From the IMG/VR virus record IMGVR_UViG_3300035680_000003: a stretch of DNA of 64,000 nucleotides. The stretch is one strand, 5' to 3'. The stretch is from a virus (lineage: Duplodnaviria > Heunggongvirae > Uroviricota > Caudoviricetes). Shown piece after piece: positions 1 through 64,000 of the stretch. The notes under the pieces were generated by a model. That model had not been told where the DNA came from and searched no databases. It worked only from the letters and a program-made list of their open reading frames with translations. The position numbers and the translations under genes were made by a program. The stretch's first letter is position 1, and each line of letters begins with the position of its first letter.

Positions 1-138
1 ATCGAGTACGTTCACTGTTTGGATCTTTGGCACCATCAAAGAAAGTTGATACTCGTAAGTATTTTGTTCCAGTTGGCATGTCGATGTCTCTAATCTCAAC
101 ATAGGTCTTCATTCCACCTGTATCGCTAATTAATCGTT

Positions 139-546
139 TCATCGTAGTGCCTCCATTGTGATAATTTTGTCAATCTCTTTGCCAAAGTCTGCATCGTTGG
201 TAATGACATACAGACCGTTTGAACTACGATCAGTCTTTTTATCATAACGGCGTGTTTCTACAACACGACCACCGTTGGCGACATAAACTGTAAAGTGCAA
301 GGCACGTTCTGGTTGATCAATGCTAGCAGGCCCGGCACTGATTGCCATTGACCTAGAAAGTCTATTCACTGAAACTGCTGAGTCTTTTTCTTGATTTTGT
401 CGCTTCTCCCATTCGGCACCTTCCATTAGTTTCTTAAGAAACCAACGTGCTAACACTCCCGGACGTTTAACTTTCTTTTGAACGTCCGGTCTAAAATCTG
501 ATTCTTCTGCGTATTTTTCTGACGCTGTTACTGCATATCCATTCAT
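139..546 (-). CDS. hypothetical protein
   Basis: 135-aa ORF with no recognisable motif, in a co-directional minus-strand gene string. Confidence 0.4.
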   Translation of the reverse strand: MNGYAVTASEKYAEESDFRPDVQKKVKRPGVLARWFLKKLMEGAEWEKRQNQEKDSAVSVNRLSRSMAISAGPASIDQPERALHFTVYVANGGRVVETRRYDKKTDRSSNGLYVITNDADFGKEIDKIITMEALR

Positions 547-1007
547 TGCTTATTCCTTTCTGCTTCTGCTACACGTTTACGCAGGCTTGAACTACTAAAA
601 GAATGATCTCGTCCGTTGTACACAATTTCAATTCCGCGCTTCATACAAATTTCTTTACCTGTAAACTCTTTGTCTGCATACTCTACACCTAATATTCTAA
701 CATCTACTGGCAGAATAAGCAATAGGTCTTCAAGGTCTTTTTCTGTTTGATAGACAACAACTTCATCCACATTGCGATTTGTACTGACCTGTATTTGTCG
801 TTCTACAATAGTTTGTATAGGTGGATTCTTTGTGTCTGGTCGATCAATAGTTGGATCAGTTTGCAGTGCAGCAATTAGATAATCACAATGATTCTTTGCT
901 TCTGCCAACATGGCAACATGCCCTGCATGGAATAGATCAAAACTGCTGAATACAATTCCTACCTTTAATCCATCTTCTTTTAGTTGTTTTATTTTATTGA
1001 ATATCAT
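543..1007 (-). CDS. cytidylyltransferase-like nucleotidyltransferase (HxGH motif; glycerol-3-phosphate cytidylyltransferase / RfaE domain II-like)
   Basis: N-terminal GIVFSSFDLFHAGHV matches the (T/H)xGH nucleotidyltransferase signature; paralog of 12826..13308. Confidence 0.65.
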   Translation of the reverse strand: MIFNKIKQLKEDGLKVGIVFSSFDLFHAGHVAMLAEAKNHCDYLIAALQTDPTIDRPDTKNPPIQTIVERQIQVSTNRNVDEVVVYQTEKDLEDLLLILPVDVRILGVEYADKEFTGKEICMKRGIEIVYNGRDHSFSSSSLRKRVAEAERNKQ

Positions 1008-1242
1008 CTTTAAGATAACTTATAATTTTTTTCTGTTCTTGTTCATTGAGCCACTCTGCTTCAGTGCTTCCAAAGTTGGGACACATTTTCATCATGTCGT
1101 CTAAGAACCATTTTAACTGATATAGATCCTGTTTAACACCCCAAGCAATGAATCCGTCGTTGCGAGCGTTAGAGCATTCTGAAACTGCTGCTCTAACCTG
1201 TTGGAATGTTTCTATAATATTGTATGAATGTTTGTGGCCCAT
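994..1242 (-). CDS. hypothetical protein (start moved to second Met)
   Basis: the track ORF 994..1293 would read through a terminator-like hairpin plus promoter-like element at 1249-1290, so the internal Met at 1242 is preferred. Confidence 0.3.
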   Translation of the reverse strand: MGHKHSYNIIETFQQVRAAVSECSNARNDGFIAWGVKQDLYQLKWFLDDMMKMCPNFGSTEAEWLNEQEQKKIISYLKDDIQ

Positions 1243-1248
1243 ATAGAT

Positions 1249-1277
1249 AGTATAGAGGTAAAAAAAGGGCCCGTCAA
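1249..1277 (-). promoter_or_regulatory. sigma70-like promoter (TTGACG-17-TATACT) overlapping a terminator hairpin
   Basis: minus strand reads TTGACGggccctttttttacctcTATACT; would start transcription at about 1242. Confidence 0.35.
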
Positions 1278-1284
1278 GACCCTT
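1258..1284 (-). terminator. rho-independent terminator (hairpin AAGGGtcttgacgggCCCTT plus T7)
   Basis: GC-rich stem followed by TTTTTTT on the minus strand, downstream of the 1301..1681 gene. Confidence 0.5.
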
Positions 1285-1300
1285 ATTCCCCAATATCTTG

Positions 1301-1681
1301 TTAGATTCCCGGGATATTAAAGTTTACATTCGAACCTGCTCCGATAGTTTTTCGAATATCTACATCGTCTGGTCTTTCTTCTGCACTCATCAAAATAGCA
1401 GTATTATCTACTCGGCGTAGCTCAATAATGTTTCCATCTTCTTGTTCTACTTCAAAAGTTCGCGTCCATCTACCATGTTCGACACATATCCAGTCCCCTA
1501 CAGATACTTCGTTCTGCTCTGGACCAATGGCCCATACCCGGCCCCATCTCGGCTTAACGCCTCGAGACTTTCCATTGTCTGATTGAATTACAATACCCGA
1601 TGCAGTTTTTTGTACACCGAAATCCATATCAGAAACAATTACGTGATCTCTGATTGGGCGAATTTTGCCTTTAGTTACCAT
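1301..1681 (-). CDS. GroES-like co-chaperonin (Cpn10 fold)
   Basis: KIRPIRDHVIV...KTASGIVI...GRVWAIGPE resembles the GroES pattern (KIRPLxDRVLV, TASGIxI, GKVVAVG); 126 aa. Confidence 0.5.
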   Translation of the reverse strand: MVTKGKIRPIRDHVIVSDMDFGVQKTASGIVIQSDNGKSRGVKPRWGRVWAIGPEQNEVSVGDWICVEHGRWTRTFEVEQEDGNIIELRRVDNTAILMSAEERPDDVDIRKTIGAGSNVNFNIPGI

Positions 1682-1951
1682 TTATTCTCCAGTAGTTTTT
1701 GTTTTATTAGATGCAACAATACCTGATTGTGCTTGTTTAACTTTAGAAGATTCTGGAATTGCTTTAGGGTTGTTTTCATAATACTCAGCAATAACTTCTT
1801 CGCGTTTGCGAACAATTTTTCCACCTGGGCCTAATTCGTCCCCTCTTGCATTTACTCTTGCGTTGCCGATAGCAGGCATAAGTTCATTTTGCGTCATGAG
1901 CTTATCCATGTCTACTTCTTTACCCTGCATTGTTTTATACACTCTTCCCAT
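1682..1951 (-). CDS. hypothetical protein
   Basis: 89-aa ORF in the operon-like string. Confidence 0.35.
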   Translation of the reverse strand: MGRVYKTMQGKEVDMDKLMTQNELMPAIGNARVNARGDELGPGGKIVRKREEVIAEYYENNPKAIPESSKVKQAQSGIVASNKTKTTGE

Positions 1952-1961
1952 ATCTATCTCC

Positions 1962-2516
1962 TTATTTTAGGAATTCTTTTATATCTAGATCGTATTTAAT
2001 GCTATCAATTCGGTGAACTCCGATAAGATATAACACATAGCTTGCTACACTACTTCCACGACCGACTCCCCACACGATTTTATTCTCTCGCATAGTGTCT
2101 ACTAAGTATTTAAGGTAGAACAACAAATCAAACATGCCATGTTGGATAAAAAGTAGTAGTTCTTGATCTACTCTTGCACGTTGTTGTTCTGTAGTGCATC
2201 GATCATACAACCAATCGACTATAGGAAACTCACTGCATTCTTTGGGCATAAACCAAGTGCATTGATTTGCTTCATCAAAAAATGCCACATCTTCTTGGGG
2301 TTGCTGCCACTCTTGTAGTGGAACAAGGTTGTCTTTGTTAGTGTCGACAGCAGTATTGAACTGAACTACTGTGTTGCTATCGAGGTAGACGTTTTGTAAA
2401 CTTTTGAGTTTGCCCGAATACAAGTGTTCAAATAGTTCACTAGGATCTAGAAAGACGGCACCGTATTCATTGGTATTCATATTAACATTATACGCACCTA
2501 CTGCATACAATGTCAA
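1962..2516 (-). CDS. hypothetical protein
   Basis: 184-aa ORF with no secure motif. Confidence 0.4.
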   Translation of the reverse strand: MTLYAVGAYNVNMNTNEYGAVFLDPSELFEHLYSGKLKSLQNVYLDSNTVVQFNTAVDTNKDNLVPLQEWQQPQEDVAFFDEANQCTWFMPKECSEFPIVDWLYDRCTTEQQRARVDQELLLFIQHGMFDLLFYLKYLVDTMRENKIVWGVGRGSSVASYVLYLIGVHRIDSIKYDLDIKEFLK

Positions 2517-2794
2517 TTATCTACGTTAATAAAATCGTCTAAATTCTTATTTTGATTTGCCAACTTTTGATTGGCTTTGATGTGACGGGTAGACTGCTCG
2601 GCTTTGTATGCTTCGAGTATTACTGAAATTTGGTTGCATACTGCGCCCTGTCCGAATCTAGCAGCCAAGAAGTACTTTTTCATTAACTCGGTAATCTTAT
2701 TGTCGATATCTTCGTTTTTCAACGTAGACAAATCTGGTAATAACGGATTAAACATTATGATAACGTAACTGAGGTACCAGTAAATGCATACCAT
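2513..2794 (-). CDS. hypothetical protein
   Basis: 93-aa ORF, overlaps neighbours by 4 nt (translational coupling). Confidence 0.35.
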   Translation of the reverse strand: MVCIYWYLSYVIIMFNPLLPDLSTLKNEDIDNKITELMKKYFLAARFGQGAVCNQISVILEAYKAEQSTRHIKANQKLANQNKNLDDFINVDN

Positions 2795-3150
2795 GTGCCG
2801 CTATGATAATATGCAGGTCTATTGTATGCTGCGTCTGCAACAAATACCAATGTTCCGTTTTCTACATTTCCGGTATCAGTTAACGCAGATAGCTCGCTTA
2901 GACTATAATTTTTTAATACAATTGAACAATCTACTAAGGTTGCTTTTTTAATTTCATTTCCACCAAAATTATTTGAGCTAGATAGACTTACTAAGTTTAC
3001 CTGAAGGTTGGAAATTTCTTCTCCTGTTGTAGACAGTGCTGATTGAATATTAGAAAAGTTAGTTCTAAAACCCTGAGAATCGTTATCAGATCCAGGAACT
3101 GGATAGTTGATGTTTATTAAATTGCTATAATCTGTAATAGTACTTGCCAC
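2755..3150 (-). CDS. small tail-fibre-associated protein, tandem paralog 1
   Basis: N-terminus MASTITDYSNLININYPVPGSDND...FRTNFSNIQ parallels the adjacent ORF; lies directly downstream of the large fibre gene. Confidence 0.4.
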   Translation of the reverse strand: MASTITDYSNLININYPVPGSDNDSQGFRTNFSNIQSALSTTGEEISNLQVNLVSLSSSNNFGGNEIKKATLVDCSIVLKNYSLSELSALTDTGNVENGTLVFVADAAYNRPAYYHSGTWYAFTGTSVTLS

Positions 3151-3162
3151 AATTAACTCCTG

Positions 3163-3420
3163 TTAAGATGAAGTGTAACTTTTTAATACAATGCTACAAT
3201 TCACAATAGTTGCATTAGTGACGGTGTTATCGTTAAAGTTATTATTATCAGTTAAGAACACTCCGTTTGTTTTTAATGCATTAATTTCTCTATTAGCAAT
3301 TTCTATGGAAGTTTTGATATTAGAAAAATTATCACGGAATTTTTGAAGGTCGTTGTCTGCACCCTGTACAGGGAAATTAATGTCAATTAAATTACTATAA
3401 TTTGTGATAGTGCTAGTCAA
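3163..3420 (-). CDS. small tail-fibre-associated protein, tandem paralog 2
   Basis: MTSTITNYSNLIDINFPVQGADND...FRDNFSNIK is a paralog of 2755..3150. Confidence 0.4.
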   Translation of the reverse strand: MTSTITNYSNLIDINFPVQGADNDLQKFRDNFSNIKTSIEIANREINALKTNGVFLTDNNNFNDNTVTNATIVNCSIVLKSYTSS

Positions 3421-3457
3421 GATTCAACTCCAGTGATGCTATATTTATAGACAAAAC

Positions 3458-6424
3458 TCACTTGAGTTTATTTTTAAGTTCTTTAACTTCTTTAGATAAT
3501 TCTTTAACAGCTTCAATTAAAAGTGGCACTAGTTTTTCATACTTGACAGCTAGATATCCGTTGGTTCTTGTAGCAACAATTTCTGGTAAAATTGCTTCAA
3601 TTTCTTGAGCAATAACACCTATGTCGTGTTTTCTTACAAAGAAATCATCTTCTCCACCACGACTTTCAATATATGAATCTGTCCAGTCAAAGCGTACACC
3701 CCTAATTTGTTCAAGCATTTCGAGAGGGTTGCTTAATGATTGTACATTTTCTTTTAGTCTAGCATCAGATGAGTAGTAAGCAGTGATTTCGTTTTCTGCC
3801 CTGATTTCACCAACTGCCCCGCTGTACCAACCACTTCCTACTGACAGTGTAGTAACAGTAATTGTACTTTGATATGCTGGTGCCGCCGCACCTCGACTTA
3901 CTGCAATTTGACCTATAGAGCCCGGACCGTAGAAAGCAGTTGTATCAGGAGCTGATTGATAAGGAACTTGACCAGCAGTACCACCTGCTAAGTTTGTAGA
4001 ATTACCTACAGTAACTGTGCTAGGTGCTTGCCATGTAGCAGTGCTCGAACCCGCAGTTAACACATATCCGTTAACACCTATTGGAATAAATGCTGTTCTT
4101 CCAGGACCGCTTTGGATAGGAATGCTGCCAGCGGTACCACCTGCTAGGTTAGTTGCAGTTGTAGAATTACCTACAGTAACTGTGCTAGGTGCTTGCCATG
4201 TAGCAGTCGTTGCTCCGGCTGTTAATACATGTCCAGCTGTTCCTAGAGTAATAAATGCAGTACGTCCCGGTGCGCTTTGAATAGGCATTGCACCTTGTGA
4301 ACCACCTGCTAGATGAGTAGCAGTGGTTGCATTGCCCGCTGTTAAATCAGTTACCTGACTCCATTGTGGTGCTGTACCTCCTGAATTAACAGTTAGTATA
4401 TAACCTGCAGAGCCGATGCCTAAGAAAGTTGTAGTACCTGCACCAGTTTGGTATACAATAGAACCTGCTAATCCACCACCAACATTGTCAGTGATTGCAG
4501 ATCTTCCTACATATAAAGATGAAGTTGATATAAAGGACGGACCTGTTGCACTAGCACCGTTGCTTACTAAAACTTGTCCTGCTATACCCGGGCCTACAAA
4601 ACTAGTAACACCTGATGTAGTTTGGAATGGTAACTGTCCAGTAGTACCGTTTTTCAAGTTTGTAGCAGTAGTTGCTTCGCCCGCTGCAACTCCTGCTAGT
4701 GTTTCCCAGCGAGGACCACTAGCACCAGCGACCAGTACATAACCTAATGCGCCCAGTGATAAAAATACTGTACTGTTGGCAGCATTTTGATAAGGAAGTG
4801 ATCCAGCACTACCACCTACTAGGTCGTCTGCTAAAGTTGATCGTCCAACATATATACTACTTGTGTTAGTAAACACCGGACCAGTTGATGTGGTTCCTGC
4901 ACTCACTAGCAGTTGTCCTGCTGTTCCTGGGCCAAAGAAACTAGTCAATCCAGGGCTAGTTTGGAATGGAACTTGTCCTGTAGTACCGTTCTTCAAGTTA
5001 GTTGCAGTGGTTGCTTCACCTGTAGCAATACCACTTAGTGATGCCCATTGAGGTGCAGTTGCACCTGCGGTTAACACATAACCGTTAGTGCCTAGAGGTA
5101 AAAATACTGTGCTGTTAGCACCATCTTGATAGACTAAACCACCTGCACCACCACCGACGATGTCATCTGCTAGTACCGCTCTACCTACGTAGATGTTTGA
5201 TGTGGAAACAAATTTAGGACCAGTTGCACTTGCACCGTCACTGGTTAATATTTCACCCGCTGTACCTGGACCAAAGAAACTAGTGTTATGAGGTGCTGTC
5301 TGGAATGGAACTTGTCCCGTAGTACCGTTCCTTAAATTAGTAGACGAATTAGCACTTGATATAGATCCAGAAACAGTTGCGTATAATGTTCCGCCTACAT
5401 ACAAATCTCCACCAATACCTGCACCACCTCCGACAATCAATGCACCGGTATTAGTTGATGTTGCATTTGTAGCATTGTTAGTTTGTATAATATCATCTGT
5501 GACTATTAACGTTGTTGTAACAGTTGTTAATTGAATTGTTAATTTTTGAGCAACAATTTCACCACCAACATACAAATCGCCACCGATACCGACACCCCCT
5601 ACAACTCTTAGAGCACCGGTTTGCGTAGAAGTTGCAATAGTTGTGTTGGTTATAGTTGACGCAGGTGTAGTTAGTATACCGTTGTTTGTATTAAACACGA
5701 GGTTACCACTTGCACCTAATGTTGCATAAGCACTAGCACCGGCAACCATTGTCAAGTATCTTAACGGAGTTGCTTCGCTGGTGCCCAAGCTGGTAACGTA
5801 TGTTTTTTCACTTTCAGCAGATTTACCTACAGATATTGTAGTTGTTGAAACAAAACTTGCAGTATTTGTCTGAGCTTGTAGTAAACTTCCTGCTGCACCG
5901 GCTGATATAAATGTAGTAACACTGGTTGCAGATTGAATAGGGATCTCGCCTGCTGCACCGTTGTTTATGTTATTTGTGTCTGTAGGGCCAGATGGACCAG
6001 ATGGACCAGATGGCCCAGTAACACCTTGCGGTCCTTGCGGACCGGGAGGTCCTGAAGGTCCTTGAACGCCTTGCGGTCCTTGTGGACCTGTAGCACCCCT
6101 AGGTCCTTGAACGCCTTGCGGTCCTTGTGGACCTTGCGGACCAGTAACGCCCTGTGGTCCTTGAACTCCTTGTGGTCCCTGCGGGCCTTGAACGCCTTGT
6201 GGTCCTTGGGGTCCCTGAACTCCCTGTGGTCCTTGTGGACCTGTAACACCTTGTGGTCCCTGTGGACCAGTGGCACCTATTTGATTTCCTAACCAAGTTC
6301 TAACTCTTGCTGGTTCGAGTTGTTGCTCAACACCGTCGTGCGCTACAATGAATACCGTTTGGTAATCAGTAGGATTCGTTAAGTTAGTCGATAAGACTTC
6401 AGAAAGAGATGCTCTAATAGACAT
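3458..6424 (-). CDS. long tail fibre protein: N-terminal collagen-like GPQ repeats, several 93-aa and 54-aa internal repeats, C-terminal peptidase S74 intramolecular chaperone (auto-processing) domain
   Basis: About 30 Gly-X-Y triplets (GPQGPQGVQ...) at aa 50-150. Repeated [17 protein letters not shown]...PQWASL modules follow. The C-terminus SDARLKENV...[15 protein letters not shown]...[15 protein letters not shown] matches the S74 chaperone motif. Confidence 0.8.
4000..5400. repeat. in-frame direct nucleotide repeats (about 280 bp and 160 bp units) inside the tail fibre gene
   Basis: 4017-4075 is nearly identical to 4177-4235, and 4630-4680 resembles 4980-5030 and 5300-5345; these correspond to the protein-level repeats. 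Confidence 0.6.
5985..6290. repeat. 9-nt periodic collagen-like (GGNCCNCAR) repeat tract
   Basis: ggtccttgtggacc-type units encode the GPQGPQG run; the antisense ORFs here are artefacts. Confidence 0.7.
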
Positions 6425-6507
6425 GTGTAGTATCAGTACCCGATTTAATATGTTATTTATTATCTTTCAATAACAATAACATTGCGGTTGTTTGCTATTA
6501 AATCCTC

Positions 6508-8055
6508 TTAAACCCAGGATTGAATGTTGGAACCTGTAGTTCCTACTCTAATCCATGTATCAGTTGCTACACAAACGTAAAGAAAATTTGTGTCATAAGA
6601 TACAAGCCCAGAAAAACCTGACGAGTTAGGAAGTTTTGATCCTGTTCCAACTGCTACAGTGCCTGGTGGTCCCGACGGACCTGATGCTCCAGTGGGTCCA
6701 GTAGCTCCACTAGGACCTTGTGGTCCTGTAGCGCCAGATGGTCCACTAGGTCCTGTAGCGCCTACTCCTGATGGTCCACTAGGACCTGATGGTCCTGTTG
6801 GTCCAGTTGGTCCAACAAAGCCAATTCCGTTGGCGCCCGATGGGCCTGACGGTCCTGTCGGTCCTGTACTACCTGCGGGACCCTGCGGTCCTGTGGCACC
6901 TGCGCCCGATGGCCCAGTCGGACCTGATGGTCCTGCAACAGCACTTGCTGGACCCGGAGGTCCCGACGGTCCTGTTGCACCTTCTGGTCCTGTTGGACCC
7001 GACGGTCCTTGTGGCCCTGTAGCACCTGCACCTGTGGGTCCTACGTCACCTGGAATTCCTTGAGCACCTGACGGTCCTTGTGGGCCTTGTGGTCCCGTAG
7101 TACCACCGCCGGTGCCGCCTGATATTGTAACCCATTCGGTGTCATACTCAGTGTTTGATGCTTTGGCTAGAACTTGTCCAGTAAATCCACCTACTGCTAT
7201 GCCTGTGCCTGTGCTTCCAGGTGCGCCTGATGGTCCTGATGGTCCTGATGGGCCTGGCAAACCGGGGCTTCCCGGACTACCTGCAGGGCCTTGTGGTCCA
7301 GTAGGCCCTGCACCAGCAGTTGTACTAGTGTTGACCCATTTAGTACCGTCGTACTTTAAAAACTCTCCGCTAATAGGACTTGTTAGTGTTACATCAGTTA
7401 ACGAGCTTAATGCAGTTACTCCCGGTGTTGCAGAACCTAAATTTACAACTCCGAATGTACCATACATGTCACTACTGTTTTCTGCGGCATAATATAGTGT
7501 AGATGGAGCGCCTAACGGTACAGCAAATGTAATTGTTCCCGTGGCTGTGCCATTATTAGTTACACCACTATTATATGTATTTTCAGTTCCTGTAGTAGCC
7601 GCAGTTTTAATCCATAACGGATACCCAGCAGCATTAACACTGAAGTTATATGTAAATCCTCTTACAAGGTTTAATGTAGGATCATTGAATCCTTCGATAA
7701 TATAGTCTAAACTACCGTTGTTAGTAATAGTATATGTAATTCCAAACCCGCCACCTTCTGGTCCAGTTGGACCAGCGTCACCTTGCGGCCCTTGAGGACC
7801 AGAAGGCCCAGTTGGACCAGGTACTGTACTAGCATCGCCCTGCGGACCTTGTGGTCCTGTTGCACCTTCTGGTCCTTGTGGTCCAGCGCCACCAGCTACT
7901 CCGCCATAGGCAAGAGTAGCCCAGGTCGAAGTGCCGCTGCCTATTTTAAATTGCCCTGTATCTGTTTCTAGGGCCATTTCTCCTTCGGCCAGGACAGGGT
8001 TTGCAGAACTCCATTCTGCAGCGGTACCTCTTCTAAGTTGAATTTGAACAGCCAT
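6508..8055 (-). CDS. tail fibre protein with HylP-like N-terminal domain and multiple collagen-like triple-helix segments
   Basis: N-terminus [12 protein letters not shown]...NPVLAEGE...[12 protein letters not shown] resembles the conserved N-terminus of streptococcal phage HylP-type fibres; several GPxGPxG blocks. Confidence 0.65.
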
Positions 8056-8086
8056 GTTTGTATTCTTTCCGTATTATCAATATTTA

Positions 8087-8509
8087 TTACACACCACCTG
8101 CATTGATGGGTGTGATTCCACCATATATAGATGACGGTGTACCACCATCTAAATTTAAAATTCCTTCGCCACTTGCACCACTAGGACCCGATACTCCACT
8201 GGGACCTGTAGGTCCAGGTACTCCTATTGGTCCTTGAGGACCCGTGGGACCTACAATACTATCGCCCTGTGGTCCTTGCGGACCTGTGGGACCAAAAACT
8301 CCCTGTGGTCCTTCTGGCCCTTGTGGTCCTTGCGGCCCTACAGGACCAGTAGGTCCTACAATCTGTATAGCAGCTTCGTTAACTAGAGTAATTAACTGCT
8401 CTAATTCCATTTTCCTGGTTCTAGCAGGCTCGTAAGAGACATCAACAACTGGAACAATAAGTTGATCTGTTAATGTGCTTAAAAATGGTAAATTGGTGAT
8501 TCTTGCCAT
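8087..8509 (-). CDS. collagen-like repeat protein (fibre component)
   Basis: 140 aa, with [32 protein letters not shown] in its central part. Confidence 0.6.
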
Positions 8510-8512
8510 AAA

Positions 8513-9595
8513 TTATTCTCGTTGTAAAGGTTGGTTATTTTCATCATCAAGGCGTACCCAACCTTCTGGACCAAATAGGTAACCATCTATATCCATCAGA
8601 TCCCCAACAGCATTTCTGTTGAATATTAGATATTTAGCTCCACTATTGTCTAAACTATTTTCCACAATTATTCGGTCAACTTCAAAATCAACAGTGTTAA
8701 ACTTAAAATTATTAGATTTAATTCTATTTAGAATAATTCTGCTTTTATTAGGCAATGTGTAACATAAAGGAACAACCCTCATGTACGTCTTTGTTCTGTA
8801 ATCATTCGACTGCTGAGTTAACATAAATCTAGGCTGTAGTTGTTCATCTACGCTGATAGTCGACCAGTCTTGTAGTGTAATAGATTGTAGCTGTTTACGC
8901 ATATTATCTATACTTGCAGGGTAATATAATTCATCGTTGTGGTCAGTGTGTACTACAGAAGAGACGCTAATATCGGAATTATTAACTAATTCGTCAACTA
9001 CTTCCACATATATTAAATCGTATACGTGTGTTCCTGCAGAATTTTTAGCAATAGCGGATTTTACACCGCCTAATCTTATCTTCTTTTTATAAAAATTCTC
9101 TTGTAATGCATATTGATATTCGTAGAGATTTAGTTGTTCTATACCAAAATCCAACGTTAGTTTAATACTTCTCTGGACTCCAAAGTTTGAATCGTAATAT
9201 CTATACATTAATAGCGGGTCAAATATAGTAGAGTCGTTGATAAAATTGTTAAATTGATTACGTTTAGTAACACTCAAAAAAGGTCTAATATAGATATCGG
9301 TATACTTGATATTGTTGGGTTGCGTTACATTTAGAGTGAATGTCTGTGTTGATTCTTCGGTATTTGCAAGGTCAACAGCATTGATTATAAAAGTAAAGGT
9401 TCCCGAGGAATTATAATTTGCTCTACCAACTATGGTACCATCATGTTTTAAAGTTAGCCCGCTGGGAAGTTGCCCAGCTTTAAGCTCGTATTTTAACTCT
9501 GAACCTGACGATGTCTGTGTAGACTGCACAGAAATTTCACTAACATATCCAGTTTGAAGTGTACCTAGACTGCTAGTTGTCAACCATTTTAACAT
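8513..9595 (-). CDS. hypothetical structural protein (fibre or baseplate associated?)
   Basis: 360-aa ORF immediately upstream of the collagen-like genes. Confidence 0.4.
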   Translation of the reverse strand: MLKWLTTSSLGTLQTGYVSEISVQSTQTSSGSELKYELKAGQLPSGLTLKHDGTIVGRANYNSSGTFTFIINAVDLANTEESTQTFTLNVTQPNNIKYTDIYIRPFLSVTKRNQFNNFINDSTIFDPLLMYRYYDSNFGVQRSIKLTLDFGIEQLNLYEYQYALQENFYKKKIRLGGVKSAIAKNSAGTHVYDLIYVEVVDELVNNSDISVSSVVHTDHNDELYYPASIDNMRKQLQSITLQDWSTISVDEQLQPRFMLTQQSNDYRTKTYMRVVPLCYTLPNKSRIILNRIKSNNFKFNTVDFEVDRIIVENSLDNSGAKYLIFNRNAVGDLMDIDGYLFGPEGWVRLDDENNQPLQRE

Positions 9596-9712
9596 TAAGA
9601 AATACCCCTACGGTGAGATTTATAGAGGTATTTACCTAAAAATACTCAAATAACAATAGCCTTAATTTTTAGAAAGTTAAATATATTATACTTTAATTAA
9701 AGGAAAAGTACC

Positions 9713-10081
9713 ATGGAAATTATTGTCGCAGTCGCAGTATTTGGCTTTGGATTATGGTGGGTCTTTTTAAGAACTCCTGCTGATACAAAACCATCTGCAC
9801 CTTATAAAATTGAAACTCCACCTGCACCAGAACCTGCTCCGGTTGTGGTAGAAACTGCACCTGCAGTTGTTACTGATACAGTAGTGGTAGTAGAAAATGC
9901 AGTCGTACCAGAAGCTGTAGTAGCAGAAGCTCCTGCTAAGAAGCCACGTACACCACGTGCTCCTAAAGTAGAAGCTCCTGTAGCAAAACCAGCCGCAAAA
10001 AAAGCAGCCCCTGTTAAGAAGGCTGCTGCTATTAAAGCTGCTCCTAAGAAACCAGCAACTCCGAGATCAAAGAAGGCTTAA
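9713..10081 (+). CDS. membrane-anchored Pro/Ala/Lys-rich low-complexity protein (histone H1-like tail)
   Basis: N-terminal TM helix IIVAVAVFGFGLWWVFL then PAPEPAPVV...AKKPRTPRAPK...KKAAPVKKAAAIKAAPKK; AAAGGA SD 8 nt before the ATG; sole plus-strand gene in the region. Confidence 0.45.
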   Translation: MEIIVAVAVFGFGLWWVFLRTPADTKPSAPYKIETPPAPEPAPVVVETAPAVVTDTVVVVENAVVPEAVVAEAPAKKPRTPRAPKVEAPVAKPAAKKAAPVKKAAAIKAAPKKPATPRSKKA

Positions 10082-11095
10082 TTTTTTAGCTCGGTCGGCA
10101 AGGGCAACGCTCGCAAGGTTTTTGCCCTTTGCTTCTACCATAATATCATGGGTATCGAGGAAACTTAATGCCCATTCATTTACTGCGGTGTTCCACATAA
10201 AATTACTGTGGGCTCGCAGTTTCTGCTTTTTGTGTCCGGCTTCTAATAGCTGTGCATAATCGGGCAGTGTTTTCTCACAATGTCCAGGTAGCCATTCTTC
10301 ACGGCTAACAGAATAGTGCATAACGGGTCGAACACCCCGCCAGCTGTCAATCACACGTAGAACTCTATCGTCGGTGGGTTGAATGTAGTCTCCTGTACGG
10401 ACCCAGTGATGGTGTACGTCAAGCACGAGGGCGCAATGTTTTTGCAGCTCAAGGCTGCTTTCGATTCCCCAGGCGTTCTCGTCGTTTTCAATTGTGATGC
10501 AGTTTCTTGCTTCGGGGGTAAGTCTTCCGAGTACATCCTTAATGCCTTGTGGACCTCTTCGACCCGAGATGTGGACGTTGATTTTAAAGTCTTGAAACGA
10601 TTTACCATATCCCATCCAGCGGGCCATATCCACATGATATTCAAACTCCTCTATCGACCTATTTACAATATCATCCGACTCACTTGCCAAGACAGTAAAC
10701 TGACCAGGATGAAAGCTGAGCCTAACGCCGCCCTTGCGAGCCAGATCTCCCACGGCTCGAAATGCTCTTTCGCAATAGGCTCTAACATCGGATAGCCTGT
10801 AAAAGAACTGCCAATCGCGCTGAGTATACACAGGTAGTATATCGCTGCCGAGTCGTACCATTCTAAGATTTTCATCAAGTGCTCCTACACGTTCTACCAG
10901 TTTGCGAACAGCTTCAATGTTACCTTTAGTAAGGTCCCAAAGTTTTTCTTCTGCTACATTCTGGCTCTGTCTATTTAACCACGCAACGGTGGTAGAGCCA
11001 GTATTGTACTTTTTAGCATCGTCATTGGGCTTGATGCCATTAACTTGTGCAGGAGTGTCGATCCATTTGCAGGCAAATCCAATTTGTTTTTTCAT
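10067..11095 (-). CDS. uvdE: UV DNA damage endonuclease UvdE/Uve1 family
   Basis: SFHPGQFTVLAS..INVHISG..ITIENDE..LVLDVHHHW..IMVEAKGK aligns with Bacillus UvdE motifs (SFHPNQFT, INIHIGG, LENDD, FDFHH, IEAKQKD). Confidence 0.75.
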   Translation of the reverse strand: MKKQIGFACKWIDTPAQVNGIKPNDDAKKYNTGSTTVAWLNRQSQNVAEEKLWDLTKGNIEAVRKLVERVGALDENLRMVRLGSDILPVYTQRDWQFFYRLSDVRAYCERAFRAVGDLARKGGVRLSFHPGQFTVLASESDDIVNRSIEEFEYHVDMARWMGYGKSFQDFKINVHISGRRGPQGIKDVLGRLTPEARNCITIENDENAWGIESSLELQKHCALVLDVHHHWVRTGDYIQPTDDRVLRVIDSWRGVRPVMHYSVSREEWLPGHCEKTLPDYAQLLEAGHKKQKLRAHSNFMWNTAVNEWALSFLDTHDIMVEAKGKNLASVALADRAKKLSLL

Positions 11096-11742
11096 GATAT
11101 CAATCTTAAATGAGAGGGCGTTGTTATCCCAATTTCTGGAAAAAAGTTTTTTGTGTAAATGTCAAATGCAATTCCAACCCTTAAATTTCCCTGATAGGGC
11201 AATGTTTCGTGTGGCATAATGCAAGAAAAGAAATGTATGTCTCCTGTTTTATTTGGAATTTTTAAAATGTCTTTACCGTAATACACAGTATCACTAGGTG
11301 CATCACCTTGTAAGAATAAGTTTCCACAGATTGTTTTAAACACATTCTTTTTAAACATGTCATTCTCAATAATCGGAGATGCATGGTGCATGTGTTTTTC
11401 TATTCTTTCTCCTTTTCGGAAAATATTAGCCCACATTTTAACATAGAATTCCTCCCCACCAATGATCTGTTTTGCAGATTCTAAAATCTTTTTAAGCAAC
11501 GGATTTATTTGATTAGGAAGAAAATCAATTAAATTGTAATATTCGTGTCTAGTGGTAATAGAATTAACGGGTGCTTCTTTGTAATGTGACGGACCTAATC
11601 CAATAATTTTACTTTCTAGTTTAACAATACTATCAGTAAGTGCATTACAATAAGTTTGATCTAGTACATTGACCCCGAGGATATTGTTTTTGAAATTCTC
11701 AATGCGGTCTTCGTAGACTATTTGGGTTTGTGCAACGACCAT
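11092..11742 (-). CDS. putative cupin / 2OG-Fe(II) oxygenase-like protein
   Basis: His-rich patch KHMHHAS and a later HxxL...R patch; weak. Confidence 0.3.
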   Translation of the reverse strand: MVVAQTQIVYEDRIENFKNNILGVNVLDQTYCNALTDSIVKLESKIIGLGPSHYKEAPVNSITTRHEYYNLIDFLPNQINPLLKKILESAKQIIGGEEFYVKMWANIFRKGERIEKHMHHASPIIENDMFKKNVFKTICGNLFLQGDAPSDTVYYGKDILKIPNKTGDIHFFSCIMPHETLPYQGNLRVGIAFDIYTKNFFPEIGITTPSHLRLIS

Positions 11743-11893
11743 GAACCATCCTTGTTGTCAATCCATTCGAGGGTGTCGCCTTCTACCCAACCTTGCATAT
11801 TGAGTAGTTCTTGAGGCAACGGCAAAATAAGATCCTTAGTATCGGGATCTTCTTCAAGTATTACTGTCCAAGAATGTTTAGTCATAGTATATT

Positions 11894-12829
11894 TTACACG
11901 ATTGTACGGAAATAGTCAATGGTTCTAACAAGTCCTTGTTCCAAATTGATTTTAGGTTCCCAATCGAGCATAGACTTTGCTACTGAAATATCCGGACGAC
12001 GTTGCTTTGGATCGTCTTGAGGCAAAGGCATTTGAAGGATTTGGCTCTTGCTTCCGGTAAGTTCAATAACTTTATGTGCTAATTCCCACATGGTAAACTC
12101 TCCTGGATTGCCAGTATTGACAGGCCCGATAAAATTATCGTCGGTGTGGTTCATCATTGCCTGCATAGCATCCAAAAGATCATCAACATAGCAGAAACTA
12201 CGAGTTTGCATACCATCACCGTAGATAGTAATGTCTTTGCCTTGTAGTGCTTGAACGATGAAATTACTAACTACTCTGCCATCATTTTGAGCCATTCTTG
12301 GGCCATAAGTGTTGAAAATACGAACAATTTTGGCCTTAACATCGTGAGTACGGTAGTAGTCCATAAACAGTGTTTCTGCGGCACGTTTACCCTCATCGTA
12401 GCAACTACGGATACCAATTGGATTTACATTGCCCCAATATGATTCCGGTTGTGGATGTACAGTTGGGTCACCGTAGCATTCACTGGTACTTGCCTGTAGA
12501 ATCTTAGCACCAGTACGTTTGGCCAAACCTAGCATATTGTAGGCACCTAGCACACTGGTTTTCATTGTTTGGATAGGATCCCATTGATAATAATATGGAC
12601 TTGCAGGGCAAGCCAAATTATAAATCTCATCAACTTCTACATATAATGGAAAGCAAACATCTTGTCGGATGACTTCAAAATTCTTGTTATCTAATAAATG
12701 AGCAATATTGTTTTTGCTACCTGTAAAATAATTGTCCACACAAAGAACATGGTGTCCTTCGTTGACAAGCCGATCACATAAATGTGAACCTAAAAATCCT
12801 GCGCCGCCTGTTACTAATACTTTTTTCAT
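11894..12829 (-). CDS. uxs: UDP-glucuronate decarboxylase (UDP-xylose synthase), extended SDR
   Basis: [14 protein letters not shown]...[49 protein letters not shown] match human and bacterial UXS1 block for block. Confidence 0.85.
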
Positions 12830-13308
12830 TTGTTTCCTTTAATTAAATTAGGTGAGTACTGTGGCAATACATTACTAACTTCTGTTTCTTTTTTATTTTC
12901 TAGTTTAACGGTTCTATCTCTAAGTTCGCTAGAACTATAAACATGTTCTCTTTTATGATAGTGTAATTCTATACCGTTGTCAATACACCATTGCTTGCCT
13001 GTAAAATCTCTATTTAGATATTCGTCACTGAGAAACCGAATATGAATAGTCTGTGTCTTAAGTAATTGTAACAGATCGAATTCGGTTTCGTATATTAAAA
13101 TTTCATCCACATATTTGCAGGCCTGTAATTGCACATATCTTTCATAGGCACTTTGAACAGGTTTATTTTTAACTCCAGGTCTATCTATTGAAGGATCAAT
13201 TTGAAGTGCAACAACAAGATAATCGCATAACTGTTTCTCCATTTTAAGCATGGTTACATGACCTGCATGTAACAGATCAAAACTACTACAGTTAAATCCT
13301 ATCTTCAT
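12826..13308 (-). CDS. cytidylyltransferase-like nucleotidyltransferase (second copy)
   Basis: [18 protein letters not shown] HxGH motif; paralog of 543..1007; 4-nt overlap with UXS suggests coupling. Confidence 0.65.
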
Positions 13309-13440
13309 TCTGCGTCCTTTGGCGCTACAATTCCATATTGTTCATACATCCATTTAATAAATCTTTCAATTTCTTTACTTGGGTATGGATACGCTTTGTA
13401 TGCTATGGTTACTCTTTCTAACCAATCTTTATCTGTCATG

Positions 13441-13614
13441 TTAGTTCCAGTGCCTTAATACACCTGCTACTATAAAGCAGTTTGTTATTATGTATGATAG
13501 CACAATAAATGTGCGAAAGCAAGCAATTAGATCTGATTCCGAATCTGTATTGCCTGCTTTTTCTCCAAGGGCCTTAGCCCATAGTCTCCAAATGTTACGC
13601 AAATAGGTCTTCAT
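13441..13614 (-). CDS. possible small membrane protein (shortened version of track ORF 13441..13758)
   Basis: C-terminal hydrophobic segment FIVLSYIITNCFIVAGVL; the long form overlaps the PTPS gene, so only the internal-Met form is plausible. Confidence 0.2.
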   Translation of the reverse strand: MKTYLRNIWRLWAKALGEKAGNTDSESDLIACFRTFIVLSYIITNCFIVAGVLRHWN

Positions 13615-14101
13615 TCCATTCACGATGTCCTTCACGGAACGCCATATTGGCCTGTGTTTCGCGTACTTCCACACGATAGCACCAAAGTCTTGCCGCTTCG
13701 CCCGGTCCCCACATCTCTGGAATGTAAACGCCGTTGACATATTTGTAGAGCATGTCACTTAATGCTTCACAACCGAGTGCTGGTAGAATGACAATCTTAG
13801 CCATGTTCTTTTCTTGTAGCATTTTGAATACTTCCATTTGAGGATCGTCTTGTGCAACAATTAAAGTATGATCGAATTGATCCTCTAATGTTTTCTTTAG
13901 TTCTTTTAAACCACCATAGTCAGCCGCCCAATTGCGGACATCTAGGTCGTTGGTGCCAAAGTAGAATTTCATGCTAAATGAATAGCCGTGAATTAGATTA
14001 CAATGACTATCACTGCGCCATTGGCGGTATGCACAGGGAAATGCATCGTGATATTCTTTTGTGCTTGTGTACTTGTATAGTACGGGTTGTAGATTTGCCA
14101 T
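13595..14101 (-). CDS. 6-pyruvoyl-tetrahydropterin synthase / QueD-like
   Basis: HCNLIHGYSF approximates the PTPS CxxxHGH zinc motif; size 168 aa. Confidence 0.5.
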   Translation of the reverse strand: MANLQPVLYKYTSTKEYHDAFPCAYRQWRSDSHCNLIHGYSFSMKFYFGTNDLDVRNWAADYGGLKELKKTLEDQFDHTLIVAQDDPQMEVFKMLQEKNMAKIVILPALGCEALSDMLYKYVNGVYIPEMWGPGEAARLWCYRVEVRETQANMAFREGHREWNEDLFA

Positions 14102-14201
14102 CTCTAGTCTCCTTTGTAAGGTAGCAAGTTTGACGACATGCAGAGTTTATAAAGCGGGATGAATGTGCGTGAAAGTCCGCTGCCTACTATTTATTATAGG
14201 C

Positions 14202-14786
14202 TTATCGACGTGAAACAATTTTGTCGCAAAGACCATAAGCCAGTGCTTCATCTGCGCTCATAAATGTATCTCGATCCATATCACGCTCAAAATCGGCATA
14301 GCTTTTACCGGCGGTATTGTGTTCAACATACAATTTGGTTAACATGGTTTTCATTTGTGTGATTTCTTTGTATTGAATTTCAATATCACTCTGCATACCA
14401 CGAGCACCACCACTAGGCTGATGAATCATGTGACGAGCATGTGGCAACATAAAACGTTTACCTGGATGTCCTGCCTGTGCTAGGAAACTACCCATTGAAC
14501 AAGCCTGACCCATAACATAGGTACACACATTTGGTTTGACAAACTGCATAACGTCATAGATAGCCATGCCACTTGTAATTACACCGCCTGGACTATTAAT
14601 GTAAAAGTGAATATCCTTTTCGCTGTCTGAACTTTCCAAATGTAGGATCTGTGCTACAATTAGATTACTACTGTGATCATCGACTGGTCCATTCAAGAAC
14701 ACAATACGCTCATTAAGCAAGCGGCTAAAAATATCAAAGGCTCTTTCGCCTTGTCCGGTCTTCTCGACCACCATTGGTACTAACAT
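14202..14786 (-). CDS. clpP: ATP-dependent Clp protease proteolytic subunit ClpP
   Basis: [10 protein letters not shown] (catalytic Ser), HARHMIHQP (His) and a ClpP-typical length of 194 aa. Confidence 0.85.
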
Positions 14787-15211
14787 TATTTGTATGCCTT
14801 ATCAAGTGTTGTATTAGTCAGGCCAGCAATGACCTGGAAATTGTCCCACGCTTTTTTCACTGCGGGATTGCGATCTAGTTCTTCACTAGGTAAAACTGTT
14901 TCGAGCCATATTTCTGATCGACGAGCAGGATGTCTGCCAAACTTGCGAGGTTGGTGCAGTTTTCCATCTTCCCACAACATGATGCTGACACTACGGAACT
15001 TGTCCTCGTCGTCTTTATTGTTAAAGTCATAGTGACTCCACTCGGCATGGCTTGCACCTCCGAGGCAGTAGCCTTCCCAGATACCTGACCATTGTAGGTC
15101 ATCTCGCGGGTCAAAATCTGTACGAGTAATTACTACCAGTACATCTTCTATGTCTACACGTTCTTCAACAATATCAAGAACGCAACGACTGTAACTTAGA
15201 CCGACTTTCAT
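14786..15211 (-). CDS. hypothetical protein
   Basis: 141 aa, translationally coupled to clpP. Confidence 0.4.
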
Positions 15212-15417
15212 TCTTTAACTCCGAAATATTGTTTCATGTACCACCCTACAGATACACTAGGATCGTATTGCTCGTATCCCTGTTCTTTCAATTCACCAAT
15301 CTGAGCACATTTGCAAATAATCAATTCGGCAAACTTTTCGGCGTGTTCGATGCCCATCCATTTACCGCTCGTATCAGTTCCAGCCTGTTTCATAAGTGTT
15401 TCAATTTGTTCTCTCAT
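15208..15417 (-). CDS. hypothetical protein
   Basis: 69-aa ORF. Confidence 0.3.
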   Translation of the reverse strand: MREQIETLMKQAGTDTSGKWMGIEHAEKFAELIICKCAQIGELKEQGYEQYDPSVSVGWYMKQYFGVKE

Positions 15418-15839
15418 TCTTTAAATCTTTCTGCATAACGGGCATCTGATTCTGCCCTGTGTGTAGGACACAATGTTTTAATCCAACCTTTACCACCTGC
15501 TGTGCCAGGAGCACCGCAAGTTTCACAACTCTTGTCAGCCCATGCTTCTGCCATACGTACCATACCACTAATTTGATCGTCGCCACCTTGATAGTAGAAC
15601 CGCAATCCGCCAAACTTTTCTTTGATCTGTTCTACTACTACCTGTTCAATAACAGGGCGAGTTTCGCGGTTCTTATTCCACCAGTCAGTGTGGCTTTGGA
15701 TATTGGCACATAGGCTTTCGATAATAGGCCACCATCCTTCACCTACAGCAAACCCACCGTAGGATTGTGAGAACATCTTTGGATACTTCTCTTCCATGCT
15801 TTTGGCAAATGCTTCGTACTTGTCTATATCACGATTCAT
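15414..15839 (-). CDS. hypothetical protein with C-terminal Cys cluster (CETCG...CPTH)
   Basis: possible zinc ribbon. Confidence 0.4.
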   Translation of the reverse strand: MNRDIDKYEAFAKSMEEKYPKMFSQSYGGFAVGEGWWPIIESLCANIQSHTDWWNKNRETRPVIEQVVVEQIKEKFGGLRFYYQGGDDQISGMVRMAEAWADKSCETCGAPGTAGGKGWIKTLCPTHRAESDARYAERFKE

Positions 15840-16074
15840 TTTCTTTATCCTGTTCGTAGGCTTTTACCATTCGATATAACGGTTCCATGCGTTCAGAAAA
15901 TACATCGGGGCAATTTTCAGCAGCTCGTTTCATATCCCACGCACTGGGATAATGTCTAAGACAATACCTAGCATTATCCTTAATGGCTTTAGGAACTCGA
16001 GGAGTATTAAGAATTTCTACTAAAAACTCTTGAGTCCTTACTACTGCTCGATATCTTTCATCAGGTAATGTCAC
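15829..16074 (-). CDS. hypothetical protein
   Basis: 81-aa ORF. Confidence 0.35.
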   Translation of the reverse strand: MTLPDERYRAVVRTQEFLVEILNTPRVPKAIKDNARYCLRHYPSAWDMKRAAENCPDVFSERMEPLYRMVKAYEQDKENES

Positions 16075-16624
16075 GACTGGCCTTCCATTGATCGGCCTTG
16101 TCCTTCATACCTTCTGGGTCACGCTTGTAGTCTTCAAGCACTGCTCGAAGAGCTTCTTCTATGAACTGGTTAAATGTCATATCACGTTCGTGTGCTAGCT
16201 TCATATATTTTAACAGCTCTTCGTCTGTAAAGTCTACAGGAACACTAACACGAGTATCATAATCCTCGCCTGCGGCAATGGCCAGAGCCTTTTGCATAAA
16301 GTCGTCATCGGCCTCGAGATCTACATAGTTGACATCTTCCCAGGCCTCATCCGGCACCCTGCGATTAGCAGTTTCTTTTGCATGAGCCGAGGCATAGTCG
16401 GAATTGATCATACGGTAGGCTCGACCGTTACGGAAGTCGTGTGCCTCTACTTGATAAACTTCTTGAGTCTTAGTATCAAAGGTGATAGTAAAACTATGAC
16501 CCTCTTGGTCACCATTCCAACTGTCGAGTTGATACACGTCATCTCCAAAACACCTCCACCCATAGGTGCTACCTTCGGTAATACGGTAATCGACAAGTTC
16601 CATCCATTCTTTAACTGTTAGCAT
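16061..16624 (-). CDS. hypothetical protein
   Basis: 187-aa ORF. Confidence 0.4.
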   Translation of the reverse strand: MLTVKEWMELVDYRITEGSTYGWRCFGDDVYQLDSWNGDQEGHSFTITFDTKTQEVYQVEAHDFRNGRAYRMINSDYASAHAKETANRRVPDEAWEDVNYVDLEADDDFMQKALAIAAGEDYDTRVSVPVDFTDEELLKYMKLAHERDMTFNQFIEEALRAVLEDYKRDPEGMKDKADQWKASRDIT

Positions 16625-17222
16625 TTTGCGGTTCCTTAGTTAGTTCGCACATTAAAATAAAATGTTCGTAGGCTTTACGAACTGCTTCATTAGAGTATAG
16701 CATCTTTGCTTCTTCTTGTAAAGCCTTTACACCAGCTTCGGCAATTTCTCTGGCACTGGGGATTTCCACATAGTAGCGGTCGTCACCGAATGCCTTGGCC
16801 ATTGCTTCCCAAGCCTTCTTCTGCTTTTCAGTAATGGGCCTATTGTGTGGGCGCATCTCGCTAGCCTGCACCACTGCCTTACTAATAGCATCTTCAGCCA
16901 CTCGGCTGGCCGCAATCAGCCCTGCATAATCCGGGTTGATATTAAAGCGGCGACTAGTGCCCCCAGGATAACACATAACCAAATGAGTACCCTTCGTATA
17001 ACTATCCATAAAATCGCTGTCGTACTCGGCGACAGGAACATATCTGCGGCCCTTTTTCTCATAGTATATCTTCTTGGTCATTTTGTAATCCGTTGCTGTG
17101 TCGGTCTGTAGTTTTTTCAACATCTTGGAATAGACGTTTTTCTTGTGCTGTAAGACTGTCTTTGTGGATATGTCGAGGATTCCCGCACATAGCACAACCT
17201 GGTCTGCCACAATCCATTGCAT
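16611..17222 (-). CDS. hypothetical protein
   Basis: 203-aa ORF. Confidence 0.4.
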   Translation of the reverse strand: MQWIVADQVVLCAGILDISTKTVLQHKKNVYSKMLKKLQTDTATDYKMTKKIYYEKKGRRYVPVAEYDSDFMDSYTKGTHLVMCYPGGTSRRFNINPDYAGLIAASRVAEDAISKAVVQASEMRPHNRPITEKQKKAWEAMAKAFGDDRYYVEIPSAREIAEAGVKALQEEAKMLYSNEAVRKAYEHFILMCELTKEPQNANS

Positions 17223-17373
17223 GATGCTTGGCCAAACGATGTGGCTCTTTTAGCACTTTGTTTTCATCAGCAAATGAATTGTGTTGTTTGGCAATTTTAA
17301 GTTGCTTCTTTACTGCTGTTTCATCTTTAAAACGTCTGCGGCTATTCAAATACTTTGCTTGTTCATTGGCCAT
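17059..17373 (-). CDS. hypothetical protein with CGRPGCAMCG zinc-ribbon-like motif
   Basis: 104 aa; overlaps the previous ORF, so the start is uncertain. Confidence 0.3.
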   Translation of the reverse strand: MANEQAKYLNSRRRFKDETAVKKQLKIAKQHNSFADENKVLKEPHRLAKHHAMDCGRPGCAMCGNPRHIHKDSLTAQEKRLFQDVEKTTDRHSNGLQNDQEDIL

Positions 17374-17382
17374 TATAACCTC

Positions 17383-17583
17383 TTATGTTGTTATTTTAGA
17401 AGATTGACGTTTTCGGCACTCCTCTCTAACCTTAGGAGGAATATCGGGATGCCATTCTGCCATTCCGCAGTCATATACTCGTTGCTGAGGTAAACTGTTT
17501 CCAAAAACTATAAGTCCAAACATTGCTAGAGATAACCCTACAACGATCATAGACAATCCGATCATTTGTAGAGTTTGCTTCAT
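17383..17583 (-). CDS. small membrane protein
   Basis: hydrophobic helix IGLSMIVVGLSLAMFGLIVF. Confidence 0.35.
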   Translation of the reverse strand: MKQTLQMIGLSMIVVGLSLAMFGLIVFGNSLPQQRVYDCGMAEWHPDIPPKVREECRKRQSSKITT

Positions 17584-18800
17584 TTGTATACCTTTAGGAT
17601 AACAGTATCTTCACTGAACCGGCCGTTGAGTTGAGTCTCTGTAGTTTTAACACTCTTAGCAAACCAAGTCTCAAAACGCTTCTGTGTATTCTGCTCTTTG
17701 AACTCTTTGATCTGCTCTGGCGGCTTACGCAGGGTCTTCTGAACACTCTTGTCAGTAAAGCCAGTTAGTGTGGTGCCTTTTACACCAAGTCCAACACTGC
17801 TGGTAGCAATGTAGTAACCGATCTTACGAGTCTTTACATTGAACACTGCTACACCACTTGCACCAATAATAGTAGCAGGCGGAGCACTGGTAATGCCAAG
17901 TTTAGTGTCGCTCAACATGAACTTGAGTTTAGCAACAATCTGTTCTGCAGGCTTGACCTTGGCAGCACGAGGCTTCTTCATAACCTTCTGTTCAGCCGCA
18001 ATCTGCTCACATGCAGCCATAATGCTTTCGTAGAACTCGATCAGCTTCTTGACATTCTTACGTGGCAGGTGCTTGTAACCCTCACGAAGTTGCTCATCTG
18101 CGTTACCGCTAGCCAACTCCATCAGTTCATCGTGACCTCGCTGGAAGTAACCTTTGATGATACGACTGTGAGCTGCCTTGGCACCCTTGCCTTTGAGCAA
18201 GTTCACAACCTTAATGTCTTTAGGGTTAAACGCTTCTGGGTCTACGATAAAGCTGTCAATGGCTGCATCAATTTCCTCACTCATACCACCTGCGGCTTCA
18301 CGCAGACGATCTTGAATAGTAGGAACATATACATCAGCAGTCTTTACACTTTTAACAGAGTCGTCGCTCTCAACTTCGTCATCCGCACCTTGCTCGATTA
18401 CTTTGGAAATTTCTTTGCCCAACCAAGTTGCAGTGTCACGCCCATTGTTAAACCCTGAATGAGTTGATGGCATACCTCGGAGCAAGCAAGCGGCTACTGC
18501 ACCCATAGTAGTACCACAGCGGCTGTCTTTAGTATCTTTAAATGCTTTAATAGTAGACTTGTCGTAGCCGTTAGCACCCATCCAGTTAATAACTGAGGGC
18601 TTCAATTCTTTAGCAGACTTCTCCAAACGATACCAAGCCATTGCACCATGGAAGTGACGCATGAATTGATTGTCGCTCCACGATTCTGCACCATCCCACT
18701 TTGGGCTATAGTCGCGCTTGGCATTCTCACGGATGCTTACGCTAGTGATCTTTTCTTTTTTAACTTTGGGTTTAATCTTAATGCCTGCGACTGTAGCCAT
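17580..18800 (-). CDS. hypothetical protein (406 aa, Lys-rich)
   Basis: preceded by a sigma70-consensus promoter at 18832-18860. Confidence 0.45.
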   Translation of the reverse strand: MATVAGIKIKPKVKKEKITSVSIRENAKRDYSPKWDGAESWSDNQFMRHFHGAMAWYRLEKSAKELKPSVINWMGANGYDKSTIKAFKDTKDSRCGTTMGAVAACLLRGMPSTHSGFNNGRDTATWLGKEISKVIEQGADDEVESDDSVKSVKTADVYVPTIQDRLREAAGGMSEEIDAAIDSFIVDPEAFNPKDIKVVNLLKGKGAKAAHSRIIKGYFQRGHDELMELASGNADEQLREGYKHLPRKNVKKLIEFYESIMAACEQIAAEQKVMKKPRAAKVKPAEQIVAKLKFMLSDTKLGITSAPPATIIGASGVAVFNVKTRKIGYYIATSSVGLGVKGTTLTGFTDKSVQKTLRKPPEQIKEFKEQNTQKRFETWFAKSVKTTETQLNGRFSEDTVILKVYK

Positions 18801-18831
18801 TTTGTGCTCCTTGCTGTTTCAGTATAGTTAT

Positions 18832-18860
18832 ATTATACAGCCAGAACGGCTGTAAGTCAA
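18832..18860 (-). promoter_or_regulatory. sigma70 consensus-like promoter (TTGACT-17-TATAAT)
   Basis: minus strand TTGACTtacagccgttctggctgTATAAT, 25 nt upstream of the 17580..18800 start. Confidence 0.55.
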
Positions 18861-19135
18861 GAGTCGGTAATACCAGTTTTGTCCAAATATTCCGAGTATT
18901 TCAACAGGAACATAGTACGCTTTGGCTCGTTGTAAAAGTCCAAATAGATTGACTCTTTTAGATACTTATGTCCAAAATCTGGATCCATCTTCCATACCCT
19001 GTGGGTTCTGCTAGTAAAACCTAAAACCGATTTCATCTTATTTCGAATTAGTAATACACTAGGCGGGTAATCCTGAGCTATTTGATTATAGATTTTAAGC
19101 CATTGTGCCTCGGACAACACTATAGATCTGCTCAT
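18857..19135 (-). CDS. hypothetical protein
   Basis: 92-aa ORF. Confidence 0.35.
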   Translation of the reverse strand: MSRSIVLSEAQWLKIYNQIAQDYPPSVLLIRNKMKSVLGFTSRTHRVWKMDPDFGHKYLKESIYLDFYNEPKRTMFLLKYSEYLDKTGITDS

Positions 19136-19674
19136 TAGAACTCATTATTTTGATCCACGACTATCCAACCAAGTCGTTTTAGGTCTTCTTGAATTTCGGC
19201 AGTGACAACACTTTCCGGAACATACCCGTTTGGGAAGGCTATGTTTATTTTTGGATCATAATTGTTGTCGTTTCGAATGCCACTACAATACCAATCGATG
19301 TAGTCTCCTTCTTGTAGCATATCTGCCACAATTCCACCAGCACGTCTCCAAGAAGCGCCCCAAGTTTGATTCTTGAGAATGGGCATAACGTCTAACTTTT
19401 GGAAGTCATTGTTGCAGATTGCGGCGTAGAGATTTTGAGCATATACATCACTTGTCCGTACCTTTTCCAAAATCCATTCAGTACTACGGAGATCGTACTC
19501 CATGTTATCCTTTTGCCATTCTGGATCAACCATATTTTCTTCATCCTGTTGTCGTGCAGATTTGTAAAGATTAAGGTAATCTTCACTCGGCACTTTACCT
19601 TCTTCTTCACAGCGTTTTATATACCCTTCGGCTTGAAAAGTATGTCGTTCAGGACTGCTTGAAACTTTAGTCAT
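19135..19674 (-). CDS. hypothetical protein
   Basis: 179-aa ORF. Confidence 0.4.
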   Translation of the reverse strand: MTKVSSSPERHTFQAEGYIKRCEEEGKVPSEDYLNLYKSARQQDEENMVDPEWQKDNMEYDLRSTEWILEKVRTSDVYAQNLYAAICNNDFQKLDVMPILKNQTWGASWRRAGGIVADMLQEGDYIDWYCSGIRNDNNYDPKINIAFPNGYVPESVVTAEIQEDLKRLGWIVVDQNNEF

Positions 19675-19925
19675 TGCAGATTTCGTTTGTCAGCTTCACC
19701 GAAGTCCTCGGCAAACATGCGGAGTTCTTCATCGCTAAGTTCATCAATAGGGACTGCTTTGTCGAACAATTCTCCACTTTGGATCAGTTGTCCAATTTCA
19801 GCCATCAACTCATCGAGCTCTTCCTGGGAACCTTCAAAGCTGTCGAAACAGCCAGGTGCAAATACAACTTTGAGCTCTTTGCGCTCTTCTGGAGTCATAT
19901 CTTGAGGAGTTTTCTTTTCAGTCAT
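19671..19925 (-). CDS. acidic hypothetical protein
   Basis: 84 aa, rich in E and D. Confidence 0.35.
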   Translation of the reverse strand: MTEKKTPQDMTPEERKELKVVFAPGCFDSFEGSQEELDELMAEIGQLIQSGELFDKAVPIDELSDEELRMFAEDFGEADKRNLQ

Positions 19926-20056
19926 TATTTTCTTTCGGAGTTAAGGGTCGATTGTTACAATAAAAACATTCACGGTCGTTACAAATATCTTCTAACCATT
20001 CATTGCAGGTTTCGCAATAGTGAGCATCATACTCTTTCGAGTACGATTTTATGCAA

Positions 20057-20929
20057 TCAAGTCCACAGGCCATGACGCACCTTGATAAGACGGATCATCA
20101 TTTCTTCATCTTCGGCTTCGTATGCCTGCTCAATTTCGTGAGTCTTCATAAGAGCAGCATCGCCTAAGGCACGAGTTTCTGGATTAGCACTTTCTTTCAT
20201 AAAGCTAAGTCCAGTCTCGCCGTGTTCTTTGCGCTTGAGTTCACAGTACTCACTCCACCCGCCGGCATCGTGTGCGTCAGGACGGTTTGGATAAACATCT
20301 TTCCACCAACGATATAGGTCAAGAACTTCCTGTGCCTTAACAGCCTGCGGAGTTGGCTTACCAATATTTGGATCACCTTCGGCCCAGCCACTATCTGTAT
20401 CGTGGCGGAGACTTCGTTGCCAATCCAGATTGTCGAGTCCAGCTTGTGGACAACGCCAGGTTCTCCAACGGAACCAACCAGTTGCCCAGAATGGGGGATT
20501 ATACTTAACACTGTCTGCCTTATCTGCCCAAGCAATTTGCCACCAAGCTAATTCGACTTCAACAAAGTCGACCAGCTCATTAAAAAGACAAGGAAGGAAA
20601 CGATTACCAACATCACACCACTGACCGGGTTTAATGTCTTTAGGGTGTGCAGTGAGACTATGAGTACGAGTAACCCACCGGTTATTAACATAATACTTGA
20701 TATCATAAATCTTCCTAACGGGCCAAGTGACAAAGTCTTGGAGGTGGCCGAGTGCTTCTTCCGCTAGCCAGTAACGGAAATTGTGTTTCATTTGAGCCGC
20801 AGTTGTCCAGTCGTCCCATTGTTCAGCTGTACCGGCACTAAGTTTCTTAGTACCACGAAGCCAATCTGCAAAAGGACTGCAACTCCAATATTTCGAGTGT
20901 TGTGCCATTTTAGTCTTTCTTTTCGCCAA
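20057..20929 (-). CDS. Trp-rich hypothetical protein
   Basis: 290 aa with many W residues. Confidence 0.4.
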   Translation of the reverse strand: MAKRKTKMAQHSKYWSCSPFADWLRGTKKLSAGTAEQWDDWTTAAQMKHNFRYWLAEEALGHLQDFVTWPVRKIYDIKYYVNNRWVTRTHSLTAHPKDIKPGQWCDVGNRFLPCLFNELVDFVEVELAWWQIAWADKADSVKYNPPFWATGWFRWRTWRCPQAGLDNLDWQRSLRHDTDSGWAEGDPNIGKPTPQAVKAQEVLDLYRWWKDVYPNRPDAHDAGGWSEYCELKRKEHGETGLSFMKESANPETRALGDAALMKTHEIEQAYEAEDEEMMIRLIKVRHGLWT

Positions 20930-21596
20930 ACAGTTGTAGTAGGCTTAGGAACAAGTTAATAAAATTCAAATACAAGCTCAGTGCTCCGCGAATTTCGGCA
21001 ACACCATCATTTTCCATTGATACCTCTTCACGAATACGCTGTGTGTCGTAGGCAGTTAATCCAAGGAACACTAGAATAGCAATGGCCGAAATGACCATTT
21101 GAAATACTGTGCTACCAACAAAAATATTGATAACGCTGGCAATAATAATGGCAATCAATCCAATTAACAATAGTGATCCAAATCCACTAAGATCCTTTTT
21201 AGTAAAGTACCCGTATCCACTCATAACACCAAATAGGATCGCACCTCCCATAAAGGCCGATACAATACTGCCCATGTTGTACACCACAAAAATTGTAGCA
21301 AAACTAAGCCCCATGAGTGCTGAAAATATATACAAAAATATCTGTGAGCCCGTTTTACTAAACTTTTCACTGGCTACACTAAATGCCAAAATCAGTAAAA
21401 GAGGTGCAAAAATTACTATCCATTTCATAATACCAGTGAAGAAAAAGGCCATCAATGCTGCATTAGCACTGACCTGATAGCTAGTAAACATTGAAATCAA
21501 TACCGCAATTGCCATGTGCCCATAGACCCGACCCATTGCAGAATTGATCTGCTCTGCGTTTCTATAGACACTATTTTCATAAGTTGTCGAATACAT
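20910..21596 (-). CDS. Bax inhibitor-1 / YccA family (UPF0005) multi-pass membrane protein
   Basis: seven hydrophobic segments; C-terminal AYDTQRI...GALSLYLNFINLFLSLLQLFG closely matches the YccA/BI-1 signature. Confidence 0.7.
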   Translation of the reverse strand: MYSTTYENSVYRNAEQINSAMGRVYGHMAIAVLISMFTSYQVSANAALMAFFFTGIMKWIVIFAPLLLILAFSVASEKFSKTGSQIFLYIFSALMGLSFATIFVVYNMGSIVSAFMGGAILFGVMSGYGYFTKKDLSGFGSLLLIGLIAIIIASVINIFVGSTVFQMVISAIAILVFLGLTAYDTQRIREEVSMENDGVAEIRGALSLYLNFINLFLSLLQLFGEKKD

Positions 21597-21610
21597 ATAT
21601 ATAATCTCCT

Positions 21611-21850
21611 TTAACCTCTAATGGTTATTTGTGTTTTATTTACAACGGGACCGTCGCTAACGAAGTCTAATCCAGCCATCTTGCCTTCATAAACTTTACC
21701 GTTCCATCTCATTGGCATCTTGATGCTTTTATTTAATACAACAGTTAGCCGATCTTTATCTTTAAATTCATAGACGGTAGCATCCACTAACTTACTAGTA
21801 TTTGCCTGCCGCACTTTACATGTTTCACTATGCCTAATTATATCTGCCAT
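21611..21850 (-). CDS. hypothetical protein
   Basis: 79-aa ORF. Confidence 0.3.
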   Translation of the reverse strand: MADIIRHSETCKVRQANTSKLVDATVYEFKDKDRLTVVLNKSIKMPMRWNGKVYEGKMAGLDFVSDGPVVNKTQITIRG

Positions 21851-21881
21851 ACGACTATTATATAGTAGATTGTACCAAAAG

Positions 21882-22253
21882 TCAATTGGTTTTGGTAATA
21901 AACGGAGTTAATTCTGGAGGCGTCCAGCCCAAAGGTTTAAGCACTTTTCCATCCTCGCGCTTACGCACCTTGCCTGTTTCTTTGTCAATTTTGGCAAAAT
22001 TAGTTCTCATGACTTCTTTCCATGCACCCTCTGCATCTGCGCCCATGCTGTGTAATGCTCCTATTGTAACAACTAAAATATCGACTAGTGCATCGACGGT
22101 TTCGACTTTATCGTGTTGGCCTACAGCTTCGCCTAATTCTCTACACTCTTCTTCTATTAGCGTCATGTAAAGGTTAAATTGATCTTCGTTAAAGTTATCA
22201 ACGGTCTGGTCGCAGGCTCGCATAAACTTTTCCATATCTCTAAAAACATTCAT
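21882..22253 (-). CDS. mazG: MazG-like nucleoside triphosphate pyrophosphohydrolase
   Basis: EEECRELGEA...ETVDALVDILVVTIG...KEVMRTNFAK are typical of the all-alpha NTP-PPase fold. Confidence 0.7.
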   Translation of the reverse strand: MNVFRDMEKFMRACDQTVDNFNEDQFNLYMTLIEEECRELGEAVGQHDKVETVDALVDILVVTIGALHSMGADAEGAWKEVMRTNFAKIDKETGKVRKREDGKVLKPLGWTPPELTPFITKTN

Positions 22254-22310
22254 ATTTGGTCCTTTTGTTTTTTATTTTTTCTATTTTGAGCAGCTAGTCT
22301 CATTTTTTCT

Positions 22311-23144
22311 TTAGTTTCGTCGGAATGTGTTTGTCATATATTCCTTGTTGTAAATTAAATTTTTAATACTTTGAGATCTACTCTTAGAACTCTTTTCCCC
22401 TAACACTGCTACTGCAAACATAGTATCATTGTGCTTGACCAACATTACTAAGCATCTACCTGCTTTGCTGGTAAAGCCAGTTTTACTAATCAACACATTA
22501 TAGTTTGTAATATCAGGATTAGTGTTTCTTACCTGTAATGTTACAGTCTTGTTCCTGTTATTGTCAAACTCTACTTTCTCATTTTCAGCCGATGAAATCT
22601 GTGTGATTAGCGTGTATCTACGCAACCACCATACAAAATTTACTAGATCATTAGCTGTACTAACATTTCCGGCGCCTATACCACTAGCATCTTCAATACG
22701 AGTATTTTTTAGACCGATGTCGCTTATATGTTCATTGACATAGTTTATAAAGGCAGCGTAGCCACCAGGATGAGCATGTGCTAAACTGTCAGCGGCCCGA
22801 TTATCGCTGGCGATCAGCATGGCCTTGATAAGTTCTATTCGGAGAACCTTGGTCTTATTTGGAAATCGTCCTGTTGTAGATCCTTTGACAACGATTGATT
22901 CGTTGAGATCAACTCCACTGTCAATTACTGCCATTGCTGTAAATAGTTTAGTAACACTGGCAATTGGTACTACTTGATCTTCTCTAACCGCAGCCTCCAT
23001 TACTGCATCGGTAAAATTATATAGTGCGGCAGTTGTGGCACCTGCGTTTAGAGAGCAGAACAGAAGAAGGATAGTTAGGATTTTCATACATTTATTTAAC
23101 TTGTCCCCAACGAAGATAAAACTCGGATAACTTCTTTGCTTCAA
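22311..23144 (-). CDS. D-alanyl-D-alanine carboxypeptidase (peptidase S11 / PBP5-like) with signal peptide
   Basis: SVTKLFT (SxxK), ASDNRAAD (SxN) and SKTGFTSKAG (KTG) motifs; N-terminal ILTILLLFCSLNAGA signal. Confidence 0.7.
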   Translation of the reverse strand: MKQRSYPSFIFVGDKLNKCMKILTILLLFCSLNAGATTAALYNFTDAVMEAAVREDQVVPIASVTKLFTAMAVIDSGVDLNESIVVKGSTTGRFPNKTKVLRIELIKAMLIASDNRAADSLAHAHPGGYAAFINYVNEHISDIGLKNTRIEDASGIGAGNVSTANDLVNFVWWLRRYTLITQISSAENEKVEFDNNRNKTVTLQVRNTNPDITNYNVLISKTGFTSKAGRCLVMLVKHNDTMFAVAVLGEKSSKSRSQSIKNLIYNKEYMTNTFRRN

Positions 23145-23385
23145 GTTCCGCCATAATAATATACCTATATCCCATCCACATTGAATCCATATGTCTATGC
23201 CATTCTGGTTTATCTACAGCGTGTTTGAATACAAACTGCCCTGCTTCACTACGTTCCCAATCAAACATAGGCCCAGCAGCATATATGTCAGGATCGTCGA
23301 CATCGGCAAGATTAAACTTATGCACAACAACCTTGTGAATCTTTTTCACAACATCGCCTTCTACAGTATATCTTACTGAGCCCAT
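23092..23385 (-). CDS. hypothetical protein
   Basis: 97 aa; overlaps the previous gene start, so the true start is uncertain. Confidence 0.3.
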   Translation of the reverse strand: MGSVRYTVEGDVVKKIHKVVVHKFNLADVDDPDIYAAGPMFDWERSEAGQFVFKHAVDKPEWHRHMDSMWMGYRYIIMAELEAKKLSEFYLRWGQVK

Positions 23386-23702
23386 GATAGATGAAATACA
23401 GTTATAAATTTTTCAGCATCACTGCGATTTTTAAAATCCCACATGTCCCAAGACATTCGCTTACAGTTGGGCCAATCTTTTAATTTTTCTTCTGTCCATC
23501 TAACACAGTTGTCTAGATTTATTGAATGAAGATGGTCGTTTACAAATTCCTCTGCCTCGGACGAACCCCAGTCTTCTACAAGTTGTAGCCGCCACCATCT
23601 TACACCGGTACCTGTTCCATCACAATTAAGTTTAGGTTTAATCACAGAAAGTTTTTTGCTCCACTGAAATATCACCGCCTGCAAATCATCAAGTGCGCTC
23701 AT
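23373..23702 (-). CDS. hypothetical protein
   Basis: 109-aa ORF. Confidence 0.35.
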   Translation of the reverse strand: MSALDDLQAVIFQWSKKLSVIKPKLNCDGTGTGVRWWRLQLVEDWGSSEAEEFVNDHLHSINLDNCVRWTEEKLKDWPNCKRMSWDMWDFKNRSDAEKFITVFHLSWAQ

Positions 23703-24154
23703 GCCTTCTTCTTTTTAAAGTACCGACGCTTTGGTTTATTGTCTTTTAGATTTAAAGGAGCGTGTTCCATCTCCATTTGACTCTTCTGTAGAGCCGCATG
23801 TATTTCTTCCGTGCTAGGCCCTTCTTCTTCCTCAGATGAGTCAAGACTGGGATGATCATCAAATGCAAAACCAACAGTACTGGCAAATTTAATAGTAGAT
23901 TCAAAATTACCAAGGTTTCTTAAAGACCCCACCGGACCTTTTTCGTCTTGACTAATGTTATGCCACGTTCGAATCTCAAGAATAGGTTCAATGTGTGAAG
24001 GTACTTCGATAATATAGTGATCACCGACAGAGTACCCTGCTTCACTTAGGTCAATTACTTTAATAACCTTGCCCTGAACAGGCTTGGTATTGCTTCGGTT
24101 AATGCCATATATCCATACTGTATCACCTACTGCATATTGTTTTTTAACTGTCAT
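23699..24154 (-). CDS. hypothetical protein with basic C-terminal tail
   Basis: 151-aa ORF. Confidence 0.35.
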   Translation of the reverse strand: MTVKKQYAVGDTVWIYGINRSNTKPVQGKVIKVIDLSEAGYSVGDHYIIEVPSHIEPILEIRTWHNISQDEKGPVGSLRNLGNFESTIKFASTVGFAFDDHPSLDSSEEEEGPSTEEIHAALQKSQMEMEHAPLNLKDNKPKRRYFKKKKA

Positions 24155-24329
24155 GTTTTTCCTTAACGCTTACGTTACCTTTAGACTCTAACATGTCCTT
24201 AATGAACTTGATAGCTTTTCTATCGGTATCGTAAACGTATTCTGCGTCCTCGTCATCGGTCCGCAAAGTTACTACAACACCGTTTTTTACCTTACGGATC
24301 TCGATTGACTCAAACATAAATTCACCTTT

Positions 24330-25061
24330 TTATTTAGGAACACTTAAATTGTAATTGAAGTGAAAGATTCCAATATGAGCTGTTTCACGACTCAACTCTT
24401 GATCACACCAGATCTCGTAACCTGCTTTTTGTGCCTGTTGACAGAAGAAGATATCTTCACCGATTTCCAAATTAAGTTCTGGAATAAACTCTTGCAAGTA
24501 ATGAGGCTGTGGGATTTTTTCATATACTTCACGCTTGCAAAGTACTAGACCGTGTGGTAGAACATCGATCAGTTCCATTGCTGGACTATTATCTGTAGTT
24601 TGGAATTCACGGAAGTTTCCGCTAGATCCAACCATACCTGTGAAGTTTGCATTAGGGAAACGACGACGACGATAGTTAGCACCCACAATGTCTTTGTTCC
24701 GCTTGAGTAAACGAATAGGAGCATCGATTGGGAATTTCATGTCACTGTCAACCCACCAGATATAATCAAAGTCACTCTTTAAGAAGATGTCAACTAGGTT
24801 ACGACGAGCAATAGTAATAACACTACCGATATTAAATGCACAATTAATCTTAATACCGTGTGCTACTAGATTAGCAGCCGACATAGCAAGATGTTGTGCA
24901 AACTCTGCATTGACCATTTCCATTGCTGGAACAGCAATCATAATTGATGGCGGTTTACCTCCTGGCTGCGTTGGCATCGCAGTGGTAGTTGGTGCTGTCG
25001 GAGCTGCCGGGCGAGCCAAGTTAGTCGGGCGGCTTGGAATGTTTAATTTACCTTTTTTCAT
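24330..25061 (-). CDS. putative GT-A fold glycosyltransferase with Pro/Ala-rich N-terminal linker
   Basis: IMIAVPA...DYIWWVDSDMKF (DxD) pattern. Confidence 0.4.
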   Translation of the reverse strand: MKKGKLNIPSRPTNLARPAAPTAPTTTAMPTQPGGKPPSIMIAVPAMEMVNAEFAQHLAMSAANLVAHGIKINCAFNIGSVITIARRNLVDIFLKSDFDYIWWVDSDMKFPIDAPIRLLKRNKDIVGANYRRRRFPNANFTGMVGSSGNFREFQTTDNSPAMELIDVLPHGLVLCKREVYEKIPQPHYLQEFIPELNLEIGEDIFFCQQAQKAGYEIWCDQELSRETAHIGIFHFNYNLSVPK

Positions 25062-25073
25062 TTTTATCCTTAA

Positions 25074-25772
25074 TTATCTAGGTGCGAACTCTTGTTGTAA
25101 TTTGATGTTATCAAAAAATTCTTTCTTTGTAGCTGGATCATCTCTAAATGATCCTTTGAGCACAGTTGTTTGAGTTAATGAACTATGCGCCATGATGCCA
25201 CGATTCTCACAGCACCCGTGTACTGCTTGAATGTAGACTGCTACGTTTTCTGAGGCAGTAGCTTTACTAATTTCTCGGGCAATGTCGTTGCAAAGTTCCT
25301 CCTGGAGAGTCCCGCGACGAGCACACCACTGAGCAATACGAGTGTACTTGCTAAGACCAATAAGTTTTTCTGCGGCGATGATGCCAATGTAAGCGACACC
25401 GCTAACGGGCTGATGATGATGACTGCACATAGAGCGCAACTCACTACGTACCACCAGCATACCTTCGTATCGGTCTTCTGAATCGTTTGGAAATGCTGTT
25501 GCGTCTGGTGCTGCTTCATATCTTCCTGCCATTATTTCATTGTAGTACATCTTGGCCAGTCTACGTGCTGTGCCTTTGCTGTTGGGGTCGGTTTCACGAT
25601 CGATCAACAGTGAATCTAACACTTTTTCAAAGGCCTCTGTTGCTTCGTCAATAAGTTCAGGCATAACATTGTTGTCGACATAGTCGCTGATGTTGTCGCC
25701 TGCCCAGAAGCGTTTGTTATCTTGTTTCATTCGATCGCGGATAACTTGCGATAGATTTTTACTTGTATCCAT
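25074..25772 (-). CDS. folE: GTP cyclohydrolase I
   Basis: SMCSHHHQPVSGVAYIGII..IGLSKYTRIAQWCARR..LQEEL aligns with FolE (SMCEHHLVPF..GLSKLARIVE..VQERL). Confidence 0.85.
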   Translation of the reverse strand: MDTSKNLSQVIRDRMKQDNKRFWAGDNISDYVDNNVMPELIDEATEAFEKVLDSLLIDRETDPNSKGTARRLAKMYYNEIMAGRYEAAPDATAFPNDSEDRYEGMLVVRSELRSMCSHHHQPVSGVAYIGIIAAEKLIGLSKYTRIAQWCARRGTLQEELCNDIAREISKATASENVAVYIQAVHGCCENRGIMAHSSLTQTTVLKGSFRDDPATKKEFFDNIKLQQEFAPR

Positions 25773-25810
25773 TTATTCTCCGAGTTATTGTCGTGGATGA
25801 CTTGTATATT

Positions 25811-25839
25811 ATAATACATTATTATTTAGGTTCAGTCAA
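25811..25839 (-). promoter_or_regulatory. sigma70-like promoter (TTGACT-17-TATTAT) upstream of folE
   Basis: minus strand TTGACTgaacctaaataataatgTATTAT. Confidence 0.45.
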
Positions 25840-26655
25840 GCGTAGTATTAGATTTTTCTTAACTGCGGAGTCCAAAACATTCATTTGCACACCTTGTTGT
25901 TCTGCGTATTTTAATAGAGCAGAAGTATCTTTTGGAAAGCACATACCGCCAAATCCGAACTCGCCGTCGGGTCCTGGCACCTTCATATGACTATTGCCAA
26001 TACGACTATCCATTGTAATCATACTGGCAATCTTATTATAATCTTGCCCTGTTTTAGTAGCAAGGGCATATAACTCATTCATAAACGTAACCTTAGTCGA
26101 TAGGAATGAATTGATAGCATATTTGCTCAGTGCGGCTTCTTGGATAGTGCAATGCTGTACCTGTTCTAATGCAGTTTGCCCAAGCCGAATAATGCGTTCT
26201 GCATCACGCTGATATGCACCTACGCTACCGCCGATAATGGCAAACTTGCCATTTATATAATCTCTCTCAGCATTGGCAGCAGTTAGAAACTCCGGAGCAT
26301 GAACTAGATTAGGGTACTGATCATTTAGAGTTTGGTACACACTAGGTGGTGCAGTACACTTACTGATAATAACGCCTTTGTAATCTTTAAGTTTTTCTAA
26401 GACGTACTCTAATATACTGGCATCGCATTTGCCATCGTCTCCCATTGGAGTAGGTACGCAGACAAACACGCCTTCGCAGTCGGCGAGATCTTTAAATGTG
26501 TGTGAACCTTTTGTTGTATCTTTATCAACTAGTATAAGGTCAGTTGAGATTTCCATTGATCTAGCAATGGCACTGCCCACAAATCCTAGGCCCACAATGC
26601 CTATTTTTGGGTTATTTGAAAAAGGGAAATTCATAATATATGTATTTAATGTCAT
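25822..26655 (-). CDS. ugd: UDP-glucose 6-dehydrogenase (short form lacking the C-terminal UDP-binding domain?)
   Basis: Rossmann GIVGLGFVGSA, EFLTAANAERDY motif and catalytic Cys motif GFGGMCFPKD; only 277 aa. Confidence 0.7.
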   Translation of the reverse strand: MTLNTYIMNFPFSNNPKIGIVGLGFVGSAIARSMEISTDLILVDKDTTKGSHTFKDLADCEGVFVCVPTPMGDDGKCDASILEYVLEKLKDYKGVIISKCTAPPSVYQTLNDQYPNLVHAPEFLTAANAERDYINGKFAIIGGSVGAYQRDAERIIRLGQTALEQVQHCTIQEAALSKYAINSFLSTKVTFMNELYALATKTGQDYNKIASMITMDSRIGNSHMKVPGPDGEFGFGGMCFPKDTSALLKYAEQQGVQMNVLDSAVKKNLILRLTEPK

Positions 26656-26879
26656 TCACTGAGCCCCATAAAAATAAGTTCACGCTCTGTAACATTGGCA
26701 ACAGGTTTGAGCCAACCGTGACGAATACATTCATTGATAATCATCTTGTATTCTTTTGGACAACTTTGATTGATCTCAAATCCTGCTCGAGGTGCCTGCA
26801 TCAATCCGTCGTAGATTACGAATTTAGGATCGCTCTGTTTGAGAGTGCGTATTTGACTTTTGTATAGAGTGTATGTCAT
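26652..26879 (-). CDS. hypothetical protein
   Basis: 75 aa, with a sigma70-like promoter upstream (26886-26914). Confidence 0.35.
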   Translation of the reverse strand: MTYTLYKSQIRTLKQSDPKFVIYDGLMQAPRAGFEINQSCPKEYKMIINECIRHGWLKPVANVTERELIFMGLSE

Positions 26880-26885
26880 ACTGCT

Positions 26886-26914
26886 AGTATAGCAGTATTA
26901 ACATTGCATGTCAA
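26886..26914 (-). promoter_or_regulatory. sigma70-like promoter (TTGACA-17-TATACT)
   Basis: minus strand TTGACAtgcaatgttaatactgcTATACT, upstream of the 26652..26879 start. Confidence 0.5.
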
Positions 26915-27645
26915 CGGTCTATCCAGTCTTTATTACGGTAAGGTTTACCAATGGCTGCTTGCGGTAGATATCGAACTACTTTCTTTTTTAATCGTTGAAT
27001 AATGGGATGGTTGTGATCGTGTTGGAATGCTCTTAAATACATTCTCCAACTGTTGTGACGTCGTCTGATGCCTTTTTGGTTTTCACTTAGGTAGTCGACG
27101 ATTTGGTCCACATCACCTTTAAATTTGTCTATTAATTCACAAGCGATATTGAATCCGTATGCATCTATTTCATCGGAACAGCCCAAATAACTCTGCTCCA
27201 TTTGCACTTCTGTTTTGTTTGCAGTGCTGGCATAATCTGGAATAATTTTAAATTTACGCCTACGATACTGCCTCATGTGTATCAATTCGTGTAGTAGGGT
27301 GTCTGCTACTGTATAACACATTCCCTTGTAGCGTTTTTTAGTTATGCATATATGCTCGTCAAACAACGAATAAACAAATATTATCTCTACAGCCTTCTTT
27401 TTATCTTGGTCCCACTCACTATAATATGTTCCGCCCACCCAAACTTGATTGGATTCTACTTTAAAATTAGTACTTCGTTTAAACCTAACTGGCGCTAATT
27501 TTTTTAAATGATTGGTAATTTTGCTGTGGAATTTTTCTATAGTAAGCTGTTGCCCGACTAATTCCGGATAAAGAGAGTACAGGAAACTGGCGATAGTTTC
27601 TCGATCTAGCATAGACCAATTGAATCGTACTCTTGGTGTAGTCAT
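26911..27645 (-). CDS. putative HExxH zinc metallopeptidase (SprT-like?)
   Basis: LLHELIHMRQY carries an HExxH motif. Confidence 0.35.
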   Translation of the reverse strand: MTTPRVRFNWSMLDRETIASFLYSLYPELVGQQLTIEKFHSKITNHLKKLAPVRFKRSTNFKVESNQVWVGGTYYSEWDQDKKKAVEIIFVYSLFDEHICITKKRYKGMCYTVADTLLHELIHMRQYRRRKFKIIPDYASTANKTEVQMEQSYLGCSDEIDAYGFNIACELIDKFKGDVDQIVDYLSENQKGIRRRHNSWRMYLRAFQHDHNHPIIQRLKKKVVRYLPQAAIGKPYRNKDWIDR

Positions 27646-27665
27646 GTTTCCACCTTGTAATATAT

Positions 27666-28199
27666 TTAGTTATCACTTACACTTTCATTATGTGCTACTT
27701 TAATGACGCTAAGACCACTCTTCTCTAAAAATTCTACGCCCGCCATGTCCCTATAACTATTGCGATAGTATACGCTAGATATGCCGCTTTGGTATATAAG
27801 TTTGGCACAATCCAAACAAGGAGCGTGAGTAATAAAAATATCAGCATCACGGCCGCTTTGGCTCGACTTGGCCAGCTTCGCAATCGCATTGGATTCAGCA
27901 TGTAATACCTCTGGTTTAGTTTTTAATCCGTAACGAACATTTCGTTGAGCACCTTCGTGCCATCCTTCGTGCGGGTACTTAGCATCGAACTCCTCTGGGT
28001 CAAGCCAACCACCTGCACCCGAATCCCAAACTTTATCTTCACAGTCATTATCCCAGCCCGCAGGCATTCCGTTGTAGCCGTAGCTAATAACTGAACCATC
28101 TTTAACAATAACCGCACCTACCTGAAGTCTAATGGCGTGGCTAAGTTCAGCAGCTCTTAAAGCCCAATCCATATACATGTCTATGTATTTTTCTTTCAT
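27666..28199 (-). CDS. dCMP deaminase (cytidine/deoxycytidylate deaminase family)
   Basis: HAESNAI (zinc-binding H/E) and HAPCLDCAK (PCxxC) motifs. Confidence 0.8.
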   Translation of the reverse strand: MKEKYIDMYMDWALRAAELSHAIRLQVGAVIVKDGSVISYGYNGMPAGWDNDCEDKVWDSGAGGWLDPEEFDAKYPHEGWHEGAQRNVRYGLKTKPEVLHAESNAIAKLAKSSQSGRDADIFITHAPCLDCAKLIYQSGISSVYYRNSYRDMAGVEFLEKSGLSVIKVAHNESVSDN

Positions 28200-28951
28200 T
28201 GATAATCTCTGCCGTCTCTAGAGTGGTACTTTTTATCGGGATCATAGTGGGCAAATTGATCATAATTTGGTTCGTTTGGTAACACTCTTTTACCTACGAA
28301 CCACTCGCCTATGTGATTAATTAGTTTTCTTCCATAATAATTTCTAATATTCGCAGACACCATGCCGTACTGTTCGTGTAGTACTTTACCTACAAGCCCT
28401 TCATTTAAATTAAAATCGTAGAATTTTCTATAGTCCACCTTAACCCTATCTAATGAATATAAACTTGCCATGGGACTAAAAATCAAGCTATTTTTTGTAT
28501 AACGAAAATTCTTATAGATATGATCTGATCTGTCAGCAATCGGATCCGTTTCGTGACCGTACCATGCTTGTCTTGCTAACTGAACCTGTCCCAATTCTTG
28601 ATCTTTTTGCAATAGCTCTATAAGGTCGGTGACTAGTACAGGTTCTAGTATTTCTACGTCATCTTCTTGGTGCCATATGTAGTCATAATCTCTTTCTTTC
28701 ATTAGGTCCCAGAATTGACTCCATGTTACACTCAACCCTAGATTTTCTGGATGCAAAATAATTTCATTATAGCCGTACAACTTAACCAGCTCTGTGATCA
28801 TCAAATCGTTTCGAGTTTTAGGATAATCATCGATGAAAATTTTATGTACTTCGCATCCGTAATAATTTATATTACGCTGTGCTCTTAGTGTACGAGTCAA
28901 GTACTCTAGTCTGTTAGTTGAAAATATTACCTGACAAATTTTATAGGTCAT
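28196..28951 (-). CDS. putative glycosyltransferase-like protein
   Basis: VIFSTNR...KIFIDDYP GT-A-like N-terminal pattern; weak. Confidence 0.3.
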   Translation of the reverse strand: MTYKICQVIFSTNRLEYLTRTLRAQRNINYYGCEVHKIFIDDYPKTRNDLMITELVKLYGYNEIILHPENLGLSVTWSQFWDLMKERDYDYIWHQEDDVEILEPVLVTDLIELLQKDQELGQVQLARQAWYGHETDPIADRSDHIYKNFRYTKNSLIFSPMASLYSLDRVKVDYRKFYDFNLNEGLVGKVLHEQYGMVSANIRNYYGRKLINHIGEWFVGKRVLPNEPNYDQFAHYDPDKKYHSRDGRDYQ

Positions 28952-29499
28952 TAGATTCTCTCAGTATTAAAGAAGAAAGTTTGGAAAAGTCTGCCAGTTT
29001 CGTTGCTGTTACCAAAATAATCTAAACTTGCGTGATATAGATCACCTCGATAAATTATTAGCCTGTTGTATTTGTTTCCTACTCTATCAAATTGATCCCA
29101 TTTAGTATAATCATAACCTTCGTGGTCTTTGTTAGATCTTCTAAATTCTCCAGTTTCTTTGTGACGATAAAATGCAGTTCCACCTGTATGTGGAGCATCT
29201 GGAGTTAGGTAACAAACACCTGCCCACATATTATGATGGTCGGCATGTATCCATGTTCTGTCTTGAGCTGTGGCTAATTGAAAGGCTCCGGTGTAACCTT
29301 GATCTTCAAACCAGTGAGTAACCGGCCCTGCAAATGCCATCCAGTATTCGATACAGGATTTAACATCGTCCGGTAGATAAGGTTTAGTTCTTGATCCGGG
29401 ATAATTTCCTTTTACCGAGAAGTCTTGAGACAATGCATAATTTCTAACAATGTCTGGGTTCTCATAAAAGTTATCGATAACTAATAATTCTAAATTCAT
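28951..29499 (-). CDS. putative 2OG-Fe(II) oxygenase superfamily protein
   Basis: IHADHH (HxD) ... LYHAS ... GRLF, consistent with an HxD...H...R facial triad. Confidence 0.4.
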   Translation of the reverse strand: MNLELLVIDNFYENPDIVRNYALSQDFSVKGNYPGSRTKPYLPDDVKSCIEYWMAFAGPVTHWFEDQGYTGAFQLATAQDRTWIHADHHNMWAGVCYLTPDAPHTGGTAFYRHKETGEFRRSNKDHEGYDYTKWDQFDRVGNKYNRLIIYRGDLYHASLDYFGNSNETGRLFQTFFFNTERI

Positions 29500-30261
29500 T
29501 TAATACCTCATGTATGTTCCACTAACTCCTTCCCAGCCATATATTTTCCAGTCAGTTTCTACTATGTCTTTTTCGTAAGGTCTAGTAAAGAAATATAACA
29601 AGGTTTCAAGATCATATGCTATACCATTGGGGTTATTCGTAAATTCTGCAATCACTCTATAGATGTCTAGCATTTTTTCATGATACTCAGAAGTCCATCC
29701 ATAAAGCACTGAGCAATATTGTCTAAGCGTGTTATCTTGCTGGGTACTTCGTCTATCTACCATTTCATAGGGCCAAGTATCCTGCCACTCAAATTTTAAC
29801 GGATGTTTAAAAAACAATTTCCCTGTATTTTCATTTGTACAATGAGTTAGGTTAAACGACCGATCAAAGAAATATCTTCCACTTAATTTAAAAAAGAAGT
29901 CATATTCTTTGAGCAAATCTTTATATCTATTAAAGAATGCAAGTTGTAATATTGTTTCACAGTGACTCTTGTGAGAGTGTGTTCTAATAATATCAAATAA
30001 GTCGGGAAATTCTTCTGCTACATTAATAAAAACAAGATTTGGTTGGTAGGCAAGTACTGCTTTGTAGTGTGCAGAATTTTTAGATGAGTCAACTAAAAAT
30101 ATAGTTGTTTCGTCGTCTATTATTCTATCTAAAGATGATAGAGTAAAAATAGTTTGTCTTAATCGTTCTTCATTACTGAAGATAGATCTTACATTACTGT
30201 AGGTAAGTGGATAGGTATTATCAACATCAATGACGCTAGTAACCAGTATTGCTTTCTTCAT
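29500..30261 (-). CDS. putative GT-A-like glycosyltransferase
   Basis: AILVTSVIDVD ... IFLVDSS (DxD-like); weak. Confidence 0.3.
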   Translation of the reverse strand: MKKAILVTSVIDVDNTYPLTYSNVRSIFSNEERLRQTIFTLSSLDRIIDDETTIFLVDSSKNSAHYKAVLAYQPNLVFINVAEEFPDLFDIIRTHSHKSHCETILQLAFFNRYKDLLKEYDFFFKLSGRYFFDRSFNLTHCTNENTGKLFFKHPLKFEWQDTWPYEMVDRRSTQQDNTLRQYCSVLYGWTSEYHEKMLDIYRVIAEFTNNPNGIAYDLETLLYFFTRPYEKDIVETDWKIYGWEGVSGTYMRY

Positions 30262-31280
30262 GATCTATAAAAGTTGCCTGTTAATAATTTTTTAAAATAT
30301 TCATCGAGTTGTTTATGTACAACTTCTTCAGAGTAGTGTTTCATTGCCCAGTCTCGGCAAACTTTGGGGTCTATCTTGTCAATGTTATTCAATGCGTCGA
30401 CAAATTCTTTAAACTCTCTACAACGGAATCCAGTTACACCTTGTACAACTGTTTCTGTAAAGCCCCCCCAGTCTGTGGTAATAGCTGGGGTGCCGGAGAA
30501 GTAGCCTTCAGCAACCATATTGCCAAAAGGTTCAACGTAGTAAGTCGGTCCTATGATCGCCTTTGCATCTCGCATTAATACTTTACGCTGTTCTGCATTT
30601 GCCACACCAAACACTTCTACATGACTAGGAATTTCAGAATAACCCATGTCTGCTAGATCTCCGGGACCTGCTACAATCAATTTATGTCCTGTTTCTTTTG
30701 TAGCTTGTATAGCAATATTAAGACCTTTGTTTTCAATAACTCTACCAAAGTAAAGAATATAATCTTTCTTTGCCTTAGAGAATTCAAACTCGTCTGGTGA
30801 AAATGCATTTGGTATAACAGCGTCATACCAGCTAGGAGCCATTAACATCTTTCTCTCACCGTAGAACATGTGCATTTGGGCATAGCTGACAAATACTCTA
30901 TAAGGTGCGAACACTGCCTTAGTGTCGTAGCCTATGCTAGGTTCGATGATAATAAGATCGTTATTGGCTTCGGCGGCAACTTGATTTTCCCAACCATGAA
31001 AGCAAACTATAATATCTCCGGGAGATTTTCGGGATTTAATTTCACCGGCTGCTCTTATATTGTATTTGTCTATACAAGAATTTCTGTGTGGGTATATCTC
31101 ATCTAAACAAATTACAGTTTCACAATCTACTTTACAGCCCACTATACCGTAATGGATACAGTCCCATCCTAGAGGCATCATGTTGTTGATAAATTTTATT
31201 ACCGCTATAGAAAAGGGATCGGTCCTGTTATTAATATGAACAGGACCGGTTGGATTGCTTAATATATGAATTGTAGGCAT
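30258..31280 (-). CDS. glycosyltransferase family 4 (GT-B, retaining)
   Basis: C-terminal YVEPFGNMVAEGYFSGTPAITTDWGGFTE is the GT4 E-x7-E motif region. Confidence 0.7.
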   Translation of the reverse strand: MPTIHILSNPTGPVHINNRTDPFSIAVIKFINNMMPLGWDCIHYGIVGCKVDCETVICLDEIYPHRNSCIDKYNIRAAGEIKSRKSPGDIIVCFHGWENQVAAEANNDLIIIEPSIGYDTKAVFAPYRVFVSYAQMHMFYGERKMLMAPSWYDAVIPNAFSPDEFEFSKAKKDYILYFGRVIENKGLNIAIQATKETGHKLIVAGPGDLADMGYSEIPSHVEVFGVANAEQRKVLMRDAKAIIGPTYYVEPFGNMVAEGYFSGTPAITTDWGGFTETVVQGVTGFRCREFKEFVDALNNIDKIDPKVCRDWAMKHYSEEVVHKQLDEYFKKLLTGNFYRS

Positions 31281-31454
31281 AGAGTTAATTAGATGCTTTT
31301 GATTTTTGTAGCCGCAATTTATTAAGTTGATCTTCTAACATTTTAATATAATGTACAGAAAATCTTCTTCTTAGTTCTACGGGAAAATCTTTTGATGCAA
31401 GTCTGTACTTTTGAATCTCTTCTTCTTTGAGAAAAATAAGTTTATCGATATCAT

Positions 31455-31637
31455 TCATTGTGTACTATTTAATCGATCAATCTCATCGGCTGCTTCTTCT
31501 AACAAATCTGCAATACGGTCTGGCGTGCCTTCCTGTACTGATTTACGGTCTTTGATCTGTCTGCGAATCTCTGCTCGCTTGCGTAGGCGGAATATAAGAC
31601 TCTGTTCACTTACTGGTAAATGACTTTCGTCTTTCAT
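31455..31637 (-). CDS. hypothetical protein
   Basis: 60-aa ORF. Confidence 0.25.
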   Translation of the reverse strand: MKDESHLPVSEQSLIFRLRKRAEIRRQIKDRKSVQEGTPDRIADLLEEAADEIDRLNSTQ

Positions 31638-31858
31638 TTTATATCAAGCCCCTGTGTTTCTGGACTATAGTCCAATGTGCCGCCGTCTTTGTCATTAGGG
31701 TAGAAGTAAGCATCCTCATCTACTATTGTAACTTCTAAATCACCATGACGCAGGTCATAGTCCGTGAATCCACCTTTGTCGTGATATACACGGAATACAT
31801 ATCCGTTCAGTGTGTCCAGAATAAATCCTCGTGTGCCCACAGCGTTTTTGATTTTCAT
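31634..31858 (-). CDS. hypothetical protein
   Basis: 74-aa ORF. Confidence 0.3.
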   Translation of the reverse strand: MKIKNAVGTRGFILDTLNGYVFRVYHDKGGFTDYDLRHGDLEVTIVDEDAYFYPNDKDGGTLDYSPETQGLDIK

Positions 31859-31978
31859 TTTTCTACCACCTTATATCCTGAGTAGGGATAGTGTTCTTGC
31901 AACCATTCCAACATGCCTGGTTCATTGGGCAGTCGGATTGAATCGTATTTGTTTGTGATATACATTATGCTTTCTCTG

Positions 31979-32000
31979 AAAAAGGGCCGTGACAGCCCTT
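31979..32000 (-). terminator. rho-independent terminator hairpin (AAGGGCtgtcacgGCCCTT plus T5), possibly bidirectional
   Basis: 19 nt downstream of the SPFH gene stop; T-rich tracts on both sides. Confidence 0.5.
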
Positions 32001-32018
32001 GTTCTTCTTTTTGTCTAA

Positions 32019-32816
32019 TTACTTAGGCATCATCAATGCATTGAAGTTGCTTGGAACAACAATGGTCTGTACTTGTCCATTCTTGATACCTTCTGAGATA
32101 TTCAACATGGCTTGTGCCTGCATGAATGCAATACTAGCACCTGAGTTATTTGCAAGTGCTGCCATACGACGGCTTTCAGCTTCGGCAGTCTTAACTTCAA
32201 CTTCCTTCTGCTTGAGTTCGTTCTTACTACGAACCAATGCGTTAGCCGACTCAACAACAGTATCACTTGGCAGTACATTACGAATCATAACCTGACTGAT
32301 CATAATGGAACCGTCCAACTTTTCTTCAGAAAGGTTGCGAACAATTTCTTCCTTAATGTAGTTTTCCATGTCAGTGCGGTTGTCTGCCATATCCAATGCT
32401 TCGTACTTTCGTGCGGCTTTGTAGATAGCATTACGAGCATTCTGAACCACATAGTTGTACATCACATAAGTGTCACCTTTGAATTCAGCGTGGAACGATT
32501 TGTTCTTGGTTGAATAAAGTTCGGCAACATTCTGTGAATTGATGTTGTAAACAACTACAGCATCGAAGTCTTTCATGGTTGAGTTGTCCTTGGCCACCGG
32601 AGTCATATTCTCCAAGACCACGTTAACATCCTTGACCGGGAATGTAAGCACATCACCGATGAATGTCTGATTGAACGAACCAGGCAACAACTCACCTGGT
32701 TGTACCTGTTTATCAAAACCAACTCGCACACCGACCTCACCAGTCTCAATACGAGTACAAGCACTAGTTAGAGCAACTGCGGTCAAAACCAAACCAACTT
32801 TAATAAAACGCATCAT
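32019..32816 (-). CDS. SPFH / band-7 (prohibitin-stomatin) family lipoprotein
   Basis: signal plus lipobox LVLTAVALTSAC, then an SPFH core and a coiled-coil C-terminus (KNELKQKEVEVKTAEAESRR). Confidence 0.65.
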   Translation of the reverse strand: MMRFIKVGLVLTAVALTSACTRIETGEVGVRVGFDKQVQPGELLPGSFNQTFIGDVLTFPVKDVNVVLENMTPVAKDNSTMKDFDAVVVYNINSQNVAELYSTKNKSFHAEFKGDTYVMYNYVVQNARNAIYKAARKYEALDMADNRTDMENYIKEEIVRNLSEEKLDGSIMISQVMIRNVLPSDTVVESANALVRSKNELKQKEVEVKTAEAESRRMAALANNSGASIAFMQAQAMLNISEGIKNGQVQTIVVPSNFNALMMPK

Positions 32817-32911
32817 TTAGATAACTCCAGTGGAAAAAAGATAAAAACAAACAACAAAACCCAAAGCAAAATACAAGGGCCTTAGCCAACGATCATTGAT
32901 CATACAATACC

Positions 32912-33088
32912 TTAAAAAAGAATTACAAGCACTGTCATCAACATTACTGCTGCCAGTGATACAAGTATACTATAGCCTATGCTTTTTGTCAAGGCCAATT
33001 GTTCCTTGCCTTCCATATTTCTCATAGCACGAATGCCAAAATGTATCAGAACAGCAAGGATAGCAAATGCAAACCAAAGTTTAATCAT
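32912..33088 (-). CDS. small two-helix membrane protein (58 aa; below the track cut-off) adjacent to the SPFH gene
   Basis: hand translation MIKLWFAFAILAVLIHFG...SILVSLAAVMLMTVLVILF; position is analogous to NfeD/YuaF-like SPFH partners. Confidence 0.3.
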   Translation of the reverse strand: MIKLWFAFAILAVLIHFGIRAMRNMEGKEQLALTKSIGYSILVSLAAVMLMTVLVILF

Positions 33089-33093
33089 TTTGA

Positions 33094-34173
33094 TTATCCT
33101 TTAGTTGGGAAAGGCCAATCACTGCCTTGTGCCCTAAACACAGTTCCAGGAGGTGGTGTCACCTTACCATCAGTATTGCGAGTCCAACCAGTTGGTTGCA
33201 CATAACGATACCGTGCTGGATCACCGTTTTCGCGATCTTCCACACCGGCCTCGTATCCAACGTCATATGCATTGTGTTCTCTGGAACCATAGTTGTATGA
33301 ATTGCTATAGTCTGCACCAGAGAAGCCGTCACTATAACCACGCTTATGGATACTTGAACCGACTCGGACTTCTGGCGCAGGCTTAGCCGCACGTACAGTT
33401 TCAGTACTGTTGGCATTGCTCTGTACAGGCTTGTCAAAAGCATCCCTTGCTTCACCGCCCATTTCACCAATAACTTCATATCGGCAAGCACGACCCTTGG
33501 CACCATTGTAGTCACTTGGGATTGAAACAACATCAGCTGGATCAATCTTAACAATTACCACACGGCTGTCATTACCACCAAAGTGGTCCAAGTAACTCAA
33601 ACCGCAGAAGTGGAGACCAGTACTGCAAGTTTGATCCTTGTTGTCGTCAACAGCGTTGCGTTCCATTTCGACAACAGTACCCGGGCTATTGTCCATAGTA
33701 CCACTGTGAATGTCTTTGAAGTCTCGGCGTACTTTCTTGTAGGCAAGGAAGTAACCATCGGGAGTGATGGGCAAACTGTTCTTTTCCAAGAAGCCATAGA
33801 GTTCATCTACTGAACGCTTTGAAGGGTTCTTCATCAAGTTGTGCATGAACAGAACCATTGGCTCAATAGTAAAGCCATCCTGCAACATGGTAATCATACG
33901 GCTTGCCAATACACCTGCAAAAGGTTGTCCTTTCCAGAACAGTTGTTCGCCTTTGACAGAGATGTTGCCAGCACCGTAGTTCAGCACAACCTTGACTGGG
34001 TCAATAATGTTTTTAACAGTGTCCCAGTCTTGTGCTTTAATAGCATCAACTACCTTTTGGTAAGTGACGTGGGTCTTAGAAATCGTATGTGGTTTGCCGT
34101 CAATAACGACAGTAACATTCGAACCTTGAAGAATAAACGGATAACTCATTTTAAATACCTTTCTTTGCATCAA
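33094..34173 (-). CDS. rIIB: rIIB-like protein (positional call)
   Basis: 359-aa ORF immediately downstream of and overlapping the rIIA stop, matching the T4 rIIA-rIIB arrangement; no independent motif. Confidence 0.45.
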   Translation of the reverse strand: MMQRKVFKMSYPFILQGSNVTVVIDGKPHTISKTHVTYQKVVDAIKAQDWDTVKNIIDPVKVVLNYGAGNISVKGEQLFWKGQPFAGVLASRMITMLQDGFTIEPMVLFMHNLMKNPSKRSVDELYGFLEKNSLPITPDGYFLAYKKVRRDFKDIHSGTMDNSPGTVVEMERNAVDDNKDQTCSTGLHFCGLSYLDHFGGNDSRVVIVKIDPADVVSIPSDYNGAKGRACRYEVIGEMGGEARDAFDKPVQSNANSTETVRAAKPAPEVRVGSSIHKRGYSDGFSGADYSNSYNYGSREHNAYDVGYEAGVEDRENGDPARYRYVQPTGWTRNTDGKVTPPPGTVFRAQGSDWPFPTKG

Positions 34174-36328
34174 TTAAATTTACATACTCGGCAATATCGC
34201 TTGCCTCTACGCGGTAAGTACTCAAACTAGTCAACAACGGATAACGGCTGTTAACTGTGTTGAGTTCTGTTTGATACTTGGTCACAAGTGCTTCTGGGCT
34301 AAGGTTAGCTGTAGGAGCAAACTTGCGGAACAGTCTATCAATATTGTAGCGGTTTCCTGTGAACTTGTCAACCTTTACAAACACTGAAACCAGTTTAGCG
34401 TAAGGACTGTTGGCATCAATTTCAGCCAAAATATCTTTATTGTGGATGCCGTTGATAACATCGGCCCCCTCTAATGCACTCTTAACCAAACTCATCAACA
34501 GTTTGGAATTGTCCTTAGCAGCCAACTGATCAACAATGTGTTCTTCAAAGTTCTTCCAGTTTGGCTTCTTCTTGATATCTTCAATGTCGCTCTTACGTAC
34601 ACCGTAGATCTCACCGTTGAACAAATTGTGCAAGCTCTTGACATCTTCATGCATGTCCTTACCGCTAGTATAGCCTTTGGCACTTAGCATTGTGAAGCCG
34701 CTCAATGGTACATAGTAGTAGGTTTCTGTAGTGACAAACTTGCTAGTATCGCCTGCGGCACGCCAGACCATATCTTGCTCATCACGACGATAGCCACCGC
34801 CACCACGACGTTCCAACTTGAGAATTGAAACGTTCTTACCCATGTTCTCACGTTCACGTTGCTTCAAGGTACTTGCGACAAAGCGACGAGCAAGCGGAGG
34901 TTCTTGGATAGCGGCAAAGAAAGACTTGGTATCCATGTCCTTAGTCTTGTCTGCCTTTTCCAAAATCCAGATAGCACGGCTGTAAACATCGCAACCAGTT
35001 TCACGATAGTGATAACGAGCACGTTCGCCGGCACCGGTCTTTAAATCATTGATGATGAAGTGACTGGCGTCATCAACCTGCACATGCCATTCTTGCCAAG
35101 TGATGTAATGTCCGGCAGCATTTTTTGCATGTCCGGGAGCGTACTCTGTAGTGCTCTTACCAGTGGTCACAGCCTTGTTATGACGAGTCTGATGCAACTG
35201 TCGAATCTGGATGTTATAGTTAGCAGCCAGGTCCTCTACTTTAAACTCAAACCGCTTCAAACGGTTGTACTGTTTGTCGTCATAAGTAGGCAAAGCAGTG
35301 TCTTGAGCATACTTGCTCACAGCCGCGGTCCACAGTCGATGCTCTTTCTTCTTGAACAAGAACACAGCACGATCCCACAGGTTCTCAATAGCATCTGCTT
35401 CCTTGGCAATGACCACAGTCAACGCCGCATTGACTGCTTCCAATTTACGTTTGATAGCCGCAACAGTTGATGGGATGTAACTGAGGCCTTCGCGGCTGGC
35501 TTGGAAGTCCAGTTCGCCAATACCAAAGTGCATTTCCAAACCGCAGATCAACAACTGCTTCAACTCAGGCGGAATAGATCCGTCAGCGTTAGGCACCTCG
35601 ATAGGATAAGCAATATTGCCCATAATGGCTGCACTGTTACTGCGATCCTTGAAACTATGCACACCGGGAACAATGTCGCGGCTTTCGTACTCAGCATCAA
35701 CAAACTGGAAATCGGAACTGCCAGAAACAACCGGACGGAGAGCAAAGTGTTTGTAGACAACTCGAGCTTCTTGTCGGAACTTGTCAAAGTCGTAACGATC
35801 GTTGACGGAAAACTTAACTTCAACACCAGCAGGCTCGTCTGTAGCTTCCTGCATCATCAAGGCAATGCTGGGCACGCCTTCCCCGTTGATAAAAGCTGAG
35901 TAGATACCCTTAACGCCGTTTTGGATAGCAGTCACAGTGAAGTTGTCAGTGTAGCTGAACGGACTCTTTGAACCCAACCCCAGCGCACCAATAAACTCGT
36001 TGGAGTTTGTTTTAGTACTTTCAAAGTAAGTGGTGTAGATTTGGGTAACTTGCTGATGACTCAAGCCAGTGCCGTAGTCACGGATGGCAAAGTGCGGCTC
36101 CAATGTGTTGGGCAAATGCACATCAAACGGAGTGTCTTTCTTACCTGCGGCTGCATGGCTGTCCACAGCATTGCAACTCAATTCGCGGATGATAGCACGG
36201 ATCTTGTTAGCATACAAGCCCGAACTCAAAATGCTGAACGCTTTGGCAGAATTGCGAATACGGAACTCGCCAATTTCTGCTACGTTAGAAACAATAGCTT
36301 CGTTAACTGGAGCATTGTTGAGAATCAT
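34151..36328 (-). CDS. rIIA: rIIA-like protein with N-terminal GHKL (HATPase_c) ATPase fold
   Basis: IRELSCNAVDSHA (N-box ExxxNAxD) and IRDYGTGLS (G1 box DxGxG); length 725 aa equals T4 rIIA. Confidence 0.7.
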   Translation of the reverse strand: MILNNAPVNEAIVSNVAEIGEFRIRNSAKAFSILSSGLYANKIRAIIRELSCNAVDSHAAAGKKDTPFDVHLPNTLEPHFAIRDYGTGLSHQQVTQIYTTYFESTKTNSNEFIGALGLGSKSPFSYTDNFTVTAIQNGVKGIYSAFINGEGVPSIALMMQEATDEPAGVEVKFSVNDRYDFDKFRQEARVVYKHFALRPVVSGSSDFQFVDAEYESRDIVPGVHSFKDRSNSAAIMGNIAYPIEVPNADGSIPPELKQLLICGLEMHFGIGELDFQASREGLSYIPSTVAAIKRKLEAVNAALTVVIAKEADAIENLWDRAVFLFKKKEHRLWTAAVSKYAQDTALPTYDDKQYNRLKRFEFKVEDLAANYNIQIRQLHQTRHNKAVTTGKSTTEYAPGHAKNAAGHYITWQEWHVQVDDASHFIINDLKTGAGERARYHYRETGCDVYSRAIWILEKADKTKDMDTKSFFAAIQEPPLARRFVASTLKQRERENMGKNVSILKLERRGGGGYRRDEQDMVWRAAGDTSKFVTTETYYYVPLSGFTMLSAKGYTSGKDMHEDVKSLHNLFNGEIYGVRKSDIEDIKKKPNWKNFEEHIVDQLAAKDNSKLLMSLVKSALEGADVINGIHNKDILAEIDANSPYAKLVSVFVKVDKFTGNRYNIDRLFRKFAPTANLSPEALVTKYQTELNTVNSRYPLLTSLSTYRVEASDIAEYVNLIDAKKGI

Positions 36329-36366
36329 GTAAAACCTTTCAGTAGTGTGTTTGTCTGTATGTATAT

Positions 36367-36395
36367 ATTATACAAGAAAAAACCAACCCTGTCAA
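36367..36395 (-). promoter_or_regulatory. perfect sigma70 consensus promoter (TTGACA-17-TATAAT) upstream of rIIA; -35 sits in a hairpin loop
   Basis: minus strand ccaactcTTGACAgggttggttttttcttgTATAAT; the stem CCAAC/GTTGG plus T-run also looks like a terminator. Confidence 0.6.
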
Positions 36396-36412
36396 GAGTT
36401 GGTTTGTCCAAA

Positions 36413-36616
36413 TTATCTACCCACTGCAATCAATCGAATTCGTAATGCGTTCAAACTTGACTGGATGGTCATAAGTTCTGCCAACGCCTTAGTGTAGTGA
36501 CCGTTAGGATGTTTATCATGTCCCAGTTTACGATCTACGCCTAGAGCCATTTTTACACTGGCAATGGCTGTGTCAACTGCTTCAATTCTTGCTTCGAGTT
36601 TTTCTAAATCTGTCAT
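36413..36616 (-). CDS. hypothetical protein
   Basis: 67-aa ORF. Confidence 0.3.
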   Translation of the reverse strand: MTDLEKLEARIEAVDTAIASVKMALGVDRKLGHDKHPNGHYTKALAELMTIQSSLNALRIRLIAVGR

Positions 36617-36822
36617 TTTCTTTTTCCAATCTTGTCTACAACATCGGCCTTGCTCTGTAGCAGTTGGGCACGGAAGCGACGATAAACTCGCAGTGAAGCG
36701 ACACTCATAGGATCTTCCTTGCCCTCCAACTCTGCTATCTTAGCATCCAGTTCGGCTTCGTGGGCACGATGACGTTCGACATCTGCCTTGAGCCCTTTCG
36801 CATCACCCCAGAAGAATTTCAT
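36613..36822 (-). CDS. hypothetical protein
   Basis: 69-aa ORF. Confidence 0.3.
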   Translation of the reverse strand: MKFFWGDAKGLKADVERHRAHEAELDAKIAELEGKEDPMSVASLRVYRRFRAQLLQSKADVVDKIGKRK

Positions 36823-36823
36823 A

Positions 36824-37117
36824 TCATCCCCACTTTAAAATAAAGAACACAGCGTCCTTTTCGTTTTTAAATCTATACTCAAAGGGTCCAGTACTCCAGC
36901 GAGGATTATTATATCCTTCGTTTCTGTGTCCGAAATACTTTGAGCACCATGCCATCATCTCATCCTTTTCTTCCCACCAATCACCGCCTGAATAATACAC
37001 AGTGTATTTCTGGGGAGCAAGTTCTTCTCGAACCCGCAGTTCTAAACTACGGGGCCGTTTAGTAAACCAGTTCATAGGAGTATGCGGATAAAAACTATTA
37101 ACGTCTAAATCAATCAT
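36824..37117 (-). CDS. hypothetical protein
   Basis: 97-aa ORF. Confidence 0.3.
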   Translation of the reverse strand: MIDLDVNSFYPHTPMNWFTKRPRSLELRVREELAPQKYTVYYSGGDWWEEKDEMMAWCSKYFGHRNEGYNNPRWSTGPFEYRFKNEKDAVFFILKWG

Positions 37118-37650
37118 ACACCTACGAACCGGCTGGCTTCGGCGTGCAACCCTGCGTCACCCTTGGTCATCACAGCCAACAACAATCTCTTTTCCTCCAA
37201 GTAGGTCTTGGCGAAAGCAGGATCGTGAGCCATGATGCTACGGCTGTTGCTGATCAAATCTGCCAACTTGATGGTCTGTGCTTCGGCGGGCGCTCTTGCA
37301 GTATGCTCACGGTCTATTGCCTTGCGGTGGGCACGATTGCCATCATGCGGTTGGCTAACATCAGTCAACCATCCAACCAAGGTAGCAACATCGATACCAA
37401 AGGCCATGTGGATGTCAGTGTATGTGCAACCAGTGTCTTCCACAACATCATGCAACCAAGCAGCCGCAACCATATCAGGAGTGCTACCCGGAACGCCTGC
37501 TACGATCTTGGCAACTTCAGCCGGGTGGACAATGTAGGGTTCGTTAGTGTACTTACGCCTCTGTCCAACTGCGGCGTGAGCAGCCATGGCATAGACTTGC
37601 GCCTTACGGACTACATCAAATCCGCTGAGATCCATTGTAAAATCTTCCAT
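37114..37650 (-). CDS. HD-domain phosphohydrolase, RelA/SpoT-hydrolase (Mesh1 / small alarmone hydrolase)-like
   Basis: YIVHPAEVA...AAWLHDVVEDT...TIKLADLISN parallels the SpoT HD domain (YITHPLEVA, LLHDVIEDT, KLADRLHN); the gene looks GC-richer than its neighbours. Confidence 0.6.
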   Translation of the reverse strand: MEDFTMDLSGFDVVRKAQVYAMAAHAAVGQRRKYTNEPYIVHPAEVAKIVAGVPGSTPDMVAAAWLHDVVEDTGCTYTDIHMAFGIDVATLVGWLTDVSQPHDGNRAHRKAIDREHTARAPAEAQTIKLADLISNSRSIMAHDPAFAKTYLEEKRLLLAVMTKGDAGLHAEASRFVGV

Positions 37651-37676
37651 GCTGCTCTCCTTGTTAATAAGTATAT

Positions 37677-37705
37677 ATTATAGCATGGATTTACCATGCT
37701 GTCAA
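37677..37705 (-). promoter_or_regulatory. perfect sigma70 consensus promoter (TTGACA-17-TATAAT) upstream of the HD hydrolase gene
   Basis: minus strand TTGACAgcatggtaaatccatgcTATAAT; the spacer is an inverted repeat GCATGG..CCATGC. Confidence 0.65.
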
Positions 37706-37932
37706 CCGGAAGTTTTAACCACTTCCAGGATGGTAATTTCTACTACTAAATGCTTACGCAGTAGCATGAACTTTTTGAACTTGGCTTCTATGTCCGCCTG
37801 AATGTACTCGTCATGGTAAGGCATAGTAGCAACGTCCTCATAGGGTTCATCGTTTTCGTTTAACGCTATGAAACTGAGCTTCACTGTGCCCTGTTCGGGC
37901 TCTTTGAACATTTTAACAAATTTGTTGAACAT
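37702..37932 (-). CDS. hypothetical protein
   Basis: 76-aa ORF. Confidence 0.3.
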   Translation of the reverse strand: MFNKFVKMFKEPEQGTVKLSFIALNENDEPYEDVATMPYHDEYIQADIEAKFKKFMLLRKHLVVEITILEVVKTSG

Positions 37933-37940
37933 GCAAATAT

Positions 37941-38486
37941 TTAGTGATGCCCTTTAATTTCGTTATCTTTAATCATACGAACTGCCCGATCCATGGAGAT
38001 TACAATTTCCCCAGTTGAGTCCATACCCACATCCATGCAACGATATTTTTCCATGCCTGTAGTGCCACCGTGCAAGTGACCGTGAAAGTGCAGAGAACCA
38101 CGATGCATCTGATCCCATTCATAGATAGGATAGTGAAACATCACGCACTTGTGGCCATCATAGGTGATATCCAAATACTTATGTACTTCAACAAATGCAT
38201 CGCGGAATGTTACATCCATTAGGGTCTTGCGGTCATGGTTGCCTTCTACAAGGATCTTATCTCCGTTCAACCGATTCATCATTCGTCCAGCATCACTTCC
38301 TGACATAAACGCTACATCGCCTAAGATGTAGACTAAATCACCCGGCTCTACTTTGTCGTTCCATTCTTCCGCCATTGCGTTATTCATATAAGCAACATCG
38401 TCACGAAATCGTGCCCGTGTTTGCGGACAGAACTTCATAATGTTCTTGTGCCCGAAATGGAGATCCGAAGTAATCCAAGTTTTCAT
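37941..38486 (-). CDS. calcineurin-like metallophosphoesterase
   Basis: SDLHFGH, ILGDVAF, GNHD and HFHGHLH motifs. Confidence 0.8.
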   Translation of the reverse strand: MKTWITSDLHFGHKNIMKFCPQTRARFRDDVAYMNNAMAEEWNDKVEPGDLVYILGDVAFMSGSDAGRMMNRLNGDKILVEGNHDRKTLMDVTFRDAFVEVHKYLDITYDGHKCVMFHYPIYEWDQMHRGSLHFHGHLHGGTTGMEKYRCMDVGMDSTGEIVISMDRAVRMIKDNEIKGHH

Positions 38487-38496
38487 ATTATTTCCT

Positions 38497-38525
38497 ATTA
38501 TACAGCCAGTGACCTATACCGTCAA
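38497..38525 (-). promoter_or_regulatory. sigma70-like promoter (TTGACG-17-TATAAT) upstream of the metallophosphoesterase gene
   Basis: minus strand TTGACGgtataggtcactggctgTATAAT. Confidence 0.55.
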
Positions 38526-38986
38526 CTGGCATACCAAATTTCTTTAAACCCTTCTTCCTCAGTGGGCTCTTCCCAACTGGCAATCATGCTGGCAATAACA
38601 TGATCCGGAATCTCTTTGCCAGGGCGGCTCATCAATCGGCGCATAAGTTCTTTGTGTTCAGGTGTCTTAAACACTATTGCAATATGCTCATAGTCAGGTA
38701 ACATGTTAAACTTGCGAGTACGACTTGCAAGAGTAGTACTAGTTTGATCCCAGATAATATCTCGATTCATTTCACGAGCCGCAACAACTTCCTTGGCCAT
38801 AAGGTCTACAGCAGTGGGCATAAAGTCTACAAACACTTCGCTGTAGGTGCGTCCTACTTCCTTTGCGTAGATTTCAACCCACTTGTCTGTGCTAATACAA
38901 GAGCAGGTCAACGCCCAGTCTTGTTCAGCCACCCAAGTACTTTTACCTGAACCAGGCACTCCAATCAATTGATAACATTTTGCCAT
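38522..38986 (-). CDS. polynucleotide kinase-like P-loop kinase (kinase domain only)
   Basis: LIGVPGSGKSTWVAEQ closely matches the T4 Pnk N-terminus (TIGCPGSGKSTWAREF); IIWDQTSTT matches the DxT region. Confidence 0.6.
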   Translation of the reverse strand: MAKCYQLIGVPGSGKSTWVAEQDWALTCSCISTDKWVEIYAKEVGRTYSEVFVDFMPTAVDLMAKEVVAAREMNRDIIWDQTSTTLASRTRKFNMLPDYEHIAIVFKTPEHKELMRRLMSRPGKEIPDHVIASMIASWEEPTEEEGFKEIWYAS

Positions 38987-39454
38987 TTAATCTACACTCC
39001 TAAAAGTTCGCCAATCGTCTATGTTTGGCTTTTCATCTTCATCATATGTCCAACCCAAAGCCTTCATCATGCGATGCTTGACCAATAGGTTGGGGCTACG
39101 GAATCTACCTGTGTCTTCAAAGCCCATCATAACACCAACTTCGCAAACTGCACCACTGCGGCAAATACCCGCATAGCAGTGAACAACTACATTCATACGG
39201 TTGTCCTTTGCGTGTTGCAACAGTCGAACAAGCTCGTTAGCCTGCTCTTGACTACATTTCATTGCTTCTTCCAACACTTCGTCCTTGGCCTCTACGTCCA
39301 AAAACTCAAAGTTGTGTTGCTCTTTAAACTTGTGAGCAGGCACAGGGCGCCAGCTGGCCGGATCAACAATGCTGATCAGCATACTGTTCTCACCTGCCTC
39401 ATGATGAAACCTTGTGGGTATATCAGCGGCCGCTACGTTTTCAATCCATGGCAT
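38987..39454 (-). CDS. Cys-based protein/RNA phosphatase (dual-specificity PTP fold)
   Basis: VVHCYAGICRSGAV carries the HCx5R(S/T) P-loop. Confidence 0.7.
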   Translation of the reverse strand: MPWIENVAAADIPTRFHHEAGENSMLISIVDPASWRPVPAHKFKEQHNFEFLDVEAKDEVLEEAMKCSQEQANELVRLLQHAKDNRMNVVVHCYAGICRSGAVCEVGVMMGFEDTGRFRSPNLLVKHRMMKALGWTYDEDEKPNIDDWRTFRSVD

Positions 39455-39477
39455 TTTATTCTCCTGCGCATTATATA

Positions 39478-39506
39478 ATTATAGCATCACTTTACCATTT
39501 TGTCAA
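39478..39506 (-). promoter_or_regulatory. perfect sigma70 consensus promoter (TTGACA-17-TATAAT) upstream of the Cys-phosphatase / kinase array
   Basis: minus strand TTGACAaaatggtaaagtgatgcTATAAT; shares the ggtaaa..gc spacer core with the promoter at 37677. Confidence 0.65.
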
Positions 39507-39518
39507 GCCAGTAAATAA

Positions 39519-39735
39519 TGTTATGTCCACCCAAAAAACTCGCCTAGAAAAAAAAGCTGACGATATATTTGAGTTGCTGGATCATTATGTTTATCCCACA
39601 ACGGGCGAAACACTGGCAGCTCAAAAGGGTTTGATGGTAGGCTGGTTAGCTAGACTGGCAACTACTGACTGGACAGTTGCAGAAGAATTAGAAAGACGAT
39701 TACATCTTGCTCGGAAACAAAAAGGTAAAATTTGA
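39519..39735 (+). CDS. hypothetical protein (short form of track ORF 39412..39735)
   Basis: the internal Met avoids overlap with the phosphatase gene and its promoter. Confidence 0.25.
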
Positions 39736-39771
39736 ATTTTATACCCTCTAATTTTAGAAATAAATATAATT

Positions 39772-40323
39772 ATGAGATGTTTCTATAAATTAAAAATTAA
39801 TAATCTAGAATCTATACAGGCACACGCATTATCTAAAATATCTGAAGAAGATCTTAATTTGATGCCAACTAGATTATTTTATCCAGAATATAATTTTTTA
39901 GATGATCAAGATCTCTTATGTGCGTTAAATCAATACGGGTTGACAAATTATATACATAATGTTGCTCTTTTTGTTCTCAATTCAGGAGGCATAAGCCCTA
40001 TTCATGTCGACGGGGATAATGACTATAATTGGAGTTTAAATATACCTTTAAAAAATTGCAGATATACTCGAACTAATTTTTATCAATCTAATGAGGTTCC
40101 TGTTAAGAAAAAAAGTCCAAACAGTGATATAGAATACAGTATCTTTGATCCAAACTCTTGCACACTACTAGATTCTCTTCGATTATCTGATCCATTTTTA
40201 ATGAATGTGTCAGTTCCTCACAGCATATCTAATCTTACTTTTACAACAAGAGTTTCTATATGTATAAGAATAAAATCTACATTTGACATAGAAGCCGCTC
40301 TGTCAGAATGGGATTTAAAATAA
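39772..40323 (+). CDS. 2OG-Fe(II) oxygenase-fold protein, paralog family member 1
   Basis: PIHVDGDND (HxD) ... VPHSISNLTFTTRVS (H-x10-RxS). Confidence 0.5.
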   Translation: MRCFYKLKINNLESIQAHALSKISEEDLNLMPTRLFYPEYNFLDDQDLLCALNQYGLTNYIHNVALFVLNSGGISPIHVDGDNDYNWSLNIPLKNCRYTRTNFYQSNEVPVKKKSPNSDIEYSIFDPNSCTLLDSLRLSDPFLMNVSVPHSISNLTFTTRVSICIRIKSTFDIEAALSEWDLK

Positions 40324-40330
40324 CGAATTT

Positions 40331-40870
40331 CTACATAATAAATTTTTCAAATCTACTTAATGCATCCTGCCATTTGAAATATTTCGAATTGTGTAATGAT
40401 ACTTTTATACTAACACACCATCGAGGTGACGTTATATTTGATACGTTATGAGGAACACCGCTTTGAAATAAACACGCCCCTTGTAAGTTTACGGATTCGA
40501 TTAACTGCATTTTATCAATTTCGTAGTCTCTTTTCCAAGCTACACCATTGTGTTTCGGTAGTCCTGGATACTTATTAATTGATCTGTACCAGTTAACTAG
40601 ACTATCATTTGCATTTATATAAAAATTTAAATTTGTTTGATCGTAAACGTTATAGTTGTCTATATGAATCGGGGAAGACGTGCTTTCCCCACTATAATAA
40701 ATTATTAGGCCGTTTAGTCGAAAATCATCAATTTTCTTTAACAGTTCTAGCATATCTGGACTTAATATTTCTGTTATATGAGCAGTACCTAATTTCCATT
40801 GTTTTTCGCATACAAAAGATTCGCTAAGAAACGGTACAGGAAATGACAGTTTTTTAAAATAATCGCTCAT
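40331..40870 (-). CDS. 2OG-Fe(II) oxygenase-fold protein, paralog 2
   Basis: SPIHIDNYN ... GVPHNVSNITSPRW. Confidence 0.5.
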   Translation of the reverse strand: MSDYFKKLSFPVPFLSESFVCEKQWKLGTAHITEILSPDMLELLKKIDDFRLNGLIIYYSGESTSSPIHIDNYNVYDQTNLNFYINANDSLVNWYRSINKYPGLPKHNGVAWKRDYEIDKMQLIESVNLQGACLFQSGVPHNVSNITSPRWCVSIKVSLHNSKYFKWQDALSRFEKFIM

Positions 40871-40933
40871 TCAAATATTTACCACCTAATTATTAATCGA
40901 GCTTTCTAGGAGTAATAAGAGCAGATAAATATT

Positions 40934-41500
40934 TTGATGAAATATTATAAAAAAATAGAAATTGAAAACTTAGAGGTAATACAGAAAAAAGTTTTACAAT
41001 TTATTAAATTTAAACACCCCACTATATATTTTAGAAAAGTTGAGTCATCTTGGAACCATCTCGATGTTCCGAGTTTGTTGGCGGCATGCCCAGAACTTTC
41101 TGAGTCTTTCGGCAAATTGAATTTATCCTGCATTTTTGCGTCAATTCATATAATGTATGATAATACACATTCTGCTATACATACTGATATTACGCCCTGG
41201 AAAGCTAGAATTAACATTCCTATTTTAAATTGCAACGGAACATTTACTAAATTTTATACAGGTGAAAAGGTAGTAGAAGAAATTAGGACCATGGCAAATA
41301 ATAAAACGTTTAAGGTAGATGCAATTATAAATCCACTTGAATGTATTGAAGTAGACGCATACGAATTAACACAGCCGTTAATTCTTAAAACTTATATACC
41401 ACATAGGGTTTTTATGAATGAAACTTCGAGACCTAGAATAGCATTGTCAATTGGCTGCGATCCTGATCCATTCTATCAATATTTTTCGTCAGACGAATAA
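40934..41500 (+). CDS. 2OG-Fe(II) oxygenase-fold protein, paralog 3
   Basis: SAIHTDITP ... IPHRVFMNETSRPR. Confidence 0.5.
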   Translation: MMKYYKKIEIENLEVIQKKVLQFIKFKHPTIYFRKVESSWNHLDVPSLLAACPELSESFGKLNLSCIFASIHIMYDNTHSAIHTDITPWKARINIPILNCNGTFTKFYTGEKVVEEIRTMANNKTFKVDAIINPLECIEVDAYELTQPLILKTYIPHRVFMNETSRPRIALSIGCDPDPFYQYFSSDE

Positions 41501-42067
41501 ATCTGTAGTATCCACTACATCTTCAATATTTCTAAATTTAATAGGATGTAGTCCCCATCGCACGGTAAACATTATCCTTATATCATCATTAAAATTTTTA
41601 ACACCATGCATGACATCACCTTTAACAAAACAAGGCTTTGTTATCTCAAGGTCTTCGATAATTTCTAATTTAGAATTGTCTATAGGAGTTAGACCATGCA
41701 GGTAACTGCTTTGTACGGCACCCATGACTAGATTTTCTTTTGGACAATGATACCATAACATTTTTGTATTATGACAATTTAATACAGGAATATTTAATCC
41801 AAACGGTACTGTAATGAATGAACTATCAACATGAGGAGCTAGCTCAGCATGCCCCGGTGTAAAATAAAACCTAAGTAATCGAATTTGACTTTTACTCCTC
41901 GACTTTAGCCACCTCATTAATTTTGGACAATGTTCAGTCATATGCTCTTCACTGAACGTACATGCATGTAGGCCTTTAGATGCATAATCATAATTAATAG
42001 ATTTAATTAATTCGTGTTGAATCTCTTCAAAGTTGGGGATATGGATGTATCTATAAAGTTCTTGCAT
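41489..42067 (-). CDS. 2OG-Fe(II) oxygenase-fold protein, paralog 4
   Basis: APHVDSS ... VMHGVKNFNDDIR. Confidence 0.45.
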   Translation of the reverse strand: MQELYRYIHIPNFEEIQHELIKSINYDYASKGLHACTFSEEHMTEHCPKLMRWLKSRSKSQIRLLRFYFTPGHAELAPHVDSSFITVPFGLNIPVLNCHNTKMLWYHCPKENLVMGAVQSSYLHGLTPIDNSKLEIIEDLEITKPCFVKGDVMHGVKNFNDDIRIMFTVRWGLHPIKFRNIEDVVDTTDLFV

Positions 42068-42733
42068 ACTTCCAAATATTTAGTAATAAATACTTTACAA
42101 ACTTTAAAAATTATGCTACCTTCTATAACATTAAACCCTGATGATTATTATTATGCACTTAATCAGCCCTGTACAATCTTACCTCAACTATTAGAATATG
42201 TTCAAAGTGTAGAAGACTGGGAGGGATTAGATTGGCATACATTTTATTTAGATGTACCAAATAGGACTGCTTGTAATTTCGAATCAGATCCTGTAATTAA
42301 ATTTTTTCTAGATCAGGGATGGAGGTTAAACTTCACATGTATGCCCCCTAAGGGGCATTATCGATGGCATATCGATAATCAAGGAAATAGACAAACCGCA
42401 ATAAATTTAGCACTAAATGGTTTTGAAACAACTAAAGTTATGTGGCGACCAAATAGACCGTACGTGCGAAAAATGAATACAGAAATTATGGATATTCCCT
42501 ACACACCTGGTACGTATTTTGTATTTAATACACAAGAGGAACATTGTGTAACTAATTTCAGTAATGAAAATAGATATCTATTAAGCATTACACCAGATAA
42601 AAGATTTGCTGTTCCTGAGTATTTTGACGGAATTTATAAAAATGTAAGTCCTAGTCGATACGCTGAAATTCTAAAAGGTTACAAGCTAGCATTTAAAGAG
42701 GTCGTTAGCGAAGTTAAAGCACAAGGTTGGTAG
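42014..42733 (+). CDS. 2OG-Fe(II) oxygenase-fold protein, paralog 5
   Basis: WHIDNQGN ... EEHCVTNFSNENRY. Confidence 0.45.
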   Translation: MLNLFKVGDMDVSIKFLHTSKYLVINTLQTLKIMLPSITLNPDDYYYALNQPCTILPQLLEYVQSVEDWEGLDWHTFYLDVPNRTACNFESDPVIKFFLDQGWRLNFTCMPPKGHYRWHIDNQGNRQTAINLALNGFETTKVMWRPNRPYVRKMNTEIMDIPYTPGTYFVFNTQEEHCVTNFSNENRYLLSITPDKRFAVPEYFDGIYKNVSPSRYAEILKGYKLAFKEVVSEVKAQGW

Positions 42734-42745
42734 TAGATTTTAAAT

Positions 42746-43354
42746 TCAGTCTTTCCATCTAATAGTATTCCAATCAAACATAAAATTTAAGTTAAGTTGT
42801 TCGTACGCTATCCATTGTTTAGTGTACTGAATATTAAGAGGAAAATCAATTACATTAAAATTATTATAAAATAGATGATGTAATTGTCTAGGTGATCGAG
42901 TTTCACCTAATCTTTTTCTTTTAAATGTTTCTATCAAATTTTTATTATAGTCATTAAATGTGATAGCAATAGCTTTACAATTATTGTCTATTGCCCATTG
43001 TTTGTGCATTGGTAAAAAAAGTTCTCTAGGTAATCCTAAATGTCGGTAATCTTTTGTAACCCATGTTCTACATCCGCCTATGGCAACTTCATTGGAGAAT
43101 TCACTTCTATAAACTCCCGAACAGGCTACAATAGTTTCATTTTTTATCGCTAAGTGAAACGCTCCACTGGTTTCAAAATATCGATGCCTGTTGTATATTT
43201 GATGTATTAGTGTGTTAGATTTAGTATGCCAATCTTCTACCCACATATTGCTGTGTGCTAGCTGAGTAATTTCTTCTGATGCCTCTTGACAAAATTTAAA
43301 AAATAAACTTTTATCCTCTAACTCGTCATACCGAATAAGTGTTAGATCAGACAT
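42746..43354 (-). CDS. putative GNAT-fold acyltransferase
   Basis: IVACSGV...AIGGCRTWVTKDYRHLGLPRELF looks like GNAT motif A and CoA-binding core; weak. Confidence 0.3.
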   Translation of the reverse strand: MSDLTLIRYDELEDKSLFFKFCQEASEEITQLAHSNMWVEDWHTKSNTLIHQIYNRHRYFETSGAFHLAIKNETIVACSGVYRSEFSNEVAIGGCRTWVTKDYRHLGLPRELFLPMHKQWAIDNNCKAIAITFNDYNKNLIETFKRKRLGETRSPRQLHHLFYNNFNVIDFPLNIQYTKQWIAYEQLNLNFMFDWNTIRWKD

Positions 43355-43895
43355 TGCTAACTAAATCTTCAAAATTTGGATTACCGTGAAATCTCATAGT
43401 AAATACCCACCGATCTTCGAGTTGATTTGATTGTGCTGAATGCGGACAATCTACTCTTAATAGATGAGGGCTGTCAATTTCTAATTTAAAATCTTCTGTA
43501 TATGGTTCTTGCCACATAATTTCATGATAAACGTTGTTGGATAACATTACAAGAGATGTGCTGTATTTTCCTTTATACCAAATTTGGTAACTGTTTTTAC
43601 AACCTTTCAACGGAATGTTTATTGCAGATTTTATAATACCTTCTTCATTACCGTCTATATGAATACCTTGAAAACTATTCTTTGGTCTAATATAACTTAG
43701 ACAATAGCGAACAGGAGGTATATTATACCTAGCTAGGTCTGCATCAATTATATGCTTTAATTGATTGTTGAGCTCGTGTCTTATTTGTATTTGTCTATCT
43801 ACAGGAATTGAAGTATCTATCTTTTTCTCTATATCTAAAATTGCAAATTCTTTTATAAGATGTTCGCATGTTAAATGAATTTTTTTACAGTACAC
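43347..43895 (-). CDS. 2OG-Fe(II) oxygenase-fold protein, paralog 6
   Basis: GIHIDGNEEG ... CPHSAQSNQLEDRW. Confidence 0.5.
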   Translation of the reverse strand: MYCKKIHLTCEHLIKEFAILDIEKKIDTSIPVDRQIQIRHELNNQLKHIIDADLARYNIPPVRYCLSYIRPKNSFQGIHIDGNEEGIIKSAINIPLKGCKNSYQIWYKGKYSTSLVMLSNNVYHEIMWQEPYTEDFKLEIDSPHLLRVDCPHSAQSNQLEDRWVFTMRFHGNPNFEDLVSNV

Positions 43896-43960
43896 GATGT
43901 TTATCGTAAAATTTTGGAATATCTTTTATTTAACTCTCTGCAATTTTGTAATATAAATAT

Positions 43961-44587
43961 ATGAAACATATTATGATAGTAGCCACACCACTTAACCTTC
44001 CTACTGTAGTCCCTGACGATTGGTCTGTATTTTGGAATATTTGGAACAATTATGGAAAACCTATAGTTAAAACGCAACAAAACCATAAGGGATCTTATTC
44101 AAAAATTGGAGATACAGATGTCTGGAAAGGTTTAGATATCTATAAAAATAATTTATTTCGATCTGCATGGACTGCACCTTACTATGATATTCGAGAAGAA
44201 CTTCCCTTAATGTATCAAATGATTACAAAAATTCCTCTATTCTCTCTTGTCACTGGTGTTAGGGTTGTAGAAAGCCTAGGAAATATTCCGCCACACACTG
44301 ATGATAATATAGATCGATGGAACGTTAGAGCAATGTTGCATTATACTGATTCGAACCCTCAATGGTTTTTTACTAAACCGAATGATACAAAAACTGCTGT
44401 GTTGTTAACATTGCCAGAGTCCACTAATTGGTTTGCATATAACGATAAGTACACATGGCATGGGTCGAAGTATAACCCGGATCACCCTAAATTATTAATT
44501 CAAATGTTTGGAGTAGGATTTAAGAACAGTCAGTTCCTACAAAAAAGTGCAGAAATGTACAAAGAATATACAATATCATATGACTAA
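43961..44587 (+). CDS. 2OG-Fe(II) oxygenase-fold protein, paralog 7 (divergent)
   Basis: PPHTDDNID ... TWHGSKYNPDHPK. Confidence 0.4.
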   Translation: MKHIMIVATPLNLPTVVPDDWSVFWNIWNNYGKPIVKTQQNHKGSYSKIGDTDVWKGLDIYKNNLFRSAWTAPYYDIREELPLMYQMITKIPLFSLVTGVRVVESLGNIPPHTDDNIDRWNVRAMLHYTDSNPQWFFTKPNDTKTAVLLTLPESTNWFAYNDKYTWHGSKYNPDHPKLLIQMFGVGFKNSQFLQKSAEMYKEYTISYD

Positions 44588-45368
44588 TTTATTTCAAGCT
44601 AGTTCAACTACTGTTAGGTATTCTCATATTGTAGCAAGGTTAGCAATTATTATAGGTGCATTCTTTGTAACATTTAATTTACCCTTATTACTTGTGTCTG
44701 CTATTGCATATCATGTTTTACTATCTATCGGTATAAGCATAATGATGCATAGATACTTCAGCCATAAAAGTTTTGAATTTAAAAATAATATTGTCAGAAA
44801 AGTTTTTATTATAATTTCATTGCTTTCGTTGCGAGGAAGTCCAATAGCTTGGGCATACATCCATCGAGCACATCACGAACACGTAGATACCGAAGATGAT
44901 CCGCATACTCCTGTTGGTAGAAAATTTAACTTTTTTGGATTACTTGACAACAAAAATAAAGCTGATGATATTCAGATATTTAAAATTAGATCTATGATGA
45001 CCAAGGAGCACCTATTTATTAATCAATACTATTGGTTGATCTTAGCATGTTTGTTAGTACCTTTTGCATTTATTAATTTTACATTATTTTATTATACATG
45101 GCTAGTTCCTGTAGTTCTTGTACAATTTTCTATTAATTTACAAAACTATTTAGGACATATGTCAGGTATAGGTGCGTATAGGACTTACACTAATCCATCT
45201 AGCGGCAATAGTCAAAATAGTTTGTTATTGTGGCCTTTATATTTAGGTGAAGCGTGGCATAACAACCACCATGCACATGCTCGACATTATCACTACGGAA
45301 CTGAAATAAGTGGAAAGTGGTGGGAGATCGATCCCGGTGCAATGCTCATTAAGTTACTGAAAAAATGA
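44547..45368 (+). CDS. membrane acyl-lipid/acyl-CoA delta9-desaturase-like di-iron enzyme (DesC/SCD family)
   Basis: three His boxes HRYFSH, HRAHHEH and GEAWHNNHHAHARHY (compare HRLWSH, HRxHH and HNNHH); four hydrophobic segments. Confidence 0.75.
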   Translation: MQKCTKNIQYHMTNLFQASSTTVRYSHIVARLAIIIGAFFVTFNLPLLLVSAIAYHVLLSIGISIMMHRYFSHKSFEFKNNIVRKVFIIISLLSLRGSPIAWAYIHRAHHEHVDTEDDPHTPVGRKFNFFGLLDNKNKADDIQIFKIRSMMTKEHLFINQYYWLILACLLVPFAFINFTLFYYTWLVPVVLVQFSINLQNYLGHMSGIGAYRTYTNPSSGNSQNSLLLWPLYLGEAWHNNHHAHARHYHYGTEISGKWWEIDPGAMLIKLLKK

Positions 45369-45925
45369 TACGATTTTTAACAATGGATGACTTGCCGGAT
45401 TGCATGAAAATTGCACCATTAAAAAATAGAACCGGTGGCACTGTTCCATTAACACTCGAAGGATTTTTAGGTGCCTTTGAAAAATATTTCCAGGATGATG
45501 AATTTTGCCGTGTGATTGGATACTTTGAAAATAATGAACTTGTTAGTTTTGTATGTATCAGAATGTTCGAAACTACGATGAGAGGAAAATTTTGGGTTAT
45601 TTCGGGATTATATACTAAGAATTTTAAAAGTTATTTTAGCTTTAACCATTCAGGAATAGGCGAATTAATTAAATTTGCATTCGATTATGCTGAATCACGA
45701 GGTTGGTATGAATATTATTATTGCACTGCCGAACGTGTAATAAATGTATATGAAAGACAATGGAAACGATCACACTCTCATAGATACGAACATATATTGT
45801 TAGACGTTGTTCCACCTAATACAAAACCATTTTATGAATTGCACTGGAGACTAATGGGGCAAGAAGTTAAACCTGTCCCAATGATTGTTAAAAAGCGAGC
45901 GTTAAAACAAGAATTTAGAAAATAA
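45365..45925 (+). CDS. putative GNAT-fold acyltransferase (second)
   Basis: VSFVCIR...GIGELIKFAFDYAESRGWYEYY resembles the GNAT core; weak. Confidence 0.3.
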   Translation: MIRFLTMDDLPDCMKIAPLKNRTGGTVPLTLEGFLGAFEKYFQDDEFCRVIGYFENNELVSFVCIRMFETTMRGKFWVISGLYTKNFKSYFSFNHSGIGELIKFAFDYAESRGWYEYYYCTAERVINVYERQWKRSHSHRYEHILLDVVPPNTKPFYELHWRLMGQEVKPVPMIVKKRALKQEFRK

Positions 45926-45971
45926 AAATCAGTTATTTTATCCTATAAATATAATGCTCATAGGAAACTAA

Positions 45972-46748
45972 ATGAACACAGCATTTTTATCTAGCAGCAC
46001 TAGGGGTGCTCAACTATTCTTGATATTAAATTTAATAGGTACTTTCGGTGCTGTCTGGTTGTACGGATTAAATTTTAATTCTTTTATGATGGTACTAGTG
46101 GGATACTTTTTATATGGTTGTTTAGGTATCGTCGTAACTTATCACAGAAATCTTTCTCACAATAGTTATAGAACACATCCGATCATTGTAAAGATATTTT
46201 CATTATTAGGATGCTTTGCAGGGACCGGCAGTCCACTTGCATGGGTGGCCATTCATATCAATCATCACTTAAAGAGTGACAAGCCTACTGATCCGCATAG
46301 TCCGTTATACAAAGGGGTAAAGATCTTTATGATGGATTATATAAATGAAGTTGATAAAGATACAAAATGGAGAATGAGGGCATTAGTCACTGACAGATTC
46401 CAGCAATTCCTACATAGATATTATTTTGCAATCATTGCAACCTATAGCCTTGTACTATTTTTAATAGGAGGATTTTGGTTGATGGTATTTTTTCATTGGG
46501 CGCCTGCTGCAATGACCGCCCTTATGAGTAATGTTGTTAATTATGTGGGACACAAACCAAGTTGGTGGGGTGGATATAGAACACACAATCTAAATGATCA
46601 AAGTACAAATAATTGGCTATGGGCTATTCCTAGTTGGGGGGAAGCGTGGCACAACAATCATCATAGATATCCTAGGAATTTTAGTTTTGGAAACAAGTGG
46701 TGGGAGATTGATATTTCGGCACTTGTAATTAGATTGATTAAAATTTAA
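45972..46748 (+). CDS. membrane delta9-desaturase-like di-iron enzyme (second copy)
   Basis: HRNLSH, HINHHLKSD and GEAWHNNHHRYPRNF His boxes; paralog of 44547..45368. Confidence 0.75.
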   Translation: MNTAFLSSSTRGAQLFLILNLIGTFGAVWLYGLNFNSFMMVLVGYFLYGCLGIVVTYHRNLSHNSYRTHPIIVKIFSLLGCFAGTGSPLAWVAIHINHHLKSDKPTDPHSPLYKGVKIFMMDYINEVDKDTKWRMRALVTDRFQQFLHRYYFAIIATYSLVLFLIGGFWLMVFFHWAPAAMTALMSNVVNYVGHKPSWWGGYRTHNLNDQSTNNWLWAIPSWGEAWHNNHHRYPRNFSFGNKWWEIDISALVIRLIKI

Positions 46749-47620
46749 TGAAATTTAATAGCAAACATCCAATTGTGGCTATGCCCATGAATGGAGTATC
46801 CAATGTTGACTTAGCTATTGCTGTAACTCAAGCGGGTGCTGTACCTAGTTTGTCAATCTTTAATTATTATGAAGGTGGAAAAGTAAATCTAAAGCATGTA
46901 GATGCCAGTTTAAAAAGGTTTACAGATGCAACCAGTTCTACAGAAATAATTTTAAGTATGCACTGGGAACATTTTATATGGACTCCTGTTATAGATGTTC
47001 TATTAGAAAATAATATAAAATTAGTTGAACTTTTTATTAGACCATCAGATCATCATTTGTGGCCTGAATTATCTAAACAGATCGACAATATGAAGGTACA
47101 CGGTATAGCTGTAATGTTTAAAACTTCTAATCGGCTACCTATGTCCTATTTTGATTCGATAGTATTGAAAGGTCCTCAGGCTGCTGGGAGATCATTCGGT
47201 AGTCTAGTATCATTAGAAGATCGATATGATGCTATGAAAGAACAAGTAGGATCAAGAATCATTCCAAGCGGTGGTATTGGCAGTCCTGAACAGGTAAAAT
47301 ATTTTATGGACAGAGAAGCATTAGCTGTGGGTATTGGCACACTACTTGCAGCATCTGAAGAAAGTTGTGTGTCAAGCGATACTAAACAAAAAATTATAGA
47401 GTCCACATCAAAAGATATCAAATTAATAGGTCCGTTAAATTGCAGAGGGCTGTTATTTTCTAGACTAGAAAATGACGACGATAACAATTCCAAATCTCTA
47501 TATGAGGGTATCAAGGGAACTAATTCCGGATGCATCTATGTAGGCAACGGAATAGACTATATAAACAAAATAATGCCAGTAAAAGATATAATAGAGTGGT
47601 TAGTTAAAGATGTTAATTAA
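46748..47620 (+). CDS. nitronate monooxygenase / FabK-like FMN TIM-barrel oxidoreductase
   Basis: PIVAMPMNGVSNVDLAIAVTQAGAV resembles the NMO/FabK N-terminus (PIIQAPMAGVS..LAAAVSNAGGLG); Gly-rich IPSGGIGSPEQV later. Confidence 0.5.
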   Translation: MKFNSKHPIVAMPMNGVSNVDLAIAVTQAGAVPSLSIFNYYEGGKVNLKHVDASLKRFTDATSSTEIILSMHWEHFIWTPVIDVLLENNIKLVELFIRPSDHHLWPELSKQIDNMKVHGIAVMFKTSNRLPMSYFDSIVLKGPQAAGRSFGSLVSLEDRYDAMKEQVGSRIIPSGGIGSPEQVKYFMDREALAVGIGTLLAASEESCVSSDTKQKIIESTSKDIKLIGPLNCRGLLFSRLENDDDNNSKSLYEGIKGTNSGCIYVGNGIDYINKIMPVKDIIEWLVKDVN

Positions 47621-48776
47621 TAAGTTACTGGGCTATTATACATGTGACGGTTTAGAATTTGAATCAAAAATTCAAGCATGTTTTCATTCTCTTAAAGTCA
47701 ACAAGCCAGTTGACTGGGTCTTTAATGATTTAGAATTTAGCATACACGACTGGACTAAAGAACCAGAAGAAACATTAGACCAATTATATGATAAACGAGT
47801 GAGAGATCTGCGAGCAAAATACGATTATCTTATTTTAAGTTACAGCGGCGGCGCTGATAGCCATCAAATTTTAATGAGTTTTATTAGACAAGGTATACAC
47901 TTAGATGAGCTGCTAATCAACACAATGGAAAAAGGTTGGAAACCTTATACTAGTTTAGATCCTAGAAATGTTTCTAGTTTGAATTCAGGGGCCGAGCATT
48001 ACCTACAAACTATTCCAAGACTAAAAGAAGTAGAGCAGTTTATTCCAAAAACAAAGATTACAATCTGTGATCTAACTGATCAAGTTAACGATTCATTATT
48101 GTCAGTAGGTGATGCAAGCTGGGTATTGCAAAAAAGAGAAGCATTGAATCCTATAGGAATTACTCGATTTAACTATGTATACTTTGATGAAGTTCGTAGA
48201 CTGTTTGATAAAGAGAAGAAGATAGGTATTATACTTGGAGTAGAAAAACCTAAAAGCATTATCCATGAAGGTCAATTTTGGATGAGATTCAATGATCGAT
48301 CAGCTAACATGGTTACAATTGTCGATCACATAAAAGATTACGACAACAGTGTTATTGAATATTTTTACTGGAGCCCTGAGTGTGTGCCATTATTAATCAA
48401 ACAAGGACATGTGATAAAAAGATGGCTAGAATTAAATCCTAATTATCAGCAATACTGGAACACTAAAACTTCTAGTTATGCTTCTGTAAGATTTTGGCAT
48501 GAGAGATTATTAAGAAAAGTTATGTATCCGACAACTTGGAATAATTCTTGGTTTCAAGTGCATAAAGCAACAAAAGATTGGTATAGCGAATTTGACAATT
48601 GGTTCATCGAAGGAAGCGTTAAAACAAAAGCCAATGTCATATGGCATGAGGGCATTGATTATGTTAGGAATTCTTTAACTCCATTTTTGAGATACGATTT
48701 AGAAACAAATCAACCAGACGGATTACAATCCTTTGTTAAACAATATTTAATTGGTAGAGTTGAAACACGGTCTTAA
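47610..48776 (+). CDS. PP-loop ATP pyrophosphatase superfamily protein (388 aa)
   Basis: LILSYSGGADSHQIL SGGxDS motif about 85 aa from the N-terminus. Confidence 0.5.
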   Translation: MLINKLLGYYTCDGLEFESKIQACFHSLKVNKPVDWVFNDLEFSIHDWTKEPEETLDQLYDKRVRDLRAKYDYLILSYSGGADSHQILMSFIRQGIHLDELLINTMEKGWKPYTSLDPRNVSSLNSGAEHYLQTIPRLKEVEQFIPKTKITICDLTDQVNDSLLSVGDASWVLQKREALNPIGITRFNYVYFDEVRRLFDKEKKIGIILGVEKPKSIIHEGQFWMRFNDRSANMVTIVDHIKDYDNSVIEYFYWSPECVPLLIKQGHVIKRWLELNPNYQQYWNTKTSSYASVRFWHERLLRKVMYPTTWNNSWFQVHKATKDWYSEFDNWFIEGSVKTKANVIWHEGIDYVRNSLTPFLRYDLETNQPDGLQSFVKQYLIGRVETRS

Positions 48777-49681
48777 TCTTTTGTTTTGATCTTATTTTCT
48801 AAAATAAATTTTCTAATATTGTCATTATAATTCAACGATTCTTTAATCTTAGATTTATCAGTATCTGATTTGAAAAATAATCCTATATCAGTAAGCCCTT
48901 GCTTATATTCTGCTGATTGAAATATTGTTTTTAGATCAGCTGTAATTTTACCTTTAGTATATTCATCCATAGTCTTAGGAACAATTACTGAAAGATAGCT
49001 TTGGAATGGGAACACTTCTTTATAAAAACTTTCCCATGTTGATGTTTTTAATCCAACAGCATGACTAGTTAATAATAATTTTAAATTTTCGTGATTGGTG
49101 TAGGCTTTAACTGTCGGGTAGTTGCCAAACATACAATCAACATGCCCGCCAACTAAATCTAATACAGACTTATTTCCCCCTTGAGCATAGGGAACGACGA
49201 TATGATTGTTTTTAGTTTTTGATAGTAATACTTCAGTGGCGATATGTTCGGAAGACCCATAACCTCCAACAGCAAAGGACAATGATTTTTTAGTATTGAT
49301 AAAGTCTTGATAGGATGTTATTCCTGTTTTAGCATTACAGAGTAATGCAGAGGGCATAATTCCTATAGTGGCCAGCACTTCTAAATCAATTTTGTGATCG
49401 TAATTTAAGTCGTTAAAATTGATAGGGTTGGTAACAAAAACTTGAACTACAGTAGCCAGTAGCATAGTTTTTTCATTCATTAAATGACCCATAGCAATTT
49501 TGCCAGATGCTCCTGGCCGATTGACTACTACATATTTTTTATCTAAGTTTTTAGCGATATACCGTGTTGTGATATCGCTCACACCACCGGGAGCGTGCAT
49601 AACTGTAAACTCTAATGATTGAGCTACTGCAACTTTTGAAAAAAATAAAATTAATAAAAGAAAAAATTTGTTGATTAGCAT
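48773..49681 (-). CDS. secreted TctC/Bug-family (tripartite tricarboxylate transporter-type) solute-binding protein
   Basis: signal peptide LLLILFFSKVAVAQS; HAPGGVSDITTRYIAKNL...VVVNRPGASGKIA matches the TctC PGGxxD...NxPGAxG pattern. Confidence 0.5.
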   Translation of the reverse strand: MLINKFFLLLILFFSKVAVAQSLEFTVMHAPGGVSDITTRYIAKNLDKKYVVVNRPGASGKIAMGHLMNEKTMLLATVVQVFVTNPINFNDLNYDHKIDLEVLATIGIMPSALLCNAKTGITSYQDFINTKKSLSFAVGGYGSSEHIATEVLLSKTKNNHIVVPYAQGGNKSVLDLVGGHVDCMFGNYPTVKAYTNHENLKLLLTSHAVGLKTSTWESFYKEVFPFQSYLSVIVPKTMDEYTKGKITADLKTIFQSAEYKQGLTDIGLFFKSDTDKSKIKESLNYNDNIRKFILENKIKTKD

Positions 49682-49699
49682 GATATATAAATATTCTTT

Positions 49700-50266
49700 A
49701 TGTACTTCTCATACTTATCTCTTCCAAGATTACCTAAAGAATTTTTTGCTCAATGTTTGGAAAATGTAAAATACATTGGTGTAGATCCTAGACTAGAAAA
49801 TGTTAATAGTTATCGAGGGCCAATGAATCGAGCTACGTATCTGCCCGAAGAATGTAATACATGGATTATTAGAAATATTGTATTTCCGTTATATGGAAGT
49901 ATTCCTTCAACTCTAAAATTAAATTTATTAAATGTAACTACATACCAAAAGTTAAAACCTCAAGAAGAGACATGGGGTACACACCCTAAACATATCGACA
50001 AAGGCAGAAACTGGGCATTAAATTATTATTTTACCACTGGTGGAAGTAATACTACCGTTAGGTGGTACGAAGATAATGTTGTGGCAGCAGAAACACCACC
50101 TATAGAAATTAATAGATGGTGTTTATTAAAAGTTAATCAACTACACGATGTTAGAGGAATTGAAGAAGGTCAAATTCGATATTTTTTAACATTGAATATT
50201 TCTTCTGAAAATATAGATAATTTTAAATCAGTAATTGATCAAAATACAGTGATTGAAAAAAAATGA
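49700..50266 (+). CDS. 2OG-Fe(II) oxygenase-fold protein, paralog 8
   Basis: HPKHIDKGRN ... NQLHDVRGIEEGQIRY. Confidence 0.4.
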   Translation: MYFSYLSLPRLPKEFFAQCLENVKYIGVDPRLENVNSYRGPMNRATYLPEECNTWIIRNIVFPLYGSIPSTLKLNLLNVTTYQKLKPQEETWGTHPKHIDKGRNWALNYYFTTGGSNTTVRWYEDNVVAAETPPIEINRWCLLKVNQLHDVRGIEEGQIRYFLTLNISSENIDNFKSVIDQNTVIEKK

Positions 50267-51795
50267 CAGTAGATTGTTTGTTACTATATGGTAATCATTT
50301 ATTACCTATGTCTAAATATGCGGGAACATTTCGAATTGCTAGCGAGTTAAGAAATGCAGGCTATACTGTTCAGTGTATTGATATGACAGCGTATGAAGAC
50401 AACCGTGAAGAACTCATCGATACAATAAAGATGTTTATAGGTAATAATACATTATGGGTGGGAATTAGTACAACCTTTTTGCGTCATGTATTTGGATATC
50501 CCTATTTTCGTACGATAGATTCATTTAATGTAAAATCTACAACTATCCCAAATATTGATAAAGAAATTTTAAATTTTATTAAAACCGTTAAGGATATTAA
50601 TCCAAACGTAAAATTTATTGCCGGTGGCTCGAAAAGATTTATGATCGAGAAATACGGTTTTAAAGTTTTTACAAAAAATAATGATACTGAAATTATTGAG
50701 TTTACAGATTATTGTGCAAAAAAATCTAAAAAAATACCAGTAAGTTTTTTAGAATCACTGATTGAAGGTTCAGAATTTCAACAGTTTACAACAAGCCAAA
50801 ATATCTTTACTAAGAACGATATTGTCGAATCGTCAGATACCCTTCCTATTGAAGTTAGTAGAGGTTGTATTTTTAAATGTAAATTTTGTTCATTTCCACT
50901 TAATGGTAAAAAGAAAGGCGAATGGGTTAAACGTTCTAATGTATTGTATGAAGAGTTTATAAAGAATTATGAGTTGCATGGAGTAACAGAATACAGTTTT
51001 TCCGATGACACATACAATGATAGTGAAGAAAAAGTTAAAAGATTGTATGACGAAGTGTATAGTAGGCTACCATTTAAATTAAACTTTACTACATATTTGA
51101 GACTTGATTTAATGATAAAATTTCCCGACACAGTGAAATACTTACAAGAGTCAGGTTTAAAATCAGCAGTCTTTGGTATAGAAACAATAAATCATAATTC
51201 AGGTAAGGCTATTGGCAAAGGTTTAAATCCCATTGAACAATTTCAGTTTATTGAAGAAATTAAAAAAAATGAATTTAAAGAGATACTAACTCGTTCTGGA
51301 TTTATATTAGGGTTGCCAAAAGACAGACACGACGAGATTAATATCCTAGAAGAATTCTTATTTTCAGAAAAGAATAAATTAGATGACTTTAGTGTAGAAC
51401 CTTTGATTATATTTCCTCCAAAATTTGATCAAACAAAATTTAAAGATTTTTCTGAATTTGATATAGAATATGAAAAATATGGATATAAGATTTATGAAAA
51501 CATCGAAACATCTTCTATTACTGAAATTAGATGGACCAACGATTATATCGGAATGACTTTTGATCAAGTAGCTAAAGCTGCAAAAAAAATAAATGTAAGA
51601 AAATATTTCGATGGTAGATTCAAGTGCGGTGGATTTGGTTACAATTGGCATAGGTCTCTCGGAATTCCAGCAGATGATCTAGTGGCACTGAGTCGGAATG
51701 AAATATATACAAAGTATAACGTCAAACAACTGCTAAAAACAAAAAAAGATAATTATCGATCATTAATACTTAATGTAATGAAAAATAATGAATAA
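50263..51795 (+). CDS. B12-binding-domain radical SAM enzyme (class B-like)
   Basis: CxxxCxxC at about aa 205 (VSRGCIFKCKFCSFP) after a Rossmann-like N-terminal domain; 510 aa; paralog at 62481..63983. Confidence 0.7.
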   Translation: MTVDCLLLYGNHLLPMSKYAGTFRIASELRNAGYTVQCIDMTAYEDNREELIDTIKMFIGNNTLWVGISTTFLRHVFGYPYFRTIDSFNVKSTTIPNIDKEILNFIKTVKDINPNVKFIAGGSKRFMIEKYGFKVFTKNNDTEIIEFTDYCAKKSKKIPVSFLESLIEGSEFQQFTTSQNIFTKNDIVESSDTLPIEVSRGCIFKCKFCSFPLNGKKKGEWVKRSNVLYEEFIKNYELHGVTEYSFSDDTYNDSEEKVKRLYDEVYSRLPFKLNFTTYLRLDLMIKFPDTVKYLQESGLKSAVFGIETINHNSGKAIGKGLNPIEQFQFIEEIKKNEFKEILTRSGFILGLPKDRHDEINILEEFLFSEKNKLDDFSVEPLIIFPPKFDQTKFKDFSEFDIEYEKYGYKIYENIETSSITEIRWTNDYIGMTFDQVAKAAKKINVRKYFDGRFKCGGFGYNWHRSLGIPADDLVALSRNEIYTKYNVKQLLKTKKDNYRSLILNVMKNNE

Positions 51796-51844
51796 TTATC
51801 TAGGTAGAGTTAAATTAACATTTTTACAAAATTAGAACTAACAA

Positions 51845-52765
51845 ATGGAAAGACATAATCAATGGATGAGCTACAGTTTTGATGCTATAGAATATGGCAA
51901 AAAAACTGATTCAAATTCTATTTTTAAAATTCATTTTAATAAAAAAATAGATAAAAATCTCCCTTCTTATAGAGATGCATTATTTAATAATGCCCGTATT
52001 ATGCGAGACTCGTATAATGAACCATTTGATGTAATGTTGTCAGGCGGAGTTGATAGCGAAATGGTTGTGCGAACATTTCATGCTGTGGGAATTAAACACA
52101 ATACATTTATTTTTAGATTAGAAAATGATTATAACATTCGAGATGTTAATTATGCCATAGCTGTTTGTAAAGAACTAAACATTAATTATAAAATAATAGA
52201 TTTTAATTTACAAAAATTCTTCGAAAATGATGCACTTGATTTATTTCAAAAGACACTAATTCCAAGATCAGGAAGAATAGTGAGACTTGCGTGGTTTAAC
52301 TATCTTGATAATATTCCAGTTTTTTGTGACGGTGAACCCTACTGGCGCAGGGATGCAAATAAAGATTTTAGTAAAAAATCTACGTGGAGATTAATTTTAA
52401 ACGAAGACGGATACTCGTGTTCTACCTATGCTAAATCAATTGGTAGAGTAGCGATTGGGGATTGGTATGAATATACCCCCGAATTGTTATTGTCATACAA
52501 CGAATTGCCGTTAGTTAAAAAATTACTCAACGACGAAATCTCAGGGAAGATTAGTTCCTGGAGTAGCAGGTCTGCTATTCACAGAGATATCTGGCCTACT
52601 GTACAGGATAAAATAAAATTAGCAGGATACGAAGGTGCAGACGGCAATCCTGTATTGAGTCGTCCGGATTTTATGAATCACTTTCAGGTAACGTATATGA
52701 ATCAAGTGTCCAATACTCATTACGAATATACTGAAGAAGAACTAAGAAATTTAATCCTTAATTAG
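51845..52765 (+). CDS. PP-loop ATP pyrophosphatase superfamily protein (306 aa)
   Basis: FDVMLSGGVDSEMVV motif; paralog of 56385..57314 (N-termini MERHNQWMSYSFDAI and MRRFRDWMTYSFDGI). Confidence 0.55.
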   Translation: MERHNQWMSYSFDAIEYGKKTDSNSIFKIHFNKKIDKNLPSYRDALFNNARIMRDSYNEPFDVMLSGGVDSEMVVRTFHAVGIKHNTFIFRLENDYNIRDVNYAIAVCKELNINYKIIDFNLQKFFENDALDLFQKTLIPRSGRIVRLAWFNYLDNIPVFCDGEPYWRRDANKDFSKKSTWRLILNEDGYSCSTYAKSIGRVAIGDWYEYTPELLLSYNELPLVKKLLNDEISGKISSWSSRSAIHRDIWPTVQDKIKLAGYEGADGNPVLSRPDFMNHFQVTYMNQVSNTHYEYTEEELRNLILN

Positions 52766-53590
52766 ATTTTCTCGGACCCAACGTCCCCAATGTATACAAT
52801 GATACTCGTATTTTGATAGTGATTCGGTAACAGGAAAGAATTTTGTTTTTATCTTTTCGATCGCAGCAACATCTTCCCTAAACACAGTTTCTAATGTTTC
52901 AAATTCGATACGATCATTATGTGGAACATCAGGGGCATAATAGAATTGTGTAATCCATTCGAATTTCCATTCTATATTTTTATCTGCAGGAACAATAGTG
53001 TTTACTGACAGGCATCCTTTCTTATGCTCGACAAAGGTGTAGGGGTATATATAGAGTGACCACCAACCTGGAGAATGTTCTTGGAATATCCATCCATCTC
53101 CTTGATCCATAACAACATTATCTAAATCAATTTGTTCAGAGAGTCTCGGATGAATTCCATCCTTTTGTACATGTAAATAATCTGCTTCAGCATCCATGAG
53201 CCATAACCAGCTTCCCTCGCTTTTACCTTGAAGAGAATGACTATATTCTAGCGTTGTTTCTTTTTCCAGATCATCGACCCATTGATGGTCTGGTTCGATA
53301 AAATCTTTAAATACTAACCCTGATCGACCAACAGTTGCAGTCCCACAATTTAATTTTTTAGAATTATTAATTGGTGTGCCATTTGCATCCCATTGAAATC
53401 CGTGGAACTTACATGTAATGCTGTTGATATGTGTTCCTGGATCAGCTAGTGGATACATTCTGTGGGGACAAAATCTGTGAAATAAATTTACTATATTACC
53501 TTGTTTATTTAGAATATATTCAGAAACTGCAAAGTTCTTGTCCTGCAATGCACTGAGATGAGCAAAAATTTTAGGAGATTTAATAAACAT
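52751..53590 (-). CDS. Rieske [2Fe-2S] domain protein (Rieske oxygenase-like)
   Basis: CPH-x16-CKFH (FCPHRMYPLADPGTHINSITCKFHGFQWD) is the Rieske CxH...CxxH signature. Confidence 0.55.
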   Translation of the reverse strand: MFIKSPKIFAHLSALQDKNFAVSEYILNKQGNIVNLFHRFCPHRMYPLADPGTHINSITCKFHGFQWDANGTPINNSKKLNCGTATVGRSGLVFKDFIEPDHQWVDDLEKETTLEYSHSLQGKSEGSWLWLMDAEADYLHVQKDGIHPRLSEQIDLDNVVMDQGDGWIFQEHSPGWWSLYIYPYTFVEHKKGCLSVNTIVPADKNIEWKFEWITQFYYAPDVPHNDRIEFETLETVFREDVAAIEKIKTKFFPVTESLSKYEYHCIHWGRWVRENLIKD

Positions 53591-53622
53591 TGTAAGAGTA
53601 ATGTGCGTATATAAATAGTTGT

Positions 53623-54210
53623 ATGTATGCTATTTACTTAAACGACATAGAAAGATTTATTGCGATTGAAAAAGATCTTTGGATTGCACATGCATCGGCA
53701 AAATTGCTATCTTCAAAATTATCTATCTCTATATGTGATATCGGAAATGCATTGTCTGTAACTAACTATAACTGTTTTCAATGGACATTGTCAAGTGTAG
53801 ACTTGCCCGCCTCTACACAATATCCAAAATTAGTTGTACCAAAAGATTCTAAATTAGAATTTGTCGGTGATCCTATTAATACAGATATGGAAATGTTAAA
53901 ATTGCATCAGCAATTTTGTTTGTTAGTATTAAAGGTTGTTTTTGCGGCAAAAATGACCGACATTGAATTAAATTCAGGAGATCGAAAATATTTTCAATCT
54001 TTACTTAAAAACGACACTTTACTATCTGCGTCGGACGAGTCCGGAATTCCTGGAGGGTTTTTACATACAATAGAAAGAATTCTTTATTTGAGTTCAAATG
54101 TAACGCACGTTATGTCTCATATTGAATTAATGTTTAATAATTCAGAGAGTATATTTCCTAGAAATCTTGCACAATATAAATTACTATTTTACAAATACTT
54201 AAATGCATAA
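53623..54210 (+). CDS. hypothetical protein
   Basis: 195-aa ORF inside the accessory cluster. Confidence 0.35.
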   Translation: MYAIYLNDIERFIAIEKDLWIAHASAKLLSSKLSISICDIGNALSVTNYNCFQWTLSSVDLPASTQYPKLVVPKDSKLEFVGDPINTDMEMLKLHQQFCLLVLKVVFAAKMTDIELNSGDRKYFQSLLKNDTLLSASDESGIPGGFLHTIERILYLSSNVTHVMSHIELMFNNSESIFPRNLAQYKLLFYKYLNA

Positions 54211-55495
54211 ATTTTATTACAAAACCTTTGATCCAAACCTTAGAAGTTTTTCTAAATTGCTCAGTAACAATGTAACTGATTTACCACCAGGCGGCAGATT
54301 CTATTTTAATCTTGCAAGATCAATGCGTATGAGCGGTGAGAATTACCTATTTAGAGATGGGGAGTGGAGTGATCCTTTTAAAACTGTGGTCCACCCTACC
54401 TTTGCTATGCCATCATATACGTCAAATTTTAATTTAAATTTTTCAGAAGTATCGGACTTAAGGTCTCTCGATATTAAAAAAATCATCAACGATACTGATC
54501 GGTCGATAGTAATTCAATGGTCTGGAGGAATTGACAGTACTGTAGCACTTGTATCTTTATTAAAAAATCTGTCACATTCTGAATTGTCAAATGTAATTAT
54601 TGCAATGAGTAGCGACAGCCTTTTAGAAAATCCTAATTTTTATAATAAGTTTATTAAAGATAAATTCAAAATTATTGATTCTGAAAATATGTTGTTTAAC
54701 GATTATAAAGAAAAATACAATGCATATTGCATCATGGGAGACACAGGCGATTGTCTATTTGGTTCAGAATTAGGAAATAAATTATACCCTAAGATGAAAT
54801 TTATACAAGATAACACTGGTCATCTTTATAACAAAATTAGTTCACCTGATGTACATTATTCAATCTATAGGGATATCATTGTACAGTATTTTAATGATAA
54901 TCTTCAAACTTCAATACTTTCTTTAAAACAACAAGGTGTAGTTAACAGTAGTATTAGCGAATTTATTTCAGGGGACGAAACGTTTGGAGAACTATTCTAC
55001 GAAAAAATTGTTAAGAATATAGAAACATGCAGTGTTCCTATATACAGTCTACATGACTTTTTCTGGTGGACAATCTTTAGTGGAAGATATATATTCTGTG
55101 CCCTAAGAGGACCTAGTGTGTTTAGCATCGGCGCCAATAAAGAGGCATTAATTAATGATTGTCTTATTCAATGGTTTAATACCGACGAATATCAACTATG
55201 GTCTATGAATAATAATAACAATGGGGAAAAGTTATCTGGGCCTATACAAGGCCTTGGAAAAACTGCTGCAAAAAAATACATTTACGATTTTGATAAAAAC
55301 GAATGGTATTTTACGCATAAGATGAAAGTCGTGTCGTCACCAAATATTCTTAGAAGAAACTGGCGTAAACATTTTGCAGATTTTGATCCTATGCTAGGTG
55401 TTGATACAAATTACAATTTGATTAAAATAGGACCAGCGACAGTTAACAATTATGTCATTAATAGACTAATGAACTACAAAATAGATTGGTGTTAA
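54203..55495 (+). CDS. PP-loop ATP pyrophosphatase superfamily protein (430 aa)
   Basis: SIVIQWSGGIDSTVALVSL motif at about aa 105. Confidence 0.5.
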   Translation: MHKFYYKTFDPNLRSFSKLLSNNVTDLPPGGRFYFNLARSMRMSGENYLFRDGEWSDPFKTVVHPTFAMPSYTSNFNLNFSEVSDLRSLDIKKIINDTDRSIVIQWSGGIDSTVALVSLLKNLSHSELSNVIIAMSSDSLLENPNFYNKFIKDKFKIIDSENMLFNDYKEKYNAYCIMGDTGDCLFGSELGNKLYPKMKFIQDNTGHLYNKISSPDVHYSIYRDIIVQYFNDNLQTSILSLKQQGVVNSSISEFISGDETFGELFYEKIVKNIETCSVPIYSLHDFFWWTIFSGRYIFCALRGPSVFSIGANKEALINDCLIQWFNTDEYQLWSMNNNNNGEKLSGPIQGLGKTAAKKYIYDFDKNEWYFTHKMKVVSSPNILRRNWRKHFADFDPMLGVDTNYNLIKIGPATVNNYVINRLMNYKIDWC

Positions 55496-56388
55496 TTTTG
55501 AGTTATTTCTTTCTTATATCGTTCTCTGAAAGACTTTAATAAAGAAATACTTGAATGGTAATGCAATTTTGAATCTTGATTATAAAAGACAGGACTTATA
55601 AAGTCTCCTAATCCAAACAACTTATTCTTGCCTAAATTCATTGTAGCTTGATGAAATATAGCGGATATATTTTCTTTAGTTTCTTTGGGCATTTCTTTTG
55701 ATGCCATAGTGAAATGAAAGATATATGGAGCTGTAATTTTTTGCTCAGTTAACGTTTTAATATTTGGGAGATCTGGGTGTCGTTCTGTGCAACTCATTCC
55801 GATTATTTGTAAGTTAGGATTCTTTGCCTTGTACTGATTAAATGCAGATACACGCTCAACAATAAAGTTAATACTATTATTGTCAGAAGCCATGTGGAGC
55901 AGTGCATCTGCATTGCTTCGATACACAATATAGCGAACAGGTATATTATATTTTTTTCCTAGTTCTAGACCTAGTAGATGAGTAGCACCACCTATAGCAG
56001 GGCCGCCTATGGTAAGTTCTTTAGGAAGCTCATTTTCTTTAAAGTTAGTAATAATTGCCCAGCAGGCACTTCCGTGACTAAACACTGGTTCTAATTTATT
56101 TAGGTCAATTAGTCCTCTACTTTCAGCTTCGACTACACTATTGGTAATAGTCACAACACGATTTTTTGGTTGTTCTAATGCCTCTCGAACACCTATACTT
56201 TCAAAGCCACCAGCTTTAAATTCTGTAACAAATTTATATTTGTTTTGTATTTTATTTGCTTCATCTAACACAGCGAATATTTGAGGAGTCATACTTTGCG
56301 TAGGTCCTTGAGCATTTATTACTACAATAGTTTCTTGTGCCTGTGCTAGATTTAAAAATAACAATAAACTTACAATTATAAACTTCAT
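55492..56388 (-). CDS. secreted TctC/Bug-family solute-binding protein (second copy)
   Basis: signal IIVSLLLFLNLAQAQ; paralog of 48773..49681 (shared GGATHLLGLELGKKY region). Confidence 0.45.
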   Translation of the reverse strand: MKFIIVSLLLFLNLAQAQETIVVINAQGPTQSMTPQIFAVLDEANKIQNKYKFVTEFKAGGFESIGVREALEQPKNRVVTITNSVVEAESRGLIDLNKLEPVFSHGSACWAIITNFKENELPKELTIGGPAIGGATHLLGLELGKKYNIPVRYIVYRSNADALLHMASDNNSINFIVERVSAFNQYKAKNPNLQIIGMSCTERHPDLPNIKTLTEQKITAPYIFHFTMASKEMPKETKENISAIFHQATMNLGKNKLFGLGDFISPVFYNQDSKLHYHSSISLLKSFRERYKKEITQN

Positions 56389-57314
56389 GGGATTCCTTTA
56401 AATTTTTTGTTTACTTCTTCAAGTGAATACGTAAAACTAAGATTGGTTAAGTCTGACATTTGATTTTCCATATAAAAATCTTTAAAAAATTTAGGAAGAC
56501 TTTCTAAAGGTGTTCCAGTCGGACCTTCGTAACCAATTAATTTTGATTTATTTTTTATGTCTGGCCATATCTGTTGATGTAAAGATATTCTACTAGAGAG
56601 GGTGCTTTTTTTGCCTACATTTTTATCATCTAGCAAATCTTTTATAAGATCATTTTGATGGTAACTCATTGTAATGTAGGGAGTGTATAGGTACCATTCT
56701 CCTATAATCTCTCTATTATGATGGTGTGATGTTAACGACATAAAAAGCTGGCGCTCAGTAAGATACAGAGACCAATTAGATTTTTTTGTATAATCACTGA
56801 GCAAGTCTCGTTTCCAATAAGGAGATCCTTCACCAAAAACAGGTATGTTATCTAAATAATCTAACCATTTAATTTTTGATAAGGACGGACTATGCGGCAC
56901 TAACGTTTTTTCAAATATGTCTTTAGCATCGTGTTCATAAAATTTAGATAAGTTAAAATCAATAATTTTATAAGGTATATTTAATGTTTCACATATCTGT
57001 ATTGAAGAATTAATATCTCGAATATTTAAATTATCTTCGTACCTAAAAATAAATGTATTATGTGTTATACCTAAATCTTTAAAAGTGCGAACTATCACTT
57101 CGCTATCTATGCCACCGGATAATAAAACATCAAACGGCTCTGAAAAAGAATCTCGCATAATACTTGCATTTTGTATCAATGCATCATGATACGACATTGG
57201 CATAATGTCGTTAGAGATATTAAAATGAATGTCCAGGAAAGATCTTCTAGAAGATTTAGGAGAATTTAAAATTCCGTCAAAAGAATACGTCATCCAATCT
57301 CTAAATCTTCTCAT
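56385..57314 (-). CDS. PP-loop ATP pyrophosphatase superfamily protein (309 aa)
   Basis: FDVLLSGGIDSEVIV motif; close paralog of 51845..52765. Confidence 0.55.
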   Translation of the reverse strand: MRRFRDWMTYSFDGILNSPKSSRRSFLDIHFNISNDIMPMSYHDALIQNASIMRDSFSEPFDVLLSGGIDSEVIVRTFKDLGITHNTFIFRYEDNLNIRDINSSIQICETLNIPYKIIDFNLSKFYEHDAKDIFEKTLVPHSPSLSKIKWLDYLDNIPVFGEGSPYWKRDLLSDYTKKSNWSLYLTERQLFMSLTSHHHNREIIGEWYLYTPYITMSYHQNDLIKDLLDDKNVGKKSTLSSRISLHQQIWPDIKNKSKLIGYEGPTGTPLESLPKFFKDFYMENQMSDLTNLSFTYSLEEVNKKFKGIP

Positions 57315-57320
57315 AGAAAA

Positions 57321-57653
57321 TTAAAGTTCTTCTTTTTCTACCGGGTCAGAATAAATGCCTACAGAAGTGTTATATGCATCGAGAGCGGCAGTTCTTTCAA
57401 TCGTTACACTACGACTTGCATAGTCCTCGTAGAGTTCTTTACTTTCCCATATGAATTCTACTTCTAATGTCAGCTCGTCCGGTTCGGATAACGTTCTGAT
57501 TTTTCTCCCATGAAACTCTCCGAACATCATTTCTAACATTCGGGTATTTAAATCTTCATCTAAGTTTAGATTAAAATACCATTCTATCGTTTCATTCGGT
57601 CTATGAAATCTGCTTAAAACTCTATATGCCATGCTAATTCTCCAGTGATACAA
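57321..57653 (-). CDS. hypothetical protein
   Basis: 110-aa ORF. Confidence 0.35.
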   Translation of the reverse strand: MYHWRISMAYRVLSRFHRPNETIEWYFNLNLDEDLNTRMLEMMFGEFHGRKIRTLSEPDELTLEVEFIWESKELYEDYASRSVTIERTAALDAYNTSVGIYSDPVEKEEL

Positions 57654-57715
57654 TTATTTATTGTTTTAGATAAGAGATCTTATATTTTGATGTGCTAGCA
57701 ATATACTTTTAGAAT

Positions 57716-58498
57716 TTACCATATTATAGCATAGTCTTTAAATTTGGTAGCCGACATAACTATCATATCTCTAGTTCTCTGTCGAACTATAGTTTGATAA
57801 TTTTTTTTAACTGTTATAAATGCTGCAATTCTAATACCTGAAACATTTATTGATGGTGCATGTACTGCTCTAAAATTGTTTAGATAATATGCCATGTGCG
57901 GATCGGTCATCTTACAATTAAAAATTTCTTCTTGCAATCTTCTATCCCCGCCGGTTAACGGTACAGTAATACCTTCCTGTCTGTAGTAGGGCAGTTTTGT
58001 TTTTCGTAATAATAATGGATTATCATTGTAGTGTTCACACTCGAGGTAGAATCTAAAACCGGTTGGATCAACATCATTGTGCCAAAATGAAACACCTTTG
58101 ACGGATTTTCTTACTGGCAAGAATATTGCACCACTAAGTTCATGTCGGCGTATTTTAAAAGCTTCATAGCAATATACTGCTAGTTCGGGAAATTCTTTAT
58201 CAAAATTATTTTGCCAGACGCCGTCCCAAGCACCCCAAACTAAATCCCAAGGGTATTCTTCTCCAATAATATCTTCAGCATTATCTGATTTAGACTTACA
58301 GGATTGCGGGTAGGCACTTTGCGCCCAAGATAAAAATTTTGTAATGTCTACATCCGGTCTCTTTGGGATGTCTAAGGGAGTATAACAAATATCAATAGGT
58401 TCCATACTTATTTTTTTTAATCTTGTTTGCTTATAACGGATATGCACAATATTTAAAAGAGCATTCATTGCTAAGTTATTTATTTTTAAAAATAACAA
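57716..58498 (-). CDS. 2OG-Fe(II) oxygenase-fold protein, paralog 9
   Basis: SFWHNDVD (HxD) ... RAVHAPSINVSGIR (H-x10-R). Confidence 0.4.
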   Translation of the reverse strand: MLFLKINNLAMNALLNIVHIRYKQTRLKKISMEPIDICYTPLDIPKRPDVDITKFLSWAQSAYPQSCKSKSDNAEDIIGEEYPWDLVWGAWDGVWQNNFDKEFPELAVYCYEAFKIRRHELSGAIFLPVRKSVKGVSFWHNDVDPTGFRFYLECEHYNDNPLLLRKTKLPYYRQEGITVPLTGGDRRLQEEIFNCKMTDPHMAYYLNNFRAVHAPSINVSGIRIAAFITVKKNYQTIVRQRTRDMIVMSATKFKDYAIIW

Positions 58499-58534
58499 TA
58501 TGTCCGCATTGAATGGCTATACAATTAGATTGCC

Positions 58535-58792
58535 CTAAGCAGAGGAGCTCATCCTCAAAAGATACATCGTAACTTCGGCACCCTCAACTTTAACTAGATC
58601 GCTAGGATATTTGTTAGAACCAGTATACCATCTACTGGCACTCCTTCCTGCTTCCATAACTTTAACCATCTTGGGATTTAGTTTTTTAACAGTTCCTAGA
58701 TCTAGGCTGTTTTGGCAAGGGTAGCAAACAGCATCACCTACTGCTAGCACTCGTCCTAGTTTATCTCTATGTTCAGGAATTGCTTTTGCCAT
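58535..58792 (-). CDS. hypothetical protein
   Basis: 85-aa ORF. Confidence 0.3.
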   Translation of the reverse strand: MAKAIPEHRDKLGRVLAVGDAVCYPCQNSLDLGTVKKLNPKMVKVMEAGRSASRWYTGSNKYPSDLVKVEGAEVTMYLLRMSSSA

Positions 58793-58793
58793 G

Positions 58794-59048
58794 TTAGACT
58801 CTTTCTCTTTTCATACCGCCAATTCGACTGGCCTTGTTCCAGTCATAGGCAACACCATCCGGACACATTCCGTCCTTGATGCTATCCACTCCGAAGATAC
58901 CTACAATTTCAAAATCTGGTCCTGTGATAGTTACAAACTCATTCATTGACTTGGCAACGTTCATAGCCTCAGCTAGTGTAAGCACCTTGAATATTTCTTC
59001 TTTACCTTTTACTTTAAACATACATCTATTGTACTTTCTTTTCGACAT
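58794..59048 (-). CDS. hypothetical protein
   Basis: 84-aa ORF. Confidence 0.3.
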   Translation of the reverse strand: MSKRKYNRCMFKVKGKEEIFKVLTLAEAMNVAKSMNEFVTITGPDFEIVGIFGVDSIKDGMCPDGVAYDWNKASRIGGMKRERV

Positions 59049-59061
59049 TTAGTCAAGAGAA

Positions 59062-59167
<106 letters not shown>

Positions 59168-59308
59168 TTATCTTGTGAATTTTCTTACTAGTTTTAGCCA
59201 GTAGTATTTAACTCCGCGGAATGATGGAGGCCAATCCATTCCGAAACTAGGAGTTATTTCTTTTGGGACATTACCGTATGCTTTGTCAAGCGTTTCTTTT
59301 ACTTTCAT
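59168..59308 (-). CDS. small ORF (46 aa) with strong Shine-Dalgarno, abutting tRNA-Gly
   Basis: hand translation MKVKETLDKAYGNVPKEITPSFGMDWPPSFRGVKYYWLKLVRKFTR; AAAGGAG sits 6 nt upstream of the ATG. Confidence 0.3.
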   Translation of the reverse strand: MKVKETLDKAYGNVPKEITPSFGMDWPPSFRGVKYYWLKLVRKFTR

Positions 59309-59700
59309 GTCTACTCCTTTAGTTAACAGGTTCTCATTTTATGTGCTACCACTACACCAACACCGCTGACCAAGCAGTGCCCAGGATTCGAACCTGGCCC
59401 GTCTTTTTTACAGAAAGTTTAATAAGATTGCTGAAAAGAACCTAAATGGTCAAACCATTTGTTATATTGTAGATTTTATCAGTTTATTGTTCTACAACCT
59501 CACGACGCCATGGCAGCTATACTGCCGCACTGCTCGATACCACCTCCCCTTTCAGGGCGTCCGGAATAACAAAATAAAACAGGATACCTTTTTCGATGGC
59601 TTGGAAGCCATTGCTCTACCATTGAGCGATCTACGCAAAAGCGTGGAGTTGGAATCGAACCAACATGTCATTTAAGACGTTGCTGCATGTATCCTAAAAT

Positions 59701-59775
59701 TGGATGCGGGCCCAGGATTTGAACCTGGGATGCTCCGAGCTTATGAGACTGGAGTGGTGGCCGCCCTGCCCGCTA
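59701..59775 (-). tRNA. tRNA-like element with CAT anticodon loop (CTCATAA) and A1xA72 mismatch; D-arm non-canonical
   Basis: T-arm CCAGG-TTCAAAT-CCTGG, 3' end GCCCGCA-T-CCA, 5' AGCGGGC; D and anticodon stems pair poorly. Confidence 0.3.
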
Positions 59776-59841
59776 TATTCTTTGCCACACTACTTATCCT
59801 ATTATACACCGTGTGCCATGGTGAATTCTTTCTTGTATTTA

Positions 59842-59919
59842 TGGTCGGAATAGTAGGATTCGAACCTACGACCCTCGCGTCCCAAACGCGATGCGCTAAC
59901 CAGACTGCGCTACATTCCG
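59842..59919 (-). tRNA. tRNA-Pro (anticodon TGG), CCA encoded
   Basis: D-arm GCGC-AGTCTGGTTA-GCGC, anticodon arm TCGCG-TTTGGGA-CGCGA, T-arm GTAGG-TTCGAAT-CCTAC. Confidence 0.7.
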
Positions 59920-59926
59920 ATTTAAA

Positions 59927-60002
59927 TGGTACCTGGTGTCAGACTCGAACTGACATCGTTCTCCGTGTAAAGGAGATGCATAACCTCTCTGCGCAACCAG
60001 GC
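59927..60002 (-). tRNA. tRNA-Val (anticodon TAC), CCA encoded
   Basis: acceptor GCCTGGT/ACCAGGT, anticodon arm TCTCC-TTTACAC-GGAGA, T-arm GTCAG-TTCGAGT-CTGAC. Confidence 0.7.
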
Positions 60003-60009
60003 AAAAATA

Positions 60010-60083
60010 TGGAGCGGGGTAAGAGAATCGAACTCTCAGCATGAGCTTGGAAGGCTCAGGTATTACCACTATACGAACCCCGC
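60010..60083 (-). tRNA. tRNA-Gly (anticodon TCC), CCA encoded
   Basis: acceptor GCGGGGT/ACCCCGC, D-arm GTAT-AGTGGTA-ATAC, anticodon arm TGAGC-CTTCCAA-GCTCA. Confidence 0.75.
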
Positions 60084-60595
60084 ATACTTTATTAAAACAT
60101 ACTCCCAACAAGTGTCTTATGCTTGTTGTACCGTGTGCTAGGCACATTTCCTTTGCAAGGCTCCCCCGGGTTTGGGCTACGTAGACAAAGAATATATTTT
60201 AATAAAGTTACCTTATTGAAACACACTGTTGCGGCCGCAGGATACCGAGTGATGTAGTGAGTCGGAATCAAACCTTCCCAATCTACACAGTGCTCTCCAC
60301 AATGCGTTTCAATAAAGTGTCTAGCTACTCACACCACATGAGCCCTAAACTGGTCTGTTGCTACGTCCATAACATTTTCTTCTTCTGGAAAGGCTGTTAA
60401 TCCTCACCCTAGGCAGTTTCCAGTATCCCTTAAATAGGGACTGTGAGGTCAGGTCCTAGTGTACCCTCTGGTCTATCGTTACAGAGACGCTATTTCGTTA
60501 CGTAGAAATAGTAAGACGGGTTTTCAACAGGTTAATACTAGTTTAATGACCTAGCAGTCGCCATATTTTTGATAGCTGTAATTAACCTAAAAACT

Positions 60596-60670
60596 TGGTG
60601 CCCCGTGTCTGAATCGAACAGACGATCTCCGCTTTACAAGAGCGGCGCATTGCCACTGTGCTAACAGGGC
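60596..60670 (-). tRNA. tRNA-Thr (anticodon TGT), CCA encoded
   Basis: acceptor GCCCTGT/ACGGGGC, anticodon arm CCGCT-CTTGTAA-AGCGG, T-arm GTCTG-TTCGATT-CAGAC. Confidence 0.7.
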
Positions 60671-60679
60671 GCAATATAT

Positions 60680-60946
60680 TTAACCGCCCTGAGTGGAATC
60701 ACTTACATTCTTTGACTGTTCATCTGCTAGATATGATGCTAGCTTTGATTGAAAGTCAGCTTCTGTTAGACCATGCCAACCGACACACTTACCAGTCGGA
60801 CTACGACCACAACCGCATTTTCCAATCTCATCTGCATTTTCTTGTACTCTTACTTGCATATCTTTCTTTCCAAAAATAGCGTCATAGTTGTTAGCAAATG
60901 TATTCTGGCTAACGCTAAACGGACGAGCTCTTGAACCTTTTGACAT
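60680..60946 (-). CDS. Cys-rich hypothetical protein
   Basis: 88 aa with a GKCGCGRSPTGKCVGWHG cluster; lies inside the tRNA block. Confidence 0.35.
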   Translation of the reverse strand: MSKGSRARPFSVSQNTFANNYDAIFGKKDMQVRVQENADEIGKCGCGRSPTGKCVGWHGLTEADFQSKLASYLADEQSKNVSDSTQGG

Positions 60947-61176
60947 TACCGAACCTTTTTAAGATACTCTCTACCAATTTTACCTGCTTCAATTTCTTGC
61001 AAGGCAGTAATAGTGGCACTGTTGGTTCCGCTAACTTGTTTAGCATGTCCACGTCGCAGTTCGCGAACTCGAGCACTGGCAATCAGAACTAGATCAAATC
61101 TATTGCCCACGGCTTCGACACATTTGTCTGTGTCGATGTTCTGTGGAGAAAAGGGAACTTTAATAACTTTAATCAT
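60946..61176 (-). CDS. RNA polymerase omega subunit (RpoZ)-like protein
   Basis: VGNRFDLVLIASARVRELRRG...ITALQEIEAGKI parallels the E. coli RpoZ core (IGNRFDLVLVAARRARQM...VIALREIEEGLI). Confidence 0.55.
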   Translation of the reverse strand: MIKVIKVPFSPQNIDTDKCVEAVGNRFDLVLIASARVRELRRGHAKQVSGTNSATITALQEIEAGKIGREYLKKVR

Positions 61177-61203
61177 CTATTACTTTCGTTGGTTTAAAAA
61201 ATT

Positions 61204-61279
61204 TGGCTCCCCGGGCAAGGATCGAACTTGCGACCAACAGATTAACAGTCTGCTGCTACTACCGCTGAGCTACCAGGGA
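61204..61279 (-). tRNA. tRNA-Asn (anticodon GTT), CCA encoded
   Basis: acceptor TCCCTGG/CCGGGGA, anticodon arm GCAGA-CTGTTAA-TCTGT, T-arm GCAAG-TTCGATC-CTTGC. Confidence 0.75.
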
Positions 61280-61481
61280 ATATACTTTACTTTGCGTCTC
61301 GCTCTTTAGAGGATCGCGGAACAATGTTCGCAGCCACTTGAGCATCTATCATTGCATTTTTGAATCCATGACGGTCTTGATCGTTCTTAAAACTCATCAA
61401 TGCTATCATAGTCTTTGCTCTTTTACTCAACCTAAAAGTTGAACCTGTTCTTGCTCTCATTTTATTCCTTAAAAAATTTTA

Positions 61482-61556
61482 TGGTGGACCGAGGGAGGAT
61501 CGAACTCCCACCCGAGGCTTGCAAAGCCACTGTGCTCCCATTATCACTATCAGCCC
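61482..61556 (-). tRNA. tRNA-Ala (anticodon TGC) with G3-U70 identity pair, CCA encoded
   Basis: acceptor GGGCTGA/TCGGTCC includes G3-T70, anticodon loop TTTGCAA, T-arm GGGAG-TTCGATC-CTCCC. Confidence 0.7.
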
Positions 61557-61637
61557 ATATTAAAACACATTTAAACAGTCCTTCAACGCTAGTCGCTATC
61601 TCCCCTACTAGAGGGCGGATCTGTATGTGTTTTAATA

Positions 61638-61721
61638 TGGTGCCCCAGGTCGGACTCGAACCGACACGCCTCTCGGCACTGGCTTCTAAGACCAGCGTGG
61701 CTACCATTACACCACCGGGGC
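61638..61721 (-). tRNA. tRNA-Leu (anticodon TAG), type II, CCA encoded
   Basis: anticodon arm CTGGT-CTTAGAA-GCCAG, 13-nt variable arm, T-arm GTCGG-TTCGAGT-CCGAC. Confidence 0.75.
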
Positions 61722-61775
61722 AAATTTTTATTATACAGGATATTTATAATCCTGTCAACCTCTATTTTAATAACT

Positions 61776-61852
61776 TGGTGCGCCCACTAGGACTTGAACC
61801 TAGGACCAAAGGATTATGAGTCCTCTGCTCTGACCAACTGAGCTATAGGCGC
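61776..61852 (-). tRNA. tRNA-Met (anticodon CAT; elongator or lysidine-Ile not distinguishable), CCA encoded
   Basis: acceptor GCGCCTA/TGGGCGC, D-arm GCTC-AGTTGGTCA-GAGC, anticodon arm GAGGA-CTCATAA-TCCTT. Confidence 0.8.
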
Positions 61853-61861
61853 ATCAATCAT

Positions 61862-61953
61862 TGGTACCAGCGGAGGGGATCGAACCCTCTCAAGAACGCT
61901 AATCTGGCGCTAAAAGGTCTATAAGGCCTCTCTGACTACCAAGTCTCGCTGGC
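61862..61953 (-). tRNA. type II (long variable arm) tRNA, anticodon not resolved by eye (loop region GGCCTTATAGACC)
   Basis: 92 nt, acceptor GCCAGCG/CGCTGGT, T-arm GAGGG-TTCGATC-CCCTC, CCA encoded; the anticodon stem cannot be paired cleanly. Confidence 0.45.
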
Positions 61954-61962
61954 ATGTATGTT

Positions 61963-62052
61963 TGGCGGTGCGACTGAGACTCGAACTCAGAACCCGGATT
62001 ACGCCGAGCGACGGATTAGCAATCCGCTCTAATACCATTATAGGACCGCACC
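61963..62052 (-). tRNA. tRNA-Ser (anticodon GCT), type II, CCA encoded
   Basis: anticodon arm GCGGA-TTGCTAA-TCCGT, about 20-nt variable arm, T-arm CTGAG-TTCGAGT-CTCAG. Confidence 0.7.
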
Positions 62053-62180
62053 AAATTTCCATTAGTTGAATCCTCTACACTATATGCCTATCCTCAACAC
62101 GCTTTACTCGAGTTGACGGTTTATTGAATAGGTTACATAACGTATGATCAAACCTCTGTGCTTGCAAAGGATTCAATTAA

Positions 62181-62264
62181 TGGTGCGAGAGACGGGACTC
62201 GAACCCGTATGCCTTTCGGCGGCAGATTTTAAGTCTGCTGAGTATACCATTTCTCCACTCTCGC
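62181..62264 (-). tRNA. tRNA-Leu (anticodon TAA), type II, CCA encoded
   Basis: acceptor GCGAGAG/CTCTCGC, anticodon arm GCAGA-CTTAAAA-TCTGC, 13-nt variable arm. Confidence 0.8.
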
Positions 62265-62322
62265 AAAATACTAACTTTACATTTTTAAAGAACAGTGCTG
62301 TTATTAGCAGCGTATGTATAAA

Positions 62323-62351
62323 TTATACTGTCTTTCTCAGTGTGTGTCAAC
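62323..62351 (-). promoter_or_regulatory. perfect sigma70 consensus promoter (TTGACA-17-TATAAT) heading the tRNA cluster
   Basis: minus strand TTGACAcacactgagaaagacagTATAAT, between tRNA-Thr(GGT) and tRNA-Leu(TAA). Confidence 0.6.
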
Positions 62352-62370
62352 AGGTATTTAAAAATATTTT

Positions 62371-62444
62371 TGGTGCTCAAGCAAAGAATCGAACTTTGAT
62401 TGCTGTCGTACCAAGACAGTGTACTACCATTGTACTACAAGAGC
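62371..62444 (-). tRNA. tRNA-Thr (anticodon GGT) with two TxT mismatches in the acceptor stem (possible pseudo-tRNA)
   Basis: D-arm GTAC-AATGGTA-GTAC, anticodon arm CTGTC-TTGGTAC-GACAG, T-arm CAAAG-TTCGATT-CTTTG, acceptor GCTCTTG/CTTGAGC. Confidence 0.45.
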
Positions 62445-62480
62445 ATTTTTGTGTTATCACTAGGAATCAAATCTAAATGT

Positions 62481-63983
62481 TTATTTTAGAGACATGAGAT
62501 CATTATAATACGTTTGTACAAACAAGTGAACTCTATTTTGCCATTCATTGTCTAAGTTGTATTCGCCCCATCGCAGTCTATCTATTTCTTCAACAGTGTA
62601 TCCAAATTGTAGGACTTCAACTGCGTTCCAGCCGCCTCTTTTAACATGCGGGGCCGCGCTTTCAGTTAGCAAATTTGTCCATTTTACTACATCTAAAAAT
62701 GTAAGACCTGATGAATGCTTCCACCAAGTTTGTCTCCAGAGACGCTTACCAATAGCGTAAGACTCGGGCAATACCTGTATTATTTCAAATCCATATTTTT
62801 CTGCATTACGTTCAAACTCACTAGTGAATACCGAAGTATCAGGTTTATTAAGTAATAAGGGAATTATTTTCCAGGATGTTATTTTATTATCGACACACCA
62901 GTTATGAGTTTCTTTTAAATCATCTAATGTTTCTGGAGGAATGCCTGCGATAAAACTAAGATGTTCTTTTACTTTTCCCTGCCATCTGTCCTGTAACAAA
63001 TGAGGCAAATAGTCTTTGGCTTTTTTTCCGCTAAATGCCTTTCCTACCAAAGCAGATGCATCTTTATTAAAACTTTCTATTCCAAAAAAAGCTCCATAAA
63101 GACCGCTTTCCAATAACATATCTTCAGTATGACGATGAGCCTCAATTAAATCTAATCTTAAATAAGTTGCATATTTAATTTTAAAAGGTAAGGATGATAC
63201 CATTTTGGCAAATTCTTCCAATCTTTCGGTGTCTGCATTAAATGTATCGTCTAAAATATAATAATTCGTTGTTCCAAATCTTTCGTAATTGTCAAGTAAC
63301 TCATCTCTTATATTTTCCATCGGTTTAAGGAAATCTTTTTTATTTTTTCCAATTAACGGATATTGACAGAATTTACACTTAAAAATGCATCCCCTGGTTG
63401 TTTCTAACGGCAATGCTTCATTTGGCTGTATAGCATCACTGTCATGCCACCTAAAATTACACTGCTCAATTGAAAATCCTTCATTACTTTGATACGAAGA
63501 TTCTTTTACAATTTTGTAACCGTCTGCACCTATTTCGACAAATGGCTGTGGACCTTTTTTAAAAATCCAATTGCAAAATTGTAACATTGTATTTTCAGCA
63601 TGACCTGTAAAATAATAATCAAGTGTTTTTTTTAATTTTCCTTTAATTATACCAACAGATGGGCCACCGGCTATTATTTTTAAATTTGGATGTTTTGTTT
63701 TAAGTTGTTTAATTGCTGAACTGAATATAGAAAAGAATACATCGTTAGCTTCTAATAAAATTCCTCCAAGGCCTATAACTTTGGTTTCATCTGTTACAAA
63801 TTTTTCAAACAGTGCATTTACTTTATCCAATGTAAAAATTGGTTCAGAATAATTTATAACCTGTACTGTATAACCAAAGAGTCTTAAATACCAAGCTAAT
63901 TGGTGACCCCCAATTGATCTAGGAGCGGCGCCCCGATAATCGCTAATTGTTTGTATAATAATAACATTCATAATAGTAAACAA
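62481..63983 (-). CDS. B12-binding-domain radical SAM enzyme (second copy)
   Basis: TTRGCIFKCKFCQYP CxxxCxxC at about aa 200; 500 aa; paralog of 50263..51795. Confidence 0.7.
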   Translation of the reverse strand: MFTIMNVIIIQTISDYRGAAPRSIGGHQLAWYLRLFGYTVQVINYSEPIFTLDKVNALFEKFVTDETKVIGLGGILLEANDVFFSIFSSAIKQLKTKHPNLKIIAGGPSVGIIKGKLKKTLDYYFTGHAENTMLQFCNWIFKKGPQPFVEIGADGYKIVKESSYQSNEGFSIEQCNFRWHDSDAIQPNEALPLETTRGCIFKCKFCQYPLIGKNKKDFLKPMENIRDELLDNYERFGTTNYYILDDTFNADTERLEEFAKMVSSLPFKIKYATYLRLDLIEAHRHTEDMLLESGLYGAFFGIESFNKDASALVGKAFSGKKAKDYLPHLLQDRWQGKVKEHLSFIAGIPPETLDDLKETHNWCVDNKITSWKIIPLLLNKPDTSVFTSEFERNAEKYGFEIIQVLPESYAIGKRLWRQTWWKHSSGLTFLDVVKWTNLLTESAAPHVKRGGWNAVEVLQFGYTVEEIDRLRWGEYNLDNEWQNRVHLFVQTYYNDLMSLK

Positions 63984-64000
63984 ATATTTATCATTAACTG

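Follow-up and report, generated by a model that had tools for sequence, protein, structure and literature searches.

The 64-kb stretch of DNA analysed here (the window), derived from an uncultivated T4-like jumbo phage, encodes two solute-binding proteins of the TTT (TctC/Bug) family, TctC1 and TctC2. Both proteins begin with predicted export signals that are conserved among their relatives, both are maintained by purifying selection and both belong to clades with a phage-only distribution. The binder genes are syntenic with genes for PP-loop-like proteins, and related cassettes elsewhere also include a gene for the TTT permease TctA. The best explanation of these observations is that an organic acid is captured in the periplasm, imported through a TTT permease and activated in the cytoplasm in an ATP-dependent manner, a reading to which we assign a probability of roughly one half.

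Phage origin and genomic context

The initial annotation had described the binders as phage-borne, and this was confirmed by the presence in the window of rIIA/rIIB, baseplate and tail-fibre genes and 13 tRNAs, and by the occurrence of an identical TctC1 protein on contigs of 240-376 kb. The genome is at least 240 kb in size, of which the window covers 64 kb. Searches of 50,697 deposited phages by megablast and tblastn gave no match for the island, TctC1, PP388 or PP306, and the best identity for rIIA was only 28%, to PA5oct-like phages, so that no cultured relative or host can be inferred. Both TctC genes are located in an accessory island of low GC content (29-35%, compared with 38-51% elsewhere). 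A scan for promoters and terminators produced a signal no better than that obtained with shuffled sequence. The features discussed below are listed in Table 1.

Table 1. Positions of the binder genes, their PP-loop-like partners and neighbouring genes in the window
Feature	Position	Strand	Remarks
Two delta-9-type fatty-acid desaturases	44547-45368, 45972-46748	+	Pfam FA_desaturase, NCBIfam DesA family
Desaturase block including a 186-aa ORF	44547..46748	+	Context only
NMO/FabK-like FMN oxidoreductase	46748..47620	+	Pfam NMO, E 3.7e-14
PP388, putative PP-loop protein, 388 aa	47610..48776	+	Invariant SYSGGADS PP-loop motif; convergent with TctC1, 4-nt overlap
TctC1, TTT-family (TctC/Bug) solute-binding protein, 302 aa	48773..49681	-	ATG start; Pfam PF03401
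TctC1 predicted Sec signal peptide, aa 1-20	49622..49681	-	Cleavage after VAVA; heuristic n-h-c + AxA
Block of 188-aa protein, B12-binding radical SAM and Rieske genes	49700..53590		Between the two modules; context only
B12-binding radical SAM protein	50263-51795		Between the modules
PP306, short PP-loop ATP-pyrophosphatase-like protein	51845..52765	+	LSGGVDS
Rieske oxygenase	52751-53590	-	Between the modules
PP430, long PP-loop-like protein	54203..55495	+	WSGGIDS; convergent with TctC2, 4-nt overlap
TctC2, divergent TTT-family binding protein, 298 aa	55492..56388	-	Predicted signal peptide MKFIIVSLLLFLNLAQA, cleavage before QE
PP309, PP306 paralog	56385..57314	-	Upstream of TctC2, same direction; Pfam QueC, 3.2e-5

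TctC1 is a TTT-family binding protein with a predicted export signal

TctC1 matched the Pfam TctC model PF03401 with an E value of 2.4e-23 and 83.5 bits (gathering score 27), and sequence matches were obtained to nine solved TTT binding proteins (E 7e-14 to 6e-4), including 4x9t, TphC, Bug27, AdpC, TBP, BugE and BugD. An AF2 model of the protein had a pLDDT of 91.9, with the N-terminal helix modelled at low confidence. When this model was compared with the PDB by Foldseek, the best 17 matches were all TTT solute-binding proteins with TM scores of about 0.8, TphC and Bug27 being matched at E 6e-17 (TM 0.8), and the E value of the next class was approximately 1e8-fold weaker. PhnD/PtxB first appeared at rank 18 (E about 1e-8, TM 0.4-0.6), the best of these matches having a TM of 0.5-0.6. 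The predicted structure is thus a two-lobed type II periplasmic-binding-protein fold closest to those of the solved TTT proteins. These data uphold the assignment to the TctC/Bug family made in the initial annotation, and its choice of this class over PstS or PhnD, for neither of which was there a Pfam match.

The N-terminus of TctC1, MLINKFFLLLILFFSKVAVA followed by QS, has the layout of a Sec signal peptide, consisting of a basic n-region, a hydrophobic core (Kyte-Doolittle mean of 3.4 across 9 residues) and an A-x-A site, with neither a lipobox Cys nor a twin-arginine motif. Signal peptides were called in both families with the same heuristic n-h-c + AxA test, which was positive for 36 of the 38 TctC1 family members and for all 32 TctC2-family members, consistent with the export signal proposed initially. 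In the two TctC1 family members without it, the gene call is truncated at the 5' end. In the TctC1 family the layout is retained while the sequence itself varies, and predicted signal peptides persist among sequences diverged down to 35-45% identity.

In characterized TTT proteins the signature loop P-F-x-A-G-G-x-x-D grips the proximal carboxylate of the ligand via two waters (PMC5812351). TctC1 reads V-M-H-A-P-G-G-V-S-D at this loop, the GG and D being invariant and the P and F replaced by M and H, respectively. Residues G32, G33, D36, N54, R55, P56 and G57 show little or no variation within the TctC1 family, and comparison with the published signature (PMC5812351; PMC8556258) showed conservation of the GG..D, GxGSxxH and PYxxGG..LDLxGGHxD elements. 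As judged from these residues, TctC1 appears to keep the carboxylate 'pincer' loops of TTT proteins, with the exception of the signature P and F positions.

TctC2 is a divergent member of the family

The PGGxxD and NxPGAxG motifs had been attributed to both binders. They are present in TctC1, as HAPGGVSD and NRPGASG, and are absent from TctC2, which reads NAQGPTQSMT and EFKAGGFESIG at the equivalent sites and V-I-N-A-Q-G-P-T-Q-S at the signature loop. TctC2 alone scored 23.1 bits against PF03401, under the gathering score of 27, with many members of its family nevertheless carrying this domain, and BLASTP detected no similarity between TctC2 and TctC1. The two families were linked by hhalign with a probability of 96.7%, the TctC2 family profile matched TphC (7ndr) at 4e-10, and the best 17 PDB matches of the TctC2 model (AF2, pLDDT 92.7) were again all TTT solute-binding proteins, with the next class showing an E value approximately 1e3-fold weaker. 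By profile and modelled fold, TctC2 is a divergent TctC. Since both canonical pincer loops are missing, the ligand of this protein may not be a carboxylate. Neither TctC1 nor TctC2 matched the TRAP DctP model PF03480.

Both binders belong to phage-restricted clades under purifying selection

The TctC1 clade is sharply delimited, with only 27 of 1.84 billion representatives matched at E<=1e-30 and most cellular-type TctC proteins appearing at about 1e-17. The TctC1 and TctC2 clades comprise 368 and 72 cluster representatives, respectively, and both are known only from metagenomic or viral contigs. Motif scans for TctC1 and PP388 across 185,579 species genomes revealed no relative, the single stray match being an irrelevant 26% PP-loop fragment in a Megamonas MAG, and the TctC1 clade was absent from the 50,697 deposited phage records. 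Values of dN/dS were 0.06 for TctC1 (against a relative of 81% identity), 0.044 for TctC2 and 0.06-0.08 for PP388 and PP430, and TctC1 and TctC2 are thus under strong purifying selection. The location of the genes in a low-GC island would fit host genes captured recently and carried as neutral passengers. That interpretation, together with membership of the binders in the PstS or PhnD class, is effectively refuted by a dN/dS of about 0.05, by the depth and diversification of the phage-only clades, by the absence of the clade motifs from the species genomes scanned and by the Pfam and fold results above.

PP-loop-like proteins are the conserved partners of the binders

The initial annotation had placed the binders inside a cluster of tailoring enzymes. 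A cluster is indeed present, although its conserved partners proved to be a specific unannotated family of PP-loop-like proteins rather than generic tailoring enzymes. The window contains two parallel modules, PP388 with TctC1 and PP430 with TctC2, in which PP430 is the counterpart of PP388. Residues S79, G81, D83 and S84 of the motif are invariant in the PP388 family, and the SGGxDS motif is also present in PP430, PP306 and PP309. PP388 was unmatched in Pfam (31 members), NCBIfam, PHROG, PDB (sequence and profile) and INPHARED, the best match, to WbuX at E 0.04, being not significant, and its family includes at least 794 cluster representatives, every one of which is labelled hypothetical. 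This one motif and the hhalign links of PP388 across the PP-loop region to PP306 (87%) and PP430 (89%, E 2e-6) suggest that it is a PP-loop protein. PP306 and PP309, which share 50% identity, matched QueC, NadE, AsnB and MnmA weakly through their N-terminal parts, with E values between 1e-3 and 2e-5 that are under the cut-offs, and PP430 gave weak DndC/PAPS-reductase/QueC-type matches at residues 89-158. The long PP-loop-like partners (approximately 390-430 aa) fit no known family, and use of ATP is suggested by their motif. Salvage of 7-deazaguanine (QueC) or NAD (NadE, Bug27-type) was considered and not adopted, as the weak QueC and NadE matches reflect an N-terminal region generic to PP-loop proteins, and neither DpdA/TGT nor NAD genes were detected.

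PP388 is adjacent to a TctC1 homolog, or at most two genes away, in 32 of 33 loci, and the neighbouring genes occur in both convergent and tandem arrangements. In most loci PP388 has a PP306-like gene as a neighbour. An NMO/FabK-like flavoenzyme is often nearby, adjoining the cassette in many loci as a frequent member; its NCBIfam FabK match (4e-10) is far under the cut-off of that model. The core of the cassette consists of one long (PP388/PP430) and one short (PP306/PP309, approximately 306 aa) PP-loop-like gene, often with an FMN oxidoreductase. When loci were sampled from the PP388 side, a TctC-like gene was located within 6 kb in only 39 of 78, indicating that the binder is accessory and not obligate.

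The remaining genes of the island bear on whether it remodels host lipids, with TctC acting as a periplasmic binder of lipid or fatty-acid-like intermediates. Two delta-9/DesA-type desaturases and the FabK-like NMO protein are encoded nearby, the B12-binding radical SAM protein has 'lipid biosynthesis' and HpnJ models as its closest matches, the Rieske protein weakly resembles sterol demethylase, and an FA_hydroxylase is present in locus L002. However, all of these lipid-type matches are far under family cut-offs, and the ligands known for TTT proteins are small, polar carboxylates. The TctC-PP388-PP306 core survives in most loci without desaturase, Rieske or radical SAM genes: the desaturase block accompanies the cassette only in closer relatives, and the block between the two modules is kept in the close relatives L005-L007 and L122. 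As the lipid-type genes lie outside the conserved core, we consider a role in lipid remodelling very unlikely.

Sister cassettes encode a TTT permease

Neither the window nor any of the 33 related loci contains a TctA-like ORF, and none of their ORFs has nine or more TM segments. On other viral contigs TctA was found, in each case no more than a few kb away from the cassette. In L072/L112 a TctC-like gene (hhalign 97% to A1) is followed by TctA and then by PP388, with just 5 nt separating the last two, in an apparent TctC-TctA-PP388 operon. TctA (Pfam E 4e-85) lies 2 kb from PP388 and PP306 in L089/L116, a PP430-like gene adjoins TctA in L118-L121, and L117 carries TctA together with a Pfam-positive TctC. 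Two functions had initially been put forward for the binders, namely delivery or sequestration of a pathway compound in the periplasm and use of a host TctAB transporter. Because sister cassettes on other viral contigs carry TctA, coupling to a TTT permease is favoured.

The position of the binder can also be taken by another protein family. A DctP/TRAP binder occupies exactly the TctC2 slot in L007, and DctP-family proteins stand in for TctC in L007, L042 and L062. The DctP-type proteins of that slot have no signal peptide, which is hard to reconcile with purely periplasmic capture. Their occurrence beside PP430 suggests that pairing outweighs compartment and so lends weight to a function of the binders that involves no transporter, in which they would sequester or sense a periplasmic compound (for example a host signal or something made by the island enzymes), communicate with a sensor kinase of the host as BctC does with BctE, or present a ligand to the PP-loop enzymes. 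The orphan status of the binders, which extends from the window to every locus of the TctC1 clade, and the loss of the canonical carboxylate pincer from TctC2, point the same way. On the other hand, a cytoplasmic ATP-dependent enzyme cannot receive a ligand directly from an exported protein, the apparent operons of TctA with PP388 indicate import, and bacterial Bug proteins involved in transport are themselves normally orphans (PMC5812351). We regard a transporter-free function as a rather unlikely, if credible, alternative.

The permease might instead be the phage's own, encoded elsewhere in a genome of 240-376 kb, in which case only the source of the permease would differ from the preferred reading. 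Several viral contigs with the same cassette encode TctA, and about 175 kb of the genome lies beyond the window. Such self-sufficiency is nevertheless improbable, given the proximity of TctA to the cassette wherever it is present and the result of a scan with two short TctA motifs, in which none of the 27 TctC1-bearing IMG/VR contigs, several of them >100 kb and including contigs of 244 and 285 kb, was TctA-bearing.

A proposed model for capture and activation of an imported compound

From the above we infer the following course of events. The TctC binders would be produced by the phage during infection and exported by the host Sec system, forming the extracytoplasmic arm of a phage-restricted cassette. 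In the periplasm the binder would take up a small organic acid and dock on a TctA(B) permease, which is here most probably that of the host, by analogy with many 'orphan' Bug proteins of bacteria. The PP-loop enzymes may then adenylate the imported compound at a carboxyl or carbonyl, after which it would be amidated or substituted in some other way. The two modules of the window probably serve different ligands.

More tentatively, the TctC genes may mark an undescribed phage-restricted 'capture and activate' system in which PP388 and PP430 are modularly coupled to TTT and TRAP binders and sometimes to TctA. If so, freshwater jumbo phages would bring in from outside an organic acid, or a cofactor or nucleobase precursor, for conversion in the cell. 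TTT would be a second class of transporter used by phages, and one used often, judging from the hundreds of TctC cluster representatives, none of which comes from a deposited phage or from a reference genome of a cellular organism. Pairing with TctC would also provide the first functional handle on a large 'hypothetical' PP-loop-like family, whose substrate would be imported by TTT or TRAP systems. With this cassette it can be tested whether a virus provides a secondary transporter of its host with the component that sets specificity, and the ligand, if found, would reveal an external compound that limits replication of these jumbo phages.

Comparison with known systems

TTT genes on viral contigs have been mentioned before: a viral contig of SUP05 gave a tctA domain match (PMC4164917), and a norB/nirK island of a myovirus includes 'tricarboxylate transport' genes (PMC8115048). 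Both are passing annotations made without family analysis, a binder clade or linkage to PP-loop genes. A literature search found no paper on phage TctC.

The Bug and TctC proteins of Bordetella and other Proteobacteria (BugD, BugE, Bug27, BctC) have the same two-domain type II fold, length (approximately 300 aa) and export signal as the phage binders, and share the GG..D and GxGSxxH loops with TctC1. Like the phage proteins, Bug proteins are encoded beside ligand-using enzymes with no adjacent tctAB. In contrast to bacterial members, the binders described here are phage-encoded and constitute a clade of their own, with an identity of about 20% to any of the solved proteins. The best structural matches are TphC (terephthalate), AdpC (adipate) and MatC (malate), with Foldseek E values of about 1e-16 and TM scores of 0.7-0.8. 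The specificity residues of these proteins are not kept (Q150 of TphC corresponds to Gly139), and the ligand is therefore not transferable by homology. In TctC1 an almost invariant His29 takes the place of the docking Phe found in the signature, Glu145 occupies the Ser/Thr position equivalent to TphC S156, and an invariant Cys115/Cys183 pair is specific to the clade. In TctC2 the signature of bacterial Bug/TctC proteins is entirely lost.

The partner proteins share an SGGxDS loop after a hydrophobic strand with QueC, NadE, AsnB, MnmA, TilS, DndC and WbuX-type amidotransferases. They differ from known PP-loop ATP pyrophosphatases in that no partner reaches the cut-off of any family.

Cyanophage PstS is a phage-encoded periplasmic phosphate-binding protein and, to our knowledge, the phage-encoded binding proteins recognized so far are essentially PstS; we know of no linkage of PstS to a dedicated enzyme cassette. 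The TctC binders differ from cyanophage PstS in fold subfamily and ligand, and in being associated with a secondary TTT system as opposed to an ABC transporter. The concept would be the same in both, with the phage providing the binder alone and making use of a membrane transporter of its host.

Identity of the two TctC proteins

TctC1, which the initial annotation described as one of two phage TctC/Bug-family binding proteins with signal peptides, matched Pfam PF03401 (TctC) with 83.5 bits, where the gathering score is 27 (E 2.4e-23). By sequence search it matched nine solved binding proteins of tripartite tricarboxylate transporters (TTT), including Polaromonas TctC (4x9t), TphC, Bug27, AdpC, the Ideonella terephthalate binder, BugE and BugD. 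An AlphaFold2 model generated from 38 homologs (mean pLDDT 91.9) was compared with the PDB by Foldseek, and the best 17 matches were exclusively TTT binding proteins (E 6e-17 to 4e-14, TM 0.68-0.80), with PhnD, PtxB and AioX far weaker (E ~1e-8, TM 0.4-0.6). Reassignment to the PstS or PhnD class therefore fails and the TctC/Bug assignment stands. The N-terminus (MLINKFFLLLILFFSKVAVA/QS) has the tripartite layout of a Sec signal peptide, with neither a twin-arginine motif nor a lipobox cysteine. A test of hydrophobicity and an A-x-A site was positive for 36 of the 38 family members, the two negatives being truncated gene calls, and the signal region conserves its properties while its sequence drifts, in agreement with the signal peptide originally proposed.

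TctC2 showed no similarity to TctC1 by BLASTP and alone scored 23.1 bits against Pfam TctC, under the threshold. A profile of its family (32 homologs) matched TphC at 4e-10 and BugD at 5e-7, hhalign aligned it with the TctC1 family at 96.7% probability over 255 columns, and its model (pLDDT 92.7) retrieved the same TTT set as its top 17 Foldseek structures, so that the second copy also belongs to the TctC family. A predicted signal peptide is conserved in 32/32 members. The motifs PGGxxD and NxPGAxG that had been quoted for this copy are absent from it, NAQGPTQSMT and EFKAGGFESIG being found where they were expected, and the second pincer loop differs too. Profile, fold and predicted export signal place both proteins in the TTT binding-protein family with very high confidence.

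In TTT binders a 'pincer' of two loops grips the proximal carboxylate of the ligand via two waters, and the signature is P-F-x-A-G-G-x-x-D (PMC5812351, PMC8556258). When TctC1 was mapped onto TphC through the HMMER alignment, signature residues G32, G33 and D36 were retained and invariant in the clade. In place of the docking Phe30 of TphC, TctC1 has a nearly invariant His29; Q150, which narrows the TphC pocket, corresponds to Gly139, T155 to Ser144 and S156 to a nearly invariant Glu145, with G178 and N197 kept as Gly168 and an invariant Asn187. An invariant cysteine pair (C115 and C183) is specific to the TctC1 clade, and the TctC2 family has another (C109 and C200). Compared with known TTT binders, the signature loop is mostly kept in TctC1 but not in TctC2. 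TctC1 would still bind a carboxylate, in a ligand probably unlike any known one; for TctC2 even carboxylate binding is uncertain.

Among 1.84 billion representative proteins searched, 10,481 reached E<=1e-3 and only 27 reached E<=1e-30, beyond which scores fall to ~1e-17, where ordinary TctC proteins of ~325 aa begin. No clade member was found by motif scan of one genome each for 185,579 species, and as far as these sequences indicate the TctC1 clade is separate and phage-only. Against the 81%-identical relative L122, dN/dS was 0.06 for TctC1 and 0.04 for TctC2, rough values with synonymous sites near saturation. Even with this limit, pN was 0.04-0.12 and pS 0.55-0.70; both are working genes rather than decaying passengers.

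Genomic setting

The window derives from an uncultivated T4-like jumbo phage. An identical TctC1 protein was found on 60 contigs, the longest of 376 kb and one a 240-kb JGI contig; rIIA is 28% identical to that of PA5oct-type phages, and one related contig originates from ice-covered Quebec lakes, while record names suggest lake surveys as the possible origin of others. Nothing similar to the island, TctC1, PP388 or PP306 was present among 50,697 deposited phage records. The TctC genes lie within a low-GC accessory stretch (~40-58 kb; 29-35% GC vs 38-51% elsewhere in the window), in which coding strand and GC skew both switch; the GC maximum (51%) is the tail-fibre region at 6-8 kb. With its sugar-nucleotide gene set the phage may modify a glycan, its own DNA or its virion. 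The triplet of two desaturases and an intervening ORF is conserved in close relatives, along with a GNAT and a 208-aa protein.

Features of the window and of related viral loci
Feature	Location	Strand	Description
TctC1	48773-49681	-	ATG start, 302 aa
TctC2	55492-56388	-	298 aa
NMO	46748-47620	+	FabK-like FMN oxidoreductase
PP388	47610-48776	+	putative PP-loop protein, 388 aa
PP306	51845-52765	+	putative PP-loop protein
PP430	54203-55495	+	putative PP-loop protein
PP309	56385-57314	-	putative PP-loop protein
Desaturases	44547-45368; 45972-46748		short, delta-9-type, membrane; boxes HRxxSH, HxxHH, WHNNHH; 186-aa ORF between
Radical SAM proteins, B12-binding domain	50263-51795; 62481-63983		510 aa, nearest models 'lipid biosynthesis', PhpK and HpnJ, far under their cut-offs; 500 aa
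Baseplate and collagen-like tail-fibre genes	3458-8055
Sugar-nucleotide genes	11894-12829; 24330-25061; 25822-26655; 30258-31280		epimerase, UDP-glucose-dehydrogenase-like, two glycosyltransferases
YccA / BAX-inhibitor-like gene	20910-21596	-	228 aa, six membrane spans predicted; similar to FtsH modulators, though under the cut-off (NCBIfam E 8e-12); unusual in phage
rIIA and rIIB	33094-36328
13 tRNA genes	59094-62444	-	array including two tRNA-Met(CAT), two Gly, two Thr, two Leu
DctP-family (TRAP) homologs	L007 3162-4109; L042 2849-3781; L062 1542-2498		slot beside PP430/PP388
TctC-like, TctA, PP388 paralog	L072 1371-5072		one direction
Viral TctA	L089 9156-11686; L114, L115, L117, L118 ~7960-10520		region includes full-length TctA, PF01970 E 1e-81 to 1e-85

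A conserved, putative PP-loop partner

Proteins of the island were searched against 33 loci carrying TctC1 relatives (6 by exact look-up, 27 from IMG/VR). Desaturases, Rieske protein, radical SAM protein and GNAT were restricted to close relatives. PP388 adjoins the TctC gene or lies at most two genes away in 32 of the 33, the sole exception being a contig that stops 400 nt past TctC, and it is the better conserved of the two (49-74% identity vs 37-56%). Usually the pair is joined by a ~306-aa protein and a flavoprotein of the NMO/FabK type. It occurs in both convergent and tandem order, and this argues for function, not inherited order, keeping PP388 and TctC together. Within the window, NMO and PP388 are followed by TctC1 in the opposite direction (4-nt overlap, 48773-48776), with PP306 3 kb beyond, and in a second module PP430 is followed by TctC2 in the opposite direction (4-nt overlap, 55492-55495) and then PP309 in the TctC2 direction; PP306 and PP309 are 50% identical. 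The 18.3-kb contig of a close relative (P0016; ENA ERZ21849424) has beside its cassette one more TctC gene, the third, and an enolase-superfamily enzyme (mandelate-racemase/muconate-lactonizing), another enzyme type acting on carboxylic acids.

In PP388 a hydrophobic strand is followed by an invariant SYSGGADS, the PP-loop motif of ATP pyrophosphatases, with WSGGIDS in PP430 and LSGGVDS in PP306. Weak N-terminal matches of PP306 and PP309 to QueC, NadE, AsnB and MnmA (E 2e-5 to 1e-3) were below cut-offs, and PP430 weakly matched DndC and PAPS-reductase-type models. No match to PP388 (31 members for Pfam) was obtained in Pfam, NCBIfam, PHROGs or PDB by sequence or by profile; profile-profile comparison connected it to PP430 (89%, E 2e-6) and PP306 (87%, E 4e-6, 174 columns). 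Taken together, the motifs, weak family matches and profile-profile links suggest that all four are PP-loop-type enzymes. PP388 has no export signal, its motifs were absent from the reference genomes scanned, and every one of at least 794 cluster representatives of its family is labelled 'hypothetical'.

Association with transporter components

IMG/VR was also sampled from the PP388 side (263 relatives, 78 loci read). A TctC-like gene was within 6 kb in 39/78 loci, so by gene neighbourhood the binder is a frequent accessory of the PP-loop core, and loci lacking one contained other transporter parts in its stead. L089/L116 has TctA at full length (PF01970, E 3.7e-85), with PP388 and PP306 2 kb away. 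In L072/L112/L113 a TctC-like gene with signal peptide (hhalign 97% to the TctC1 family), TctA (495 aa) and a PP388 paralog form an apparent operon, the last two 5 nt apart; after it in L072 come NMO, another PP388, an AMP-binding (adenylating) enzyme that is truncated, and a radical SAM/SPASM protein. A PP430-like gene adjoins TctA (E 6e-81) in L118-L121, and L117 has TctA with a Pfam-positive TctC. Viral TctA is always followed by a conserved ~349-aa signal-peptide protein without Pfam or family match, perhaps a binding partner of a new kind, and TctB was not recognised at the L089, L114, L115, L117 and L118 loci.

L007 is the IMG/VR locus most closely related to the window, and in it a TRAP binder of the DctP family (PF03480, E 4e-52) is convergent with PP430 (4-nt overlap), occupying exactly the slot of TctC2; DctP-type proteins also come after PP430 in L042-L044 and between PP388 and TctC1 in L062. 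That two unrelated carboxylate-type binder families and a TTT permease recur beside the same enzymes argues more strongly than any other result for a role of the TctC proteins in uptake that would feed those enzymes. None of the DctP-type substitutes has a signal peptide, their starts (MALTKIRWVLAHEP and MKTIRWVIAHEP) being the first start codon past the upstream stop, which implies a cytoplasmic binder beside PP430, and because of this the binder-enzyme pairing might have a non-transport role, other than periplasmic capture.

If the TctC proteins do serve uptake, the permease would probably come from the host. No ORF with at least nine predicted membrane spans occurs in the 64-kb window, which is ~175 kb short of this phage's genome, or in the 33 TctC1 loci, and none of 27 TctC1-bearing IMG/VR contigs (some 111-285 kb) was among ten contigs from a TctA scan with short motifs; TctC1-clade binders therefore look like orphans that would need host TctAB. 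Most bacterial Bug proteins are likewise orphans relying on TctAB (PMC5812351).

Proposed mechanism and comparison with known systems

In the proposed mechanism TctC proteins would be exported from the cytoplasm and capture an organic acid, which would be imported through a TTT permease, probably host-encoded, and activated in an ATP-dependent manner by the PP-loop enzymes. The probability of this mechanism as a whole is put at about 0.5. In the literature found, tctA or 'tricarboxylate transport' is mentioned for viral contigs only as a passing annotation (including PMC4164917, PMC8115048). Neither a phage TctC nor the PP-loop partners were found described there, and the partner family and modular coupling could prove to be a new system. 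In working mode the closest counterparts of TctC1 and TctC2 would be the orphan Bug proteins of bacteria, and the likeness to cyanophage PstS, where only the specificity subunit is supplied by the virus, would be one of concept.

Follow-up and report, generated by a model that had tools for sequence, protein, structure and literature searches.

Among the subunits of bacterial RNA polymerase (RNAP), omega is understood least; its proposed roles include those of an assembly chaperone, in ppGpp site 1, in sigma competition, and in processivity. It is stably bound in the assembled enzyme. In E. coli, the ppGpp phosphates at site 1 are held by omega residues 2-5, without which site-1 binding is abolished (Kd >100 uM; PMC7676912). 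Site 1 acts mainly on elongation and pausing (PMC13192712), and RNAP that has lost omega is less processive and more prone to terminate (PMC13192885). The cellular RpoZ gene of Gammaproteobacteria is located in gmk-rpoZ-spoT, whereas the phage omega gene described here is located in a tRNA array.

T4 AsiA, MotA, gp33, gp55, RpbA, and Alc, T7 Gp2, Xp10 P7, and P23-45 gp39 and gp76 are early products that alter host RNAP, a goal that a phage omega would share, and the T4 RNAP-binding factors also have a T4-like background in common with it. Phages are known to modify host RNAP by add-on factors, covalent modification, and their own sigma factors. However, factors of the AsiA, Gp2, P7, and gp39 type are phage-invented or sigma-like add-ons to which no core subunit corresponds, whereas phage omega is a homologue of a core subunit and presumably acts by substitution. 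Large and huge phages also carry tRNA sets, tmRNA, sigma factors, and ribosomal proteins; omega is likewise an auxiliary copy of host information-processing machinery, carried by large phages beside near-complete tRNA sets. In PHROGs, INPHARED, and the literature searched, the catalogue of phage-encoded gene-expression parts held no RNAP core-subunit homologue, and no description of core-subunit replacement by a phage was found in that literature. Among viruses, the Rpb6 homologues of poxviruses and ASFV are also members of the omega/Rpb6 superfamily.

The omega gene and its tRNA array

The window, which is the whole 64,000-nt stretch of Caudoviricetes DNA analysed here (IMG/VR record IMGVR_UViG_3300035680_000003), contains the following features around the omega gene:

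59094..62444, minus strand: tRNA array hosting omega, with 13 tRNA genes within the window
62322..62350, minus strand: second perfect sigma-70 consensus promoter, farther upstream within the array
61730..61758, minus strand: perfect sigma-70 promoter (TTGACA-17-TATAAT) upstream of omega
61204..61279, minus strand: tRNA-Asn(GUU), its 3' end 27 nt upstream of the omega start codon
61183..61187, minus strand: Shine-Dalgarno-like GAAAG, 6 nt upstream of the omega ATG
60946..61176, minus strand: omega (RpoZ-like) CDS, ATG start, 76 aa, MIKVIKVPFSPQNIDTDKCVEAVGNRFDLVLIASARVRELRRGHAKQVSGTNSATITALQEIEAGKIGREYLKKVR
60680..60946, minus strand: orf88, its ATG overlapping the omega stop codon (TAATG)
60596..60670, minus strand: tRNA-Thr(UGU), beginning 9 nt past the orf88 stop and closing the omega-orf88 bicistron

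The omega protein of the window comprises the omega core (residues 16-75) and a clade-specific N-terminus (residues 1-19, MIKVIKVPFSPQNIDTDKC). It matched Pfam PF01192 (RNA_pol_Rpb6) with 51.2 bits (E=1.3e-13; gathering cutoff, 26 bits), with residues 18-67 aligned to model positions 1-51 of 53, and the NCBIfam rpoZ equivalog TIGR00690 with 36.9 bits (cutoff, 23.6 bits). The score against the narrower model NF001579 was 20 bits, below the threshold of 58. In a phmmer search of the PDB, E. coli omega was matched at about 1e-7, with residues 16-72 on omega residues 6-64. The AlphaFold (AF2) model had a pLDDT of 84.2, with predicted helices at residues 16-23, 26-41, 54-63, and 69-75. When this model was compared with the PDB by Foldseek, 50 of 50 among the matches listed were omega chains of RNAP structures, and the best was 6pss_K (TM 0.71, rmsd 1.8 A, 39% identity). 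In addition, the E. coli residues G14, N15, R16, F17, D18, L19, V20, L21, A23, R26, R28, A50, L51, E53, I54, E55, and G57 are all present in the protein of the window. These 17 core residues are conserved at a level of at least 92% across 184 phage omega sequences, and the G14...G57 core is common to phage and cellular omegas at a level of at least 80%.

The phage protein thus resembles bacterial RpoZ (PF01192, TIGR00690), especially that of proteobacteria, in its helical fold and its GNRFDLVLxA..R.R...AL.EIE.G core, and is similar in length to the structured part of E. coli omega (residues 1-68). The initial annotation had recognised an RpoZ-like ORF embedded in the tRNA cluster and had considered that the likeness might be confined to a generic helix. 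The profile, phmmer, and fold matches extend across the core, and therefore the similarity is not limited to one such helix. Profile comparison and structure prediction confirm the ORF as a true RpoZ/omega homologue with the whole conserved core matched; the word "mimic", used at that time, was wrong for a homologue whose omega core is intact. The ORF is also a real gene under purifying selection, with dN/dS values of 0.055-0.2 within the window's clade and a median of 0.19 over 482 unsaturated phage omega pairs.

The gene does lie within the tRNA cluster, between tRNA-Asn and tRNA-Thr in a run of 13 minus-strand tRNA genes. Across 59 distinct loci, all 855 tRNAs (855/855) were co-oriented with omega, and the upstream regions of these loci share a ribosome-binding motif, AAAGGA or GAAAG. 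The family median gaps between tRNA and omega are 31 nt upstream and 7 nt downstream, and in relatives a tmRNA adjoins omega. Perfect TTGACA-N16-18-TATAAT promoters were found 157 times on the omega strand and 0 times on the opposite strand in 920 kb, where 0.16 were expected per strand. The promoter at 61730-61758 likely heads a unit consisting of tRNA-Leu, tRNA-Ala, orf57, tRNA-Asn, omega, orf88, and tRNA-Thr, and no minus-strand terminator-like site was predicted between this promoter and omega. The consensus sigma-70 promoters and the tRNA co-orientation therefore suggest that phage omega is expressed early and that host RNAP transcribes it. For both bacteria and phages, an mRNA in which tRNAs punctuate a coding cistron is unusual.

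The TAATG overlap indicates that omega and orf88 are translationally coupled. The product of orf88 contains an N-terminal KGSRxRPFSVS...DAIFGKK module and a CDGSH-like Cys/His motif, CGCGRSPTGKCVGWH. Pfam zf-CDGSH gave no match in orf88 itself and matched a fused homologue only, and the predicted structure (pLDDT 57) was unusable for fold comparison. orf88 adjoins omega only in the window's clade; elsewhere it is hundreds to thousands of bases away.

The N-terminus and the linked candidate alarmone hydrolase

In the alignment, residues P11-Q12-N13-I14-D15 of the window protein fall on M1-A2-R3-V4-T5 of E. coli omega, behind 10 extra N-terminal residues, and throughout the window's clade MAR(I/V)T is replaced by a longer ...SPQNIDTDKC segment. 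Among the sampled cellular omegas, 79 of 80 start with MAR. The phage N-termini are more varied, with 26 of the MAR type and 21 of the xSRARYTS type among 167 unique sequences, and many members outside the window's clade start with MAR(I/L)TS, like proteobacterial omega. A possible effect on RNAP stability or on the response to ppGpp had been proposed for the phage protein. The sequences favour the ppGpp proposal in the window's clade, where the site-1 residues are replaced. As a family-wide purpose it does not hold, given how many phage omegas retain MAR at the N-terminus; ppGpp blindness would be at most a clade-specific refinement.

As also noted in the initial annotation, the same genome encodes a SpoT-hydrolase-like protein. 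It lies next to a group of genes that is linked to omega in relatives:

37114..37650, minus strand: candidate small alarmone hydrolase (HD_4, Mesh1/SpoT-type, LHDVVEDT), 57.5 bits
37677..37705, minus strand: perfect sigma-70 promoter immediately before the HD_4 gene, with an AAGGAG Shine-Dalgarno sequence after it
37941..38486, minus strand: metallophosphoesterase phrog_547, ancestral omega-linked block
38522..38986, minus strand: AAA_33 polynucleotide-kinase-like protein, ancestral omega-linked block
38987..39454, minus strand: DSPc-type phosphatase, ancestral omega-linked block
39500..58500: accessory island of about 19 kb (GC 0.30-0.34) separating omega from the ancestral downstream block

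The HD_4 score is well above the gathering cutoff of 27.2 bits. The best solved relatives of the protein are Mesh1 (3nqw, 6e-14) and the hydrolase domains of Rel/RelA/SpoT, with LHDVVEDT, which carries the HD...ED catalytic motif, aligned. phmmer with SpoT and Mesh1 queries gave no match in the window, yet Pfam HD_4 found the gene, so the phmmer outcome reflects search sensitivity and does not count against the hydrolase. The substrate preference of alarmone hydrolases cannot be read from sequence, and phage SAHs are already on record, Pseudomonas phage Adele being one carrier (PMC12846349).

Of the 80 loci fetched, 11 have an HD_4 hydrolase gene co-oriented with omega and 2.2-7.1 kb downstream of it, and these 11 loci cover all three main N-terminal types. 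The distance in the window is 24 kb because of the insertion; the block is contiguous with omega in another locus (L002), whose omega is 100% identical to that of the window. The commonest neighbour of omega, orf181, had been suspected to be RNAP-related and proved to be the metallophosphoesterase (phrog_547; PDB 1xm7). Similar to the bacterial rpoZ-spoT operon, the phages link an omega gene with a gene for a SpoT-type HD hydrolase, both products being connected with (p)ppGpp. However, the phage linkage is looser (2-7 kb, with genes between), and the hydrolase, an SAH, has a single domain, unlike the long SpoT.

A phage-only omega family

The family contains at least 473 protein clusters, and at least 189 IMG/VR contigs, the longest 524 kb, carry it. 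Median core identity is 63% between phage sequences and 46% between phage and bacterial sequences, with a maximum of 60% to the sampled cellular omegas; the omega of the window is 43-50% identical to the closest of these. The cellular set consisted of Gammaproteobacteria carrying GNRFDLVL[IV] among the matches listed, so these values are relative to that set and a closer donor lineage may exist. Distance clustering split 165 phage and 57 bacterial sequences perfectly into two clusters in 90 of 100 bootstraps. As judged from these comparisons, the phage omegas form a phage-only clade, cleanly apart from the sampled cellular omegas, and are not a stray host gene.

Several features distinguish the family. 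E39, R42, T57, and a C-terminal GREYLKK motif are conserved in a family-specific manner, and G68, R69, Y71, and K73 are further strongly conserved positions outside the core. Compared with cellular RpoZ, the phage proteins have two one-residue loop deletions, Q29 is replaced by E, K45 and R52 are not conserved, and the acidic tail is lost, with the basic GREYLKK C-terminus in its place.

The initial annotation had called an omega in a phage unusual, and the database searches bear this out. tblastn against 50,697 GenBank phage records detected no true family member, PHROGs contained no omega family (best E=0.31), no phage RNAP omega was found in INPHARED, and the literature search found no report of a phage-encoded omega. 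Eight GenBank records from the tblastn search, all about 41% identical and of the host rpoZ type, were rejected as phage omegas; the one inspected proved to be bacterial DNA under a wrong label, a contig with gmk-rpoZ-spoT. Megablast of the omega region against GenBank phages returned tRNA-sized pieces only, and PADLOC reported nothing for omega, orf88, or the linked block.

The genomic context is that of a phage, with rIIA, rIIB, baseplate, and tail-fibre genes in the window. The gene order of the window recurs on a 240 kb contig, and the identical omega protein occurs on contigs of up to 376 kb. Distant family members adjoin homing endonucleases and phage accessory genes, and never gmk-spoT. 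Hints about the host are the proteobacterial-type omega core, the MAR motif, a TctC-family gene, and tmRNA tags of the ANDxQFALAA form in relatives. The omega family is large, phage-only, and apparently undescribed, and its carrier here is a giant T4-like phage.

Possible roles of the phage omega

With no phage beta or beta-prime seen in the 64 kb window or the flanks of relatives, and with host sigma-70 signals present, the expected partner of the phage protein is host RNAP. We estimate a probability of roughly 0.55 that phage omega binds host beta-prime as a substitute omega, with ppGpp site 1 blunted in the window's clade, as its sequence suggests. Other readings have to be weighed against this one. 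A subunit of a phage-encoded multisubunit RNAP, like omega/Rpb6, might be considered, since the gene occurs in jumbo genomes (240-524 kb), and multisubunit RNAPs are encoded by some jumbo phages. Giant eukaryotic viruses likewise have an Rpb6 as part of the polymerase that they encode; phage multisubunit RNAPs are not known to include an omega. However, NCLDVs encode a whole polymerase, whereas the 64 kb of the window, from a genome of at least 240 kb, showed no beta or beta-prime homologue, and neither did the 20 kb flanks in relatives; the longest ORFs of the window code for tail fibres, rIIA, and radical-SAM proteins. With its rIIA and rIIB genes, the genome is T4-like, and it is saturated with host-type sigma-70 consensus promoters. 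The core is nearest to proteobacterial omega, with MAR retained in many members. We consider this reading very unlikely. The idea of a functionless passenger, a host rpoZ fragment lately captured into a recombination-prone tRNA region, draws on the tendency of such regions in large phages to gather small accessory ORFs and homing endonucleases, and on the ease with which so short a gene is carried. It is effectively refuted by the strong purifying selection, the hundreds of diverged copies in a phage-only clade, the conserved position and RBS, and the lack of any cellular sequence more than 60% identical among the sampled omegas.

Two further explanations accept a function but place it elsewhere. 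The very tight and conserved physical link to tRNA genes, the basic C-terminus, and the resemblance of the conserved neighbours to RNA-end and nucleotide enzymes (AAA_33, phosphatases, metallophosphoesterase, HD hydrolase) would suit a protein exapted outside RNAP, such as an RNA-binding protein or small helical chaperone acting on tRNA precursors or their processing machinery. But the invariant residues are exactly those defining omega/Rpb6, as expected if the beta-prime interface is under selection, and no RNA-binding domain signature was found in phage omega; we regard exaptation as quite improbable. Somewhat better placed, but still unlikely, is a dominant-negative or decoy omega that would bind beta-prime by its core while the GREYLKK helix, the altered loop, and the new N-terminus disable or re-address the enzyme. 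Such a protein could keep a host regulator or defence factor from docking on omega, or could provide a handle to which a phage activator docks. Omega is a known docking site for GafA, a regulator of the Rhodobacter gene transfer agent (PMC9638019). The conserved positions outside the core (from E39 to K73) argue for more than the supply of omega, as do the loss of K45 and R52 and the missing acidic tail. Also in favour of a decoy, omega is translationally coupled to a conserved small Cys/His protein in the window's clade. However, the adjacency of orf88 is limited to this clade, omega, orf88, and the linked block gave no PADLOC or anti-defence signal, and the region depends on host sigma-70 RNAP, so that outright early inhibition would be self-defeating.

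If phage omega acts as a substitute subunit, it would be expressed early by unmodified host sigma-70 RNAP within a long tRNA precursor transcript, from which tRNA end-processing would presumably free the omega-orf88 mRNA. The protein could take the omega site of newly made or omega-free enzyme, or exchange with host omega. Host RNAP kept saturated with omega may favour the primary-sigma holoenzyme and be processive and resistant to termination, which would suit an early region with dense consensus sigma-70 promoters and long untranslated tRNA arrays. The phage is presumed to live in slow-growing, alarmone-rich hosts. In the window's clade, where A2-R3-V4-T5 is changed to Q-N-I-D behind the 10-residue extension, RNAP should bind ppGpp poorly at site 1, and the co-inherited Mesh1/SpoT-type alarmone hydrolase would push the same way. 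Because several bacteria can do without omega, any effect of the phage protein could be subtle.

More tentatively, widespread freshwater jumbo T4-like phages may gain control of host transcription in part by swapping a core subunit of the enzyme, with phage omega made within minutes from the tRNA precursor and then entering host RNAP. According to clade, their omega would keep (MAR) or abolish (DTDKC) site 1, and together with the hydrolase it might create an alarmone-blind, highly processive RNAP pool for tRNA arrays and phage genes in starved hosts. If this is true, these phages would be the first viruses shown to replace a core subunit of the cellular RNA polymerase, and natural omega variants could be used to dissect the long-debated function of omega. 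The phage-only family provides such variants for reconstituted RNAP, with N-termini that differ exactly at the ppGpp-binding end, and the co-inheritance with an alarmone hydrolase suggests that these phages counter the stringent response in a coordinated way.

The omega-like gene of the tRNA array

ORF and tRNA prediction confirmed the coordinates, the length and the embedding in a phage tRNA cluster that the initial annotation had given for the RpoZ-like ORF. The features of this region, all on the minus strand, are as follows.

60946..61176, minus strand: omega ORF, ATG start, 76 aa, MIKVIKVPFSPQNIDTDKCVEAVGNRFDLVLIASARVRELRRGHAKQVSGTNSATITALQEIEAGKIGREYLKKVR
61204-61279, minus strand: tRNA-Asn, flanking omega on the upstream side
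60596-60670, minus strand: tRNA-Thr, flanking omega on the opposite side
59094-62444, minus strand: block of 13 tRNA genes enclosing omega
60680-60946, minus strand: orf88, whose ATG overlaps the omega stop (TAATG)
61187-61183, minus strand: SD-like GAAAG upstream of the omega ATG
62350-62322 and 61758-61730, minus strand: perfect sigma-70 promoters upstream of the omega run

Pfam RNA_pol_Rpb6 matched the product at 51.2 bits (gathering score 26; E=1.3e-13), with residues 18-67 covering model positions 1-51 of 53, and the rpoZ equivalog NCBIfam TIGR00690 gave 36.9 bits (cutoff 23.6). In a phmmer search of PDB sequences, about 20 distinct RNAP omega chains were matched, including E. coli omega (1e-7), residues 6-64 of which align with query residues 16-72. 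The AlphaFold2 model, built from a family alignment of 59 sequences, has four helices (mean pLDDT 84), and all 50 PDB matches listed by Foldseek were omega chains in RNAP complexes, such as 6pss_K (TM 0.71, rmsd 1.8 A, 39% identity). The profile matches, both above cutoff, together with those of phmmer and Foldseek, are therefore significant and extend beyond the single helix to which, on the initial annotation's own caution, the similarity might have been confined. Judged by its sequence, predicted fold and core residues, the window protein is a true member of the RpoZ family.

The tRNA setting is shared by the relatives. Every one of the 855 tRNA genes predicted in 59 distinct viral loci has the orientation of omega; the median distance is 31 nt from the upstream tRNA 3' end to the omega ATG (<=100 nt in 30/55) and 7 nt from the omega stop to the next tRNA (<=100 nt in 26/45). 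An SD-like AAAGGA or GAAAG precedes the ATG family-wide. Over 920 kb of DNA from related phages, perfect TTGACA-N16-18-TATAAT promoters occurred 157 times on the omega strand and never on the opposite one (about 0.16 expected per strand), and in some related loci (L025, L069) one stands directly before omega. The window has six, all on the minus strand (62350, 61758, 39506, 37705, 36395 and 2516); AT-rich sequence follows the -10 element in all of them, and four share the start (A/T)TATA(C/T)(A/T)TA(C/T). The run behind the first two comprises tRNA-Leu, tRNA-Ala, orf57, tRNA-Asn, omega, orf88 and tRNA-Thr, and no minus-strand terminator-like site was predicted in the window between these promoters and omega. 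On a direct reading of these promoters, omega would be transcribed by the unmodified host sigma-70 holoenzyme and would thus be of early type, lying within a tRNA precursor. The TAATG overlap indicates translational coupling of omega and orf88, and their mRNA may be released by tRNA end-processing.

orf88 has very many relatives, all of them small phage proteins without a name (1109 clusters), and an N-terminal module, KGS..RP.S(V) ... F.K, is invariant among them. The orf88 of the window's clade carries a further invariant motif, C44-x-C46-x2-S-x4-C54-x-G-W-H58, which is similar to the 3Cys-1His iron-sulfur motif of CDGSH proteins, and a homologue, P0210, is a fusion with a canonical CDGSH repeat. 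The gene was also seen in related loci L001-L009, L069 and others; in other clades the N-terminal module occurs alone, 0.3-4.4 kb upstream of omega.

A phage family of omegas

In a big protein collection, 473 clusters (90% identity) were related to the query; among the 120 listed, nearly all were 54-110 aa long, and pipelines had given the named ones the label 'RNA polymerase subunit omega'. IMG/VR contained 189 contigs with omega relatives, and the 80 fetched (4-524 kb) were 52-100% identical to the query. The window's exact protein is present on 72 contigs, the longest of 376 kb, and its gene order recurs on a 240 kb JGI contig. The dN/dS values, by Nei-Gojobori on core codons of homologues, were 0.055-0.2 in the window's clade, with a median of 0.19 over 482 unsaturated homologue pairs. 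The ORF is thus a real, constrained gene.

A scan for GNRFDLVL[IV] in one genome per prokaryotic species gave, among the matches listed, only Gammaproteobacteria (37-50% identity to the query). In the core alignment, median identity was 63% between phages and 46% (maximum 60%) between phages and this motif-selected, listed bacterial set. The nearest neighbour of each phage omega was another phage omega, and a two-cluster partition of 165 phage and 57 bacterial sequences split perfectly in 90/100 bootstraps. The family specifically conserves E39 (E. coli Q29), R42, T57 and a C-terminal G68-R69-E-Y71-L-K73-K motif; it has two one-residue loop deletions, has lost R52 and the otherwise invariant K45, and lacks the acidic C-terminal tail. 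These omegas appear to form a large phage-only family, apart from the sampled cellular omegas. Compared with cellular RpoZ, the window's omega lacks the cellular genomic context. Distant members (271-361 kb contigs) had as neighbours homing endonucleases and phage accessory genes of the same kinds, and gmk or spoT never adjoined them.

The family was not found in PHROGs, and no close relative of the window was found among GenBank phages. Matches in the 50,697 GenBank phage records were all about 41% identical, and the one inspected was rejected as a mislabelled bacterial contig with gmk-rpoZ-spoT and pilus genes. The 240 kb 'Acinetobacter phage MD-2021a' records CAKLQH020000003.1 / CAKLQF020000004.1 (L161) are bacterial chromosome contigs with type IV pilus genes, ispH, gmk-rpoZ-spoT and bfr, and such records could mislead searches for phage omega. 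Automated pipelines already name these proteins omega, so annotation exists; a full-text literature search, incomplete in coverage, found no report of a phage-encoded omega, nor any account of the family. A phage omega is therefore as unusual as first supposed.

The candidate alarmone hydrolase and accessory genes

The SpoT-hydrolase-like gene proposed for the same genome is present. The relevant features are listed below.

37114-37650, minus strand: HD_4 protein, 178 aa (Pfam HD_4, 57.5 bits, GA 27.2)
about 39.5-58.5 kb, mostly plus strand: accessory island of about 19 kb, GC 0.30-0.34

The HD_4 protein has an LHDVVEDT motif, and its closest solved relatives are Mesh1 of Drosophila and human and the hydrolase domains of Rel/RelA/SpoT. 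A perfect sigma-70 promoter (37705, minus strand) and an AAGGAG RBS lie directly upstream of its gene. Related phages have a conserved, co-oriented block that runs omega, orf88/orf84, DSPc phosphatase, AAA_33 kinase-like protein, metallophosphoesterase, HD_4 hydrolase and orf97. Of the 80 fetched loci, 11 have the HD_4 gene 2.2-7.1 kb downstream of omega, and all three main N-terminal types of omega are represented among them. The window's block (36824-39454) is split from omega by the island, which is missing from L002, a locus with an identical omega. Since the block is contiguous in relatives and the island is absent from L002, omega and the hydrolase were neighbours ancestrally, an arrangement that recalls the rpoZ-spoT operon of bacteria.

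The DSPc-type phosphatase, AAA_33 polynucleotide-kinase-like protein and metallophosphoesterase (phrog_547) form a conserved trio adjoining the hydrolase (37941-39454, minus strand); beside a tRNA array, it has the look of a module for RNA-end repair or nucleotide signalling. In the island lie genes for two fatty-acid desaturases, an NMO-like oxidoreductase, a TctC-family solute receptor and a 510-aa radical-SAM protein; comparison with locus L162 adds a Rieske protein. Radical-SAM proteins of about 500 aa are encoded twice, at 62481-63983 (minus strand) and 50263-51795 (plus strand); the former directly flanks the tRNA array and has no PHROG match, and its L162 counterpart matches Pfam Radical_SAM.

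With rIIA, rIIB, baseplate-wedge and long-tail-fibre proteins, the genome is that of a jumbo T4-like phage. Other accessory genes code for dCMP deaminase, SPFH, glycosyltransferases, fatty-acid desaturases and radical-SAM proteins, and a host-like set (14202-14786, 20910-21596, 22311-23144, 25074-25772, 13595-14101) for ClpP, a Bax1-I membrane protein, D-Ala-D-Ala carboxypeptidase, GTP cyclohydrolase I and a PTPS/QueD-like protein; the last two may belong to a deazaguanine DNA modification pathway. Three omega-bearing relatives, L023, L026 (11728-12061) and L029 (9557-9978), have a tmRNA 1.3-3.5 kb downstream of omega with the tag ANDEQFALAA or ANDSQFALAA, a proteobacterial style that hints at the host. 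In several related arrays ARAGORN predicted unusually long (90-93 nt) tRNA-Ile(UAU) genes and a few 90-nt tRNA-Pro genes, which may hold introns or extra arms.

Long tRNA genes: L006 5489-5581, L007 5157-5246, L009 10854-10944
Long tRNA genes: L024 6515-6606, L055 4717-4806, L065 3428-3519

The N-terminus and possible roles at host RNAP

Among 167 unique family sequences, the N-terminal types were distributed as follows; 18 were unclassified, a number that includes the MSNSRNTS group, and 4 were missed by the core-motif pattern.

MAR type, MAR(I/L)TS...: 26/167
Extended type, M(S/T)ESRARYTS...: 21/167
MSNSRNTS type, MSNSRNTS...: about 8/167
DTDKC type (window's), ...(S)PQN(I/V)DT(D/E)KC...: 98/167, a query-biased count

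The MAR start occurs in 79/80 sampled cellular omegas. Omega residues 2-5 coordinate the phosphates of ppGpp at site 1, and RNAP with omega lacking them has a ppGpp Kd >100 uM (PMC7676912). The window's omega lacks the proteobacterial MAR feature at site 1: P11-Q12-N13-I14-D15 align with E. coli M1-A2-R3-V4-T5, and a 10-residue extension, modelled by AlphaFold2 with low confidence (pLDDT 57), replaces the free N-terminus. In the window's clade only, the Arg->Asn and Thr->Asp changes and the buried N-terminus should weaken ppGpp binding. A 2026 preprint reports that site 1 mainly controls elongation and pausing (PMC13192712).

Our preferred reading, at a probability of roughly 0.55, is that the phage omega sits at the omega site of the host's RNAP. 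A decoy or adapter that re-addresses RNAP is a doubtful alternative. Exaptation for a non-RNAP role tied to tRNA processing is unlikely. Still less probable is membership in a multisubunit RNAP of the phage's own, so far unseen; compared with Rpb6 of giant eukaryotic viruses, the phage omega has no accompanying viral polymerase as far as is visible. A functionless passenger is effectively excluded, the gene being constrained. The phage omega also differs in kind from the known takeover devices AsiA, gp55/gp33, Gp2, P7 and gp39, being itself homologous to a core subunit.

If the phage omega does occupy the host site, its early supply would, family-wide, favour the primary-sigma holoenzyme, as omega is reported to do (PMC3985657), and a processive, termination-resistant RNAP, likewise a reported effect of omega (PMC13192885). 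Both effects would help a phage that depends on consensus sigma-70 promoters by the dozen and on tRNA arrays that are long and untranslated. The remodelled N-terminus of the window's clade may in addition uncouple RNAP from site-1 ppGpp, acting together with the candidate alarmone hydrolase.
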